Below are positions 1-45,475 of a stretch of 45,475 nt of DNA, one piece after another (position 1 is the stretch's first letter; the number at the start of each line of letters is the position of its first letter). This stretch comes from a bacterium (GTDB lineage Bacteria > Desulfobacterota > GWC2-55-46 > S146-80 > JALXFI01): contig JALXFI010000331.1 of the NCBI GenBank assembly GCA_027069035.1, forward strand, positions 1 through 45,475, read 5' to 3'. The translations under genes were made by a program, and so were the position numbers. The notes beneath the pieces are model-generated. The model searched no databases. It worked only from the letters and a program-made list of their open reading frames with translations, and was not told the origin of the DNA.

Positions 1-1162
1 AACCTATTATAAGCCAGTACAACATGGAAAGGTCATCCACAAACAGGTCATCAAACAGATTCAGGGTAAAAACACCTATCATCATAACAATCATCGAGAC
101 AAATATGGATTCCTCCAACCAGCTTCCACCCTGATGTAAGCCTTTGATATTTAAGTTTAATATCCTCCACTGTATCCAGAGAAATACAATAAGACCCTGG
201 ATTCCCATCTCTATCAAGAGATTAATAAAAAAATTATGCGGATGGGAATATCCATAAGGAACATCTGGAAAAGCAAAACCAAGACTATCTCTGCCAAACC
301 CTATACCATAAAAAGGGTGTTTCCAGAAGTTTCTTAATGTAAATAACCACACCTCCAGCCTGTCCTTATCTTTAGTGGGAAGAAATCCCTTATGAAATGG
401 TAATTTTAGACTGAGCAGCACAATCACCAAAATAAGTAATAAAAATATTATTAAGGATAGTCTCTTCCTTTTAATCAAGAGCAAGGGAGAAATTACTATT
501 TCCATAGATGCAGCTATCCACTGGCCTCTCTTGTCCGTAAGGAACAGTGTGAATAAAGTGATTACAAAGAGCAATAAAAAAAAGTACCTTTTCCAGTCCC
601 TACACAGAAAAAAGGGAATAAAGACAAAAGGAAATACTATAACAAGATATGCAGAGAAGTATTGTGCATCTGTATGTAGAGATTTCATCAGCCCATTCCT
701 TTCAAGGATATGGGCTTTATTTATTACAAAAAAATCCCAGAGACCATAGGTAAGCATAAGAACAAGTCCTGCCAGGATTGCAAGGTATATAATGAGTATT
801 CTATTCCTATTTACAATATTACCCACAACAAGCAAAAACAGTGCAAAGACTTCAAACAGTTCTCCTTTTATCTGATTTATACTGTTTATAAGATTGACGG
901 AGGTAAAAAGAGACAAAATGGCTATCCCTATGTAGATTGCAAATGGAAAATTAAGCTCGGTATTCAGGCGTTTATAATCTCTTGTTATGAAAAGCCTTGT
1001 TACAAATAAAACAATACCTGTAATAAAAAACAGATACCTGAGGGCATTTGTCCGTGCCACAGGAAGGATCAGGATAAGTAGGATTAGAGAAGTTACAATA
1101 GAAGAGTCTAAAAACTTTAAAAATCTTGTTTTTGAGTAATCAAGATTTACACTACTTGTCAT
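1..1162 (-). CDS. O-antigen ligase/polymerase family (Wzy_C-type) polytopic membrane protein; 3' end lies outside the window
   Basis: Absent from the ORF track because it runs off the left edge. My minus-strand translation from the ATG at 1162 stays open to position 1 (MTSSVNLDYSKTRFLKFLDSSIVTSLILLILILPV...). The product is very hydrophobic and contains YSHPHNFFINLLIEMGIQGLIVFL, a Wzy_C-like signature. ATGA start/stop overlap with the upstream GT4 gene. Confidence 0.7.
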   Translation of the reverse strand, partial: MTSSVNLDYSKTRFLKFLDSSIVTSLILLILILPVARTNALRYLFFITGIVLFVTRLFITRDYKRLNTELNFPFAIYIGIAILSLFTSVNLINSINQIKGELFEVFALFLLVVGNIVNRNRILIIYLAILAGLVLMLTYGLWDFFVINKAHILERNGLMKSLHTDAQYFSAYLVIVFPFVFIPFFLCRDWKRYFFLLLFVITLFTLFLTDKRGQWIAASMEIVISPLLLIKRKRLSLIIFLLLILVIVLLSLKLPFHKGFLPTKDKDRLEVWLFTLRNFWKHPFYGIGFGRDSLGFAFPDVPYGYSHPHNFFINLLIEMGIQGLIVFLWIQWRILNLNIKGLHQGGSWLEESIFVSMIVMMIGVFTLNLFDDLFVDDLSMLYWLIIG

Positions 1163-2355
1163 ATATACAATCCCTTATTATTCAAAAGATTGAGATAGAA
1201 GGCATTGAGATTTTTCACAAGTGTCTCTATGCTAAACCCTGGATATACTGCCTTCCTCCCCTCTTCTCCCATAACCTTTCGTAATCTTTCATCTTTAAGA
1301 AGCTGGATGGTTCTATCTGCCAACTGCTCAACATCCCTTGGAGGCACAAGAAATCCTGTTTTCTTATTCTTTACCAGATCCTTTACTCCACCCACTTCAG
1401 TAGCTATTACAGGCTTTCCACTTGCCATAGCTTCTATAAGTGAGACAGGAGTGCCTTCATTTAAAGAAGTCAATACTACTATATCAAGATCAGAATACAC
1501 CTGAGCGAGGTCAAACCTGAAGCCTGTGAATATGACAGAATCTTCAATGCCAACGCTATTTGAATATGCCTCAAGTTCTTTTCTCAATTCCCCATCTCCC
1601 ACAATAACAAACTTTACTCCCTTACTTATAGCAGGTTCTCTTTCAATCACCTTCTTAACAGCGTCTAAGAAGTATCTGTGTCCCTTGATGGGAACCAGCC
1701 TCCCAACCATACCTACGAGCAAACAGTCTTTTACCACACCAATAGACCTCTTGAAATCTCCTTTAGAATCCGTTATACAGGTAAATTTCTCCAATTCAAG
1801 TCCAAGGGGTATCACCTCTATCTTAGCATTAGAGCCAATACCATTCTTTAAGAGTTCATATTTAAGACTATTACTTAAGGTTATAATCTTCGTTGACAAA
1901 AAAGCCATAATCCTCTCTATCTGAATGAAAATAAAAGACCTTAACCTTCCAAAATAACCTTCTAATACATGGCCATGAAAGGTATGAACAATCACTGGCA
2001 CACCTGTTAGCCATGCAGCAAGTCTACCAAGCGTGCCTGCCTTTGCAGTGTGGGTATGAACTATATCAGGTTTTTCCCTTCTAATCAATCTATGGAGTTT
2101 AAAAAAGGCTATCAAATCATTCTTAAGGCTTATCTCCCTCCCAAGCTCAGGTATGACAATCGGTTTAACCCCCTTGGAGTTGGCAAGCCCCATCATGTCA
2201 CCTTCTGTTTTATCTTCAGAACCTTTTAGCAGAATAGTTTTATAACCATGTTTATCAAGCTCATGAGAAAGCAGTATTGTATGGATAGCAGGTCCTCCTA
2301 CATTAAGACGGGCAATTATTCGAAAGATTTTGATCCTTTTTTGCCTTTCCTTCAT
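1159..2355 (-). CDS. Glycosyltransferase, GT4 (GT-B, Glycos_transf_1) family
   Basis: 398 aa. N-terminal RLNVGGPAIH. C-terminal donor-binding block LTSLNEGTPVSLIEAMASGKPVIATEVGGVKDLV. ATG start abuts the asnB-like stop. Confidence 0.85.
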   Translation of the reverse strand: MKERQKRIKIFRIIARLNVGGPAIHTILLSHELDKHGYKTILLKGSEDKTEGDMMGLANSKGVKPIVIPELGREISLKNDLIAFFKLHRLIRREKPDIVHTHTAKAGTLGRLAAWLTGVPVIVHTFHGHVLEGYFGRLRSFIFIQIERIMAFLSTKIITLSNSLKYELLKNGIGSNAKIEVIPLGLELEKFTCITDSKGDFKRSIGVVKDCLLVGMVGRLVPIKGHRYFLDAVKKVIEREPAISKGVKFVIVGDGELRKELEAYSNSVGIEDSVIFTGFRFDLAQVYSDLDIVVLTSLNEGTPVSLIEAMASGKPVIATEVGGVKDLVKNKKTGFLVPPRDVEQLADRTIQLLKDERLRKVMGEEGRKAVYPGFSIETLVKNLNAFYLNLLNNKGLYI

Positions 2356-4254
2356 TCAATCGATGAACTCCCTATGCCAGAGTTCCAGCATAAGTAATGT
2401 CCACAACCTTTGTGAGTGATCTATTCTACCTGAAATATGCTCGGCCAACAATCTTCTAATGCCATCTGACTTGAAATATCCTCTTTCTATTGAACGACGA
2501 CTTAAAAGTGTATCAGACAGATAGTCTTTAAGATCATGCCTGAACCATCTGCAAACAGGGACGCCAAACCCTTTCTTGGGTCTCCTCAAGACTTCCTCTG
2601 GTATGATCTTCTTAAAAGCTTTCTTCAAAATATACTTCTTTATCATGCCTTTAAGCTTGTAATCTACAGGGATCCTTGCAACAAATTCTATAAATTTATG
2701 ATCAAGAAAAGGAGAACGAACTTCTAATGAATTTGCCATAGAGGCAATATCAACTTTTACTAAAAGATCGTATGGAAGATACGAATTAATATCTACTTCC
2801 ATTGTTTTCTCTACCATAGAGCTAGCACTTGTTTTTTTAAACAGAGTCATAAGATAGTCATAGCTATTTATATTCCTCATTTGACTTAACATATTACTGG
2901 AATAAAACTCCTTTTTTTGTTCTTCAGTAAAACACACCATCCATTTTATGTATTCCTGACCATCTGACCACAATGACCCCCGAATAAACCGTTTGAGTCT
3001 TTTAACCCTGCTGACATTCCCATCAGACTCGGGGAAAAAATCCAAAAATACCAGAAGGCTCTTTCGAAAAGAAGATGGAATGGCTTTAAAGTATCTTAAT
3101 ATTTTCTGTGCAAGATATCTATCATAACCCGCAAAATTCTCATCACCTGCATCACCACTCAAGGCAACCGTAACATACTTTCTGGTCATTCTGGAAAGAT
3201 AGTATGTAGGCAAGGCAGAAGAATCGGCATAAGGTTCACCATAATGTTTTACAAGCTTAGGTAGGATATCCAGAGTATCGTATTTTAATATGAACTCATG
3301 ATGGTCAGTGTTAAACTTTTCAGCGATTATCCTTGCATAAGGAAGTTCATTATACAATTCTTCCTCAAAGCCAATAGAAAATGTTTTTGCAGGTTTATCC
3401 ATCAAGTCGCTCATTAAAGCAACAACAATACTCGAATCAACCCCCCCACTCAAAAAAGCCCCTAATGGCACCTCTGAAATCAATCTCGATTTAACCGTTT
3501 CTTTTAATATGTCTATTAATTCCTCAATAATTTCCTCCTCATCTTTAACACTTAATTTTTCACTGTAACCGATTCTCCAATACCTTTTAATATCTATATT
3601 TCCATTCCCCAGGATCAAGTAGTGTGCTGGTGGTAGTTTGTAAATGGACTTAAAGGCTGTCTTGGGTGCAGGGATGTATTGATAACTTAGATAATAGTGT
3701 ATTGCCTCATAATCCACCTCCCTTAAAACGGATTTATCTTCCATGATTGCCTGCATCTCCGAAGCAAAAACAAGTCTCTTTTTATCCCAATAATAAAAAA
3801 GGGGCTTTTGTCCCAATCTATCTCTTGCCAAAAACAGCTTTTTTCTTTTTTCATCCCATATAGCAAATGCAAACATTCCTGAAAACCTGGAAAGACACCC
3901 CTCCCCCCATTCCTCATAAGCATGAATAACAACCTCCGTATCCGATGAGCTTTTGAAAACATGCCCTCTCGTTTCGAGTATAGCCCGAATCTCTTTAAAG
4001 TTATAAACCTCTCCATTATAAGTTATCCATATTGAACCATCCTCATTGGACATCGGCTGATGGCCATTGGGGGAAAGGTCAATGATAGAAAGCCTTCTGT
4101 GACAAAGTCCAACATGATTGTCCTTACTTATCCATATGCCACTGTCATCAGGGCCTCGATGACTCAGTATATCTGCCATATTTACAGCCAGAGCCCGAAG
4201 TTCATCTCCTGCCATCTGTCCAGACAGATCAACTAAGCCAGCAAAACCGCACAT
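2356..4254 (-). CDS. Asparagine synthase B-family glutamine amidotransferase (glycan-associated paralogue 1)
   Basis: 632 aa. Starts MCGFAG (Ntn Cys nucleophile directly after Met). HRGPDDSG and RLSIIDL GATase-II blocks. PP-loop SGGVDSS. Confidence 0.9.
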   Translation of the reverse strand: MCGFAGLVDLSGQMAGDELRALAVNMADILSHRGPDDSGIWISKDNHVGLCHRRLSIIDLSPNGHQPMSNEDGSIWITYNGEVYNFKEIRAILETRGHVFKSSSDTEVVIHAYEEWGEGCLSRFSGMFAFAIWDEKRKKLFLARDRLGQKPLFYYWDKKRLVFASEMQAIMEDKSVLREVDYEAIHYYLSYQYIPAPKTAFKSIYKLPPAHYLILGNGNIDIKRYWRIGYSEKLSVKDEEEIIEELIDILKETVKSRLISEVPLGAFLSGGVDSSIVVALMSDLMDKPAKTFSIGFEEELYNELPYARIIAEKFNTDHHEFILKYDTLDILPKLVKHYGEPYADSSALPTYYLSRMTRKYVTVALSGDAGDENFAGYDRYLAQKILRYFKAIPSSFRKSLLVFLDFFPESDGNVSRVKRLKRFIRGSLWSDGQEYIKWMVCFTEEQKKEFYSSNMLSQMRNINSYDYLMTLFKKTSASSMVEKTMEVDINSYLPYDLLVKVDIASMANSLEVRSPFLDHKFIEFVARIPVDYKLKGMIKKYILKKAFKKIIPEEVLRRPKKGFGVPVCRWFRHDLKDYLSDTLLSRRSIERGYFKSDGIRRLLAEHISGRIDHSQRLWTLLMLELWHREFID

Positions 4255-4437
4255 TTTTGTATTAACAACCTTCCTTATAACTTATAAAGATTATAAAAAT
4301 ACGCCAGAAACCTCACCTTTTCGAGTGGTGTTCCTGGCAGTCTTCTTACGTGAATAAATACTCTTTCAAACGGCTTGCTATGGCGTAACACCATAGGAAA
4401 TCACGCCGCGACACAACTATAATGCACCCTCAATTTT
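4255..4437 (-). promoter_or_regulatory. 183-bp intergenic spacer with two mutually exclusive short hairpins and a TATAAT box; possible internal promoter or processing site
   Basis: Inverted repeats CTATGG (4378-4383) / CCATAG (4391-4396) and GGCGT (4382-4386) / ACGCC (4403-4407) share two bases. The minus-strand reading contains TTTTTATAAT upstream of the asnB-like start. Locally more GC-rich than the flanks. Confidence 0.2.
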
Positions 4438-5265
4438 TTAACCATTAAGGAACTTCACCATCAACCTCTTTAAAAATTTAATCTGTGAAAAACAAAGCCC
4501 CATTATCAAAAATAACTTATCGATTGAATTATAATTATCGGCCCTCAACATCTTTAGAAAACTCAAACTTTGTCCCATCTGCATCTTCCAAAGATTAGCA
4601 CTCAATGAATCAGTCCCACCTAAGTAGTCATGTTTAAATGTAAATGTCAAAGGGAAATCAATTTTAATTGCAGGATAGTCTTTAACTATTCTTTTCCACA
4701 GATTATATTCCTCACAATATTTTATATCTTCATCAAATGAGTAGTGCTCTTTTAAACTCTTATGAATAACAACACTTGGTGTTGAAAATGGAGATTTAAA
4801 TAATATACCAGGCCATCTTATATAGTGGAATTTTATATCTTCAATATTGACTTCCATATTGTGATAATATTCCAATTCTTTTTCTGTAATTATCTTATGC
4901 ATTGTTCCACTAATCAACGACTTAGTTCTTCTCATCAACTCTATTTGAATATCTAACTTTTTTCTATGCCATGCATCGTCACTATCAAGAAAGGCAATAT
5001 ATTCTCCCTTGGCTATCGTAATCCCTCTATTCCTTGTATATGATTGTCCTTTATTATTTTTATTTCTTAAGAGCATAACATTGTCAGGCTGTTTTTCTTC
5101 AATCTTTTTTTCTAATATTCTATATGTCTTGTCTGTACTACAGTCATCGATAAGAATAATTTCTGTCCTGTTTTTATTTATTATGTATTCTTCTAATGTA
5201 AAAAATAACCGTGAAATAACACTCTCATCATTATATAAAGGTATAATTATCGAAACTTCCGGCAT
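4438..5265 (-). CDS. Glycosyltransferase family 2
   Basis: 275 aa. VSIIIPLYNDES, IDDCSTDKT, FLDSDDAW (DxD). Confidence 0.85.
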   Translation of the reverse strand: MPEVSIIIPLYNDESVISRLFFTLEEYIINKNRTEIILIDDCSTDKTYRILEKKIEEKQPDNVMLLRNKNNKGQSYTRNRGITIAKGEYIAFLDSDDAWHRKKLDIQIELMRRTKSLISGTMHKIITEKELEYYHNMEVNIEDIKFHYIRWPGILFKSPFSTPSVVIHKSLKEHYSFDEDIKYCEEYNLWKRIVKDYPAIKIDFPLTFTFKHDYLGGTDSLSANLWKMQMGQSLSFLKMLRADNYNSIDKLFLIMGLCFSQIKFLKRLMVKFLNG

Positions 5266-5278
5266 TGTCCGCTCTCAC

Positions 5279-5332
5279 CTATCTATCAAGATATTTCTTT
5301 TTAACATCGGCGTAAAAACAATTTGGGGCCAT
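5279..5332 (-). CDS. Candidate leader mini-ORF 2 (17 codons: MAPNCFYADVKKKYLDR)
   Basis: ATG at 5332 with GAGGAGG 3 nt upstream. Its TAG stop overlaps the GGTGAG SD-like element of the downstream GT2 gene. No homology evidence. Confidence 0.15.
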   Translation of the reverse strand: MAPNCFYADVKKKYLDR

Positions 5333-5333
5333 T

Positions 5334-5394
5334 TACCTCCTCAAAGGTCTTTTTTGCTAACTTGTAATCAAATAAGAATAGTTACAAGGAGGTA
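5334..5394 (-). repeat. Perfect 8-bp inverted repeat TACCTCCT (5334-5341) / AGGAGGTA (5387-5394) enclosing a 7-bp inverted repeat CTTGTAA (5361-5367) / TTACAAG (5382-5388)
   Basis: Read base by base from the sequence. The outer arms correspond to the SD of mini-ORF 2 and an anti-SD-like sequence. Confidence 0.6.
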
Positions 5395-5435
5395 GAAGTG
5401 GTGTAGTTTAATGCCGTGACACTGACATTAAGCAT
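5382..5435 (-). CDS. Candidate leader mini-ORF 1 (17 codons: MLNVSVTALNYTTSTSL)
   Basis: ATG at 5435 with GAGGAGG 4 nt upstream. Same 54-nt length as mini-ORF 2. Thr/Ser-rich C-terminus. No homology evidence. Confidence 0.15.
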   Translation of the reverse strand: MLNVSVTALNYTTSTSL

Positions 5436-5470
5436 AAATCCTCCTCATCTTAGAACCCTTCATTTTTGGC

Positions 5471-6262
5471 TTAGTTGGCTTGTTTTTGAACCCATTTATA
5501 CCAGTCCCATATTCCCTTTAACTTCTGCTTGAATATCCTCTCCGAATCATTTGCAAGTATTACGGTACGGTTTAAAAGTAAAGGATCTTTAAGACGGTTA
5601 TTTATACCAAAACAACTTGTAACACCAATCTTATACCCAGCTCTTTCTACTGCATTTCTGACCCTTAGATCTACTGCACCATGAGGATAGGAGATGATAT
5701 TTATTTCTTTCCCAGTAATATCTTCTAAATATTTCTTACTTGACTCCAATTCCTCTTTTAGAAGATCATCACTCAGCCTTGTCAGAGGGATATGGGTCAC
5801 ACCGTGCGAACCAATCATCACCAAAGGCAGTTTGGATAACTCATAGAGTTCCCCTCTATTTAAGTAATCTTTACCTCCCTTCTTAACAAAATCAGATACC
5901 ACAAATACTGTAAAAGGAATATTAAGTTCTTCCATTATGGGTGCGACAGCATATAAATTGTCTCTATACCCATCATCGAATGAAACTCCTATAGTTAAAC
6001 ATTGAGAGCCCAGAGTCTGCTTACCATTTATAATATCTGTTAAGGACAACTTTTTACTTTCGACCAATGTCTCCATGTGTCTTCTAAAAAGATCTGAAGA
6101 AACTGTAAAAATACCTCCTTTGTCATCCTTCACCCCTGGGCTCACAGAATGATATAATAGAATTCTCAATCCAGAACGAGGACCTAAAAAGATATTAAAT
6201 AAAGCCAAACACTCAGATATTAATATCTGAATAATTCTCTTCCAGCCTATGATATACCACAT
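5471..6262 (-). CDS. Polysaccharide deacetylase (NodB/CE4 family)
   Basis: 263 aa. ILLYHSV, VSFDDGYRDN (Asp pair), GSHGVTH (His motif). Hydrophobic N-terminus. Confidence 0.8.
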   Translation of the reverse strand: MWYIIGWKRIIQILISECLALFNIFLGPRSGLRILLYHSVSPGVKDDKGGIFTVSSDLFRRHMETLVESKKLSLTDIINGKQTLGSQCLTIGVSFDDGYRDNLYAVAPIMEELNIPFTVFVVSDFVKKGGKDYLNRGELYELSKLPLVMIGSHGVTHIPLTRLSDDLLKEELESSKKYLEDITGKEINIISYPHGAVDLRVRNAVERAGYKIGVTSCFGINNRLKDPLLLNRTVILANDSERIFKQKLKGIWDWYKWVQKQAN

Positions 6263-7248
6263 CGATATTTAATGGCAAGATTTACAACATAACGCAATAT
6301 GCGCGGTGTAACAAATTCCCATTCGCCTAACCTTCGAACCTTTAAAGCACCTACTCCCTTCTTAAAATTATAAACTCCAGGGTTATTACAAGGGTCTACT
6401 CCACCCATGTCATATAACTTAACTTCCTTATCTTTACATGCCCTTAATAAAGTCCATAATAACTTATGAGAAGCGTATAATTTCCTTGCGTGTATATTTG
6501 TGGCAGCAAAGAAATCCCAAGCTTTGTTGTTATATATGATTGCCCCTCTAAATGCAATCAAATCACCAGTTTTTCTATCGTTACACCGATACATAAGTAT
6601 TTTGTCACCAAATTTTTCAAATAACTTCAACAATTCTTCCTTAGAGTACTGAGTTTGGATAGATTTAAAATTTTCCATGGAACGATAAATATTAAGCATT
6701 TCATCAATATCTATATCTACCCAGGGTTCTATATTGAGCAAATCTTTTTTAAATCTTTTCAAATTGTGTCTCCAATTCTTTGAAAAACTTCTTATAAGCT
6801 CTTCCTCCGGTCTTGTTAAATCTAAAATCATTGTAAGATCAGTATTTATACTATAGACAGGTCGCTGCCATCCATTCTTTATTAGAGTTAAATCATAATA
6901 TTCGTTGGAATTAGAATAAGAGTCAAAACGAAAATACAAGTACCTTTTCTTAATGGCATCAACACATGCTATTATTAAGGTTTTACCAAAAGATGAAACG
7001 TCTCCCAAAGGACCTCCAGGACACCACATTATACCACCAAGAGGAAAGTGATGATACAAACATTGTGCCATAGCAATAACTTCATTTTGTGCATTATAAG
7101 CTGCAAAACGATATGGTACCCATCCAAAATAACGTTTATATTCACCCCAATTAAAACTTTGATAAATATTAAAATCACAAAACTTTGATAAGTTCTTATC
7201 CCATGTCTCCAAGGCAATGTAATCTGGAATTAAAGTCCAATTCACCAT
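6247..7248 (-). CDS. FemAB-like / Acetyltransf_6 GNAT-fold transferase (possible aminoacyl or acyl transfer to a glycan)
   Basis: Blocks FSKNWRHNLKRFKK and DLIAFRGAIIYNNKAWDFFAATN resemble the FemAB/BioF2-like acetyltransferase family. The ORF-track start at 7263 is a TTG; I prefer the ATG at 7248 (MVNWTL...), which gives an ATGGTGA overlap with the upstream stop. Confidence 0.6.
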   Translation of the reverse strand: MVNWTLIPDYIALETWDKNLSKFCDFNIYQSFNWGEYKRYFGWVPYRFAAYNAQNEVIAMAQCLYHHFPLGGIMWCPGGPLGDVSSFGKTLIIACVDAIKKRYLYFRFDSYSNSNEYYDLTLIKNGWQRPVYSINTDLTMILDLTRPEEELIRSFSKNWRHNLKRFKKDLLNIEPWVDIDIDEMLNIYRSMENFKSIQTQYSKEELLKLFEKFGDKILMYRCNDRKTGDLIAFRGAIIYNNKAWDFFAATNIHARKLYASHKLLWTLLRACKDKEVKLYDMGGVDPCNNPGVYNFKKGVGALKVRRLGEWEFVTPRILRYVVNLAIKYRCGIS

Positions 7249-8309
7249 AAAAATCGTACACAATATACTCTATTATAATGGGCAGGGATATTACTCTTAA
7301 TTTGGGTGGGTAAATCTGGCCATTTAAAGCACTCCAACCCATAATAATTTAGTTTTTTCTTTATGTCTATTATTTTATCTTCAGAGGCATAAAAGGGGAA
7401 TGTATATGGCACACAATTTTTAGGTAATCGAATAAAGATGGGGGTTCCCTGTAAATCAACAATCTTTTTCCCAAGCCATTTGTAGAGTTCGTTGCGACGA
7501 TTCATCTCTTCTGGAATATCTATTGAGTGCAAGCGTGCCAATAAGTCGAATGAAGGTAAAGAAAATGAAGGAAGCAGTCTCTCAGAACCAGATTGAGATA
7601 AAAGCAAAGCAGAAGCTCTAAAGATGTTCTTCATCAATCTTGCCGAAAAAATTAGAATCTTTATGCCATGAATTCCTATTATTGGTAAGAGTCTCCTAAC
7701 AAGTTCTTTGCAGTTAAAATACAACGATCTGTATCTTCTGAATTCGATCTGGGGCGGAAGTGACGGCAAAAGCCTTTCATCATTAATTACAAGGGCTGCC
7801 CCATTCAATAGAGGGAGAGTCTTCCTAAAACTGAAAATCCCCATATCGCCTCTTAAGCCTAAAAGAGTTCCTCCTTCATCCCGGCTAAATAGTCCATGGG
7901 CATTATCCTCAATTAACACTGCTCCTGTTTGCTTACAATATTCAACAAATGGCCTTAGACTCTGTGGAAACCCAAAATAATTAACAGCTATCACCGCCTT
8001 ACACTTTGGGAAATTTGTTAAATCCTCTCGAGGTTTCAATTTTTTATCTACACTATAGAATATCGCTTTAGCTCCTGTGGAACTAATAGGAGAAAGTACC
8101 TCTTTACAGATAAATGATGGCAAGAGAATCTTATCCCCTTTTTTAACTCCAATGCATTTAAGTCCAGACAATAAAGCATAACGTGCATAACTAAAGTATC
8201 TGATATTATTATGTCCAACTAAATCGGCAAATTGCCAATGTTTCTTTTTTGAATTTAGCGGAGGCAAATAAACCTGCTTTATGCGATTATAATAATCAAT
8301 CCCAGCCAT
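7242..8309 (-). CDS. DegT/DnrJ/EryC1/StrS-family PLP-dependent sugar aminotransferase-like protein
   Basis: 355 aa. ILLPSFICKEV, AVIAVNYFGFP, LIEDNAHGL, IFSFRKTLP (Lys at the expected Schiff-base position). Confidence 0.7.
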   Translation of the reverse strand: MAGIDYYNRIKQVYLPPLNSKKKHWQFADLVGHNNIRYFSYARYALLSGLKCIGVKKGDKILLPSFICKEVLSPISSTGAKAIFYSVDKKLKPREDLTNFPKCKAVIAVNYFGFPQSLRPFVEYCKQTGAVLIEDNAHGLFSRDEGGTLLGLRGDMGIFSFRKTLPLLNGAALVINDERLLPSLPPQIEFRRYRSLYFNCKELVRRLLPIIGIHGIKILIFSARLMKNIFRASALLLSQSGSERLLPSFSLPSFDLLARLHSIDIPEEMNRRNELYKWLGKKIVDLQGTPIFIRLPKNCVPYTFPFYASEDKIIDIKKKLNYYGLECFKWPDLPTQIKSNIPAHYNRVYCVRFLW

Positions 8310-8311
8310 AC

Positions 8312-9100
8312 TTATATTCTGCCTAATAATTTGTAATATAATAATCCAATATACTCATGCCATGCATATGTTATACTGTTCAGGTTCTCAACCCTGGGTA
8401 AAAAATCAAAAATATCAAAACCTTTATATGAAGATGCTACTTGATAATGAGAAGGGCTTGGCAACACGATGAAACCCTGGTTTTGGAATACGGCAGTCGC
8501 TCTTGGCAGGTGCAGAGCTGAGGTAACAAGAATAATAGGCTTTTCAAGAGACCAACCCAATCTTTTAAACACTTTTTTTGTTTCCACCGCATTCTCATAG
8601 GTGTTTCGAGACCTATCTTCAAGATAATAATTCCTTATAGACCATTGTTTAAAATAAGACTCTGCCACCCCAGCTTCTGATGGAATCTCTTTGGAGACAT
8701 CGCTTATCCCAGTACTGAAGATTATTGGTATTTTCCCATCAAGACTCTGGTATATCTCTACAGCATGATTTAAACGAGATAGCGAATCAAGCCCAAGCTG
8801 TGGAGAACCCCACTTACCTGGTAACGTTATACCTCCTCCCAACACCACGATTGCCTGAGCTTCATGATATTGATGATTGTCCATCTCACTCATCTTGTAG
8901 CTGGTTACTTCGAGAGGATAGAGTATCACATACTTAACTGGTGTCAGGCTTAATAAATAGATAATAACAACCAGAATCCTGACGCCATAGCGATATATAC
9001 GCTTCTGCCTATTCCTTAAAATGAACAAGACCAATAAGCATACCCATAAAAGGCTCCATGGCTTCGAAATAAAGTAGAACAGTTGTTTTAGAAAAAACAT
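8312..9100 (-). CDS. DUF218 (YdcF/ElyC/SanA-like) membrane-anchored protein
   Basis: 262 aa. Hydrophobic N-terminal helices. VVLGGGI and ILVTSALHLPRA blocks typical of DUF218. Confidence 0.7.
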   Translation of the reverse strand: MFFLKQLFYFISKPWSLLWVCLLVLFILRNRQKRIYRYGVRILVVIIYLLSLTPVKYVILYPLEVTSYKMSEMDNHQYHEAQAIVVLGGGITLPGKWGSPQLGLDSLSRLNHAVEIYQSLDGKIPIIFSTGISDVSKEIPSEAGVAESYFKQWSIRNYYLEDRSRNTYENAVETKKVFKRLGWSLEKPIILVTSALHLPRATAVFQNQGFIVLPSPSHYQVASSYKGFDIFDFLPRVENLNSITYAWHEYIGLLYYKLLGRI

Positions 9101-9121
9101 TTAATGGTATCTTAACTCCGC

Positions 9122-10459
9122 CTAAACCTGGAAGCTGGGCCATCTCTGTCTATTGTATCTATATGCCAGGTCACCTATATAGAGAATTAAAGAGACTATA
9201 AAATAAGTACAAACATTTAAGGGTGAGAAGTGGATGAGATTTGCTATTAGGATCAAAGAAAGCATTATACCAAGAAGAAACAGACGCTCATTGCTATCAT
9301 CCTTTTGCAGGTGAGTGTATTTTATAGCCTTACAGCACAATAAAACTACCCTTAAAAATAAAGTGAAAAACAGAAAGAACCCTACTAAGCCAATTAATGA
9401 CAGATAATGTTCAAAAAAATGAAATTCAGTCCCTATTATTGTTGAGGGTGAATATATGCCATATCCAAAAAGTGTATTGATAGGGTTATCAAGGAGCCTC
9501 TGGTGAATCTCTTTAAGGAGCTTAATAAAATGCCTTGCAAGAACTATATGAACGTTACTTGGAGTATCATTAATAGTATCCGACCAAAGTCCAAAGATAA
9601 AGCCAATATGCACCACAAAAAAAGAAAAGAGAAAGAATAATATTAATAAAGATATAATTATAATAAAAGACACCGAGTAATATATCTGTTTCTTAAGGAC
9701 TTTAAGGTGATTATTGCCTATGCTATAGTAAGCAAGGAAGGATATTGCTCCAATCATAAGCAAGATCGATGTCCTTGAAAGCGTTGTGATGATACCAATC
9801 ATCAGTAATCCTATGATATATTTAATCTTTCTTTTTATAGTAAAAATTTTATCTCCTACTACTATAACTATCAACAGTGAACTCAATATTAAAAATCCTC
9901 CCACCGTTCTGTTTAGAAAAATCCCAAGAGGGCGTATAAAAAGAGTAGGATTCTGCATGACACCAACAACATCTTGATAAAGGTAAAAACTCCTATATTT
10001 TGAAGAATAAAGCAGAAGAGCCTGGCTAAAAGACGGCATAAGATTAGTTAGAGCATTTACCATCTCAAAGATTACATAAGCCGCCGCTATTGTACCACCA
10101 ATAACAATTATTTTTAAGAAGTTATAAACACTCCTCGAACCAAAGGCAATTTTCAGAAAAAAATACATTGCTAGGGGGAAAGTTACGGTGTTCATATTTC
10201 TTACAACAGTTGGTATATCGAATTCTGTCATACCTATTGCTATTGTTAGTGAATAAAACACAAAGAATATTATTGACAAATCATATCTATTAAACTTATA
10301 TCTCTTAAGCAATATCGTGAGGATAGTAAGGTACTGAAGTCCAAATATTATACGATAATAAGGTAAATATATTCCTGTAAAAAGCGTTGTCCATATCGTT
10401 ATCTGGGTAGCTAAGAGTCCAAAAAGAAAGGAGAGATTTAACAAAGAGGTTATCTTCAT
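9122..10459 (-). CDS. Polytopic membrane protein, O-antigen polymerase (Wzy)-like
   Basis: 445 aa and almost entirely hydrophobic helices. ITTLSRTSILLMIGAISFLAY loop/helix resembles Wzy/ligase proteins. Lies between GT genes. Confidence 0.55.
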   Translation of the reverse strand: MKITSLLNLSFLFGLLATQITIWTTLFTGIYLPYYRIIFGLQYLTILTILLKRYKFNRYDLSIIFFVFYSLTIAIGMTEFDIPTVVRNMNTVTFPLAMYFFLKIAFGSRSVYNFLKIIVIGGTIAAAYVIFEMVNALTNLMPSFSQALLLYSSKYRSFYLYQDVVGVMQNPTLFIRPLGIFLNRTVGGFLILSSLLIVIVVGDKIFTIKRKIKYIIGLLMIGIITTLSRTSILLMIGAISFLAYYSIGNNHLKVLKKQIYYSVSFIIIISLLILFFLFSFFVVHIGFIFGLWSDTINDTPSNVHIVLARHFIKLLKEIHQRLLDNPINTLFGYGIYSPSTIIGTEFHFFEHYLSLIGLVGFFLFFTLFLRVVLLCCKAIKYTHLQKDDSNERLFLLGIMLSLILIANLIHFSPLNVCTYFIVSLILYIGDLAYRYNRQRWPSFQV

Positions 10460-10466
10460 TTATACC

Positions 10467-11372
10467 TCATAGTTTAATTTGTGCTAAGGATGCAGAGAAT
10501 AGGATCCATGTTTTGAGTGAGAATGGATACCTCTTTAGTGCTCTTGTTAAATATGATCTGGCAGAGATAAAATCTCCACTTTTAAGGAGGCTTCTACCCG
10601 CACCTCTCAGAACAGCCCCTCTTCTTTTGTTGAGCAAAAGTCTATAATAGGTATTCTTATAGGGCCATTGCCTGAAATGGTGATTAATAACATTTGAAAC
10701 ACTCTCTGTATGTCTATCAACACTTCCTGAATTTGACACCTCATGGACCCTCCAGTTACCCAGAACTTCATGGAGATAGGCTATATTACAACTTTTACTG
10801 AGTCTCAACCACAACTCGTAGTCTTCTGCTGTAACAAACCTCTTGTCTTCCGAAAACATACCTGCCGCTAATAATTTACTCTTTTTTACTGTGACGGCAG
10901 ATGTGGAAAGAGAATTGCCCTTAAAGAGCAAGTCTCTATATTTTCTGTAAGGACCATATCTGGCTCTCTTTATAATACTCTTGTCGTCTCCTTGAACAAA
11001 ATATTCGTCATTACATATAAGGTCTATCTCCGGATACATCATATAAAATTCAATGACCTTTTTTAGCTTATCAGCGAACCATAAATCATCTGAATCCAGA
11101 AATGCAATATAATATCCTCTGGACATCTTTATTGCGATATTCCTGGAGGTAGCTATTATCCCTTTATTGGAAAATTTTTTATATATGATTCGCTTATCTT
11201 GATATGCATAGGAATTTACAATCTCCTCTGTCCCATCATCTGAATAATTGTCAATAATTATGAGTTCATAATTATTATAAGTCTGATTTAATACAGACTC
11301 TATAGCCTCACCAACGAACATGGCTTGATTATAAGTGGGCATTACTACTGATACAAGAGGGCCTTTGCTCAT
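10467..11372 (-). CDS. Glycosyltransferase family 2
   Basis: 301 aa. VSVVMPTYNQAMFVGEAIESVLNQTY, IIIDNYSDDGT, FLDSDDLW. Confidence 0.85.
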   Translation of the reverse strand: MSKGPLVSVVMPTYNQAMFVGEAIESVLNQTYNNYELIIIDNYSDDGTEEIVNSYAYQDKRIIYKKFSNKGIIATSRNIAIKMSRGYYIAFLDSDDLWFADKLKKVIEFYMMYPEIDLICNDEYFVQGDDKSIIKRARYGPYRKYRDLLFKGNSLSTSAVTVKKSKLLAAGMFSEDKRFVTAEDYELWLRLSKSCNIAYLHEVLGNWRVHEVSNSGSVDRHTESVSNVINHHFRQWPYKNTYYRLLLNKRRGAVLRGAGRSLLKSGDFISARSYLTRALKRYPFSLKTWILFSASLAQIKL

Positions 11373-12346
11373 GATATATTAAACCCTTCACAAATTTCCA
11401 GGGTCTTTAATATCTCTGTTTCCATATCTCCTTTCAGATGAAAACCTGTACTTTTTAATTTCTCAATACTGAAGATGAAGGGATGTTGGGAATTTGATTG
11501 ACTGCTTTCAGTTATGGTAGTAGTTATATCTATTTTCTTTTTATATCTCTTATAGTAAACACTTGCTATTCGCCTTGCCACATCAAGAATACGCATACTA
11601 CATTCACCACCAAGATTATAGATACCGTCTCCCCACCTATCAGGGATGTTGAAAATAAAATGGTATACAGCACTTGCTATGTCATGGAGGGATATAAAAT
11701 CTCGATACTCTACGCCAGATGACCTCAGTATCATCTTCTGCTCAGTAACAGCCTGTTTACACAGATCATTAAAAACAAGCGTCCATCTATTAACAGCGAT
11801 ATCCATAGGATAGCCATATCCATTTGACAATCTAAGTATTAGGGTCTTTATGCCATGATAGTGAGTGAAATAATTGACAAAATCTTCAGCTGCTCTATGA
11901 GTGATAGCATAAGGATGGACAGGTCTCGTAACGGAGTCTTCTGTAATGATGGAGAAAGAGGACTTACCATATACATGGAAGGTGGAGAAATAAATAAATC
12001 TCTTCACATTACTCCTCTTTGCCATATTTAAAAGATTATAGGTACCTTTCGTATTAACTTCCAGAGCAAGTAGAGGGTTAGCTGCAGAATCGATTTCGTT
12101 CAAAGCAGCAAGATGTATGATAACGTCAATATCCTGCACGGATTTAGCTATTGAATCTTCTTCACACACGTCCATTTCGCGAATAATAAACTCTTCACTC
12201 CATTTGGGTAGTCCTTTACTTTTATTCCGTGTGGTCAGGATAATAGTTGCCCCTGGCGCCCTTTCTTTTAAATAAGCTGCTATTCGTCCTCCAAGATAAC
12301 CTAAACCCCCCGTTATTAAAATGTTCTTTAACAATTGACTTTTCAC
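11369..12346 (-). CDS. Extended SDR (NAD-dependent epimerase/dehydratase family), probable terminal 4-reductase of the CDP-6-deoxyhexose pathway; atypical Y-x-x-x-H motif
   Basis: 325 aa. GTG start in a GTGA overlap with the upstream stop. Rossmann motif ILITGGLGYLGG. Active-site region reads HPYAITHRAAE, with His where the YxxxK lysine is expected. Confidence 0.75.
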   Translation of the reverse strand: MKSQLLKNILITGGLGYLGGRIAAYLKERAPGATIILTTRNKSKGLPKWSEEFIIREMDVCEEDSIAKSVQDIDVIIHLAALNEIDSAANPLLALEVNTKGTYNLLNMAKRSNVKRFIYFSTFHVYGKSSFSIITEDSVTRPVHPYAITHRAAEDFVNYFTHYHGIKTLILRLSNGYGYPMDIAVNRWTLVFNDLCKQAVTEQKMILRSSGVEYRDFISLHDIASAVYHFIFNIPDRWGDGIYNLGGECSMRILDVARRIASVYYKRYKKKIDITTTITESSQSNSQHPFIFSIEKLKSTGFHLKGDMETEILKTLEICEGFNIS

Positions 12347-12783
12347 CAGTTATAGGATATACGCCTGTCGTATGGGTCCATCCTTACTACTTCATCTGGA
12401 TCATGGGGAATCGTAGCACAATTAGCCACAATGCTCTCCCTATGTGAAATGCCCTGGAACCCAGTCCATATCAAGGGAGGAATCTTTACAAGAACATAGT
12501 CATCATCGTCTCCTATAAATAGTTCTTGAATCATTCCCTGAGTAGGAGAGCCATCACGGTCATCGTAGAGAACAAGTTTTATCTTTCCTGAAGGCACTGC
12601 AAGGTTAAGGGTCATCTTCTTATGGAGCTTCCACGCCTTTACTACCCCCGGTCTGACGGTAGAAAAATATATCTCGCCAAAACCTTCAAATAATGGTGAA
12701 TCACAACGAAGCATATGCAACACCCTGCCTCGCTCATCCACCCTCTGTTTCAGTGGTTCTACAATTACCCCTTTAATAGACAT
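12343..12783 (-). CDS. RmlC-like cupin (NDP-4-keto-6-deoxyhexose 3,5-epimerase family, short form)
   Basis: 146 aa. DERGRVLHML, GEIYFSTVRPGVVKAWKLHKKMT, LVLYDDRDGSPTQG and IPPLIWTGFQ match the RmlC-type beta-barrel pattern. Confidence 0.7.
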   Translation of the reverse strand: MSIKGVIVEPLKQRVDERGRVLHMLRCDSPLFEGFGEIYFSTVRPGVVKAWKLHKKMTLNLAVPSGKIKLVLYDDRDGSPTQGMIQELFIGDDDDYVLVKIPPLIWTGFQGISHRESIVANCATIPHDPDEVVRMDPYDRRISYNW

Positions 12784-12799
12784 CTGATATACTCTAAAC

Positions 12800-13972
12800 T
12801 TAGGGTTTTATTTGGGTAAGAAGAGTATCGGCCTGTTTAGCCCATCTCATACCTCTCTTACAGGCAAGAGTCGTATAAAACTCTATCTGGCTAAGTGAAA
12901 AGCTGTACATATCTACTCCACCATCATAAAAAGCTTTATACCATTCAGCAGTCATCTGTAGAGACTCTTCAAAGGAAAGTATTGTATTCCATTTAAGAAG
13001 ATTACGTGCTTTCTCGCAGGATAACATCAACAGCATGTTTTCTCTTTTAACTTCTGCTTCTTCATTATTCCTCCAGCAACCTTCTCCCCAGTAATTGATG
13101 AATGTTTCTACCAGCTCTTTTACAGTATATGTCGTATTTCCATTAGGACCAAAGTTAAAACTTTCTCCATGAAGGAAACTGGATTGAGACAATTTTGCAC
13201 CGAGCCAGAGATAACCACTCAAAGGTTCAAGTACATATTGCCATGGACGTGTTGCCTGGGGATTCCTTATCTCAAGGCTCTCTCCCATTGAGAATGCCCT
13301 AACACAATCAGGCAAAATCCTATGAGGAGACCAGTCTCCACCACCTATAACGTTACCAGCCCTTACTGTTGCCATTCTCGGAGAGTTTTCTTTAAAAAAA
13401 AACGATTTCATGTAAGCATGGAAGGCTATTTCTGCACAAGCTTTAGAAGCACTGTAAGGGTCGTCTCCCCCCAATCTATCGTTCTCTCTATATCCCCACA
13501 ACCATTCAACATTTTGATAACACTTGTCGCTTGTTATGATAACACCTACTTCTACAGACTTTGAGTGACGAATGCACTCAAGCACATTTACTGTCCCCCC
13601 AAGATTTGTGAAGAATGTCTGTTGTGGTGAATCATATGCGTCTCGTGTTATTGCCTGGGCTGCAAGATGAAACACCATATCAGGTGAATACTCGTCAAAC
13701 ACCTTATTTAAGTGTTCAATATCTCTAACATCACCTGTAATATTGGTCATTTTATTCTTCAAGTTTAATATCTCAAAATTCGAAGGTTCTGTAGGGATAC
13801 CAATGGAGTATCCTACAACATTTGCCCCAAGGTTTATGAGCCATACACAAAGCCATGATCCTTTAAAACCAGTATGACCTGTAACAAGAACTGTTTTATC
13901 TTTATATACAGAATTAAAGGACATACTTTTTTGCCAGAATTTAGGCTCTACTACTCTTCCCACACCTTCCAC
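12800..13972 (-). CDS. rfbG: CDP-glucose 4,6-dehydratase
   Basis: 390 aa. FWQ...VLVTGHTGFKGSWLCVWL N-terminus and YSASKACAE (YxxxK). The start is a GTG at 13972; an alternative ATG at 13924 would remove the conserved FWQ. Confidence 0.85.
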   Translation of the reverse strand: MEGVGRVVEPKFWQKSMSFNSVYKDKTVLVTGHTGFKGSWLCVWLINLGANVVGYSIGIPTEPSNFEILNLKNKMTNITGDVRDIEHLNKVFDEYSPDMVFHLAAQAITRDAYDSPQQTFFTNLGGTVNVLECIRHSKSVEVGVIITSDKCYQNVEWLWGYRENDRLGGDDPYSASKACAEIAFHAYMKSFFFKENSPRMATVRAGNVIGGGDWSPHRILPDCVRAFSMGESLEIRNPQATRPWQYVLEPLSGYLWLGAKLSQSSFLHGESFNFGPNGNTTYTVKELVETFINYWGEGCWRNNEEAEVKRENMLLMLSCEKARNLLKWNTILSFEESLQMTAEWYKAFYDGGVDMYSFSLSQIEFYTTLACKRGMRWAKQADTLLTQIKP

Positions 13973-14769
13973 GGTGGATTACCCTTCTCCCACAGTTCAG
14001 ATAAGTATCTATAGTCTCTATATGTATCCATACACTGCCAGAAACCTCTATGATGAAAAACCTTTAGCTCTCCATCAGACGCAAGTCTTTCCAATGGTTC
14101 TCTTTCAAATACACAACCATCATCAGCCGAAAGATAATCAAAAAACCTTCTATTAAAGATGAAATATCCTCCGTTTATCGAACTATTATTAATCACCGGC
14201 TTTTCTTTAAAAGAAAGAACCTGATCTTTATTTATTAATAATTCCCCATATCTGGACGGAGGAGTTACACCTGTTATTGTCCCAATCTTGCCGTGACTCT
14301 TATGAAACCTAAGCAGTTTATTGATATTCAAATCTGTTATACCATCTCCATAGGTTAACATAAAGGTATCCCCATCGATAAAACCTTCTATTCTCTTTAT
14401 GCGCGCTCCTGTCATTGCATTCAATCCTGTATCTACAAGGGTAATCTTCCAGCCATATTCAGAATGTCTGGGATGTATATCAATTTTTCGTGTTCCAAGT
14501 TCTATAGTAAAATCATTGGAAAGCATTTCATAATGATAAAAATATTCCTTGATTACATATCCCTTGTAACCAAGACAGAGGATAAAATCTGTAAAGCCAT
14601 AATGTGCATAGATTTTCATTATATGCCATAGAATCGGCATACCACCTATTTCGACCATAGGTTTTGGTTTTATCTCAGTCTCTTCCCTTAATCTTGTTCC
14701 AAAACCACCACAAAGTATAACAACCTTTATACCTGTAGCTTTACCTTTATTTTTACCTTCTAAAGCCAT
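13951..14769 (-). CDS. rfbF: Glucose-1-phosphate cytidylyltransferase
   Basis: 272 aa. VVILCGGFGTRLREETEIKPKPMVEIGGMPILWHIMKIYAHYGF is the RfbF/DdhA N-terminal signature. Confidence 0.9.
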   Translation of the reverse strand: MALEGKNKGKATGIKVVILCGGFGTRLREETEIKPKPMVEIGGMPILWHIMKIYAHYGFTDFILCLGYKGYVIKEYFYHYEMLSNDFTIELGTRKIDIHPRHSEYGWKITLVDTGLNAMTGARIKRIEGFIDGDTFMLTYGDGITDLNINKLLRFHKSHGKIGTITGVTPPSRYGELLINKDQVLSFKEKPVINNSSINGGYFIFNRRFFDYLSADDGCVFEREPLERLASDGELKVFHHRGFWQCMDTYRDYRYLSELWEKGNPPWKVWEE

Positions 14770-14790
14770 TCCAGTCCAGTAAACTTTTTA

Positions 14791-16377
14791 TTATAAATTT
14801 AGAAGATCAATTAGTCGTTCTTCAGTTGCCTTTCTAAAAAACATGTCTCTGTAATTCTTTGATAATTCAACTATACGATGGATATTCCTGTCTCTAAAAG
14901 CCATTAGCCTTTCATATGCTCGTATCAATTCATCTGCATCAAAGGCAATATCCCATATTTCACCTTTACCGATATCAGGAAGACAGTTAAATGTTATACC
15001 CCTATCATTACCAATTGAAATGACAGAACATCCCATTGTTGCTGCTTCTAAAATAGCACCACTTGAGCCAGAGGAGATCACCACTTTTGTCCTGTCACAG
15101 AGATGATCCAGCTTCTCTTTTGTTATAACCCATCCATCAGGTATTACAAATCCTGGATTATCAACCAGATGATTTGGATGAAGCTTAATTAATACATTGT
15201 TTTCTTTGCCAATCTGCGATGCTGAAACTACGTTTATAATATTCTTAGAGTCCTCAATATGAATTGTTAAAAGAATCAGAATATTATCTCTTTTTATCAG
15301 TTCTTTGTTATTATAATCTTTCCTAAATAGATAATCATACCTTGGTGATACACCAAGCTTATGTTTAAAATTCTTATCTGCGATTGATAGATATGCCTTT
15401 CCTGAAACCAGTATTTCATCCGGCACTAAATTGTATATTTTTTCATTTTTGATAGGGTATATATGTAACCAGAAGGAGAAGGGTATAAAGAACTGACACC
15501 CATATATATAACAATCTACAGTTGAGTCTCTGATACCCCTGTACAAAAACTTGTCATGGCGGCTATTCTCATACCAGCTTACTACCTTCAGACTTCTCTC
15601 TGATAGTCTATTTAATCTTCTCCCCACCAGATAGCTTACAAAGGCAAGTAACTCATTACCGTCAAGGCTGTTGATCAATTCTCTCTTCAATATCACATCA
15701 AAGGAATCGTCAATCTTAAGCTTAAGCACCTGCAATATTACAATGGGATATAAGAGAATAAAGTGCAGTAATCTAAAATAATCACTGATGGTTAAGAGTT
15801 CATACTCGGTAATAAAGATGTTACTATCCTCTGCAAGCATATTGTATGTACGCCATCTCTTCCTAAACTCATAAATCTTAACGCCTGAAAGGAGAGATAA
15901 TATGACATACTGTTTATTTCTCTTCTCTAAAACATCATACATCTTTCCAAAATATGGATCATAAAATCTATCATTTGGGAAATTCTTTTCAACCATTACA
16001 AAAGTATCTATCACAAAGAGCTCTTTGTCAGGGTCTAAAAGCTTCTTATTTTTTGAAGTGAGATTTAATTTTGATATTCTATAAACGAAGAAGTTTAAAG
16101 TAAATAATATAAAACATACGGACGCCTTGGAATAATATTTTATTAGTTTTTTAAAGAGATTAAACCAGTTGATTTTATAGCTTAATTTAATATTTTTAAA
16201 CAAAATCCTTATAGCATCTTCTATAAAAGCACTGGGAACAGGGTCCCTTGTGGTTACAGGGTTGGCTATAAAATAAATATTCTTACAGCACTTCAACACT
16301 ACCCTGTTCATATATTCATTTATGGCAGAACCAATCTCTTTCTGGACGTTGGTATTTTTAGCTATCTCCCTCCACAT
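14791..16377 (-). CDS. Large uncharacterised protein with a GT-B-like C-terminal half (candidate CMP-/CDP-sugar-dependent transferase)
   Basis: About 528 aa from the ATG at 16377 (the ORF-track start at 16395 is a TTG). Hydrophobic helices SVCFILFTLNFFVYRI and LLHFILLYPIVILQVL. C-terminal VLIKLHPNH (HP motif) followed by VVISSGSSGAILEAATMGCSVISIG. Confidence 0.4.
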   Translation of the reverse strand: MWREIAKNTNVQKEIGSAINEYMNRVVLKCCKNIYFIANPVTTRDPVPSAFIEDAIRILFKNIKLSYKINWFNLFKKLIKYYSKASVCFILFTLNFFVYRISKLNLTSKNKKLLDPDKELFVIDTFVMVEKNFPNDRFYDPYFGKMYDVLEKRNKQYVILSLLSGVKIYEFRKRWRTYNMLAEDSNIFITEYELLTISDYFRLLHFILLYPIVILQVLKLKIDDSFDVILKRELINSLDGNELLAFVSYLVGRRLNRLSERSLKVVSWYENSRHDKFLYRGIRDSTVDCYIYGCQFFIPFSFWLHIYPIKNEKIYNLVPDEILVSGKAYLSIADKNFKHKLGVSPRYDYLFRKDYNNKELIKRDNILILLTIHIEDSKNIINVVSASQIGKENNVLIKLHPNHLVDNPGFVIPDGWVITKEKLDHLCDRTKVVISSGSSGAILEAATMGCSVISIGNDRGITFNCLPDIGKGEIWDIAFDADELIRAYERLMAFRDRNIHRIVELSKNYRDMFFRKATEERLIDLLNL

Positions 16378-16378
16378 A

Positions 16379-17731
16379 TCATATCTTCTTTTCAAGCCAC
16401 TTATCTATCAGAAGTTCTGCTACTTTTATATCTGCATCGTTTCTAACCTCGATAGAAGCTACAGGGCTACTTACTTCATAGATACCAATATTTTGACCAA
16501 ATAAGTTGCCCACACGAATAAACTCAGGATGGGTTGCACAACATACTCCCCTTAACTCTAAATAGGTAGGGTCTTTAATTATTCGCGGTGTTAAACCCTC
16601 GTCTAGAAGCTTGATCTTCCCCTTACATTCCTTCCATATTGACTTATTTTCACTTTTCACTGCCACAATAGTATCAAAACCATTTTTAACTAATTGACTA
16701 ATCATATTGTCTATTATGTCATGTGGACGGAATGGGAATGTTATCTCAAGGGTGACAAGTAGGTCAGGAAATATTTTTAAGGATTCCATTTTTTCAACGG
16801 TGTGTTGAAATACACGTTCGATATCAATATAGTCTTCAGAGTATATGGGGTCTCGTAAAAACGGCACTTCGGCACCCAAATTCTCTGCTAATTTAGCAGT
16901 TTTTATGTTATCAGTAGAAACTATAACCCTTTTAACATACTTAGACCCCCTGGCAACTTCTATAGTATAGTCTAAAAGTGGTCTGTCTTTCAGATATGGA
17001 ACCTCTCCCTTTACAGGAATAACTGCTATAATATTCAAATCATTTATATCAACATGGATATTATTCTTGATATCCGGCATCAGATCTTCCAGTATCTTGA
17101 CCACATTAACACATCTACTTGCCTCTCCATTTTGATGTATGCCGTGATAATGGAAGACCCTAGCTTCTGGTTCATATACTATTTTATATTTTTTACGCAG
17201 CATTTTTTCAGCCCATACCCTATCTTCGATATTCGTTATAGTCTCATCAAAAGGAGTTTCCTCCCATAAACTCCTCCTTATCATGCTGTTCGCATTGTGG
17301 AAAAAGCTATCTTTTCTTTGTACTCTTCTGTCAAGACCGAAGATTATAGAAAGATCACGCTTGTCAGAGTCTGAAGTAAAAGCGAGAGGTTCTTGTCGTC
17401 CATAAACCCCTGCTACCTCTTCATCCTGAAAATTTCTAAGAAGGCTCGACAACCATTTTTCATTGACAGGTATACAATGACCCGAAAGGCATACTATGTA
17501 ATCTCCTTTTGCCTCTCTTATACCCATGTTGAGAGCAAGACCAGGTCTATAATCCCTACATTTCACAATTTTCACTATATCAAATTGCTTAGCCTTCTCA
17601 ATCGTCTTATCAGTACTTTCATTATCCACCAGGATAACCTCAAAGTCCCGGTACTCCTGATTGAATACACTCTTCAGGCACATAGTTATCCATCTCTCTT
17701 CATTTTTAGTTCTGATAACAATAGAAACCAT
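16379..17731 (-). CDS. Fusion protein B: N-terminal GT2-like domain (DxD replaced by LSGHC) plus C-terminal CTP_transf_3 cytidylyltransferase-like domain
   Basis: 450 aa. N-terminus VSIVIRTKNEE, ILVDNESTDKT, YIVCLSGHCIPVN. C-terminal half IIAVIPVKGEVPYLKDRPLLDYTIEVA, RVIVSTD, GAEVPFLRDP. Confidence 0.7.
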   Translation of the reverse strand: MVSIVIRTKNEERWITMCLKSVFNQEYRDFEVILVDNESTDKTIEKAKQFDIVKIVKCRDYRPGLALNMGIREAKGDYIVCLSGHCIPVNEKWLSSLLRNFQDEEVAGVYGRQEPLAFTSDSDKRDLSIIFGLDRRVQRKDSFFHNANSMIRRSLWEETPFDETITNIEDRVWAEKMLRKKYKIVYEPEARVFHYHGIHQNGEASRCVNVVKILEDLMPDIKNNIHVDINDLNIIAVIPVKGEVPYLKDRPLLDYTIEVARGSKYVKRVIVSTDNIKTAKLAENLGAEVPFLRDPIYSEDYIDIERVFQHTVEKMESLKIFPDLLVTLEITFPFRPHDIIDNMISQLVKNGFDTIVAVKSENKSIWKECKGKIKLLDEGLTPRIIKDPTYLELRGVCCATHPEFIRVGNLFGQNIGIYEVSSPVASIEVRNDADIKVAELLIDKWLEKKI

Positions 17732-17739
17732 TTGTTTAA

Positions 17740-18474
17740 CTAATTCTCTTTGTCCTCTTTAATAACGTCATCATATTTAATCTCATAGGAACCTATAGAC
17801 TGTTTTGCCTTTAATACATATTCAGCCAGCATAAGATCCTCTTTGGTTTTTATAATAATCGAAGTTTCTTTGCTTACAGGATAATACCCCACTTTGCCAC
17901 AAAATAAGGCGTATCCGTTCCTATCGAACTCCTTTATGAATGTTTTAGTTCGCCACATCATTATTGAATAAACAAATGGCTGGACAGGTTTAAGATCCTG
18001 AGTCTGTGCAAATACCTCACACATCTTAAAGTTAACGGGCTTGCCATCATAGATACAATGGACCTGCTCATTTTTTACTGTTATAAGGGTGTCAAGCCTC
18101 TTCTCAAGGAAATAACTTATAACCTCCCTTATTTCTTTACCCGTCTGCAATGGAGATGTAGGATTTACCCAAGCAACTATATCAGAGGGATATTTCAACA
18201 TAAAGTCATATACAACACTATCCGATTTAGTTGTGGATGAACCAAGTTCTTCAGGTCTAAGGTAAAAGTCTACCCCATAATGCCTTGCAATCTTTGCAAA
18301 GACTCCATAATCCGAGTTCAACACTATCTTATCAAACACCCCTGAGGACTTCGCCGCATCAATAGCATAGGCAATAAGGGGTTTCCCTCTCAATAGAGCA
18401 AGATTTTTTATCTTAAGGCGTGTGCTTCCTTTTCTTGCCGGGATCATAGCTATTATCTTCTCTTTTCTCTTCAA
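17740..18474 (-). CDS. Acylneuraminate (CMP-ulosonic acid) cytidylyltransferase, NeuA-like
   Basis: 244 aa. IIAMIPARKGSTRLKIKNLALLRGKPLIAYAIDAA and NPTSPL. TTG start with AAGGAGGAG 8 nt upstream. Confidence 0.8.
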   Translation of the reverse strand: MKRKEKIIAMIPARKGSTRLKIKNLALLRGKPLIAYAIDAAKSSGVFDKIVLNSDYGVFAKIARHYGVDFYLRPEELGSSTTKSDSVVYDFMLKYPSDIVAWVNPTSPLQTGKEIREVISYFLEKRLDTLITVKNEQVHCIYDGKPVNFKMCEVFAQTQDLKPVQPFVYSIMMWRTKTFIKEFDRNGYALFCGKVGYYPVSKETSIIIKTKEDLMLAEYVLKAKQSIGSYEIKYDDVIKEDKEN

Positions 18475-18501
18475 TGCCTATCTCCTCCTTATCTTAGACA
18501 A

Positions 18502-20145
18502 CTAATTATCTCCCCAACGCTTCCACAGTGTAAACTCATGATGCGTCTCAAATATGCCCTTTTGAGCTATCTCTCTATTAATCTTGGAGACATTTGTTAT
18601 TACGTCCCCCGAGGCGACTGAGAGAATATACTCAAAAAGTTCATCCCCCACTTCTTCAATAGACCTACCTTTAAGGACACTTTCTGTGAAGAAATCAACA
18701 TGCTTTTTCAAACCCATTTCATACCTGTTACCTATTTTAATCACCTGACTTAGAGCTGCACCAATAGGCGTACCTAGTCCTGTAGTAAAAGCTACAATCT
18801 GGGAACCCGAGAGACCAAGGGCTGTAGTTGATATTTGATCATAGCTTGGAGCATTCAGCACCCATAGTCCTCTTAAATCTTTATCATATATCCAGTCTCC
18901 GTAGTCAAGTACCCCTTCTATCACAGCGTTCCCACATTTTTGAGCGGCGGATGCAGATTTAACAAATATATTTAAAAGCCCTCCCTTTTTATTACCAGGG
19001 GCAACCTTCTGTCTACCTATCCCTGGTATTGGATATTGTTTGCTTATCCTATCAAAGGTTGGCAATAAGTCTCTCAATTTTCTTGCAACTTCCTCATTGC
19101 GCGCCCGCTCAGCTATTATATGCATATAACCATCAAACTCTGGGATTTCGGTAATGATTGCAGCTCCACCTCCTTTTACCAACTTATCTACTGCTCGACC
19201 GAGAACAGGATTAGCACAAATTCCAGAGAATATATCCGAACCCCCACATTTTAAACCCAATGTTAAGTATGATATAGGCAAAGGTTTTCGCCTACGTTTA
19301 TCAGCCACCCTCAGCAACTCCTTAATAGGTCCGTCAACAATCTGTTCGATTGCTTCCAACTCGCCGAGATAATGTTGGAGTTTATCGCTCATCACTCTCT
19401 TATCAAAATCAATTACTTTTGAACGAAGAAAAGGAATAATATTTTCTGGCGTTTCACTACAAGGCGTCAGATGTTCGCATCCAAGACCGAGTAGAAATAC
19501 AAATCCTATGTTTGGATGATTCATAATGCGAACCAAAATCTGTAGAAGTTCCTCCTTAGCTCCGCCTTCGGGTATTCCACAGCCTGATTCATGAGTAATA
19601 GCAACAACATCCGTCACATGGGGATATTTATGTAAAAGCCTTTTCCTTGCTAAGAAGGCTATATTCTTCACCGCTACTGCAGAACATTTCACTGTACTTA
19701 GTATAGCTACAATATTTTCTGTTCCTCCACCTTCTTTCCCATCAATTGTAACTTTACAAGGAAAACCTCTAAAAGTCCTCTTTAAAAGTAGAGGATCATA
19801 CCGACCTTTTTGGGGCGTGGTGGAAAATGTTTTATTAGAATATATCTCCGTCTCCATCTCACTGCACGCATTGTCATCAATTAATGACCCTGCGTCTATA
19901 AAACATCTCGCTTTTCCAATTGTAATACCAAAGGAGATTATATATTCTCCCTTATCTATATCTTTTATAGAAAAAAGACTACCTACAGGCATATCACTCT
20001 TCAATGTTATCTTTCTTGCGCCATCGTATAATACAAGCCCACAATGTAGAGGCTTTTTAGCTATGGCGATATTATCTCTAAGCTTATAGCCTGATGAATC
20101 TTCTGTAAAATTTGCCACAAAGGCATAATCTGAAAAACTTTTCAT
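18502..20145 (-). CDS. UxaA/GarD-family sugar-acid dehydratase (N-terminal SAF domain plus altronate/galactarate dehydratase C-domain)
   Basis: 547 aa. SAF-like N-terminus (SDMPVGSLFSIKDIDKGEYIISFGITIGKA). C-domain blocks LGLGCEH, LGLKCGGSDIFSGICANPVLG and ITEIPEF. Confidence 0.75.
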   Translation of the reverse strand: MKSFSDYAFVANFTEDSSGYKLRDNIAIAKKPLHCGLVLYDGARKITLKSDMPVGSLFSIKDIDKGEYIISFGITIGKARCFIDAGSLIDDNACSEMETEIYSNKTFSTTPQKGRYDPLLLKRTFRGFPCKVTIDGKEGGGTENIVAILSTVKCSAVAVKNIAFLARKRLLHKYPHVTDVVAITHESGCGIPEGGAKEELLQILVRIMNHPNIGFVFLLGLGCEHLTPCSETPENIIPFLRSKVIDFDKRVMSDKLQHYLGELEAIEQIVDGPIKELLRVADKRRRKPLPISYLTLGLKCGGSDIFSGICANPVLGRAVDKLVKGGGAAIITEIPEFDGYMHIIAERARNEEVARKLRDLLPTFDRISKQYPIPGIGRQKVAPGNKKGGLLNIFVKSASAAQKCGNAVIEGVLDYGDWIYDKDLRGLWVLNAPSYDQISTTALGLSGSQIVAFTTGLGTPIGAALSQVIKIGNRYEMGLKKHVDFFTESVLKGRSIEEVGDELFEYILSVASGDVITNVSKINREIAQKGIFETHHEFTLWKRWGDN

Positions 20146-20180
20146 CTCATAAATCTCTTAATGAAATTACTATTATAAGC

Positions 20181-21386
20181 TTATAAAAGCTCTATATATT
20201 TATCTCCTAAAAACCGAATGTCTATCCACCTACTACCATATTTAAGACTCTTATTTACGGCCTCAATTATCGCTGTGGGAACAATGGAAGCCTTGAAGGT
20301 TGGTCTCACACCCTCAAAAGCTTCGATCTCCTTACCCTCAGACTCAACTCTTACCACATCCCTGAAAAATTGAAGAATACTTTCAATACCATATCCCTGA
20401 AAGGAGATATTACCCTTCTGATAGCCATAGATCGAGCAGAAATCAGGATTAGGCTCTTCAATCCCATCCGTATCATGGACAATGTAGATACCTCTTCTCT
20501 TCTGGTCTGCCTCAAAGCGTCCTTTTGTAGCAATCACCTTAATCTTCTGGTCAGACATGGCAGAAGAGGTTTCAGGGTCTATCCAGTTAGTAAAAAAAGA
20601 GGATGAAAATATCTCTCCTGATGGCATTCTCCACTCAACAATAGCCTGTATGGAATCATAGGTGTCAATACCCTTTGAAGCCAAGAACATCTTCTGCCCT
20701 ATTGCCATTGCCCTTAGGGGGAGGGCTTTAGTTGCAAAATATATGATATCTGCATAGTGGACACCGAGGTATTGGAATATATTCGTTGTTTTGGCCCAAG
20801 CCTTAAATCTCTCCAGAGGGATACTCTTTCTCTGACTGTATTCTATTATGAAATACAAAGGGGTGCCTATCCTGCCACTTAAAATAGTATCTCTTAGTTT
20901 CAGATTAGAACGGTCTAATCTCTTATGAAACTCTACAGCACAATAGACATTATATTTCTCTTGAAGTTCTATTAATTCCAGGACTTCCTTGACTGTAGGT
21001 GCAAGGGGTTTAACCACAAGTGTATGAAGATCATTTTCAATCGTCTTGCCTGCTATCTTCCGATGGAGATTGTCAGGAGTTACAACTATCGCACAGGCAG
21101 GTTTGGAGATTTTTAGGATTGCTTCTTCGTAAGCTTCAGAATTGTAATGACTTTCTGGTAGATATCTTGGTCGAATCTCAAAGCCAAAGAGTTTATTGAG
21201 CTCTGCAACTTTTTCCTTTAAGGCATCTATGCCTTCTGGGCTAGCGCCCGCAATATAAATATCAGCGAGCATATTCATACGTTTCCATTCATACACAGCA
21301 GGCAGAACAGTTCCGTAACCTTCCGTCCCCCTTCCACATACATACATACCTGTCCCTATGATAAGTATATTTATTCTTTGCAACAT
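20181..21386 (-). CDS. Gfo/Idh/MocA-family NAD(P)-dependent oxidoreductase
   Basis: 401 aa. INILIIGTGMYVCGRG Rossmann start, VVTPDNLH, LVVKPLAPT (EKP-like motif), EFHKRLD. Confidence 0.75.
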   Translation of the reverse strand: MLQRINILIIGTGMYVCGRGTEGYGTVLPAVYEWKRMNMLADIYIAGASPEGIDALKEKVAELNKLFGFEIRPRYLPESHYNSEAYEEAILKISKPACAIVVTPDNLHRKIAGKTIENDLHTLVVKPLAPTVKEVLELIELQEKYNVYCAVEFHKRLDRSNLKLRDTILSGRIGTPLYFIIEYSQRKSIPLERFKAWAKTTNIFQYLGVHYADIIYFATKALPLRAMAIGQKMFLASKGIDTYDSIQAIVEWRMPSGEIFSSSFFTNWIDPETSSAMSDQKIKVIATKGRFEADQKRRGIYIVHDTDGIEEPNPDFCSIYGYQKGNISFQGYGIESILQFFRDVVRVESEGKEIEAFEGVRPTFKASIVPTAIIEAVNKSLKYGSRWIDIRFLGDKYIELL

Positions 21387-21470
21387 GGATGTAAATTCTG
21401 TTAAGTATCCAGATCTTTTTAAGTCTTTTGACTGTAGAATGGAAAAATTTATAAATATGCTATCCGAAAG

Positions 21471-22466
21471 CTAACCTTCTATAACCTCATCTATTACAGC
21501 ATCTTTATAGCGATGACATGTCCTGCAGGGTTTCATCTCTAAACGTCGTTTTTCCATATGAAGTCTTCTAAGGCTCTCCATTTTCTCCCCCAACCACACT
21601 TCTTTAATAGTATTCTCTTTCAAGTTACCTATAGGTATGTCAATGTCCCAGTCCGCAATGCAGACCGGAATCAACCCTGTAGAGGTGATGGTTATCCTTT
21701 GCCATAGAAACTGACATACAACCTCTTCATCCTGCTCAACGCTTCTTAAATGATAATCATGTTTGATGTTAAAACTTATATTGTCTGTAATAGGTTTAAA
21801 CATCTCATAGTATTCTCTAAGTTTACCCTTCGTGTATTCATATATCCCCTGAACCTTCACCTTAGGAAACCCCTTTCCAAATCTTTCTTTGAGTTCATAG
21901 AGTTGTTTAACCTTTCTATATATGTCATCGAAGCTAAGGGGTGTACGAAGATTATTATAGTGTTCTCTGAGAGAATCGATACTGATTGTTATATAATCGA
22001 GACCTGCTTTAATAAGCTTCATGTCAAAGTCTTTACTAAGGGCAGAGCCATTGCTAAGCAGAGATATTTCCTTAATTCCGGCTTTTCTTGCATATTCGAT
22101 CATATCTATAAGCATAGGATTTAGCGTTGACTCACCTCTCCAGCTTAACCTTATCGAATAAAGATTGTTTGCAGCACATTCATTTATACCCTTCCTATAA
22201 AGATCGAAGTCCATGTCAACATATGCATGTTCCTTCTTAAAATGCCTTCTAAAACACATAGGACAGGTTAAATTGCAACGAGAACTTGCCTCAAAATCCA
22301 CATGCAATGGGAAAGGGGCCACATAAAACCAGCGAGGATAATTAAACCATTGGAAGCGATTTTGAAAATAATAAAGTGGGAATCGGCGCTCCTCTTCCCA
22401 ACGTCGCTGTCTTTCTCCTTCGTCTATGCATGCCTGATTTATATTTATCTTTGTCTTAAGCCTCAT
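21471..22466 (-). CDS. Radical SAM enzyme with a Cys-poor SPASM/twitch-like C-terminal domain (paralogue 1)
   Basis: CNLTCPMC (CxxxCxxC). C-terminal Cys set C(QFLW)...C(IADW)...CRTC. Start moved to the ATG at 22466, which has GGGAGG 7 nt upstream; the ORF-track ATG at 22481 lacks an SD. Confidence 0.85.
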   Translation of the reverse strand: MRLKTKININQACIDEGERQRRWEEERRFPLYYFQNRFQWFNYPRWFYVAPFPLHVDFEASSRCNLTCPMCFRRHFKKEHAYVDMDFDLYRKGINECAANNLYSIRLSWRGESTLNPMLIDMIEYARKAGIKEISLLSNGSALSKDFDMKLIKAGLDYITISIDSLREHYNNLRTPLSFDDIYRKVKQLYELKERFGKGFPKVKVQGIYEYTKGKLREYYEMFKPITDNISFNIKHDYHLRSVEQDEEVVCQFLWQRITITSTGLIPVCIADWDIDIPIGNLKENTIKEVWLGEKMESLRRLHMEKRRLEMKPCRTCHRYKDAVIDEVIEG

Positions 22467-22566
22467 TTTTAATCCTCCCATTATCGATTGCTCGAGTAAT
22501 ACAACTATTACTAAGCATCAGTCCCTCACTAATCAAAGTAACTCAATGGAGTCACCTATATGGCAC

Positions 22567-23421
22567 CTATATCTTTTGTAATACAAATATTTTGTGATAA
22601 CCATATTCTCCAAAATTTGGTAACTTACTCGCAGCATCGAATATCTCTTCGTCATAAGTAAACTGTTTGATAAACTTTCCCAATATGACTTTATGGTATA
22701 ATACTCTTGTAATTAGCATGTATGTGGATGCATGGTATATCTCTTTTATAAGCTTATACTTACCACGAATATAATTTTTTAGATCTTCGTCTCTTAAGAA
22801 GACATTGTGCCAGTTACCAGCCCTATCCATCTTCATCTTTAGTTTTGCCCTAACAGCGTTCAACCGCTCAACAGCATCAACACTTCCTTCCAATAAAATA
22901 AGTCTTCCTCCCCTCTTGAGAACCTTTCTAATCTCATCTAATGCTTGCTGTTGGAGTTGCCATGAAGGGAGATTTATCACAACACGTGTTGAACAGACAA
23001 CATCAAACTCCTCCTCATACAAAGCTGAAAGTTCTAAGATGTCATGACATTCAAATCTAACCCTGCTTACTAATTGGGGATAGTCATCGTGCATAAGACT
23101 AATCGCGTTTTTTATCATCTCCTTTGAAAAATCAATTCCTAATAAACGCACGTCCTTTAGCCTCTTGGCGTACTCCAGAGTGGAATATCCATTGCCACAC
23201 CCTATATCCAGCACATACTCTCCTTTACGAATTTCTCTGACAACATTTTGTATCTCTAACTCCCTAAGGTTGGAGTCCTTTAAGGTCCCACCTTGCCCTT
23301 TGCTATCTATAAAATAATCACTTTCCCAATCGATGACCTTCAAACTATCAGTCTTCTCTCTATTTAGTACGGCTTGTTGATCCCAGTAATCTTTAATTTT
23401 CTTTTGTAACTCTGATTCCAT
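22567..23421 (-). CDS. Class I SAM-dependent methyltransferase
   Basis: Motif I VLDIGCGNGYST. Start moved to the ATG at 23421 (MESELQ...), which has a perfect AGGAGG 6 nt upstream. Confidence 0.85.
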   Translation of the reverse strand: MESELQKKIKDYWDQQAVLNREKTDSLKVIDWESDYFIDSKGQGGTLKDSNLRELEIQNVVREIRKGEYVLDIGCGNGYSTLEYAKRLKDVRLLGIDFSKEMIKNAISLMHDDYPQLVSRVRFECHDILELSALYEEEFDVVCSTRVVINLPSWQLQQQALDEIRKVLKRGGRLILLEGSVDAVERLNAVRAKLKMKMDRAGNWHNVFLRDEDLKNYIRGKYKLIKEIYHASTYMLITRVLYHKVILGKFIKQFTYDEEIFDAASKLPNFGEYGYHKIFVLQKI

Positions 23422-23534
23422 TCGATTCCTCCTCATCTATTTATTATACACAAAGGAGTTGCAACGTATGATTTCCAAGGACAATTTTGCTGCCCCTGCT
23501 TATTTCTTGGTCTTTGTAGAACTCTCAATATTCC

Positions 23535-24596
23535 TTATCCAAGATAATCTTCAGCTAAAATACTTTCAATCTGCCCAACAACATTAAATATACCATCCGT
23601 CAGAATTGATGCCAAAGTGGTAGAATTGTTATAAAGTCTTTGCCTCTCTTCAATATCTTTTAAAAAATCCTCAATAATGTCTCCCATCTCATCATTATTT
23701 ATAAGAGATACTTCACGTTTTATTCCTTTAACAAAACCCCTTTCTATCAATGGTGAAATATTTTTCACCTCTGTGTCTATTGAAGGCAGAACAAGTGTGG
23801 GTATACTCAACGCTATCATTTCGTATACAAGAGTCCCTCCAGATGTTATAGCTGCTTCACATTGGGATTGAAGATATACTAAGTTTGTACAATTTTGTAT
23901 AAGTTGCACTCTTCTTTTTTTGTCTTTGTTGAGCAAAATGGTTTTTATGTCTTGTAAGTATTTGAAAGCAGGACCTAATGCTATCAGGATTCTGAAAGAG
24001 TTATAATTATTCGAAAGCAATACATTTAAAACTCTTGATGAAATATTACAAGGGTCCGCTCCTCCAAAACAAATGAAGAGATTCCTAATAACTGGTGAAT
24101 AACTTGTACGTTTATAATTAGATATCTCAGGGGCAATCACCATATAGTCAATACCAAGCAAATAACAGGTTTTTAGTGAGCAATAGCGTTTTTCATCATG
24201 AGCAGTTAATGAAGGGTTTATTAACAATGTAGGTTCAATAAACTCCGTACTCACATCTTCATATACAACAGTTATAAGCTTCTCCTGATTGGCAAGATCT
24301 ATAATATGCTTTTTCCCATCTCTTAGATCAATATAAATGATAGCATTCAATTCTTTCGCAAGACAAACTATCTCCTTAGCCTCTTCTAAAGGCTTAACAT
24401 TTCTGTCCAGAACTTCCACATGGAAACCACTACTTTTGACTAAATTCACCCCCTCTGGATAGTTTTTCATTATAAACAGCAAATCTACATCTCTTCTTTT
24501 CAGTTCGTAAGCCAACCGCAGACATTTGAAGACATGTCCCATAGCAACACCATATATGTTACCTCCATCTACTCTGAAGATTATCTTTCTGCTCAT
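23535..24596 (-). CDS. PseG/SpsG-like nucleotide-sugar hydrolase (GT28-C-like fold)
   Basis: 353 aa. IIFRVDGGNIYGVAMGHVFKCLRLAYELKRRD matches the PseG N-terminal G-x-G-H...R/K-C-L pattern. ICFGGADPCN and ITSGGTLVYEMIALSIPTLVLP match the C-terminal half. Confidence 0.65.
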   Translation of the reverse strand: MSRKIIFRVDGGNIYGVAMGHVFKCLRLAYELKRRDVDLLFIMKNYPEGVNLVKSSGFHVEVLDRNVKPLEEAKEIVCLAKELNAIIYIDLRDGKKHIIDLANQEKLITVVYEDVSTEFIEPTLLINPSLTAHDEKRYCSLKTCYLLGIDYMVIAPEISNYKRTSYSPVIRNLFICFGGADPCNISSRVLNVLLSNNYNSFRILIALGPAFKYLQDIKTILLNKDKKRRVQLIQNCTNLVYLQSQCEAAITSGGTLVYEMIALSIPTLVLPSIDTEVKNISPLIERGFVKGIKREVSLINNDEMGDIIEDFLKDIEERQRLYNNSTTLASILTDGIFNVVGQIESILAEDYLG

Positions 24597-24598
24597 TA

Positions 24599-25609
24599 CT
24601 ATTCCAAAAGGGCAGATGAGATTAACGTATACTTTGGAATATCCCTCTTTAACTTTTTACCAAGAAAATCATTTATTAATTCAAGTTGACTTTCAGGGGT
24701 AGAAGGAGTAAGAAATTGGAGGTCATTTATTGTAAGTATATCCCCCTTTGACAAAGCCCTTCTTGAGTAAATTCCACGCCTTTTCCTAAATCTCTGACTT
24801 ACTTCGGATGTAGAGGGGACCTTAACCCCATCTCCGATAGCTTTTTCATAATTACGGACAAAAGAAACTAACCTTTTTAGCTCATCTGGTGAAGCTGAAC
24901 AGGCATGGTCTGGACCGGTCAGACTCTTATCCAGTGTAAAATGTTTTTCTATCACTTTTGCACCCATACAAACTGCTGCAAAAGCAATCTCTATACCAAC
25001 TGTATGATCAGAAAAACCATACGGATAGTTAAAGGTGGTAGCAAGAAGAGGTATAGCAGAAAGGTTACACTCTTCAATTGTGGTAGGATAACAGGAGACA
25101 CAATGTAAAATAATGATCTGTTTGTTTCCTTCCTCTTCAATCCATCTTACCGCAGTAGCAACCTCATTAAGGTAGCTCATACCGGTCGACAATATTATAG
25201 GTCTACCAAGTCTTGCCGCACTTTTAATAAGTTCTTTATAATTAAGATCCATTGAAGCAATTTTTACCGCTGGAGAGTTAATATTTTTAAGGAACTGAAT
25301 ATCTTCAAGAGATTCAGGTGTAGAAAATATTACACCATCTCTTTTTCTTGTATATTCGAATAAAAAAGCGTAATCTTCATAACTCAATTCACACATCTTA
25401 GCTGTTTTAAAACCAGGGTTGTCAGGATGTATAAAGTTTTCTGTTTTATAAGTCTGAATTTTCACCGCATTGGCTCCACACTCAAGTGCTGCATCTATAG
25501 TTTCACAGGCCAGTTTAACATCGCCATTATGATTGATGCCTATCTCAGCTATTATGTAAGCAAGCGATTCATCGCCTATTCTTTTGCCAGATATATCAAC
25601 ACATTCCAT
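24599..25609 (-). CDS. NeuB-family ulosonic acid synthase, paralogue 1 (NeuB/PseI/LegI class; specificity unknown)
   Basis: 336 aa. IIAEIGINHNGD, ILHCVSCYPT, FSDHTVG, VIEKHFTLDKS. C-terminal SAF-like RRGIYSRRALSKGDILTINDL. Confidence 0.9.
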   Translation of the reverse strand: MECVDISGKRIGDESLAYIIAEIGINHNGDVKLACETIDAALECGANAVKIQTYKTENFIHPDNPGFKTAKMCELSYEDYAFLFEYTRKRDGVIFSTPESLEDIQFLKNINSPAVKIASMDLNYKELIKSAARLGRPIILSTGMSYLNEVATAVRWIEEEGNKQIIILHCVSCYPTTIEECNLSAIPLLATTFNYPYGFSDHTVGIEIAFAAVCMGAKVIEKHFTLDKSLTGPDHACSASPDELKRLVSFVRNYEKAIGDGVKVPSTSEVSQRFRKRRGIYSRRALSKGDILTINDLQFLTPSTPESQLELINDFLGKKLKRDIPKYTLISSALLE

Positions 25610-25636
25610 ATGTTTACCTTTAAAAACTTTTAAGAC

Positions 25637-27010
25637 TTAATAAGTGTTGAGAATAATATCAAGTTCTTCTTGATTAAACTTACGTAACACTTCAGGTTTT
25701 AATTGATAAGGGTCAAACTCTATATTATATTTATGCATAAACTCACTCTGCTCGCCAAAAAAGACTGTCCGCTTCATTCCATAATCTTCAATTATAGTAA
25801 AACCAAACCTTCTGTAATCAAGGGTTTGCTTCTTTCTATTAAAGTCACCAGCAGGATTGCCTGCAGGAATAACAATCGATGACTCAAGTCCCTCAAAAGA
25901 ACTATTGAATATATCTATTTTACCCTGGTTCTTCTTATCAAGATAAAAGAGTATGGTCTCTCTTACTTCAAAGGGTGTTATAATACCTTTGATCTTTAGA
26001 TCAGAAGCTTTAATACTTTCCGGACAAAAAACAATAAATGGAACACCTATCTCTTCTTCAAATAATCCCCACAGATAATCGTCAGGTAGCTTTCTGATGA
26101 GTGTATCTCTGCTTGGAAGTTTGCCGAATTTGCCATGTTCACCTAATGAATAACCATGATCAGAGAAAAGAAAAAGCAAAGTATCCTCAAGAAAACCCAT
26201 TCTGTATATCTCCTCAATAAAAGACGCAATACTATCTGAGACCTTCCTGTGAAGTTCAGAGTACATATTGAGTATCTCCTTGTTCTGTTCAGGGCTATAG
26301 TAATCTGCATTCACATAGATAGGGTCATCAAGTTCCACCTCTCCTCCATCTATACGATATGTCCATGGTTCATGAGGTTCCCATATATCTACCCATAACA
26401 TAAAAGGCTTTGATTCCATCTTTCTGTATCCCTTAAGCCACCTTTCTGCCGAATTTAAGACTTCCTCATGAAAAGGCTTATCCATTCTTGTTAAGCTTCT
26501 ATACTTAGCTCTAGTAGGTTTGGCAACATACCGATAAAATTGTTCATTATATTTCAATGGAACTTGTTCAGGGAAATTATAAAGCCCCATGTAATTACCT
26601 TTAGTCTCGCTCCACACAGGATGTCCAGCAATCCATTCAATACCTTGAAATCCTTGAAAAAGGTTAAATCTCATGTAATGAGGCACATCTGTTATACACT
26701 GTGTTGCAGTCCCGCTATCTGATAACCTCCCTGCGAGGGTCTCAGCGTTTTCGGGAATAGGTTCAAAATAACCATACTTCCAGTAGGGTATCCCTTCAAA
26801 GAAATCCCTTCTAAATTGAACAGTTGGATAGGAAACTGGAAAAAACTTATCATGAACAAGTGTATTACCATGTTTCTTTATAAAATCACTTAGGCTATCT
26901 TCTATCCGTAGGTCTTCAAGGATTGGATTCTTACTTTCGTAGATCCTTAAAAAATCTTTTCTATATGTATCAACACAAATTACTATGACATTGTTTACAG
27001 TTTCTGACAT
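25637..27010 (-). CDS. Alkaline-phosphatase-superfamily (sulfatase/phosphotransferase-like) protein with no signal peptide or TM helix
   Basis: 457 aa. VIVICVDTYRKDFL metal-site start and LFLFSDHGYSLGEHGKFGK distal block. The expected C/S-x-P-x-R position appears to read T-V-Q-F-R (alignment by eye). Confidence 0.6.
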   Translation of the reverse strand: MSETVNNVIVICVDTYRKDFLRIYESKNPILEDLRIEDSLSDFIKKHGNTLVHDKFFPVSYPTVQFRRDFFEGIPYWKYGYFEPIPENAETLAGRLSDSGTATQCITDVPHYMRFNLFQGFQGIEWIAGHPVWSETKGNYMGLYNFPEQVPLKYNEQFYRYVAKPTRAKYRSLTRMDKPFHEEVLNSAERWLKGYRKMESKPFMLWVDIWEPHEPWTYRIDGGEVELDDPIYVNADYYSPEQNKEILNMYSELHRKVSDSIASFIEEIYRMGFLEDTLLFLFSDHGYSLGEHGKFGKLPSRDTLIRKLPDDYLWGLFEEEIGVPFIVFCPESIKASDLKIKGIITPFEVRETILFYLDKKNQGKIDIFNSSFEGLESSIVIPAGNPAGDFNRKKQTLDYRRFGFTIIEDYGMKRTVFFGEQSEFMHKYNIEFDPYQLKPEVLRKFNQEELDIILNTY

Positions 27011-27744
27011 TCAATACCTCCAGATTTAGACCCTATGTAAGGATTTAAGTCCATTAAATATTTTTTTAAAGCAACTCCACCACAATTAAAAAGAAAATCA
27101 ATAACAGAAAGGTTTGGAATAAATTTAGAGCCAATTTGAGGATATTCATGTAACTCAAACTCCTGGAACTTAACCTCAATATGATTTCTCTTAAAATCAT
27201 CTAAGATTAGATATTCTTTCCCAGATTGTCCCGACAAATAAACACCTGCTTTAACTTTATTGCATATATCTAATATTAATTGACTTGCTTTTGAGACCAC
27301 GTCAAGCTTAGAACTTCTGACAATCTCAAGCTCAAAGTCAGAAATATCAAGTACAAACTCGATCAAAGAGAAATTAAAGTCAGCCAGAAATTTATGCTTT
27401 TGTCTATATATCTTCTCAAAAGAAGGGAAAATCTGATCGAAATATGGTGTTTTGTTATAGCAATGGTAAATACTTTTTAAATTTTTATCTTGCCAGTTCT
27501 CATTATAACTGATTTCTATATCTGAAATTAAGGTGTCTCTGGGGGCCTGTTTTATAGGTACAGTTATCCAGATATCTCTATCTTTATTTCTAATCTTGTT
27601 TCTATTTTCGAAATGTCTTCTTTTGAACTGAACACTATCAAGTATAACGTATATATCTGCATGAAATAATTTATGCCAAAATCCAAGCCATGGCAAGTGT
27701 TCTGGTTGATGTATTGTGCATATCTTTTGTCGCTCAACATACAT
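26995..27744 (-). CDS. WbqC-like family protein (function unknown; glycan loci)
   Basis: 249 aa. IHQPEHLPWLGFWHKLFHADIYVILDSVQFKRRHFENRNKI is the characteristic WbqC N-terminal pattern. Confidence 0.75.
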   Translation of the reverse strand: MYVERQKICTIHQPEHLPWLGFWHKLFHADIYVILDSVQFKRRHFENRNKIRNKDRDIWITVPIKQAPRDTLISDIEISYNENWQDKNLKSIYHCYNKTPYFDQIFPSFEKIYRQKHKFLADFNFSLIEFVLDISDFELEIVRSSKLDVVSKASQLILDICNKVKAGVYLSGQSGKEYLILDDFKRNHIEVKFQEFELHEYPQIGSKFIPNLSVIDFLFNCGGVALKKYLMDLNPYIGSKSGGIECQKL

Positions 27745-27749
27745 CTCTT

Positions 27750-29432
27750 CTATTTTACTGAAAAAACCTTTTTCCAGTCATTATAAACCATCTCTTTATA
27801 AAAAGTTCTATCATATTCACTAAGTTTGCTCTTATTAATTAAAGATGGCTTATACCACTTATTTATTGGAGCAATAAATCCTCTTTTATCAGTTCTGAAC
27901 GCAACCTCCTTAGGGATATATTTTGAAGCAACTTTTTTAAATATGTATTTTGTTATTCCATCTTTGATTTTGAAATTTGAAGATATACTAAAAGCAAAGG
28001 ATATTAAACGCGGATCCAAAAACGGTGACCTGTTCTCAATACTATGTGCCATACTCATCCTGTCTGCCATATGCAAAAGAACCTGCATGCTTGTACAAAA
28101 ATCTGTATATCCCATACCATGAACAACTCCATCGAAAGGCTCAAAACACTTCTCTGTTATACTCTCCACATAAGAGTTAATTATTTCATCATTGGCATCC
28201 TGGTATCTATTAATTAATCTTGCATATCTTTTACTCGGTTTATCATAATACTTTTTTATAAGTGGGAAATAATTGCTCATTGCGGGAAGATTATATATCT
28301 GTTCATCATGGTGTATAATGAGGTATCTATGATAACCACCAAACAACTCATCAACTCCTTCACCTGATAAAATGACTTTGACATATTTTGAAGCCTCTTT
28401 TAAGATACAAAACATATTAAAGCTCGACCACGTGCATGGAAAATCTAAATGATAGATTATTGTCTCTCTGTATTCTTCAAAATCTTCTTTTGTGGGTCTT
28501 ACGATGATTAGCTCTTGATTAATAGCATTTGCAGTCATCTTCGCATATTTTAATTCATCATATTGCTCACCATAATTATAGAAATCATAAGTAAGTGTAA
28601 ATATATAGCGGGGCTTTGCAATAACCGACAACAGTGAGCTATCCACACCTCCACTTAATAAACACCCAAAATCGTATACTGAATTCCCTGTTCTGATCGC
28701 TATAGCATCCTTTATAAGCATTTCTAATTCTTCGGTGGTCTCTTCTTCACTTTCTGGAACATTTGAATATAGGTTATCTTCAATGCGCCAGTAAGTCTTA
28801 TGTAATATTTCCTCTCCATCATATATTAAGTACTCCCCTGGTAAAATTGAGTATATATTCTTGAAAAGTGTATCTCTATCAGAGCATATCTCAAATGCCT
28901 TGTATGAATAACAATCTTTGTTTTCAACCGCATCAACAATAGTTAGAAGTGATTTAATCTCACTTGCAAAGAAAAAACCTTTCTCATTGCTCGTATAATA
29001 TATATTTTTCTCTCCAGCAATATCCCTGCACAAAATTAATTGCTTTTTATTCTTATCATAAATTGCAATGGCAAACATACCATTTATTTTTGGTAAAACA
29101 TTTAATCCCCACTCTTCATAGGCATGGAGGATGGTTTCGGCGTCAGAATCATTCATAAAAATATGAGCACTTGAAAGTCTTTTTCTTAATTCTCTATGAT
29201 TATATATCTCACCATTATAAACTAAGAGGATAGAACCATCTTCATTTGTGTATGGTATTGAATGCTTTTCATTATCAATAATAGAGAGCCTGACCATTCC
29301 CATAGATATATTATTAAAAACCACATACTCCTCTTGATCAGGTCCCCGATGTCTTATCTTAAGCAACATCTCTGAGGTCAACTTATTCAAGTCGAGTCTT
29401 TTTTTAGCAACAATGCCTACTATTCCACACAT
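27750..29432 (-). CDS. Asparagine synthase B-family glutamine amidotransferase (glycan-associated paralogue 2)
   Basis: Start set at the ATG at 29432 so the protein begins MCGIVG (obligatory Ntn Cys). The ORF-track start at 29450 is a GTG. HRGPDQ, RLSIIDN and the PP-loop LLSGGVDSS are present. TAA-g-ATG junction with the upstream gene. Confidence 0.9.
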   Translation of the reverse strand: MCGIVGIVAKKRLDLNKLTSEMLLKIRHRGPDQEEYVVFNNISMGMVRLSIIDNEKHSIPYTNEDGSILLVYNGEIYNHRELRKRLSSAHIFMNDSDAETILHAYEEWGLNVLPKINGMFAIAIYDKNKKQLILCRDIAGEKNIYYTSNEKGFFFASEIKSLLTIVDAVENKDCYSYKAFEICSDRDTLFKNIYSILPGEYLIYDGEEILHKTYWRIEDNLYSNVPESEEETTEELEMLIKDAIAIRTGNSVYDFGCLLSGGVDSSLLSVIAKPRYIFTLTYDFYNYGEQYDELKYAKMTANAINQELIIVRPTKEDFEEYRETIIYHLDFPCTWSSFNMFCILKEASKYVKVILSGEGVDELFGGYHRYLIIHHDEQIYNLPAMSNYFPLIKKYYDKPSKRYARLINRYQDANDEIINSYVESITEKCFEPFDGVVHGMGYTDFCTSMQVLLHMADRMSMAHSIENRSPFLDPRLISFAFSISSNFKIKDGITKYIFKKVASKYIPKEVAFRTDKRGFIAPINKWYKPSLINKSKLSEYDRTFYKEMVYNDWKKVFSVK

Positions 29433-29433
29433 C

Positions 29434-30750
29434 TTATTCCCAGGTATCACCTCCGAGTAATGTATATTTTAATCCATTTTCGTTCAGCTTATACCTCGAC
29501 CAAACCTCACATGTATCCATTACAATCTTTGTATCTTTTAAATATCTCTTCAATTTAGAACAACTTATCTTTTTATACTTACTATGAGCTGTAAGTACCA
29601 AGACAGCATCGAAAGAAGAGATATCTTCTGGAAAATCAACCACTTGAGTCTGAGTTATCTCATATAACGTAGCCTTTGAATACATAGGATCATTTATACC
29701 AACCTTTATACCTTTATCAGAAAATAGTTCTATAAATCTCAATGCAGGACTGTTGAGATGAAGTCTTGAATCAGGTCTATAAGACAACCCAAGAATTAGA
29801 ACCGACGACACTTTCTGAGAAAGAACCCTCTCAGAAATTATCTGAATCATTTCATAGTCTGTTCTCATTGCTTCATTTAATAGAGTTAAGCTCTCTGGCA
29901 CCTTGCTCGCTTCAGACAGGAAATAACTTGACATGGGAAAGTTAAATCCACCTATACCAGCCGTAGGGCGATATTCGTTAAGCTCAGGATGGGTTGCTGC
30001 AAGTTGTATCACCTTGTTGATGTTACACCCTGGAAATGCCTGAGAAAGTTGGTTTGCAAATGCCATATTTATATATTGAAATGAATTCTCAACACATCTC
30101 GCAAGTTCTACTTCAAAAAAGTTTTCAACTGTCACAATATTATCGTCGATAAGCTCGCAAATTTCCTTAGCCACTAACAGCGATTTATTATCATGACTGC
30201 CGATTAGTCTCCCTAAAGAAACATTCTTAACGTAAGGGTTATAATCCCAATCTCTTCTTGGAGCAACTACCATCAAGTAATCTTTACCTAAAGACTTGCC
30301 TGCCTCACTCAACGCAGGTATAACTATCTCCTCCATCGTTCCTGGTAGAAATGACGACTCCAATATTATTATTGGCTTGAGATTGTTTCTTAATATTGGG
30401 ATATCTTTGAGCTTATTAAGGACATTATAAAGATTTTGATATGTTGGTTTACCAGCCTTCTCCACGGGTACACATAAGAAGTGAACGAGTATGTCTTTTA
30501 GATTTATATTATCAATAGTTTTTAATGAACAATTCTCAAGCTCACCTTCCACAACCACATCATAAGCCCAGTATGTTTTTCTTAATTCTTTAAAATGTTG
30601 CTCTAATTGCTCAATAGTTTTATATTTTGTATCAATTAATATACAACTAATTCCTAATTCTGAATACTTTATTAAGGTATAATATCCTAAATATCCACTC
30701 CCCCATATCGCTATAGAGAAATTATTGTTAAGTAATTCTTTTGTATACAT
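29434..30750 (-). CDS. UDP-glucose/GDP-mannose dehydrogenase-family protein; catalytic Cys position apparently Asn
   Basis: 438 aa. IAIWGSGYLGYYTLIKY Rossmann motif. The central region TAGIGGFNFPMSS aligns by eye to the family GG-x-C-x-P-K-D motif with C replaced by N and K-D replaced by M-S. Confidence 0.7.
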   Translation of the reverse strand: MYTKELLNNNFSIAIWGSGYLGYYTLIKYSELGISCILIDTKYKTIEQLEQHFKELRKTYWAYDVVVEGELENCSLKTIDNINLKDILVHFLCVPVEKAGKPTYQNLYNVLNKLKDIPILRNNLKPIIILESSFLPGTMEEIVIPALSEAGKSLGKDYLMVVAPRRDWDYNPYVKNVSLGRLIGSHDNKSLLVAKEICELIDDNIVTVENFFEVELARCVENSFQYINMAFANQLSQAFPGCNINKVIQLAATHPELNEYRPTAGIGGFNFPMSSYFLSEASKVPESLTLLNEAMRTDYEMIQIISERVLSQKVSSVLILGLSYRPDSRLHLNSPALRFIELFSDKGIKVGINDPMYSKATLYEITQTQVVDFPEDISSFDAVLVLTAHSKYKKISCSKLKRYLKDTKIVMDTCEVWSRYKLNENGLKYTLLGGDTWE

Positions 30751-30772
30751 AGTTCTACTCCTTTTTAGATAC

Positions 30773-31426
30773 TCAGATTATCATATTATAAACTTCAAAA
30801 CCTTCGGCATATCTACCACCACATCTTGCCCCTCTAACAGCAGCTAATCCAAATATCGCCTCCTTCGAGAAATAATCTGAAGTAGTAGTAACACCATTGT
30901 ACTGTGAAGTATATGATGCTATAGCTTCCACTTTTTTCGTAATATCTTGCTCAGAAAGACGGATGAACAGATTCGGATTAAAACCATAGGCACTATTTAT
31001 TATTTCATATCCCAACACAGTCTCTCTCTTAAAGGCTTTCAAGGCAGATATTGATACAGTTCTATGATCCTGATGCACATCATTATAAGTAGGGACAAAT
31101 ACAATGTCAGGTTTAAATTCTTTCTTTATACGGTAAAGTTCTTCAAGAATTAGTTGTCTATACTCTGGGAATAACTGCCCTGCAATTTCAAAATTTATCT
31201 CTAAGTTATCATCGTTTAATCCAAGATAATGAAGGGCATTTTTTTGTTCATCAATTAATCTGTCTTCCTGAATTTCTCCACGAAATGATTTTCTGTTGGC
31301 TGTGAGGGCTAAAACATAAATCTCTGCATTCTTAGAATATTTTGCAATTGTTCCACCACACCCAAATTCTATATCATCCATGTGTGCAGATATGCATAAT
31401 ATGTTCTTACCATTCAAATCTATCAT
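30773..31426 (-). CDS. PIG-L/LmbE-family N-deacetylase
   Basis: 217 aa. ISAHMDDIEFGCGGTIAKY (AHxDD) and VHQDHRTV (HxDH). Confidence 0.85.
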   Translation of the reverse strand: MIDLNGKNILCISAHMDDIEFGCGGTIAKYSKNAEIYVLALTANRKSFRGEIQEDRLIDEQKNALHYLGLNDDNLEINFEIAGQLFPEYRQLILEELYRIKKEFKPDIVFVPTYNDVHQDHRTVSISALKAFKRETVLGYEIINSAYGFNPNLFIRLSEQDITKKVEAIASYTSQYNGVTTTSDYFSKEAIFGLAAVRGARCGGRYAEGFEVYNMII

Positions 31427-31442
31427 AACATCTCTACCTCTA

Positions 31443-32210
31443 TTATACCTTTAAGAAAAGCCTGTCATAAGCATCTATCACGTTTTTAAGGTTCAACTGC
31501 TTTGAGTTCTCTCTCAGGAAGTTAACAATCTTAACAATCCTTTTATAATCCTCAGGCGTATCCATCGTAATTCTAACATCAGGTCGATTCTGCCAGTCTT
31601 TAGCATGTAGAGTTACGACATTAAAGTTATCTATATTCTCATGTATATAATCTACAACATGTTCGAAATGATTAGACTTATATGCCTTTTGATGAGATAT
31701 TTTTAGTGCTTTCAAGGTAACAATCTCTTCTTGAGCCCCAACTGGGAGATTTTTGATATATGTATAGTCTGCCTTTAGTGTCAAATGCTCTGCCAACATC
31801 CGTGCTGTTGAATTCATATCTGTTAAAGGGTCATCAGCTGTTGCTCTAACGATATCAGTTACACCAAAGTTTTCTGCACATTCAATATACCTCTTAAGCA
31901 CATTATCACTACTACCTGTTATATATTGCATCTTATAATCATCCAAAATAAGTCTTACAAGTTCTGCTTCTCTCTCTTCAGAAAGAGCCACATAAACCCT
32001 CTCTGTATCAAAATAATGTAAAAATCTCTTTACCAGAAAAACGATAGCAGGCATTCCAAATATTGGAGCTAATATCTTCGCATGAAGTCTTGAAGACCTT
32101 ATCCTTGCCTGGATAATAATTCCCCAACTTTTAGAGCTGGTAATTATATCTCTCTCTTTCTGCAAATCTTTACTCTTTTGTAGTGTTTCGACAAATAAAT
32201 TGTCTTTCAT
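31443..32210 (-). CDS. SpsF-like cytidylyltransferase (CTP_transf_3)
   Basis: 255 aa. IIIQARIRSSRLHAKILAPIFGMP, SDNVLKRY, IVRATADDPLTD. Confidence 0.75.
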   Translation of the reverse strand: MKDNLFVETLQKSKDLQKERDIITSSKSWGIIIQARIRSSRLHAKILAPIFGMPAIVFLVKRFLHYFDTERVYVALSEEREAELVRLILDDYKMQYITGSSDNVLKRYIECAENFGVTDIVRATADDPLTDMNSTARMLAEHLTLKADYTYIKNLPVGAQEEIVTLKALKISHQKAYKSNHFEHVVDYIHENIDNFNVVTLHAKDWQNRPDVRITMDTPEDYKRIVKIVNFLRENSKQLNLKNVIDAYDRLFLKV

Positions 32211-32216
32211 AGCTAC

Positions 32217-33980
32217 TCAATAATACACTATATCATGGATTGTCTTATAGAAATCGAAGTTTTCTTCCATATTAATTAGTTCCCGAAATTTCTCAAAAGG
32301 ATAACTTCTTTTATTGTTCTCAATGTCATTAATCCACTCAATTATCTCTTCAGCAGTTTTCACACACATGTCAGGAAAATCTCTATAATAGAAATATTGT
32401 AAAGATGGATCAACATCAAAGACAAAAGTTGGGAGTTTAAACTGTAAAGCTTCAGCTGCAAGAGATGAACCCGCGGTAATAGCATAGCTAACTTTTAACA
32501 TCAATTCATATGGACTACCAGTATAAACTTCTATATTAGATGGTTTATCCTTTAATGTTTCTAATTCATTGTAGAACTGTTGAACCCTTTTTGTAGGGCC
32601 GAGCTTTGGCTTAATATATAAAGTCCTGTCACTAAAAAAAGAGGCAACTTTAAATAGTTCCTTATAAATATATTCCCATTTTTTATTCTGAGGACTCTGG
32701 AAAAATACTATATCTTTCGGACGATTTTTTATAGATGATTTGAGTTGTTGTAAAAACTTCAGTCCATGTAAACTACCCACTGGGATTACCTTCATATTCT
32801 TACTCCAACAATGTCCTATTTTTTTATATACGTGAGAACCAAAAACAAAGAATATGTCAAAATCGATATGTCGCCAGATAGAAGTTACACCGGGAACAGG
32901 CAAACCATGATGCATTCCTATTGATTTGACATTCTTCTTTCTTAAGAGTGAGGTCCTCACAATATGCTCGGGGGCATATTCATCCCTTCCCCAGAATGCT
33001 TTTATCTCATATTTACCTAAGAAAGCGCATATTCTTGCTTTTCTATATGGGAGTAAAATTATCTCTTCGAATAACTGACTCTGGACATCCGAGAATCTAA
33101 AATAAAGTGTATTTATATCCTTAAATAGTTCAATTAACAGTTTGATAAATTGCATTATTGTTACTGCGCCATCACTACGCGAGGTATAATGTACTCCATT
33201 TAATTTATTTGTTATATCATTCAATAGCTTCTTGGGTATACTGTGGCGAAATAAGATCAGTAGATCAGTTTTACTTTTTACAGAATACAACGCTATATCT
33301 GGATTGGAATGATTAGAAGAAGATATAAAAGAAATCGGTTCTATATGAAAATCATACACAAGAACAAACCGTTTCTTCTTAGTTTTAAACCTCAGCTTTA
33401 AGATCAAATATGAACAAATTCCTATAAAGACTAATATGGAGTTAAGAAAATTAGAAATCTTATATAATAATGGAGTATAGGAAGCGAGTTTATTATCCAT
33501 TTTTTTATCAGGGAAGCACAGGTTAAATAATGCGATATCTTCTTCTGTTGTCCCAAGAAGAGTATATTTAGGGTTAGAGGTATTTAATTTGTCAAGAATA
33601 TATTTAATCTTAACCAGTTGTATCAATTTTCTTTTTATCTCCCTGATATTTATTTTTTCAATAGCATAAGAATATTCTATATCTTCGTATATTCTCTCTT
33701 TTTTTATTACATCATATGCTTTCTGAAGCAGAAGTTCTATTTCATTATACTCCTGATATCCTGGTGCAACCTCTCCAAACCTCAATCTATCAGAAAAGAG
33801 TGTATCAATATGTTGCACCTTGTTTAATTCTACTAATTTTCTAATCAAAAATGAGAGGAGATATCTGTTGACAAAAATGAAAGGTTCAATTGCAACGTAA
33901 AAAACCCTTCTTTTGAGGATAAATATATTCCACAACAATAATATAAATGTAATTTCGTTTACAATAATTAAGAGGGTCAT
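32217..33980 (-). CDS. Large uncharacterised membrane-anchored protein with a GT-B-like C-terminal half (candidate transferase/polymerase)
   Basis: About 587 aa from the ATG at 33980 (the ORF-track start at 33998 is a TTG). Hydrophobic MTLLIIVNEITFILLLWNIFIL and SILVFIGICSYLILKL. C-terminal VIPVGSLHG, DIVFFQSP and YAITAGSSLAAEALQFKLPTFVFDVDP. Confidence 0.4.
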   Translation of the reverse strand: MTLLIIVNEITFILLLWNIFILKRRVFYVAIEPFIFVNRYLLSFLIRKLVELNKVQHIDTLFSDRLRFGEVAPGYQEYNEIELLLQKAYDVIKKERIYEDIEYSYAIEKINIREIKRKLIQLVKIKYILDKLNTSNPKYTLLGTTEEDIALFNLCFPDKKMDNKLASYTPLLYKISNFLNSILVFIGICSYLILKLRFKTKKKRFVLVYDFHIEPISFISSSNHSNPDIALYSVKSKTDLLILFRHSIPKKLLNDITNKLNGVHYTSRSDGAVTIMQFIKLLIELFKDINTLYFRFSDVQSQLFEEIILLPYRKARICAFLGKYEIKAFWGRDEYAPEHIVRTSLLRKKNVKSIGMHHGLPVPGVTSIWRHIDFDIFFVFGSHVYKKIGHCWSKNMKVIPVGSLHGLKFLQQLKSSIKNRPKDIVFFQSPQNKKWEYIYKELFKVASFFSDRTLYIKPKLGPTKRVQQFYNELETLKDKPSNIEVYTGSPYELMLKVSYAITAGSSLAAEALQFKLPTFVFDVDPSLQYFYYRDFPDMCVKTAEEIIEWINDIENNKRSYPFEKFRELINMEENFDFYKTIHDIVYY

Positions 33981-34008
33981 TGAGGAAAGTTGAAACAAAG
34001 GCTAAAAA

Positions 34009-35517
34009 TTACAATCTAATTTTTAGCCAAACAGAATATATAGCACCTTCAGGTATTAAACCGCTCACCTTTTTTGTTAGGACTGGGCATTCTTTATTTA
34101 TTAAATATATGGTAAAGAGGCAAAACAGCACTATCAGCACGAACTTATAGAAGATTACCCAGAGTATTCGATCAGAAAATACTAAGCTGATTAAATAAAA
34201 CAATGAGGCACCAATGACACAAAATATCATCGGACCAAATCTATAGGGAATATTCAAGAGTCGTTGAGCATATACGATAGTAACTATCATAATAATCAAA
34301 AAAGTTATAAGCATTGATGTAGCAGCCCCCACCCCCCCAAGTGAAGGAATCAATAAAATATTTAAAATTACACTAATCATCGCTCCCATAAAGGTTCTAA
34401 AGGTAAAAAACCATGTCTTATATTTTAAGGTTACAGGTATTTCAAATATCTCCCGTGCATTCTGGAAAAACATTGACAGAATAAATATGGGAATCAATAA
34501 GTAAGAACTATGAAAACGTTCGTTTGCTATTAAATGAATAATTTCCTTAGAATATATACCTATCACCAATCCTACAAAAGAGGCAAGAGCAAAAAAGAGT
34601 GTAACATATTCAGAATACTCAGAGAGGGCTTCATCCCCCTCACCCCGTTTATCATCTAACTTCTTTACAAATGCGGGGGTTATCCCCTGACGAATCTGAA
34701 ACCAAAGCATGTTAAAAATACCTGCAAAGGCAAAGGCAAAAGAATAAAGTCCAACATCCCACATACCACTAAATCTCAACATCAATATACGGTCAAAATA
34801 TCTTTGAAACCAAGCACCTATGCCAGAAGGGACAAAGGGCATGCCATACTTCAAAGCCATCTTGAGGATAATTCTCTTCTTAGGATTAAACTTTGGTCTT
34901 ATCGTCCTTACAAGTAAAACAGTAGAGATAATCATAATTACAATCTCTGTTATCAGATCAGCCATCAAAAAACCTACCACACCCAGTTGGAGTAAAACCA
35001 GCACAACAACCTTCAGTGTGTGTAATAGTAATATTTTGCTCCCCCTCACCATAAAATATGCCTTGCCTTGATGAAAAACGATCTGACACGACTGAAGCAT
35101 TCCCGATATACAGAGGAAGAAGGCTGTCCATAATGGTATAATAACTACAAGGTTTGAAGGGAGCTGAGTGTCACCAAAGAATATAGTCTTAAGTGGAGTT
35201 ATAGTAAAAGAAAGAAAGAAAGAAATTACAAAGGCAACAATGATACTGCATCCATAAATATTACCCAACAAAACAGATAAAAACTCTTTTTTATCATGAA
35301 AACGGAAGAGTACTCGTCCACCAAATTTTACCATCCCAAATGTATTGAATATACCTATTACAGCTGTCACTGAGGCAGATATAGCAAGGATACCGTAATC
35401 CTCGGGGGATAAGTAACTCGTATAGACTGGAAGTAATAAAAAAGGAATGGTACGTGAAAAGATACTATACGATAAGAACCATAGAGAATTTTTCAATAGA
35501 AATTTAGTCTCTGACAT
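34009..35517 (-). CDS. wzx: Wzx-type oligosaccharide flippase (MOP/polysaccharide biosynthesis protein family)
   Basis: 502 aa with about 12-14 hydrophobic helices. N-terminus KNSLWFLSYSIFSRTIPFLLLPVYTSYLSPEDYGILA is typical of Wzx/RfbX proteins. Confidence 0.8.
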   Translation of the reverse strand: MSETKFLLKNSLWFLSYSIFSRTIPFLLLPVYTSYLSPEDYGILAISASVTAVIGIFNTFGMVKFGGRVLFRFHDKKEFLSVLLGNIYGCSIIVAFVISFFLSFTITPLKTIFFGDTQLPSNLVVIIPLWTAFFLCISGMLQSCQIVFHQGKAYFMVRGSKILLLHTLKVVVLVLLQLGVVGFLMADLITEIVIMIISTVLLVRTIRPKFNPKKRIILKMALKYGMPFVPSGIGAWFQRYFDRILMLRFSGMWDVGLYSFAFAFAGIFNMLWFQIRQGITPAFVKKLDDKRGEGDEALSEYSEYVTLFFALASFVGLVIGIYSKEIIHLIANERFHSSYLLIPIFILSMFFQNAREIFEIPVTLKYKTWFFTFRTFMGAMISVILNILLIPSLGGVGAATSMLITFLIIMIVTIVYAQRLLNIPYRFGPMIFCVIGASLFYLISLVFSDRILWVIFYKFVLIVLFCLFTIYLINKECPVLTKKVSGLIPEGAIYSVWLKIRL

Positions 35518-35520
35518 AAC

Positions 35521-37269
35521 TCACATTATCCGTTTTAATTCTTCTGCCCACAATCTATACCAGTCTCTTCTGGTATAGGCATATCGCTCGCAAAACTCGT
35601 TACGTGCCTTCTGAACTTCTGGACTCAACCACCATTTTAATGGGTTATCGAATATCCTTTTAACTTTTTCTGCAGCACTTACAGGATCTTTATGAAGTAT
35701 CTCGACCCCTCTCAATAAATCAAAGTATTTCTCTGCCTCTGGTCTCATAAGAAATACACTATGGTCCCAATAGAGTACACAGGGGACATTTATAGCCAAT
35801 GCCTCAAGAAAAGAGGTGTAAGGATGATCTATAACTACAAGATATGCCCTTTGCATTAGTTCCGTCAACCTGCCTTTAGTGTTAAACTTTACCTCTGGAA
35901 CTATATTCCTTATATAATCTTCTTCAATCTCTCTCCATTCTTTATCTACATATAGTCTGTACAAAACCCTATTCTTAATTTTTTGTGGGAGTGCATTCAA
36001 AAACTGCTTCTTACTCTCGAAATACATTGCGATATCATCGGATCGTAGTGTAGTTACAAACTTAAAAACATATCTACGAACAACGTTACCAACATATACA
36101 ATATATTGGGAGCGCTTCGAGGGAGAGTATTTATCCCTGAGCCTTGATAGATGAGGACTGGGGAGTGGCTTAATATTCTCTCTACAACTCCAGCCCCATG
36201 TATAAAAAAAATCTTTCTCCTGAGCCATCTTCTCCTCTTGGTGAGCTAAAGCAGTTCCATAAATACCCCCATGTTGAAACTCTACTATCTTAGCTCCTTT
36301 TATCAATCTCTTTGCAGCAAAAAACTTAAAAGGCTCAAAAAGACGCCACCCTGTAGCAGAACCTATTATTTTCACAGCATCAAGCTTTCCTTTCTTATTC
36401 ACTAACTTATCATACATACCATAGTTTTCTACATATGATACCGGTATAGCGCCAGGGATGAGTTGCAACAATATTGATTTGAATATATCAGAAGAATTGT
36501 TATCAATGCTTAATCTTTTTCTCATATCATAAGAAAGAGCGACCTTACTACAATTTATTCCAGGGGTGTCAAAATTTATGTAAGAGAAATTTCTTATACC
36601 CAATCTTAAGATAAGAGAGAACCAGTCCCTTATAGCTAAATGGTTGTACATATAGCTTAATACAATATGGCCATTGAAAATCCATTCTAATGGTTTTAAT
36701 AAAGTGAGAAGTATTTTTCTCTTGCTACTATACCTCATGCCATAGGGGCTGGCCTTGTATTCATATTGTACCTCTTTTATTCTATCTGGGCATAGCTCAT
36801 AACTAATTAGGCTAAATAACTTAAGATTAAAATAATCTTCTTTTACAATTCGATTAATAAAATCATTTGTATCCAGCGTTATCAAATTACACTGCTCTCT
36901 TGGAAGCACATGGGTATAAAAGTCGAATAACATTAGGGCATTTTTCATCCTCCTAAATCTCTCATAAAGAACCTCTGTAAAAATTAAAAGCCAATCTCCA
37001 ACAAGAATCTTCCAATACTTCAAAGGATAAGATACGTTATGTATATAATTTAACCTTTCGGCTAATTGGGTCATTAACTCGTTGTATATATTATAACAGT
37101 AGTCGGCATCTTCCTTTATCTCAATAGCAGACTTCCATGGAGAAGCTGCTATAGGATAGTAAGGGTTATTCACCATGTTGTTCTTTAAACACCATGTGCC
37201 CAGCAGGATTACCTCCTTCTCTAAATCCCATATGTCTGATATCCTGGTTGTAGCAAGATAATATCTCAT
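35521..37269 (-). CDS. Large soluble putative transferase; resembles, from memory, the Leptospira LIC12162-type family found beside neuB/neuA genes
   Basis: About 582 aa from the ATG at 37269 (the ORF-track start is a TTG). IVEFQHGGIYG and YLVVIDHPYTSFLEALAINVPCVLYWD. The family call is unverified. Confidence 0.4.
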   Translation of the reverse strand: MRYYLATTRISDIWDLEKEVILLGTWCLKNNMVNNPYYPIAASPWKSAIEIKEDADYCYNIYNELMTQLAERLNYIHNVSYPLKYWKILVGDWLLIFTEVLYERFRRMKNALMLFDFYTHVLPREQCNLITLDTNDFINRIVKEDYFNLKLFSLISYELCPDRIKEVQYEYKASPYGMRYSSKRKILLTLLKPLEWIFNGHIVLSYMYNHLAIRDWFSLILRLGIRNFSYINFDTPGINCSKVALSYDMRKRLSIDNNSSDIFKSILLQLIPGAIPVSYVENYGMYDKLVNKKGKLDAVKIIGSATGWRLFEPFKFFAAKRLIKGAKIVEFQHGGIYGTALAHQEEKMAQEKDFFYTWGWSCRENIKPLPSPHLSRLRDKYSPSKRSQYIVYVGNVVRRYVFKFVTTLRSDDIAMYFESKKQFLNALPQKIKNRVLYRLYVDKEWREIEEDYIRNIVPEVKFNTKGRLTELMQRAYLVVIDHPYTSFLEALAINVPCVLYWDHSVFLMRPEAEKYFDLLRGVEILHKDPVSAAEKVKRIFDNPLKWWLSPEVQKARNEFCERYAYTRRDWYRLWAEELKRIM

Positions 37270-37271
37270 GA

Positions 37272-38336
37272 TCAAATCAGGTCATCAAATGTGATTTCAC
37301 TACCTATTTCCATATCTCTTATAATACACCTGCCTATAACCTCATCAATCTTATCGGCATTGACTCCCTTCTGTGATATAAGAGGCGAAATCATCTCTTC
37401 TTTCAAAATAGTACCTGCTTTTAAGGCACGGTTAACGTGCAAAGAACGCCTGAGCTGTCTCTTTGATTCCATTTCACATGGCTGGCATGTCTTCTTCACC
37501 TCTCCCAACATCTTTTCAAGTCGCCTTATCTCTTTTACAAGATTTTGCATATCCTTAGGGTCAGCAGATAAGGAATGGTCACCAAAACCCTGTGACTTAT
37601 CGAGTGTAAAATGCTTTTCTACAATACATGCCCCTAGCGCAACGGCACCTATACATGCAAGGTACCCTACAGTATGATCTGAGTATCCGACAGGCACATC
37701 ATCATATCTATTCATCAGAAAGGATATAGAGCGGAGATTTGTCTCTTCATCAGGGGTTGGATAAGATGAGACACAGTGGAGAAGGACTATCTTATCCATT
37801 GGAAATACTCCTATAGCCCTATCTATCTCTTCTAACTCTGCTTGACCTGTAGACAATATCACCGGCTTGTTCTTCGAAGCCACATGGCGAAGTAGCAAGA
37901 TGTTTATGAGATCACCTGAAGCAATTTTATATGCAGGCACAAGGGGTTCTAAGAAGTCCACCGAATCTTCATCGAAGGGTGTACATAAAAAATCAAGTCC
38001 ACATTCTTTTGAGAGCTTATACAGTTCCATCATCTGGTCATGATTGAGTTCAAGGGCTTTAAACCGCTCAAACTGGGTTTTATATCCAAGAGATTTGGCC
38101 CGTTTAAAAACAGGCACGGTTCTGGAAATAAACTTTTCAGCCTTATATAACTGAAACTTTACAGCATCAACACCAGTCTTTGCTGCCTCAAAGACCATTT
38201 GTTTAGCAAGAGAGAGGTCTCCATTGTGGTTGGTACCTATCTCTGCTATAATGTATATACTTTTATTAAACCGCTCAAAAAATTTATTTACACTTAAAGA
38301 GCTGTAGTTATCTTGCCTTGGTTCTGCTTTCCTCAT
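37272..38336 (-). CDS. NeuB-family ulosonic acid synthase, paralogue 2
   Basis: 354 aa. IIAEIGTNHNGD, LLHCVSSYPT, YSDHTVG, VEKHFTLDKS. SAF-like tail RRSLHVNRALKAGTIL. AGGTG SD 5 nt upstream. Confidence 0.9.
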   Translation of the reverse strand: MRKAEPRQDNYSSLSVNKFFERFNKSIYIIAEIGTNHNGDLSLAKQMVFEAAKTGVDAVKFQLYKAEKFISRTVPVFKRAKSLGYKTQFERFKALELNHDQMMELYKLSKECGLDFLCTPFDEDSVDFLEPLVPAYKIASGDLINILLLRHVASKNKPVILSTGQAELEEIDRAIGVFPMDKIVLLHCVSSYPTPDEETNLRSISFLMNRYDDVPVGYSDHTVGYLACIGAVALGACIVEKHFTLDKSQGFGDHSLSADPKDMQNLVKEIRRLEKMLGEVKKTCQPCEMESKRQLRRSLHVNRALKAGTILKEEMISPLISQKGVNADKIDEVIGRCIIRDMEIGSEITFDDLI

Positions 38337-38395
38337 AATCGCACCTATAATACTACTTTTCTACAACCTCCATGTTAAGCTCTCAGCTAAGTTAG

Positions 38396-39118
38396 TCATG
38401 CCTTCATCCCTCTTAAAATAACCAATCCTTCAAAAACTTTCATATCAAATGGGGTATCTATATCAAGGGACTCCTCCTGAGACACCACTATGCCTTTAAC
38501 ATTATCTCCTAAAGCAAAATTTTTACCATTCCAGTAATTAAGTAGAGACCTTTTTCTACCAAAGATAGCACCTGTCATACCATATGCCTCGGGTCTGTCC
38601 TGTTTCTGCTGGTAGCTTTCGGTAGTATATTCTGTAAGAGGAGAAATTCTGCTGGTTTCATTATCATATTTATAAGCCCTGAAGGGATGGAAGTGAATTA
38701 TCTTTGTTATAGTTACAACAGAATCACAATGAGTCTTCTCCATCAATCTTACTGCCAGTTTTATTGTTTCAGGTCTTATTAATGGAGAGGTGGGTTGTAT
38801 CGAAAAAACAAGGTCGTAATAACTATTCTGATTCTCAAGATATTCTACAGCATGTTTTACAACATAAACGAGTGAAACTTCATCTCTTGCAAATTCTTGA
38901 GGTCTTATAAAGGGTATCTCAATGGCAGGGTATCTCGAACTTACCACTTCGGCTATCTCTTCAGAGTCAGTAGATAGAACTACTCTATTAAAAGCCTCTG
39001 ATTCAAGGATGGTTTCTATCACATATCCTATCAATGGTTTTCCCCCTACTGTCACTATATTCTTTTTAGGAATTGCTTTAGAACCTCCCCTTGCAGGTAT
39101 GATGCATAATGTACCCAT
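38396..39118 (-). CDS. Acylneuraminate (CMP-ulosonic acid) cytidylyltransferase, NeuA-like
   Basis: 240 aa. LCIIPARGGSKAIPKKNIVTVGGKPLIGYVIE, IPFIRPQEFARDE, QPTSPL. Confidence 0.85.
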   Translation of the reverse strand: MGTLCIIPARGGSKAIPKKNIVTVGGKPLIGYVIETILESEAFNRVVLSTDSEEIAEVVSSRYPAIEIPFIRPQEFARDEVSLVYVVKHAVEYLENQNSYYDLVFSIQPTSPLIRPETIKLAVRLMEKTHCDSVVTITKIIHFHPFRAYKYDNETSRISPLTEYTTESYQQKQDRPEAYGMTGAIFGRKRSLLNYWNGKNFALGDNVKGIVVSQEESLDIDTPFDMKVFEGLVILRGMKA

Positions 39119-39128
39119 ACTGTTTAAG

Positions 39129-39893
39129 TTATTGAACTATACGCAATTTGGTATTGATAGAAGGATCTAAGACTTTCTCCTTTATCCTTCCTTCATGATC
39201 TATATGGGGATTGTTATCAAAAAACTCTATAATATCCAATAATGTAAATTCCTTGTTTTTTTTGTATAGATAATTGTATAACTTTTCAACCACTTCAAAA
39301 TCATCCTGAGTGTCAATCGTAACCGTATAATTGGGTCTATAATATTTATCTGAAGGACACCTGTATTTTGCATGTCTAAATACATGTGGGTGATCTTTAA
39401 AGTACAAGGTCATATATTCAGAGAAATTTGGGTCCACAGATAATTCCAGGCACTTCTTCATTGCCTTAAAGGAAATGATCTCTGGTCTTGTCCCCCGAGG
39501 TGTATCTTCTGTAAATGTGTAGTCAGCTCTCTCCTTTATATGGAGCTTCACCATCTCATCTATGATGAACGGATCGGTGAGGGGATTGTCTCCTGTGATA
39601 CGTACAATATGGTCAGCCAGATATTTTTCAGCTGCCTCTATAAAACGGAGCAAGACATTTTCTGGATGACCTCTAAATACCTTAAACCCGTATTCATTGG
39701 CAAAGACCTCTATAGGATCATCTCCAGGGAGGGTAGAGGTACAGATAACAGTATCAACAGGTACCTTTGCCATCCTCACTCTTTGCATGAGATGCCAAAG
39801 GATAGATTTTCCCTCTATGGTTTTTAGTGCCTTACCAGGCAATCTCTTTGACTTCATCCTTACAGCAACAAGATTAACAACTATCGGCTTCAT
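39129..39893 (-). CDS. SpsF-like cytidylyltransferase (CTP_transf_3)
   Basis: VAVRMKSKRLPGKALKTIEGKSIL, FRGHPENVLLRF, IVRITGDNPLTDP. I prefer the ATG at 39893 over the TTG at 39905. Confidence 0.8.
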   Translation of the reverse strand: MKPIVVNLVAVRMKSKRLPGKALKTIEGKSILWHLMQRVRMAKVPVDTVICTSTLPGDDPIEVFANEYGFKVFRGHPENVLLRFIEAAEKYLADHIVRITGDNPLTDPFIIDEMVKLHIKERADYTFTEDTPRGTRPEIISFKAMKKCLELSVDPNFSEYMTLYFKDHPHVFRHAKYRCPSDKYYRPNYTVTIDTQDDFEVVEKLYNYLYKKNKEFTLLDIIEFFDNNPHIDHEGRIKEKVLDPSINTKLRIVQ

Positions 39894-40908
39894 ATAGATC
39901 TTCAAGACGTATTGCCTTATTGGCAGGTATGAAGTGCTTTGTTTTCTTTAGGACTCTCTTATATCTATCAGGAGGTAATCCCTCCTCTTCTGTCCTCTTA
40001 AAAGAGAGGTCTTCTAAGGTAATGAGGTGACCTTTAGGTATATCTCTTGAAGCCACTATCTTCTTTTTCATCAGTCGTCTATAAGTAACTTCAGCTTTGC
40101 TCTCACCTGGTACTATCTCATTTATACCGTACGCCTTTTCTATCTGTCTCACCATTCCTACCAATCGTGCAAACTCATCTGGATTTAATGCAGAATAGTA
40201 ATCACGCCCCTTCTTTGACCTATCAAGAGTAATATGTTTTTCTATTACACTCACACCATAACCAATAGCAACGAGGGGAAGTGAGAGAGCAAGTTCTGAC
40301 TCAGCATCTATATGATCAGCAAAACCTAAATGATAAGGATATCTTTCCTTCAATACATTAAGTAGTCTGAAATTGGTATCATCAATACGTGTTGGAAAAC
40401 CTTGAAAACCATGCATTAAAATGATGTTCTTATTGCCAATTTTTTCTATATTTTGGATTGCATAGCTTATCTCTGTCTCTGTTGCTGCACCTACTGAGAG
40501 AATAAGAGGCTTCATAGTAGCTGCTACATATTTGAGTAAGAATGGATTAGTCAAGTCAGATGTAGGGATTTTATAAGCTGATATATCCAGTTTTTCAGCC
40601 AGTTTGAAACTCCTTTCATCAAAAACCTCTGAAACAACAAACAAACCTATTCTTCTAGAATATTCGATAATTTCATACCACTGTTCATCAGAGAATTGAA
40701 GCTGCTTAAAACTTGGATACTTATGATGATTAGGGACTATAAGATTATCTGTATTTAATATTTGATACTTAATAGCATCTGCCTCTGTCATCGAGACAGC
40801 ATCAGCTATCCTCTTAGCAAGTTCAACATCGCCCTCATGACTGGAAGCCGTTTCTGCTATAACGAATATAGATTCAAAAGGTTTAATTAAGGCTCCATTG
40901 AGTTCCAT
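39874..40908 (-). CDS. NeuB/SpsE-family ulosonic acid synthase, paralogue 3 (divergent N-terminal motif)
   Basis: FVIAETASSHEGD where AEIGxNHNGD is expected. FADHIDA, VIEKHITLDRS, and SAF-like tail KKKIVASRDIPKGHLITL. I prefer the ATG at 40908 (MELNGALIK...), one nt after the upstream TGA, over 40965. Confidence 0.85.
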   Translation of the reverse strand: MELNGALIKPFESIFVIAETASSHEGDVELAKRIADAVSMTEADAIKYQILNTDNLIVPNHHKYPSFKQLQFSDEQWYEIIEYSRRIGLFVVSEVFDERSFKLAEKLDISAYKIPTSDLTNPFLLKYVAATMKPLILSVGAATETEISYAIQNIEKIGNKNIILMHGFQGFPTRIDDTNFRLLNVLKERYPYHLGFADHIDAESELALSLPLVAIGYGVSVIEKHITLDRSKKGRDYYSALNPDEFARLVGMVRQIEKAYGINEIVPGESKAEVTYRRLMKKKIVASRDIPKGHLITLEDLSFKRTEEEGLPPDRYKRVLKKTKHFIPANKAIRLEDLYEADSC

Positions 40909-40909
40909 A

Positions 40910-41911
40910 TCACTTCCATCGGTATGTTGTTGGTCTGAAACAGGTTCGACACGCAGGTATGTCATCCAATTCTATCTTTCTTATCTTATCTCTTAATCTA
41001 TTCAATGTGGCACCATGCCATATCTCTTCAATCGACTGTTTATAGTAATCTCCCACCACTGTCTTTCTGTTCCAGTCACCACAACACATAAGAACCTTAC
41101 CGTCCCGATTGATATTCAATCTTTGCCATGGCTGTTCACAAAACCTTCTTCCAATCGGTCTCTTGCCGTCTCTAAATGGATATCCATCCTCGACATAGCG
41201 ATCTTGATTTTCGATAATCGCTATATTATCAACTCCTCTGCCCTTCCAGAAGTTGATGAACTGCTCAACCTCTCTCTCTGTTTCATAATAATTTACCATT
41301 TGGACACGAATAAAGGGTCTCTTTACGCCCTTCTGTTTCTTTACCTTTATGAAAGTTTCTATATTTCTAATTAGCTTATCATAATCTCCCCCAACCCTTA
41401 TCTTCTCATAAGACTCCTTAGTTGCTCCATCTACTGAGAATATGATTCGATCAAGCCCTGCATCTACCAAGTCCTCAACCTTCTTTCTGTTTGCAGGCAG
41501 TCCATTCGTATTAAACTGGACCTCAAGTACCCCTTTATTCTTTGCATAACGGACAAATTCAACCAGGTTTTTATGAAGCATGGGCTCGCCCCTAAAATTA
41601 AACTTTATCGAATACACACCAAGTTCGGCACATTCGTCTATCGCTTTATATGCAAGGGTTGGTTCTATAAAACCTGCGTTGGGCACCCCTTTTATTCCAT
41701 GGACACACATAATGCATCTCAGATTACACGCATCACTTACCTCTATATCTACATGAAGTGGAACATTACTTAATATTCTGAATTTGGGATAATAATTCCA
41801 TTTCAAACGATAAAGCCAGTAGCGAAAATCTCTACCCCTTTTCACAATATTATTCACATAACCCTTTATCCCTGTCCTATCTACTATATTTTTCTTATAT
41901 TTGTAATGCAT
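40910..41911 (-). CDS. Radical SAM enzyme with a Cys-poor SPASM/twitch-like C-terminal domain (paralogue 2)
   Basis: 333 aa. CNLRCIMC. C-terminal C(EQPW)...CC(GDW)...CRTC. Collinear with the 21471-22466 product, including the N-terminal W-x-Y-P-x-F...PLHVD extension. Confidence 0.85.
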   Translation of the reverse strand: MHYKYKKNIVDRTGIKGYVNNIVKRGRDFRYWLYRLKWNYYPKFRILSNVPLHVDIEVSDACNLRCIMCVHGIKGVPNAGFIEPTLAYKAIDECAELGVYSIKFNFRGEPMLHKNLVEFVRYAKNKGVLEVQFNTNGLPANRKKVEDLVDAGLDRIIFSVDGATKESYEKIRVGGDYDKLIRNIETFIKVKKQKGVKRPFIRVQMVNYYETEREVEQFINFWKGRGVDNIAIIENQDRYVEDGYPFRDGKRPIGRRFCEQPWQRLNINRDGKVLMCCGDWNRKTVVGDYYKQSIEEIWHGATLNRLRDKIRKIELDDIPACRTCFRPTTYRWK

Positions 41912-41915
41912 TAAC

Positions 41916-43952
41916 CTATACCGTGTTGATTATACAAGGTTGACGAAGTAACTTTTTTGTATTGACCTTCGCGAGTATCCTTGAAATGCCAATCAAATCA
42001 GTGCCATATATCTTCTTAAATCTTTTTATCGTGTCAAGTTGCTCTTCAGTATGTCTGAATACAATAAGCCTCTCTTTATAACAGCCTATTCCTTCTCCCA
42101 AAAGATAGAATCCCCTTTGCTTAATGATTGAGTCGAAATCAAATTTTGATATCATCTTAATAGCTACGGTATTGTCTTCAAATAATCCTTTGGCTTGTGA
42201 AACACAATAAGTAACCACCTCTTTTATACAATCTCTTTGCAAATTGTTAAGTTTACCTATATGCTGGGATAGAATTTTCAATGCGCTTCTTAATACTACC
42301 TCACCCATCTCTCCTATATATTGCAGCATACCCAAAGATTTATACTTAAATAATAGATTACTTCCATACTCACCACTGATATACTTATCAATGTTCTCTT
42401 TAAGGTATCTATATAAAGCCTCTTTATTTTCCCATAACTCACCTCTGGTCTCGTTCAAAAAGTCATCAAAAAGTCTATTCAGCCTCTCTGGTACCGGGTT
42501 ATTATAAATATCCTTAAGCAACTTAAATATAGGGATAGACTCACTCTTGAAAAGTTGATGAAGCGGATAAAAAAGACCGTCGTTATAAAACAGAGCGACT
42601 ATTAAATGCATCTTCCTACATTGAAGATACTCGTCAAAGCTCATACTATCTGTTGATACAACCACTTCTTCAATCTCAGCGGAAGTCAATCTATCACCAT
42701 TATACTCGAAAAAGCCAAAGCATCTTGGAATCACTCTGTATCTGGTTATCAATCCAAATCTCTTACGATACTCAGTTGACCACATCTCAGAACCAGGTAA
42801 CAACATTAATGTATAAAGGTTTATATAATTGAATCCCATGTCTATTAACTCCGCAATACTTTTAAAATGGGATTCCTTAGTCTCTCCAGGTAATGCAAGA
42901 ATCAATTCACTGTAACTATTAGCCCCTGATGCTGTAGCTTCTATGGCAAGATGAAGCAGTTGTTTTTTGGAGATATTGCTGCGTTTTATGTTAGAGAGTA
43001 CAACTTTATCCATGCTTTGCACAGAACCAGCAACCCGTAGAGCCCCATCGATTAGCTGACCACCTTTTATTATCCTATCTTTATTGGACTTTCCAGTAGA
43101 CACATTAACATAAGACGGCCATCCGAACTCTTTCCGACACTGGCTAATGAGTTCAAACGTAAAGTAGTCCTCTCTGAACATACCAAAATTGGAATCAGCT
43201 ATATGGAGGTCAGCCCGCCCTCCACAATCTACTACTGGTTTTATACGTCGTGCTATATAAAATAACTCTTCACGGATATAATTCAAAGGCTTTCTATTAA
43301 TTTTATTATAATACCTAGCACCTTCACAGCAATATGTGCATCTGAATGGACAACCACGAACTGTCTGAATGATTGGAAGAAATCTTCCGTCAAAAAATTC
43401 ATCTAACACTCCCTGTGTATATGGAGAGGGTATATCTCCAAGATCTTCAATACGTGGGGCGGAATGATTCAAGACCACCTTATTTTTACTTTTTGAAAAA
43501 TAATGTATAGAAGGAACATCCACATCCACCTGAGGTCTAATATCAGTTGATAGCAATTCTTTTATCAATTGACTAAAGGGCAACTCCCCCTCCCCCACCA
43601 CATAATAATCTATAGCAGCATGTTTCCTTAAAAACTCCTCCCTGCTATGCTTGTCCTGAGGGTAATTAGGTCCACCAAATACAATAGTAGTTTCTGGATG
43701 CCATTTACGTATCTCTTTGGCAAAGATATAACTAAGATTGAAATTCCATGCATAATTGGAGAAACCAATAACTTCCGGCACTTCTATAGATAAAGCCTCT
43801 ACTAACTGTTTAGGTGTCTTAAAAATACGCAAGGCAACAGAATCACCCAAAACTTTTGAAGTATAGGTAGCAATACAACCAATAGCATAAGGCATAATGT
43901 CAGAGGCAATTGTCTGTTGTGTATATGTTAGATCAACCAAGAATATTAACAT
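41916..43952 (-). CDS. B12-binding-domain radical SAM enzyme (class B, methyltransferase-like) with a long C-terminal extension
   Basis: 678 aa. N-terminal cobalamin-binding-like Rossmann region (VIGFSNYAWNFN...IVFGGPNYP...YYVVGEGE). VRGCPFRCTYC cluster motif. About 250-aa uncharacterised tail. Confidence 0.8.
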   Translation of the reverse strand: MLIFLVDLTYTQQTIASDIMPYAIGCIATYTSKVLGDSVALRIFKTPKQLVEALSIEVPEVIGFSNYAWNFNLSYIFAKEIRKWHPETTIVFGGPNYPQDKHSREEFLRKHAAIDYYVVGEGELPFSQLIKELLSTDIRPQVDVDVPSIHYFSKSKNKVVLNHSAPRIEDLGDIPSPYTQGVLDEFFDGRFLPIIQTVRGCPFRCTYCCEGARYYNKINRKPLNYIREELFYIARRIKPVVDCGGRADLHIADSNFGMFREDYFTFELISQCRKEFGWPSYVNVSTGKSNKDRIIKGGQLIDGALRVAGSVQSMDKVVLSNIKRSNISKKQLLHLAIEATASGANSYSELILALPGETKESHFKSIAELIDMGFNYINLYTLMLLPGSEMWSTEYRKRFGLITRYRVIPRCFGFFEYNGDRLTSAEIEEVVVSTDSMSFDEYLQCRKMHLIVALFYNDGLFYPLHQLFKSESIPIFKLLKDIYNNPVPERLNRLFDDFLNETRGELWENKEALYRYLKENIDKYISGEYGSNLLFKYKSLGMLQYIGEMGEVVLRSALKILSQHIGKLNNLQRDCIKEVVTYCVSQAKGLFEDNTVAIKMISKFDFDSIIKQRGFYLLGEGIGCYKERLIVFRHTEEQLDTIKRFKKIYGTDLIGISRILAKVNTKKLLRQPCIINTV

Positions 43953-45328
43953 TACGACAATTCCTCCAAGATCTTTTCAGCAACCCAGTAACTGAATTCA
44001 TCTTCTATCTTCCAAGAATCCTTTGGAGACATCTCTACATGACCGACCTTGCTTCCAAGAAAGCTGTTTTTATACAGATTCTTTGTTTTAATTACATAGA
44101 TAGAACCATTTTCTTTGTAAATGGTATTTTTATCTTCTCTCAAAAGGCGTTTTTGATATCCCACGGGAGCTAATCCATACTTGTCAGGCTTCCAGTGGAA
44201 TGTGAGGTCAACTACAACCCCTATAACAGAGTCTGTATTATATAAAAGGATTGTATCGATCGCTTCTGTTATATGTTTTTCTTTTCTAAAAGGAGTAAAA
44301 TACTGTAACTGGACGATCAGGTCAGGAACATCTTCTTCTCTCTCTTTAAAGACCTCAATCATGTGCCGTAATACATTATCAAAGGGAACACTGGTTCTGG
44401 CGAGTTCCACAGGCCTTAAAAACGGGACCTCGGCTCCAAACTTCTTAGATACCTCTGCTATCTCCTGATCTTCGGTGGAGACTATCACACGATCAATCAA
44501 TTCAGTTTTTAATGCCTCTTCAATTGTGTAGGCAATAAGAGGCTTCCCATTTAAAGGCTTGAGGGCAAGTTTCTCTCTATTCCTGAACAAACCCATCGCA
44601 GGAATAACAGCGATTATATTTTTCCCTTCATAGTACTGCTTTTTATCAACAAACTTCTTCTTGACATATCTTCTCGCCTCCATCCGAGCTTCAAAGTTGT
44701 TTGACATGCTTACATCATGCTTTCTGTAATACATAAGTGGCAGATTAACATTATAGACATTGAACTTATCAATAAATCTAATCCAAAAATCATAATCTTC
44801 TTGATATCTTAACTCTTCGCTATACCCACCTATAGCATCATAACATTCTCTTCTGAACATAGCGCCTGCTGCAAGGGGATTACGGTCCAGAAGTTTGACC
44901 TCGTCATTCACCTTCTGTAAACGATAGGAATCTATTATCTCTCCGTATTTGTTAATACGATAATAATCTGGATAAACCATATGGATGTTAGGATCGCTGT
45001 CGAGTATATACGACTCTATTAGTAGGATATTCTCATCAAAGTAATCATCCGCATCCAGTCTGATAATATATCTTCCTTTTGAAGCCCTTATACCTGTATT
45101 GCATGCCTTAGCAAGCCCCACACCTTCAGTTGTAATAACCTCTATTTTCTCGGGGTACTTGTTCTTGTAGTGATTGAGTATTACAGGAGTACTGTCTGTA
45201 CTGCCATCATCCACTACTATCATCTCCCAGTCAGTAAATCTCTGTTTTATAACACTATCAAGACACTGTGGTAGATATTTCCCATAGTTGTGGGCTGTAA
45301 CTATAACGCTAACCTTTACTTCTGACAT
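43952..45328 (-). CDS. Fusion protein A: N-terminal GT2 domain (intact DxD) plus C-terminal CTP_transf_3 cytidylyltransferase-like domain
   Basis: VSVIVTAHNYGKYLPQCLDSV, VVDDGSTD, IRLDADDYF; then IIAVIPAMGLFRNREKLALKPLNGKPLIAYTIEEA, RVIVSTED, GAEVPFLRP. Start set at the ATG at 45328 (MSEVKV), which has AAGGTGGG 5 nt upstream; the ORF-track start at 45358 is a TTG. Confidence 0.75.
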   Translation of the reverse strand: MSEVKVSVIVTAHNYGKYLPQCLDSVIKQRFTDWEMIVVDDGSTDSTPVILNHYKNKYPEKIEVITTEGVGLAKACNTGIRASKGRYIIRLDADDYFDENILLIESYILDSDPNIHMVYPDYYRINKYGEIIDSYRLQKVNDEVKLLDRNPLAAGAMFRRECYDAIGGYSEELRYQEDYDFWIRFIDKFNVYNVNLPLMYYRKHDVSMSNNFEARMEARRYVKKKFVDKKQYYEGKNIIAVIPAMGLFRNREKLALKPLNGKPLIAYTIEEALKTELIDRVIVSTEDQEIAEVSKKFGAEVPFLRPVELARTSVPFDNVLRHMIEVFKEREEDVPDLIVQLQYFTPFRKEKHITEAIDTILLYNTDSVIGVVVDLTFHWKPDKYGLAPVGYQKRLLREDKNTIYKENGSIYVIKTKNLYKNSFLGSKVGHVEMSPKDSWKIEDEFSYWVAEKILEELS

Positions 45329-45475
45329 CTTTACCCACCTTTTGTAAAAAATACTCAAAGGTCATTTTCAGTCCAGCATACAGGTCCCATTTAGGTTCAA
45401 ACCCCAATATCTGCCTCGCCTTTGAGATATCAGAGAAGTTCCTTCTAACATCGCCAGAGCGAGTATCTCCATAAA
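45309..45475 (-). CDS. Extended SDR NAD-dependent sugar epimerase/dehydratase (GalE/WbpP-like); C-terminal fragment, 5' end outside the window
   Basis: My translation of the minus strand gives YGDTRSGDVRRNFSDISKARQILGFEPKWDLYAGLKMTFEYFLQKVGKDVRSKG-stop. The GD-x-R...DISKA...LG-x-P-K pattern is the typical C-terminus of this family. Its TAG at 45309-45311 overlaps the next gene by 20 nt. Confidence 0.7.
   Translation of the reverse strand, partial: YGDTRSGDVRRNFSDISKARQILGFEPKWDLYAGLKMTFEYFLQKVGKDVRSKG

Follow-up and report, generated by a model that had tools for sequence, protein, structure and literature searches.

Two radical SAM enzymes in a ulosonic-acid gene cluster: candidate C-methylation and radical tailoring of nonulosonic acids

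Organization of the locus

The window (the whole stretch of DNA analyzed, 45,475 nucleotides from a bacterium of the Desulfobacterota) contains a run of minus-strand genes in which two radical SAM enzymes lie among ulosonic-acid synthases and cytidylyltransferases. In the direction of transcription, a 468-aa fusion of a GT2 glycosyltransferase and a CTP_transf_3 cytidylyltransferase (43952..45358) is followed by a class B (cobalamin-dependent) radical SAM enzyme of 678 aa and predicted TokK/CysS type (41916..43952), a 333-aa radical SAM enzyme whose auxiliary-cluster domain is of the abridged SPASM, or twitch, type (40910..41911), the divergent PEP-condensing ulosonic-acid synthase NeuB-3 (39874..40908), a KdsB-like CTP_transf_3 cytidylyltransferase of 258 aa (39129..39905), another of 240 aa and of the PseF-like CMP-nonulosonic acid (CMP-NulO) synthetase type (38396..39118), and a second synthase, NeuB-2 (37272..38336). 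The stop of the fusion gene overlaps the start of the 678-aa gene, a 4-nt gap (41912-41915) separates the latter from the 333-aa gene, and the stop codon (TGA) of the 333-aa gene extends to 40910, leaving one nucleotide before the NeuB-3 ATG at 40908, which is preceded by GGAAG; an alternative, longer NeuB-3 ORF starting at 40965 would overlap the 333-aa gene by 56 nt. An earlier sequence-only reading had described the B12-binding and the second radical SAM gene with exactly this spacing to each other and to NeuB-3, and the ORFs and Pfam domains confirm it. Because hundreds of full-length homologues exist for each, the 678-aa and 333-aa proteins are not chance ORFs. Two further proteins of the window, glucose-1-phosphate cytidylyltransferase and CDP-glucose 4,6-dehydratase, score above the respective equivalog cut-offs. 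Judged jointly with the rest of the explanation developed below, we are somewhat inclined to regard the window as a one-strand, Wzx/Wzy-type surface-glycan cluster making several CMP-activated ulosonic (sialic-acid-like) sugars.

In Pfam, the fusion protein contains Glycos_transf_2 (108 bits, residues 17-110) and CTP_transf_3 (60 bits, residues 265-440), and NeuB-3 contains PF03102 NeuB (178 bits) and PF08666 SAF (27 bits). NeuB-3 keeps histidine at both H-containing motifs, LMHG and ADH, compared with LLHC and SDH in PDB 6ncs; we take these two histidines to be the metal-binding pair. Against the models for N-acetylneuraminate synthase (NeuB_NnaB, TIGR03569, cut-off 399.65) and pseudaminic acid synthase (PseI, TIGR03586, cut-off 340.25), NeuB-3 scored 213 and 181, NeuB-2 (NeuB domain, 269 bits) 332 and 276, and NeuB-1, which belongs to a second sub-cluster, 306 and 272. 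As all three fall below the cut-offs, no sugar can be assigned to any of these synthases. The 240-aa cytidylyltransferase (CTP_transf_3, 91 bits) likewise scored 146 bits against PseF (TIGR03584), below the cut-off of 205.7, and no protein of the cluster reached a Neu, Pse or Leg equivalog cut-off in NCBIfam. The 258-aa cytidylyltransferase (89 bits) is a conserved partner directly downstream of NeuB-3-type synthases, and the N-terminal third of TIGR04321, the spiro-SPASM fusion model, matches it as well.

Synteny with other genomes, which also supports the assignment of both cytidylyltransferases and NeuB-2, delimits a conserved module in the order GT2-cytidylyltransferase fusion, twitch radical SAM enzyme, NeuB-3 type, cytidylyltransferase, cytidylyltransferase, NeuB-2 type. 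Two loci (L162 and L163) carry orthologous modules in the order of the window, with 54-72% identity and without the B12 gene; their fusion orthologues are 70-72% identical and lie directly before the twitch gene. Three others (L005, L020 and L086) possess the module with a B12 gene, but at a different position. Since the closest relatives of the twitch module are devoid of the B12 gene, the methylase appears to be an optional add-on.

The second sub-cluster includes, together with NeuB-1, a PseG-like gene, a methyltransferase, a GFO/IDH/MocA gene, a sugar-acid dehydratase, a CTP_transf_3 gene, a second GT2-cytidylyltransferase fusion and a 336-aa radical SAM/SPASM-twitch protein (21471..22481, minus strand). 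The last had been presented as a copy of the 333-aa enzyme accompanying NeuB-1. The two proteins are indeed collinear, whereas the close pairing did not hold, as their identity is 29% (E 6e-43) and the 336-aa gene is two genes away from NeuB-1 rather than adjoining it. By alignment and Pfam, the 336-aa protein is thus a distant paralogue belonging to a different subfamily.

The two radical SAM enzymes

The 678-aa protein matches PF02310 (B12-binding) at 40.2 bits (cut-off 32.1, residues 14-129) and PF04055 (Radical_SAM) at 32.7 bits (cut-off 29.5), and its CX3CX2C motif, RGCPFRCTYC, provides C201, C205 and C208, which are invariant in 56 aligned homologues. In a search of PDB sequences, TokK (3e-40) and CysS (6e-33) were found, with the family profile giving 1.3e-63 and 1.7e-54, respectively. 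The AlphaFold2 model (pLDDT 90.7) was aligned by Foldseek with TokK (7kdx) over its whole length (664-719 columns, E 5e-35, TM 0.73-0.77) and with CysS (9n1b) at TM 0.70/0.75; the next-best fold, OxsB, reached a TM of only 0.47 (E 2e-15), and AprD4 was also among the matches (E 4e-11). Three parts can be distinguished: a B12 Rossmann domain, the radical SAM core (C201-x3-C205-x2-C208) and a TokK-type C-terminal domain, the last of which had been left as an unassigned tail of about 250 aa in the sequence-only reading. This large third domain is described as distinct to TokK, and the invariant W69 of the 678-aa family (motif S-x-Y-x-W-N) aligns with TokK Trp76, a residue that sits under the lower face of the corrin and is common to CysS and ThnK but not widespread in other methylases (TokK paper).

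The best NCBIfam matches of the 678-aa protein are all methyltransferases (KedN5, a P-methyltransferase and a RiPP C-methyltransferase). The top match, the KedN5 family NF033712, scored 159.8 bits over profile positions 14-398 of 624, short of its cut-off of 700 bits; by profile score, the protein is a member of a subfamily related to, but separate from, the KedN5 family. The family of the 678-aa protein is large and has no name. Hopanoid, lipid and bacteriochlorophyll enzymes had been considered as competing affiliations, and their models scored far lower (HpnJ 33, HpnR 25, ladderane 32 and BchE 40 bits, that is, at most 40 against 160 for KedN5), which places the enzyme with the C-methylases TokK, CysS and KedN5. 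Thus, by sequence and modeled fold, the 678-aa protein is a TokK/CysS-like cobalamin-dependent radical SAM enzyme along its full length and a predicted C-methyltransferase.

TokK/ThnK, which carries out C6 alkylation of carbapenems, and CysS, which extends an alkoxy group in cystobactamid, share with the 678-aa protein the B12 Rossmann domain, the radical SAM core, the large C-terminal domain, CX3CX2C and the sub-corrin tryptophan; however, the identity in structural alignments is only 18-23%, and while these enzymes belong to antibiotic clusters, the 678-aa family is found in NulO and surface-glycan clusters. Our reading of the alignment is that TokK Trp215 and Arg280 are replaced in the 678-aa family by an invariant E210 and by N283, and with these substrate residues changed, no substrate can be transferred from TokK. 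The crystal structures of TokK and CysS contain pantetheinylated substrates, whereas a cytidylylated sugar would be the likely substrate of the 678-aa enzyme. GenK, GenD1 and Fom3 are class B radical SAM methylases acting on sugar or carbinol carbons; GenK and Fom3 convert a CH2OH carbon into CH(CH3)OH, and the substrate of Fom3, CMP-hydroxyethylphosphonate, is CMP-linked, paralleling the cytidylyltransferase-rich context of the 678-aa gene. None of these three was among the NCBIfam or PDB sequence matches of the 678-aa protein.

The 333-aa protein (Radical_SAM 67.1 bits; SPASM PF13186 52.9 bits) carries its radical SAM cluster in CNLRCIMC (C62/C66/C69), and five further cysteines (C258, C276, C277, C321 and C324) are invariant in 59 homologues. 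Their pattern, C258-x17-C276(C277)...C321-x2-C324, amounts to one auxiliary set, and the CX2CX5CX3C block of the seven-cysteine SPASM motif is absent from the homologue alignment. BtrN was the best match both in a phmmer search of PDB sequences (4.4e-14) and in Foldseek with the AlphaFold2 model (pLDDT 91.6; BtrN 4m7t, E 2.3e-14, TMt 0.74), followed by BlsE (2.2e-12 in Foldseek). From sequence and model together, the protein is a BtrN-like twitch-domain radical SAM enzyme, and the class B and twitch-type assignments made originally for the two proteins both hold. BtrN (2-deoxy-scyllo-inosamine dehydrogenase) and BlsE (cytosylglucuronate decarboxylase) also combine a radical SAM core with one auxiliary cysteine set and act on small sugar or cyclitol substrates. 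With 17-19% identity to them, the 333-aa family differs in an N-terminal extension, conserved and about 50 aa long (Y34, R35, W38, P51), in the fifth invariant cysteine (C277) and in its context of NeuB and cytidylyltransferase genes.

Two named families were matched by the 333-aa protein at scores below their cut-offs: N_Twi_rSAM (NF033640) gave 79.8 bits in two stretches against a cut-off of 170, and spiro-SPASM (TIGR04321) gave 92.8 bits against 250, over positions 225-482 only. As positions 20-218 of the latter model resemble the cytidylyltransferases of the cluster and positions 225-482 the twitch enzyme, a described family fuses both functions in a single polypeptide, whereas in the window they are encoded by separate genes.

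Gene neighborhoods and distribution

Neighborhoods were counted on naive ORFs with the window's own proteins as probes, keeping the best 80 loci per scan, and the counts stand without a formal random-locus control. For the B12 gene, 81 loci from species-level genomes were considered within a 10-kb radius. NeuB was present in 44 of them and CTP_transf_3 or the GT2-cytidylyltransferase fusion in 50 (43 and 14 separately), so that at least one of the three occurred in 52/81 (64%). Among close homologues (at least 540 bits and at least 8 kb of flank; 38 loci in many phyla), NeuB and/or a CMP-sugar synthetase lay within 10 kb in 31 (82%) and both in 25 (66%), while the corresponding figure for distant homologues was 4/15. 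Only 26-38% of loci contained homologues of the window's generic GT4 and SDR proteins; among the B12 loci, a hydrolysing UDP-GlcNAc 2-epimerase was present in 28/81, an ABC transporter in 22 and other radical SAM-SPASM genes in 14-15; some loci have acyl-tailoring genes (2-hydroxyacid dehydrogenase, formyltransferase, deacetylase) beside NeuB. For the twitch enzyme, NeuB, a cytidylyltransferase or the fusion was present in 35/40 metagenome loci of at least 5 kb, and NeuB was directly downstream in 18/44. The association of both radical SAM families with neuB and CTP_transf_3 is therefore conserved.

The B12 and twitch enzymes do not form an obligate pair, as the closest twitch modules are without the B12 gene and a twitch homologue is present in only about 10% of the B12 loci. 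No gene is consistently adjacent to the B12 gene across loci, and the context is thus silent on which intermediate its product acts on. More distant B12 homologues occur without NeuB, with CDP-glucose genes or with carbamoyltransferases and other radical SAM genes, indicating that the wider B12 family is not NulO-specific.

The B12 loci are distributed over Alpha-, Beta-, Gamma- and Deltaproteobacteria, Nitrospira/Nitrospirae, Omnitrophota, Acidobacteria, Planctomycetota and Chloroflexi, the candidate-phyla-radiation groups Saccharibacteria and Parcubacteria, and, in archaea, Thaumarchaeota, Woesearchaeota, Promethearchaeota and Methanosarcinales. Homologues in the aerobic taxa Thalassospira, Pelagibius, Pelagibacteraceae, a marine group I thaumarchaeote, Nitrospira and Streptomyces mean that an anaerobic host, as suggested earlier, is not implied.

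Proposed function and alternative explanations

The canonical NulO pathways (NeuC/NeuB/NeuA, PseB-I and LegB-I) have in common with this cluster NeuB synthases, CTP_transf_3 synthetases and PseG-/PseF-like proteins; compared with the NulO pathways found in literature searches, the module adds the radical SAM enzymes and the GT2-cytidylyltransferase fusion. No paper describing a radical SAM step on the way to NulOs came up in these searches, in line with the sequence-only reading, which knew of none. Taken together, we find it rather more plausible than otherwise that a cytidylylated ulosonic-acid pathway is modified at this locus by radical chemistry, through C-methylation and redox tailoring. 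Both radical SAM enzymes probably build carbon-modified sugars whose biosynthesis is not yet described.

The 333-aa enzyme would use a 5'-deoxyadenosyl radical to abstract hydrogen from a sugar C-H, leading to a dehydrogenation, epimerisation, dehydration or decarboxylation like those of BtrN, BlsE, DesII or AprD4, and its substrate could be a cytidylylated sugar intermediate feeding, or derived from, the condensation with PEP by NeuB-3. The 678-aa enzyme would be an optional C-methyltransferase inserted into the module as a tailoring gene. Following the usual mechanism of the class, one SAM would methylate cob(I)alamin, a second would generate the 5'-deoxyadenosyl radical that abstracts hydrogen from an unactivated carbon, and a methyl radical would pass from methylcobalamin to that carbon. 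The target may be a NulO-pathway intermediate, a CMP-NulO or a hexosamine precursor; like its closest relatives, the enzyme could methylate repeatedly. This would yield an ulosonic acid that is C-methylated or chain-extended; were the terminal carbon the one methylated, on the model of GenK and Fom3, a C10 backbone would result. The C-methylated or branched NulO suggested in the sequence-only reading is a candidate product.

An unlikely, though serious, alternative is that the B12 enzyme alkylates a substituent of the NulO (N-acetyl, O-methyl or glyceroyl-type, giving propionyl, ethyl or isopropyl), as CysS and KedN5, the latter making an isopropoxy group, extend a methoxy group, with the nine-carbon backbone kept. 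Sequence gives no distinction between a substituent and a backbone target, and GenK and Fom3 illustrate that class B methylation of sugar or carbinol carbons occurs too; on the other side, the closest characterized relatives build alkyl groups iteratively, with three methylations by TokK (TokK paper) and CysS described as iterative, and acyl-tailoring genes adjoin NeuB in some of the B12-homologue loci.

It seems to us improbable that the B12 enzyme modifies a different sugar in this glycan, for example a CDP-6-deoxyhexose or a non-NulO hexosamine, with NeuB nearby simply because both genes belong to surface-glycan clusters. The CDP-glucose genes of the window are consistent with it, as are distant B12 homologues beside RfbF/RfbG-like genes in 4/15 loci and one in a NeuB-less cluster on an Azospirillum plasmid; however, NeuB and CTP_transf_3, and not GT4 or SDR genes, are the commonest partners in the close clade, and the module has the B12 gene at two different sites, flanked in each case by NulO genes. 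It is more doubtful still that the B12-domain enzyme is not a methylase and instead catalyzes ring contraction, rearrangement, cyclisation or dehydration of a sugar, like OxsB, HpnJ, BchE or AprD4. Class B relatives that are not methylases do exist (OxsB, BchE and HpnJ), OxsB and AprD4 are among the fold matches, and the substrate-contacting residues differ from those of TokK, but three features of the 678-aa protein, its fold over the full length, its third domain and its sub-corrin tryptophan, are specific to the TokK/CysS methylase subgroup, and the best family matches are methyltransferases throughout. Finally, it is most improbable that the 333-aa protein matures a peptide or protein (a RiPP or a glycoprotein acceptor, for instance) instead of modifying a sugar. 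Peptides are the substrates of most characterized SPASM enzymes, the fold matches of the 333-aa protein include SuiB, SkfB, anSME and EpeE, and metalloenzyme maturases head its NCBIfam matches; yet its best sequence and fold matches are the sugar enzymes BtrN and BlsE, it has one auxiliary cysteine set and not the seven-cysteine SPASM pattern, its gene directly precedes NeuB in a conserved sugar module, where spacings of 1-4 nt leave no precursor-peptide gene evident, and a fusion family joins such an enzyme to a cytidylyltransferase-like domain.

Returning to tailoring of the ulosonic-acid pathway itself, "higher-carbon" (C10 and larger) CMP-activated ulosonic acids have been detected by mass spectrometry in Magnetospirillum gryphiswaldense and Methanococcus, in a series at m/z 679.1983, 693.2139 and 707.2296 with CH2 spacing and unassigned genes (PMC8157484; bioRxiv 10.64898/2026.04.20.719630). 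We tentatively suggest, with low confidence, that the TokK-like family might be the missing step for these C10+ CMP-ulosonic acids, methylating, possibly iteratively, the terminal carbon of a CMP-NulO or hexosamine precursor, and that the twitch radical SAM/NeuB-3 module might lead to a further ulosonic acid not yet described. If true, chain-extended, sialic-acid-like sugars would form a class found in many phyla of bacteria and archaea, with SAR11 and Thaumarchaeota among the carriers.

Gene layout and the surrounding cluster

The B12 enzyme, a 678-aa protein with B12-binding and Radical_SAM domains (Pfam), is encoded at 41916-43952 on the minus strand, and the twitch enzyme, a 333-aa protein with Radical_SAM and SPASM domains, at 40910-41911 on the same strand, the two genes being separated by 4 nt in the ORF table. 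The stop codon of the twitch gene (TGA, 40912-40910) is followed, one base on, by the ATG of NeuB-3 at 40908, with GGAAG ahead of it; this third gene (39874-40908) encodes NeuB and SAF domains, and if its start were placed at 40965, the longer ORF would overlap with the twitch gene. Both the spacing and the motifs described in the sequence-only reading were recovered in this way.

The window has 37 ORFs of 150 aa or more, all on the minus strand, and jointly they make up a surface-glycan cluster. Domain and family assignments comprise three NeuB paralogues, five free-standing CTP_transf_3 genes, two natural fusions of GT2 with a CMP-sugar synthetase-like domain (GT2-CTP_transf_3, 43952-45358 and 16379-17731), a Wzx flippase, a PseG-like gene, amidotransferases, deacetylases and glycosyltransferases. 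No protein of the window belonging to the pathways of nonulosonic (sialic-acid-like) acids (NulOs) reached an NCBIfam equivalog cut-off. RfbF (glucose-1-phosphate cytidylyltransferase) and RfbG (CDP-glucose 4,6-dehydratase) of the CDP-glucose pathway (12800-14769) both exceeded theirs, indicating that the cluster makes a CDP-6-deoxyhexose as well. A LIC12162-family transferase gene (35521-37275; TIGR04331, 401 bits against a cut-off of 225) is placed directly after NeuB-2 (37272-38336) and ahead of the flippase gene, with a homologue in the related metagenome locus L162, and its product is a candidate NulO transferase.

A second radical SAM-SPASM gene, at 21471-22481(-), had been read as a copy of the twitch gene accompanying NeuB-1. 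The two proteins are indeed collinear, but they share only 29% identity, and the gene sits two genes from NeuB-1 rather than adjoining it; it is a distant paralogue. Directly downstream of it, at 18502-21386(-), are genes for a galactarate/altronate-dehydratase-like protein (scoring 254 bits, short of the cut-off, against galactarate dehydratase) and a GFO/IDH/MocA oxidoreductase, a sugar-acid dehydratase being an unexpected component of a glycan cluster. Genes for a sulfatase-family protein, WbqC with an AsnB-like amidotransferase, and a FemAB-like protein (25637-29450 and 6247-7263(-)) suggest further amidation or aminoacylation of sugars. The sole sizeable intergenic gap of this tightly packed one-strand cluster (12347-12799, 453 bp) may hold an internal promoter. 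No Rfam family, hence no cobalamin riboswitch, and no tRNA was found in the window. The same locus in a second assembly (L167; ENA ERZ23491342 scaffold_12, 113.7 kb) reaches past the low-coordinate end of the window and adds genes for Wzy_C, an SDR, a Glycos_transf_4 initiating transferase, an MFS transporter, a MazE/PIN toxin-antitoxin pair and IMPDH.

Family and fold of the two enzymes

The best NCBIfam match of the 678-aa protein was the KedN5 family of methylcobalamin-dependent C-methyltransferases, at 160 bits far under the cut-off of 700, and the models for HpnJ, HpnR, BchE and the ladderane lipid enzyme scored just 25-40 bits. Its only strong sequence matches in the PDB were TokK (3e-40) and CysS (6e-33), and a profile built from 56 homologues matched the same two proteins at 1.3e-63 and 1.7e-54. 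An AlphaFold model computed from the 56-homologue alignment (pLDDT 90.7, pTM 0.91) superposed on TokK over its full length (664-719 columns, TM 0.73-0.77) and on CysS with TM 0.70/0.75, while the next fold match, OxsB, reached a TM of just 0.47. Since the model follows TokK from end to end, the C-terminal stretch of about 250 aa, previously considered unassigned, is the third domain of the TokK type, which in TokK contributes to substrate binding (TokK paper).

The cluster cysteines C201, C205 and C208 are invariant across the homologues. The invariant W69 is aligned with TokK Trp76, a residue lying 3.8 Å below the cobalt that is common to CysS and not widespread in other methylases (TokK paper). 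In our reading of the alignment, TokK Trp215 is replaced by an invariant glutamate (E210) and TokK Arg280 by N283. As the substrate residues of TokK are not kept, the substrate must differ from that of TokK. Four arginines, R406, R446, R658 and R670, are also conserved. Phosphonate P-methylation was rejected as a function: the Sden_1168 and PhpK models gave only 59 and 33 bits, and the Pfam assignments include no PEP mutase.

For the 333-aa protein, the best PDB sequence match was BtrN (4e-14), followed by BlsE. Its model (pLDDT 91.6) gave the same order by fold, with BtrN (E 2e-14, TMt 0.74) and BlsE (2e-12) ahead of peptide-modifying SPASM enzymes, MoaA, DesII and viperins. Eight cysteines are invariant among 59 homologues, namely C62, C66 and C69 together with C258, C276, C277, C321 and C324. 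The family shows the arrangement C-x17-C...C-x2-C, which from BtrN we take to be the twitch (abridged SPASM) pattern, and holds no CX2CX5CX3C block. In addition, positions 225-482 of the spiro-SPASM model (NCBIfam TIGR04321) match the twitch enzyme, and the N-terminal part of that model is matched by cytidylyltransferases of the window, including those at 39129-39905 and 31443-32210. The described family therefore apparently fuses a cytidylyltransferase-like domain with a radical SAM enzyme of this kind, and this speaks for a functional connection of cytidylyltransferase and radical SAM enzyme.

Conservation of the gene neighbourhood

The twitch gene was surveyed in 80 metagenome loci with the window proteins as probes. 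Among the loci listed, NeuB, CTP_transf_3 or a GT2-CTP fusion was present in 35 of the 40 twitch loci of at least 5 kb, and in 18 of 44 loci the gene immediately downstream of the twitch gene was a co-oriented NeuB. The gene order that recurs is (SDR), GT2-CTP fusion, twitch gene, NeuB-3 type, 258-aa cytidylyltransferase, 240-aa cytidylyltransferase and NeuB-2 type, corresponding in the window to cytidylyltransferases at 39129-39905(-) and 38396-39118(-), although the place of the fusion gene varies between loci. The first fusion type (43952-45358) is kept in this module, with orthologues 49-72% identical elsewhere; it would be uncommon for a transferase to be joined to the enzyme that activates a labile CMP-sugar.

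The closest relatives among the loci listed, L162 and the Omnitrophica MAG locus L163, keep the window order at 54-72% identity per protein, and in both the fusion gene directly abuts the twitch gene with no B12 gene in between. The two radical SAM genes are thus not the obligate pair that had been proposed. Each of these loci also holds a third type of radical SAM-SPASM gene, located directly before a second NeuB in L163; the L162 contig stops before any second NeuB. L163 is the nearest syntenic relative to bear a taxon label, and the host of the window is thus probably of a similar kind. Of the module instances among the loci listed, only four carry a B12 gene: in the window it separates the fusion gene from the twitch gene, and in L005, L020 (identical in sequence to L088) and L086 it separates the twitch gene from NeuB-3. 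Its presence in few modules and at differing positions indicates an optional tailoring gene for which several positions are possible. A recent horizontal insertion of the B12 gene was rejected, its GC content of 36.6% being the cluster average, with no sign of such an event in base composition.

The B12 enzyme itself belongs to a large family with generic names only (1443 proteins at E ≤ 1e-5), the best 120 of which are all full-length and 42-55% identical. Relatives were found in species-level genomes of many phyla (153 proteins), including the cultured Thalassospira lucentensis, Pelagibius, Nisaea and Streptomyces, as well as Pelagibacteraceae, a marine group I thaumarchaeote and Nitrospira; an anaerobic host, as had been supposed, is not implied by such carriers. 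Full-length homologues of about 42% identity occur in single-cell or MAG genomes of Pelagibacteraceae (L021, L022) and of the thaumarchaeote (L015), with NeuB about 5 kb downstream in L022.

Within 10 kb of the B12 gene, NeuB was found in 44 of all 81 loci listed, CTP_transf_3 or the fusion in 50, and either in 52 (64%). Among 38 loci of close homologues (≥540 bits, ≥8 kb of flank) the corresponding numbers were 27, 29 and 31, with both present in 25, and among 15 loci of distant homologues (<480 bits) NeuB, CTP_transf_3 or the fusion, either and both were each found in 4, RfbF-like genes occurring instead in 4 of the 15. By a rough estimate, which is not a computed value, NeuB would be expected in well under 1% of random 20-kb windows. 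These counts rest on naive ORF calls and on the best 80 loci per scan, many of them incomplete, and they undercount divergent NeuB and CTP genes because the window's own proteins served as neighbour probes. CDP-6-deoxyhexose-type genes adjoin distant homologues in L061, L066, L080 and L081.

Unbiased clustering of neighbours returned a hydrolysing UDP-GlcNAc 2-epimerase in 28 loci, an ABC transporter in 22 and other radical SAM-SPASM proteins in 14-15. Single-linkage clustering merged NeuB, CTP, SDR and GT2 into one cluster, and its figure of 66 of the 81 loci was set aside in favour of family-wise counts. No adjacent family dominated among the immediate neighbours of the B12 gene, for which coordinates are approximate. 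In the plasmid collection, one full-length homologue (36% identity) was found on the Azospirillum oryzae KACC 14407 plasmid NZ_CP054615.1 (218961-244955), and ThnK of Streptantibioticus cattleyicolor was also recovered. The Azospirillum cluster, with three more radical SAM genes, two carbamoyltransferase-domain genes, GNAT, methyltransferases and no annotated NeuB, is a different, likewise uncharacterised context of the wider family. Taken together, the conserved neuB/CTP context and the low scores to hopanoid-type (HpnJ, HpnR), BchE and ladderane models leave the proposed radical tailoring of a ulosonic-acid pathway standing.

Proposed chemistry and its significance

The folds, motifs and conserved context are established, and the remainder of the mechanism is drawn from the chemistry of the enzyme classes. 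In the B12 enzyme, cob(I)alamin would be methylated by SAM, a second SAM would yield the 5'-dA radical, this radical would abstract hydrogen from an unactivated carbon, and a methyl radical would pass from methylcobalamin to that carbon. GenK and Fom3 convert CH2OH to CH(CH3)OH, and the substrate of Fom3 is CMP-linked. By analogy, if a CMP-NulO or its hexosamine precursor were methylated at the terminal carbon, a ten-carbon backbone would result. The twitch enzyme may carry out a reaction initiated by H-abstraction on a cytidylylated sugar (oxidation, epimerisation, dehydration or decarboxylation), coupled to the condensation by NeuB-3. All nearest relatives of the B12 enzyme methylate iteratively (TokK, CysS papers).

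Full-text literature searches turned up no publication that connects radical SAM enzymes with NulO biosynthesis, in line with the sequence-only reading, the nearest item being a listing of a pair of uncharacterised phase-variable radical SAM genes in Campylobacter fetus. Potential C10 ulosonic acids have been reported in M. gryphiswaldense and Methanococcus (Kleikamp et al. 2020, PMC8157484). The SugarBase preprint (bioRxiv 10.64898/2026.04.20.719630) gives CMP-activated species at m/z 679.1983, 693.2139 and 707.2296 and a C10 marker fragment at m/z 311.10, and in the passages covered no biosynthetic gene assignment for the three species was found. The C9 marker fragment is at m/z 297.09. The search on higher-carbon ulosonic acids retrieved no further paper. 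Their CH2 spacing is the output expected of an iterative methylase, which we regard as a lead and not as evidence. The best 120 matches to the Telmatospirillum homologue of the B12 enzyme included no Magnetospirillum-named protein.

Sialic-acid-like sugars are present on flagella, S-layers, capsules and lipopolysaccharides and affect recognition by phages and immune systems. To our knowledge, the described NulO pathways all modify these sugars by polar reactions at N and O atoms. If true, the phylum-spanning link of two radical SAM families to NulOs would bring radical C-H chemistry, C-methylation and chain extension to these sugars and provide a concrete candidate gene for the unexplained C10 ulosonic acids. 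B12 methylases of the TokK/CysS type, hitherto from antibiotic pathways, would then reach primary cell-surface glycans. The hypothesis is directly testable in cultured carriers of the B12 gene, Thalassospira lucentensis DSM 14000 (NZ_ATWN01000002.1, 319749-341770) and Pelagibius sp. 7325. It would also mean a hidden need for vitamin B12 in surface-glycan synthesis by environmental microbes, and a cobalamin-dependent surface-glycan enzyme in SAR11-type and thaumarchaeal organisms would matter for the ecology of B12 in the sea.

Follow-up and report, generated by a model that had tools for sequence, protein, structure and literature searches.

GT2 proteins fused to a degenerate cytidylyltransferase domain recur in ulosonic-acid gene clusters and probably act after sugar activation

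Results

Gene organization around fusion A

The window we analysed is a 45,475-nucleotide stretch of bacterial DNA (GCA_027069035.1, JALXFI010000331.1:1-45475), and each of its genes described here lies on the minus strand. Fusion A is encoded at 43952..45328 and comprises 458 amino acids in which a GT2 domain is followed by a pseudo-cytidylyltransferase domain, as judged from the open reading frame, Pfam and an AF2 model. Its ATG start codon has the sequence AAGGTGG ahead of it, and an alternative TTG start would extend the protein up to 45358. Upstream lies the 3' end of a TviC/GalE-like SDR gene (45309..45475) that runs off the window and whose TAG stop at 45309 creates a 20-nt overlap with fusion A; the orthologue of this gene beside the fusion in another genome (L001, 9009-10004) scores as an SDR epimerase/dehydratase. 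Downstream, a B12-binding radical SAM protein (KedN5-like C-methyltransferase, 41916..43952) begins at 43952 in a TAATG junction, overlapping fusion A by 1 nt. Both overlaps had been noted in the initial annotation, which had also taken fusion A to head its module. The 20-nt overlap with the SDR gene argues otherwise: fusion A is merely the first complete gene in the window and not the operon head.

The genes that follow are a radical SAM/SPASM enzyme (40910..41911), which accompanies the fusion at 21 of 49 loci as a conserved cassette partner; NeuB paralogue A (39874..40965, 363 amino acids, identified by profile match); the genuine cytidylyltransferase (CT) A, or CT258, a SpsF/KdsB-like protein of 258 amino acids (39129..39905, profile match and motif alignment); CT B, or CT240, NeuA/PseF-like and 240 amino acids long (38396..39118); and NeuB paralogue B (37272..38336, 354 amino acids, profile match). 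CT240 possesses all canonical motifs, including the loop IIPARGGSKAIPKKNI, and motif alignment indicates that the window carries two intact CTs for its two adjacent NeuB genes. The A-type proteins occur elsewhere as fusions: NeuB A is joined N-terminally to CT A and the fusion in other genomes, and CT A is fused upstream of GT2-pseudoCT in locus L036 and in 29 megaprotein clusters.

Distribution and genomic context of the family

We recovered more than 120 colinear homologues of fusion A, and the architecture is present at 49 genome loci distributed over at least 11 bacterial phyla and six archaeal lineages, cultured haloarchaea included. The fusion is therefore real and not an artifact of assembly or a frameshift, and its colinear conservation across so many phyla supports the earlier proposal that it is functional. 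The fusion family as a whole consists of two sub-families and reaches at least 17 phylum-level lineages. Public pipelines label its members just 'glycosyltransferase' or 'CMP-NeuAc synthetase/GT2', and our literature search found no paper on the GT2-pseudoCT architecture.

The association with ulosonic-acid genes, first remarked in this window, is general: NeuB is encoded within 10 kb of the fusion in 42 of the 49 loci, and a CT gene adjoins the fusion gene with a median gap of 6 bp, overlapping it in some loci. Without exception a genuine CT accompanies the fusion, either as an adjacent gene or fused upstream of it in a megaprotein. These NeuB–CT–GT2–pseudoCT megaproteins of approximately 1045 amino acids form 29 clusters, their loci contain two NeuB genes and one genuine CT only, and NeuB-CT fusions are found in eight loci. 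Directly upstream of the fusion gene and overlapping it are NDP-sugar SDR genes, often a UDP-sulfoquinovose-synthase homologue together with an epimerase. GT-B-like candidate ulosonate transferases are also encoded in fusion loci, and archaeal cassettes offer, besides the fusion, just one other transferase candidate for two CMP-acids.

The N-terminal half is a classical GT2 domain

The GT2 domain, of GT-A fold, spans residues 1-228 (44645..45328; PF00535 and Foldseek), with the Glycos_transf_2 match at residues 7-100 far above threshold (E = 7e-31, 107.8 bits against a cutoff of 23.3). The motifs VVDDGSTD and IRLDADDYF are both present as originally quoted, the latter containing the DXD motif D92-A-D94-D95 (RLDADD, 45044..45055). 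None of 31 homologues departs from D92, D94 or D95, or from E177, D178 and D180 of the QEDYDFW sequence, and the acceptor-side half of the domain is conserved as strongly as in true transferases. The best fold match of the AF2 model for this half is 6p61, a Leptospira GT2 (TM 0.92, 35% identity), and K4CP, SpsA (TM 0.72) and WrtF were also recovered by Foldseek. By both sequence and structure, the nearest relatives of the domain are all NDP-sugar users (UDP- or GDP-sugar GT2 enzymes).

No resemblance to known sialyl- or ulosonate transferases emerged in these comparisons. Sialyltransferase-type GT-A proteins were absent from the top sequence and fold matches; a Pfam scan of the whole protein returned GT2-type and CT-type families alone and no known sialyl/ulosonate transferase family; and GT29, 38, 42, 52 and 80, the Kdo transferases GT30, 99 and 107, and Maf were not among the 50 best PDB fold matches. 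Taken as part of the core interpretation developed below, the N-terminal half is very probably a catalytically competent DXD-type GT2.

The C-terminal half is a degenerate cytidylyltransferase

Residues 236-458 (43955..44623; PF02348 and Foldseek) adopt the NeuA/PseF fold. The domain scores as CTP_transf_3 at residues 255-430 (60.5 bits, with the cutoff at 22.6; E = 2.6e-16), so that the combination of an intact GT2 and a CTP_transf_3-like domain originally read from the 458-residue protein stands. The match begins only at profile position 17, leaving the P-loop part of the profile unmatched. With equivalog models (NCBIfam) the domain stays far below threshold, reaching 90.8 bits for PseF, whose cutoff is 205.7, and no more than 37 bits for the KdsB models, whose cutoffs are 155-255, and by fold it matches 6ifd, 9t4z, 9ftc and 1eyr (TM 0.82-0.90, 27-30% identity; Foldseek).

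The altered nucleotide loop IPAMGLFRNREKLALKPLNGKPLIAY, present as first described, belongs to a degenerate phosphate-binding loop at P243-K262 (PAMGLFRNREKLALKPLNGK, 44543..44602) that aligns to the PAR-GSK..KN segment of NmCSS and VcCMAS. At the positions of Arg12, Ser15, Lys16, Lys21 and Asn22 fusion A carries M, F, R, (K)L and A, respectively. Amongst 118 homologues the Arg12 position is M in 50, R in 38, V in 11, I in seven and K in seven, and a lysine one position off (K253) is kept in 78. The ribose-binding Asn22 is absent family-wide and is missing from all 48 genome loci aligned. Of the Mg2+-binding Asp209-Ile-Asp211, a pair of metal ligands in characterised CTs (PMC2901514, PMC6580227), there remains K440-I-E442 (44003..44011); position 440 is R in 90, K in 14, H in 12 and Q in two of the 118 close homologues and acidic in none, and Asp209 is retained in two of the 48 genome loci. 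Motif alignment found neither a GDEP nor a QPTSP motif in this domain.

R305 (44414..44416) is equivalent to Arg71, which selects cytosine (PMC6580227), and is kept in 117 of 118 homologues, 47 of 48 genome loci, 120 of 120 members of family B and 29 of 29 megaproteins. R397 (44138..44140) aligns with Arg165 of 1eyr, which pairs with the ulosonate carboxylate (PMC2901514); this position is R in 85 and K in 22, and thus R or K in 107, of the 118 homologues, and the residue is for the most part retained across the genome loci, family B and the megaproteins as well. Many other pocket positions differ between clades across the 48 genome loci. Since the phosphate, ribose and Mg2+ residues are lost while the cytosine and carboxylate arginines are kept, we infer that the domain is a binder rather than a maker of CMP-ulosonate. 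The nearest standalone CT relatives (36-42% identity) possess all canonical motifs, so the degenerate state is derived; descent from a NeuA/PseF-type CMP-nonulosonate synthetase followed by catalytic decay is, again within the core interpretation, the very probable reading of the alignment.

We considered whether the C-domain might nonetheless be an active cytidylyltransferase with a non-canonical site, making one protein that both activates and transfers. Its full fold and its score above the Pfam cutoff would be consistent with this, and some clades (L035, L036 and the megaproteins) retain Arg12 or Asp209. The megaproteins, moreover, conserve a Glu at the Thr106 position and a His at that of Tyr179, which might together make up an alternative metal site; KdsB-type enzymes have a metal ligand at the equivalent of Thr106 (PMC2901514). 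The megaprotein loci are also the ones with two NeuB genes and one canonical CT. Residual or alternative catalysis is thus possible in places. However, fusion A and its 118 close relatives lack the ribose-binding Asn, the first metal Asp, QPTSP and usually Arg12; the Lys21/Asn22 region, Asp209 and Gln104/Thr106 were shown by experiment to be required for cytidylyl transfer, and K21A and D209A cripple model enzymes (PMC2901514, PMC6580227). Together with the far sub-threshold PseF and KdsB scores and the two intact CTs that the window already supplies for its two adjacent NeuB genes, this makes a bifunctional enzyme very improbable. The initial suggestion that the protein has its own CMP-sugar synthesis domain is accordingly unsupported, as the residues for cytidylyl transfer are missing family-wide and every fusion is accompanied by an intact CT, encoded by another gene or appended as a further domain; the companion suggestion of CMP-sugar recognition is plausible given the retained Arg71 and Arg165 equivalents.

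Fusion B and its relation to fusion A

A second protein of the same architecture, fusion B (16379..17731, 450 amino acids), combines GT2 and CTP_transf_3 domains by Pfam, the latter matching with E = 8e-10. The C-domains of A and B share 29% identity over 223 amino acids (E = 2e-19) and the GT2 N-termini 33% over 88. The motifs said to be common to both are confirmed by alignment, GAEVPFLRP and RVIVSTED in A corresponding to GAEVPFLRD and RVIVSTDN in B, and in both families a conserved basic residue occupies the metal site, at position 209 in A and 211 in B. Describing the two as distant paralogues captures the shared architecture and goes too far as to common origin: in each of its two domains A is closer to unfused proteins than to B, and an A+B clade was recovered in only 33 of 100 bootstraps. 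The GT2 domain of fusion B lacks a DXD, with a conserved SGH instead in 120 of 120 family-B members, and the missing DXD is easier to reconcile with a CMP-sugar as donor than with an NDP-sugar.

Fusion B-type genes lie beside a PseG-like gene set and also in aldolase- or dehydratase-based loci, which bears on the idea that the GT2 domain transfers to water and frees the aldose for NeuB, replacing PseG or NeuC. True PseG/NeuC homologues are indeed rare in fusion loci (found only in L008 and in module 2 of the window), NDP-sugar-remodelling SDR genes are directly upstream, and CT-PseG and CT-NeuC fusions with an intact CT exist. Yet PseG- and NeuC-seeded iterative searches never picked up the fusion, which has no similarity to either; the acceptor-side half shows the conservation seen in true transferases; a CT pocket that is dead yet conserved would be left without a role; and aldolase- and dehydratase-based loci need no NDP-sugar hydrolysis. 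We regard hydrolysis as very unlikely.

Predicted structure of the whole protein

The AF2 model of fusion A (pLDDT 87.8) has a pTM of 0.81, a value that in a chain of two domains points to a fixed orientation between them. No PDB chain spans both halves, and by Foldseek the whole model aligns domain for domain with heparosan synthase 2 over about 485 columns with a different arrangement (rmsd about 19.7 Å). Such an alignment might be expected if the CT fold had been re-purposed as a second, CMP-ulosonate-using glycosyltransferase head, so that the protein builds a hexose-ulosonate unit in the manner of chondroitin and heparosan synthases; loss of the β/γ-phosphate-binding loop with retention of the cytosine and carboxylate contacts would suit this role, and the conserved basic residue at the metal site could stabilise the CMP leaving group. 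Against it, no catalytic base or acceptor site is identifiable in the C-domain and its pocket varies between clades. We know of no precedent for glycosyltransferase chemistry on a CT fold, and consider a two-headed synthase highly improbable.

Discussion

Taken together, these data make it very probable that fusion A is a soluble protein in which a competent GT2 is joined to a pseudo-enzyme that binds, and does not make, CMP-ulosonate or ulosonate, that activation is carried out by the separate cytidylyltransferase encoded beside the fusion (CT258, with CT240 downstream), and that the fusion acts after NeuB A and CT A. The constant presence of a genuine CT implies that the ulosonate is already made and activated when the fusion comes into play, and that the fusion does not activate the sugar itself. 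As to the original notion of activation coupled to transfer, the link between activation and the following step lies in the gene cluster or megaprotein, and not within the C-domain.

For the mechanism we tentatively propose that the ulosonate is the acceptor. The dead CT domain would capture CMP-ulosonate, with the basic K440 standing at the Mg2+ site against the phosphate, and present the ulosonate to the GT2 active site, which would transfer the sugar of a conventional NDP-sugar onto it by an inverting, metal-dependent mechanism. The direction of transfer we infer from the intact DXD, the NDP-sugar-using relatives of the GT2 domain, the upstream NDP-sugar SDR genes and the other candidate ulosonate transferases in these loci, all of which lead us to lean towards acceptor rather than donor. 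Were the acceptor instead a glycan-terminal ulosonate, the invariant cytosine-binding Arg would be unexplained. We put the probability of this overall explanation, core and acceptor mechanism combined, at about 0.45. In a bolder and doubtful form, the CMP-bound ulosonate itself would be glycosylated to a CMP-activated disaccharide that is then transferred en bloc. We are not aware of any earlier example in which a nucleotide-activated ulosonate is glycosylated.

The reverse direction, in which the GT2 takes labile CMP-ulosonate from the neighbouring CT as its donor and the dead CT serves as a hand-over or docking module for channelling, either by binding CMP-ulosonate or by pairing with the genuine CT, is possible though on balance unlikely. 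Arg165, whose equivalent the fusion keeps, acts in trans in CTs, the active sites of which are built at the dimer interface (PMC6580227). The overlapping CT and fusion genes, the NeuB-CT fusions and the NeuB-CT-GT2-pseudoCT order within one polypeptide all speak for this direction, as does the scarcity of other transferase candidates in archaeal cassettes, and the GT2 of fusion B shares the lack of a DXD with metal-independent CMP-sugar GT-A enzymes. But the DXD of fusion A is classical and invariant, its closest relatives use UDP- or GDP-sugars, other candidate ulosonate transferases are encoded in fusion loci, and with the donor in the GT2 pocket it is not clear what the C-domain's conserved ligand pocket would be for. 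We also know of no GT2 enzyme that uses a CMP-sugar.

Sialic-acid-like sugars coat many bacterial and archaeal surfaces, and except in a few pathogens little is known of the enzymes that attach or extend them; the large and uncharacterised family described here is found inside the ulosonic-acid biosynthetic cassette itself. Calling its members CMP-sugar synthetases is probably mistaken and would inflate estimates of activation capacity in metagenomes. If the dead CT reads CMP-ulosonate, it would clearly exemplify how a pseudo-enzyme can be recruited to confer specificity, and would be a handle for finding missing glycosyltransferases of nonulosonic-acid glycans, and if the CMP-disaccharide reading were true, a nucleotide-activated oligosaccharide donor would represent an assembly mode undescribed for sialic-acid-like sugars. 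With homologues in cultured, genetically tractable haloarchaea, the question is directly testable.

Comparison with known systems

Classical GT2 enzymes (6P61 from Leptospira borgpetersenii, the A2 domain of K4CP, SpsA and EpsE/TuaG) share with fusion A the GT-A fold, the DDGSTD nucleotide motif, the DXD and the ED catalytic-base region, but none of them has a cytidylyltransferase-fold domain. NeuA/PseF synthetases (N. meningitidis 1EYR, V. cholerae 6IFD, the A. caviae CMP-Pse synthetase 9FTC and the CMP-Kdn synthetase 9T4Z) share the fold of the C-domain, its VSTxD strand, the GAEV..R(P) cytosine-binding Arg, the ENG..Y motif and the dimerisation hairpin with its carboxylate-binding Arg; in the fusion the PAR-GSK..KN phosphate/ribose loop, QPTSP and the Asp-x-Asp metal site (K-I-E) are lost and the domain sits behind a GT2.

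Other fusions in the pathway, CT-NeuC (P0164), CT-PseG (P0177), CT-CT (P0127) and CT-NeuB (L036, 16839-18740), likewise join a CT fold to an enzyme of the same pathway, but their CTs keep all catalytic motifs whereas that of fusion A is degenerate and its partner is a GT2. E. coli K1 NeuA, another fusion of this kind, is described as a CT plus an esterase (Liu et al. 2004, as cited in PMC6137143). The bifunctional glycosaminoglycan synthases PmHS2 and K4CP, like fusion A, place two nucleotide-sugar-transferase-fold domains in tandem in one chain; the arrangement of those domains differs, and the second domain of fusion A is CT-derived and without a DXD, unlike theirs, with no sign of polymerase activity. 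Polypeptide GalNAc-transferases (GT27) pair a GT-A catalytic domain with a lectin domain for binding of the glycan acceptor. By analogy, a non-catalytic sugar-binding domain may steer the GT-A domain of the fusion too, although here it would be a dead nucleotidyltransferase instead of a ricin-type lectin, in a cytoplasmic, prokaryotic protein whose ligand probably includes a nucleotide.

Fusion A is a single two-domain protein within a glycan operon

The window is a single long minus-strand glycan operon of about 42 ORFs with a G+C content of about 36%. The gene for fusion A (43952-45328, minus strand) has an ATG start codon with AAGGTGG ahead of it and specifies a protein of 458 amino acids; an alternative TTG start at 45358 was discarded since the ATG at 45328 has a ribosome-binding site and homologues begin at the same position. 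Pfam assigns Glycos_transf_2 to residues 7-100 (E 7e-31) and CTP_transf_3 to residues 255-430 (E 2.6e-16; 60.5 bits, cutoff 22.6). The CTP_transf_3 match begins at profile position 17, which leaves the phosphate loop outside it. That E value, together with a fold match of TM up to 0.90, rules out a chance hit. Membrane anchoring was likewise ruled out, the protein being without a hydrophobic segment (maximum KD19 1.31). AlphaFold2 models fusion A as one confident chain (pLDDT 87.8, pTM 0.81), and the PDB holds no entry spanning both halves.

The initial annotation had described a GT2-cytidylyltransferase (CT) fusion, correctly, and all the motifs that it quoted are found in the protein. The overlaps it reported, 20 nt with an upstream SDR gene that continues past the window edge and 1 nt (TAATG) with a downstream B12-radical-SAM gene, are real. 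It had also placed fusion A at the head of the radical-SAM/NeuB module; because of the upstream overlap, fusion A is not the first gene of the operon.

A protein search with fusion A returned more than 120 full-length colinear proteins of 48-77% identity, all with both PF00535 and PF02348, and a 31-sequence alignment of homologues is gap-free across the domain junction. These colinear homologues in independent assemblies, the gap-free junction and the single confident model rule out an assembly or frameshift artefact. The best homologues are found in MAGs of Nitrospirota, Planctomycetota and Omnitrophota. Scanning one genome per species revealed 49 full-length fusion loci, in bacteria (Nitrospirota, Desulfobacterota, Omnitrophota, Elusimicrobiota, Alphaproteobacteria, Latescibacterota, Acidobacteriota, Planctomycetota, Chloroflexota, Verrucomicrobiota, Bacteroidota) and in archaea (Aenigmatarchaeota, Hadarchaeota, Undinarchaeota, Pacearchaeota, Methanosarcinales and the cultured haloarchaea Haloarcula regularis and Halosimplex sp. 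TS25). As far as our searches show, the family sits in databases under generic names and is uncharacterised: literature searches found no paper on the architecture, and the Leptospira and Halorubrum papers are silent on it.

Residues lost and kept in the C-terminal domain

The C-terminal domain of fusion A superposes on CMP-Neu5Ac, CMP-Kdn and CMP-Pse synthetases with TM scores of 0.82-0.90. We mapped its residues one by one in an alignment to the N. meningitidis and V. cholerae enzymes (numbering of N. meningitidis CMP-Neu5Ac synthetase, 1EYR), and counted residues across the family in 118 close homologues and at 48 genome loci down to 31% identity. In the characterised enzymes, the CTP phosphates are bound by Arg12, Ser15, Lys16 and Lys21 (K21A is inactive) and the ribose hydroxyls by Asn22; Asp209 and Asp211 bind the catalytic Mg2+, D209A being the most damaging mutation, and Gln104 has a part in sugar and metal binding (PMC2901514; PMC6580227). 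The phosphate loop of fusion A carries Met for Arg12, Phe-Arg for Ser15-Lys16 and (Lys)-Leu-Ala for Lys21-Asn22, while Gln104-Pro-Thr106 is replaced by Gln-Tyr-Phe and Asp209-Ile-Asp211 by Lys-Ile-Glu. Among the 118 homologues the Arg12 position is Met in 50, Arg in 38, Val in 11, Ile in 7 and Lys in 7, and it is variable at the 48 loci; none of the 48 has Asn at position 22. The Asp209 position is acidic in none of the 118 (90 Arg, 14 Lys, 12 His, 2 Gln) and Asp at only two of the 48 loci. The Asp211 position (55 Glu, 23 Asp, 13 Gln) is again variable at the loci.

Other contacts are kept. Arg71, which reads the cytosine, and Arg165, which is supplied from the other protomer of the dimer and pairs with the sugar carboxylate (PMC2901514; PMC6580227), correspond to Arg in 117 of 118 homologues (47 of 48 loci) and to 85 Arg and 22 Lys (mostly Arg or Lys at the loci), respectively; Tyr179 is conserved in 111 of the 118. 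An exhaustive, profile-free search with the C-terminal domain alone gave 61 clusters at E <= 1e-30, with fusions and their fragments ranking best, followed by standalone proteins of about 235 amino acids (36-42% identity) in which all canonical motifs are intact (PARGGSKGIPRKN, QPTSP, D/E-I-D). Since these standalone relatives are canonical throughout, the degenerate state of the fusion is derived.

The domain has lost the triphosphate and metal machinery and retains its contacts to cytosine and carboxylate, and the metal site is occupied by a basic residue; this pattern reads as that of a binding pseudo-enzyme and not as random decay. An active CT of non-canonical type is very improbable, as is conversion of the CT fold to a second transferase head.

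Fusion A lies among ulosonate genes with CTs of their own

Of the 49 loci, 42 carry a NeuB homologue within 10 kb of the fusion, at a median gap of 268 bp. A standalone CT accompanies the fusion in 38, separated from it by a median of 6 bp, and 21 have a radical-SAM/SPASM gene; by the gene calls, CT and fusion genes overlap or abut. The recurrent order is radical-SAM/SPASM, NeuB(A) of the 363-aa type, CT(A) of the SpsF/KdsB-like 258-aa type, fusion, CT(B) of the NeuA/PseF-like 240-aa type and NeuB(B) of the 354-aa type. All six are present in the window in a permuted arrangement, fusion A coming first, then the B12-radical-SAM gene and then the other five in the recurrent order. Its CT(B), CT240 (38396-39118, minus strand), is fully canonical, and its CT(A), CT258 (39129-39905, minus strand), is a KdsB/SpsF-type enzyme. 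Two genuine CTs are thus present for the two adjacent NeuB genes, and the CT domain of fusion A is supernumerary. We discarded the idea that this domain lends residues absent from a neighbouring CT: CT240 shows no complementary loss.

In eight loci where a standalone CT had seemed absent, a single ORF of about 600 codons joins CT(A) to NeuB(A). A Methanosarcinales MAG encodes a 702-aa CT(A)-GT2-pseudoCT protein, and 29 of the 119 top clusters found with it are NeuB(A)-CT(A)-GT2-pseudoCT proteins of about 1045 aa, the four-domain order being confirmed by Pfam in clusters P0498, P0489 and P0407. The 29 clusters (also, e.g., P0409-P0411 and P0416) include Cloacimonadota and Omnitrophota. Each four-domain protein (loci L071:9001-12144 and L072:9001-12129) has a radical-SAM/SPASM gene before it and a second NeuB after it, and a second standalone CT is absent nearby.

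Taken together, we consider it probable, at about 0.8, that fusion A is an active GT2 transferase whose dead CT domain binds a (CMP-)ulosonate, and that it acts after synthesis and activation without activating a sugar itself. The initial annotation had argued that the fusion is functional and linked to ulosonic acids, which is well supported; it had further offered CMP-sugar recognition or synthesis as the role of the second domain, where recognition is the better word and a synthesis domain of its own is without support.

The GT2 domain and its possible substrates

Among solved structures, the GT2 half is nearest to that of a glycosyltransferase from Leptospira borgpetersenii (6P61; 35% identity, TM 0.92), with chondroitin polymerase K4CP, SpsA and WrtF as further relatives; all are NDP-sugar enzymes. 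The DXD motif (D92-A-D94-D95) and the QEDYDFW region are invariant in the 31-sequence alignment. We lean, tentatively, to an arrangement in which the pseudo-CT domain would hold the ulosonate as acceptor and an ordinary NDP-sugar would serve as donor, because fusion A has a classical DXD and close relatives that all use NDP-sugars; because NDP-sugar SDR genes lie directly upstream of the fusion and are translationally coupled to it; because the loci hold other, GT-B-like candidate ulosonate transferases (the LIC12162 family, 35521-37275 in the window, and TIGR04396/BFO_1060-like proteins); and because two substrates on two domains make the most economical use of the conserved second pocket. 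The main competing account, which we think rather unlikely, has the GT2 domain move the ulosonate from CMP-ulosonate, with the dead domain serving for hand-over or for docking of the CT; the four-domain megaproteins, with their make-activate-transfer logic, speak for it, as does the lack of a DXD in fusion B.

In approximately 12 of the 49 loci the upstream SDR genes next to the fusion include a UDP-sulfoquinovose-synthase homologue and then a TviC/GalE-like epimerase. One such homologue, in an Aenigmatarchaeota MAG (L004:7644-8816), matches NF041015 with 600.6 bits (cutoff 575), and another is at L001:7864-9012; in the window the corresponding gene probably lies just beyond 45475. These genes suggest a sulfonated sugar in the glycans concerned, as GT2 donor or as NeuB substrate. 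True PseG and NeuC genes are rare in fusion loci, for which reason we retain as a minor, improbable reading that fusion A is an NDP-sugar hydrolase replacing PseG or NeuC; however, a PseG-like gene adjoins the NeuB homologue NeuB336, and fusion B is found in aldolase- or dehydratase-based loci.

A second fusion in the same window

Fusion B (16379-17731, minus strand; 450 aa) has the same two Pfam families as fusion A, with 29% identity to it in the C-terminal domain and 33% over the first 88 residues. Its family numbers at least 120 clusters at 60-72% identity, anammox and marine bacteria included. The C-terminal domain has an eight-residue loop deletion, Arg71 and Arg165 in 120 of 120 members, and Glu for Asp209 and Arg for Asp211, again in all 120. 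Instead of a DXD, the GT2 domain of all 120 has CLSGHCIP (Ser83-Gly84-His85; 17477-17485, minus strand) and keeps the blocks VDNESTD, YGRQEP, FFHNANS, NIEDRVW and HYHGIHQ; it may be a metal-independent GT-A or a GT-A with a His ligand.

Fusion B is always preceded by a CT gene. The one in the window (17740-18474, minus strand) has a perfect phosphate loop (PARKGSTRLKIKN, NPTSP) and, at the metal site, Ile-Ile-Lys replacing Asp-x-Asp, a change conserved in five orthologues; orthologues lie at L069:9258-10004, L070:9263-10000, L024:19122-19895 and L038:16715-17449. This CT and its orthologues constitute a second non-canonical cytidylyltransferase type. The route to the keto-deoxy acid differs among fusion B loci. 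In the window, a GFO/IDH/MocA oxidoreductase and a galactarate/altronate-type dehydratase (18502-21386, minus strand) adjoin CT244 and fusion B, an arrangement suggesting that a 2-keto-3-deoxy sugar acid is made by way of a dehydratase and then CMP-activated; anammox MAG loci (L069, L070) have an HpcH/HpaI aldolase, an HMGL-like protein and a HAD phosphatase instead. As the acid is made differently at these loci, the common denominator of the two families is CMP-ulosonate and not NeuB as such.

The fusions share their architecture and kind of degeneracy. The C-terminal domain of fusion A resembles standalone CTs with intact motifs (41% identity, 159 bits) more closely than it resembles that of fusion B (29%, 76 bits), and the GT2 domain of fusion A has a closer match in a standalone GT2 encoded in the window than in the GT2 of fusion B. 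In a neighbour-joining tree the A and B clades have bootstraps of 85/100 and 98/100, and A+B 33/100. One ancient fusion and two independent fusions are both possible; two events would make the case for function even stronger.

Other genes of the window

The stretches 37272-43952 and 21471-25609 belong to one operon with three NeuB paralogues, four standalone CTP_transf_3 genes, two radical-SAM/SPASM enzymes and a KedN5-like B12 radical-SAM C-methyltransferase, which points to several unusual, possibly C-methylated, ulosonic acids; literature searches on radical-SAM plus NeuB cassettes found nothing relevant. The SpsF-like CTs at 39129-39905 and 31443-32210 match the N-terminal part of the spirochaete 'spiro-SPASM' family TIGR04321, and the radical-SAM/SPASM enzyme at 40910-41911 matches its central-to-C-terminal part. 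By these matches, TIGR04321 has the look of a fusion of CT(A) with radical-SAM/SPASM, which again links the CT fold to an enzyme acting on the activated sugar. The same radical-SAM/SPASM gene is overlapped by 56 nt, as listed, by the NeuB363 ORF (39874-40965, minus strand), whose annotated start may be too far upstream: a start at an internal Met (MELNG...) would leave little of the overlap.

The LIC12162-family protein (35521-37275, minus strand; TIGR04331, 401 bits against a cutoff of 225), encoded beside NeuB354 (37272-38336, minus strand) and a Wzx flippase, is a candidate ulosonate transferase. Similar roles are conceivable for the large unannotated proteins at 32217-33998 and 14791-16395, the second of which has weak similarity to TIGR04326 and relatives of about 618 aa in L069 and L070. 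The large unknown proteins of the loci compared are mostly unrelatable to each other, with weak TIGR04396, TIGR04326 and BFO_1060 signals. A complete CDP-6-deoxyhexose branch (11369-14769, minus strand) comprises glucose-1-phosphate cytidylyltransferase (366 bits), CDP-glucose 4,6-dehydratase (455 bits), a small epimerase-like protein and an SDR reductase.

Comparison with known systems

We class fusion A as a putative glycosyltransferase that carries an accessory domain for binding, in this case a pseudo-enzyme. The occurrence of the fusion in cultured haloarchaea provides a tractable test system and a clear experimental path. In Haloarcula regularis SYNS111 (NZ_CP119794: 1131300-1152703) the fusion adjoins a CT, NeuB, a sugar N-formyltransferase, a Wzy_C-like protein and another GT2, a gene set that calls to mind the glycan with N-formyl-legionaminic acid in Halorubrum sp. 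PV6.
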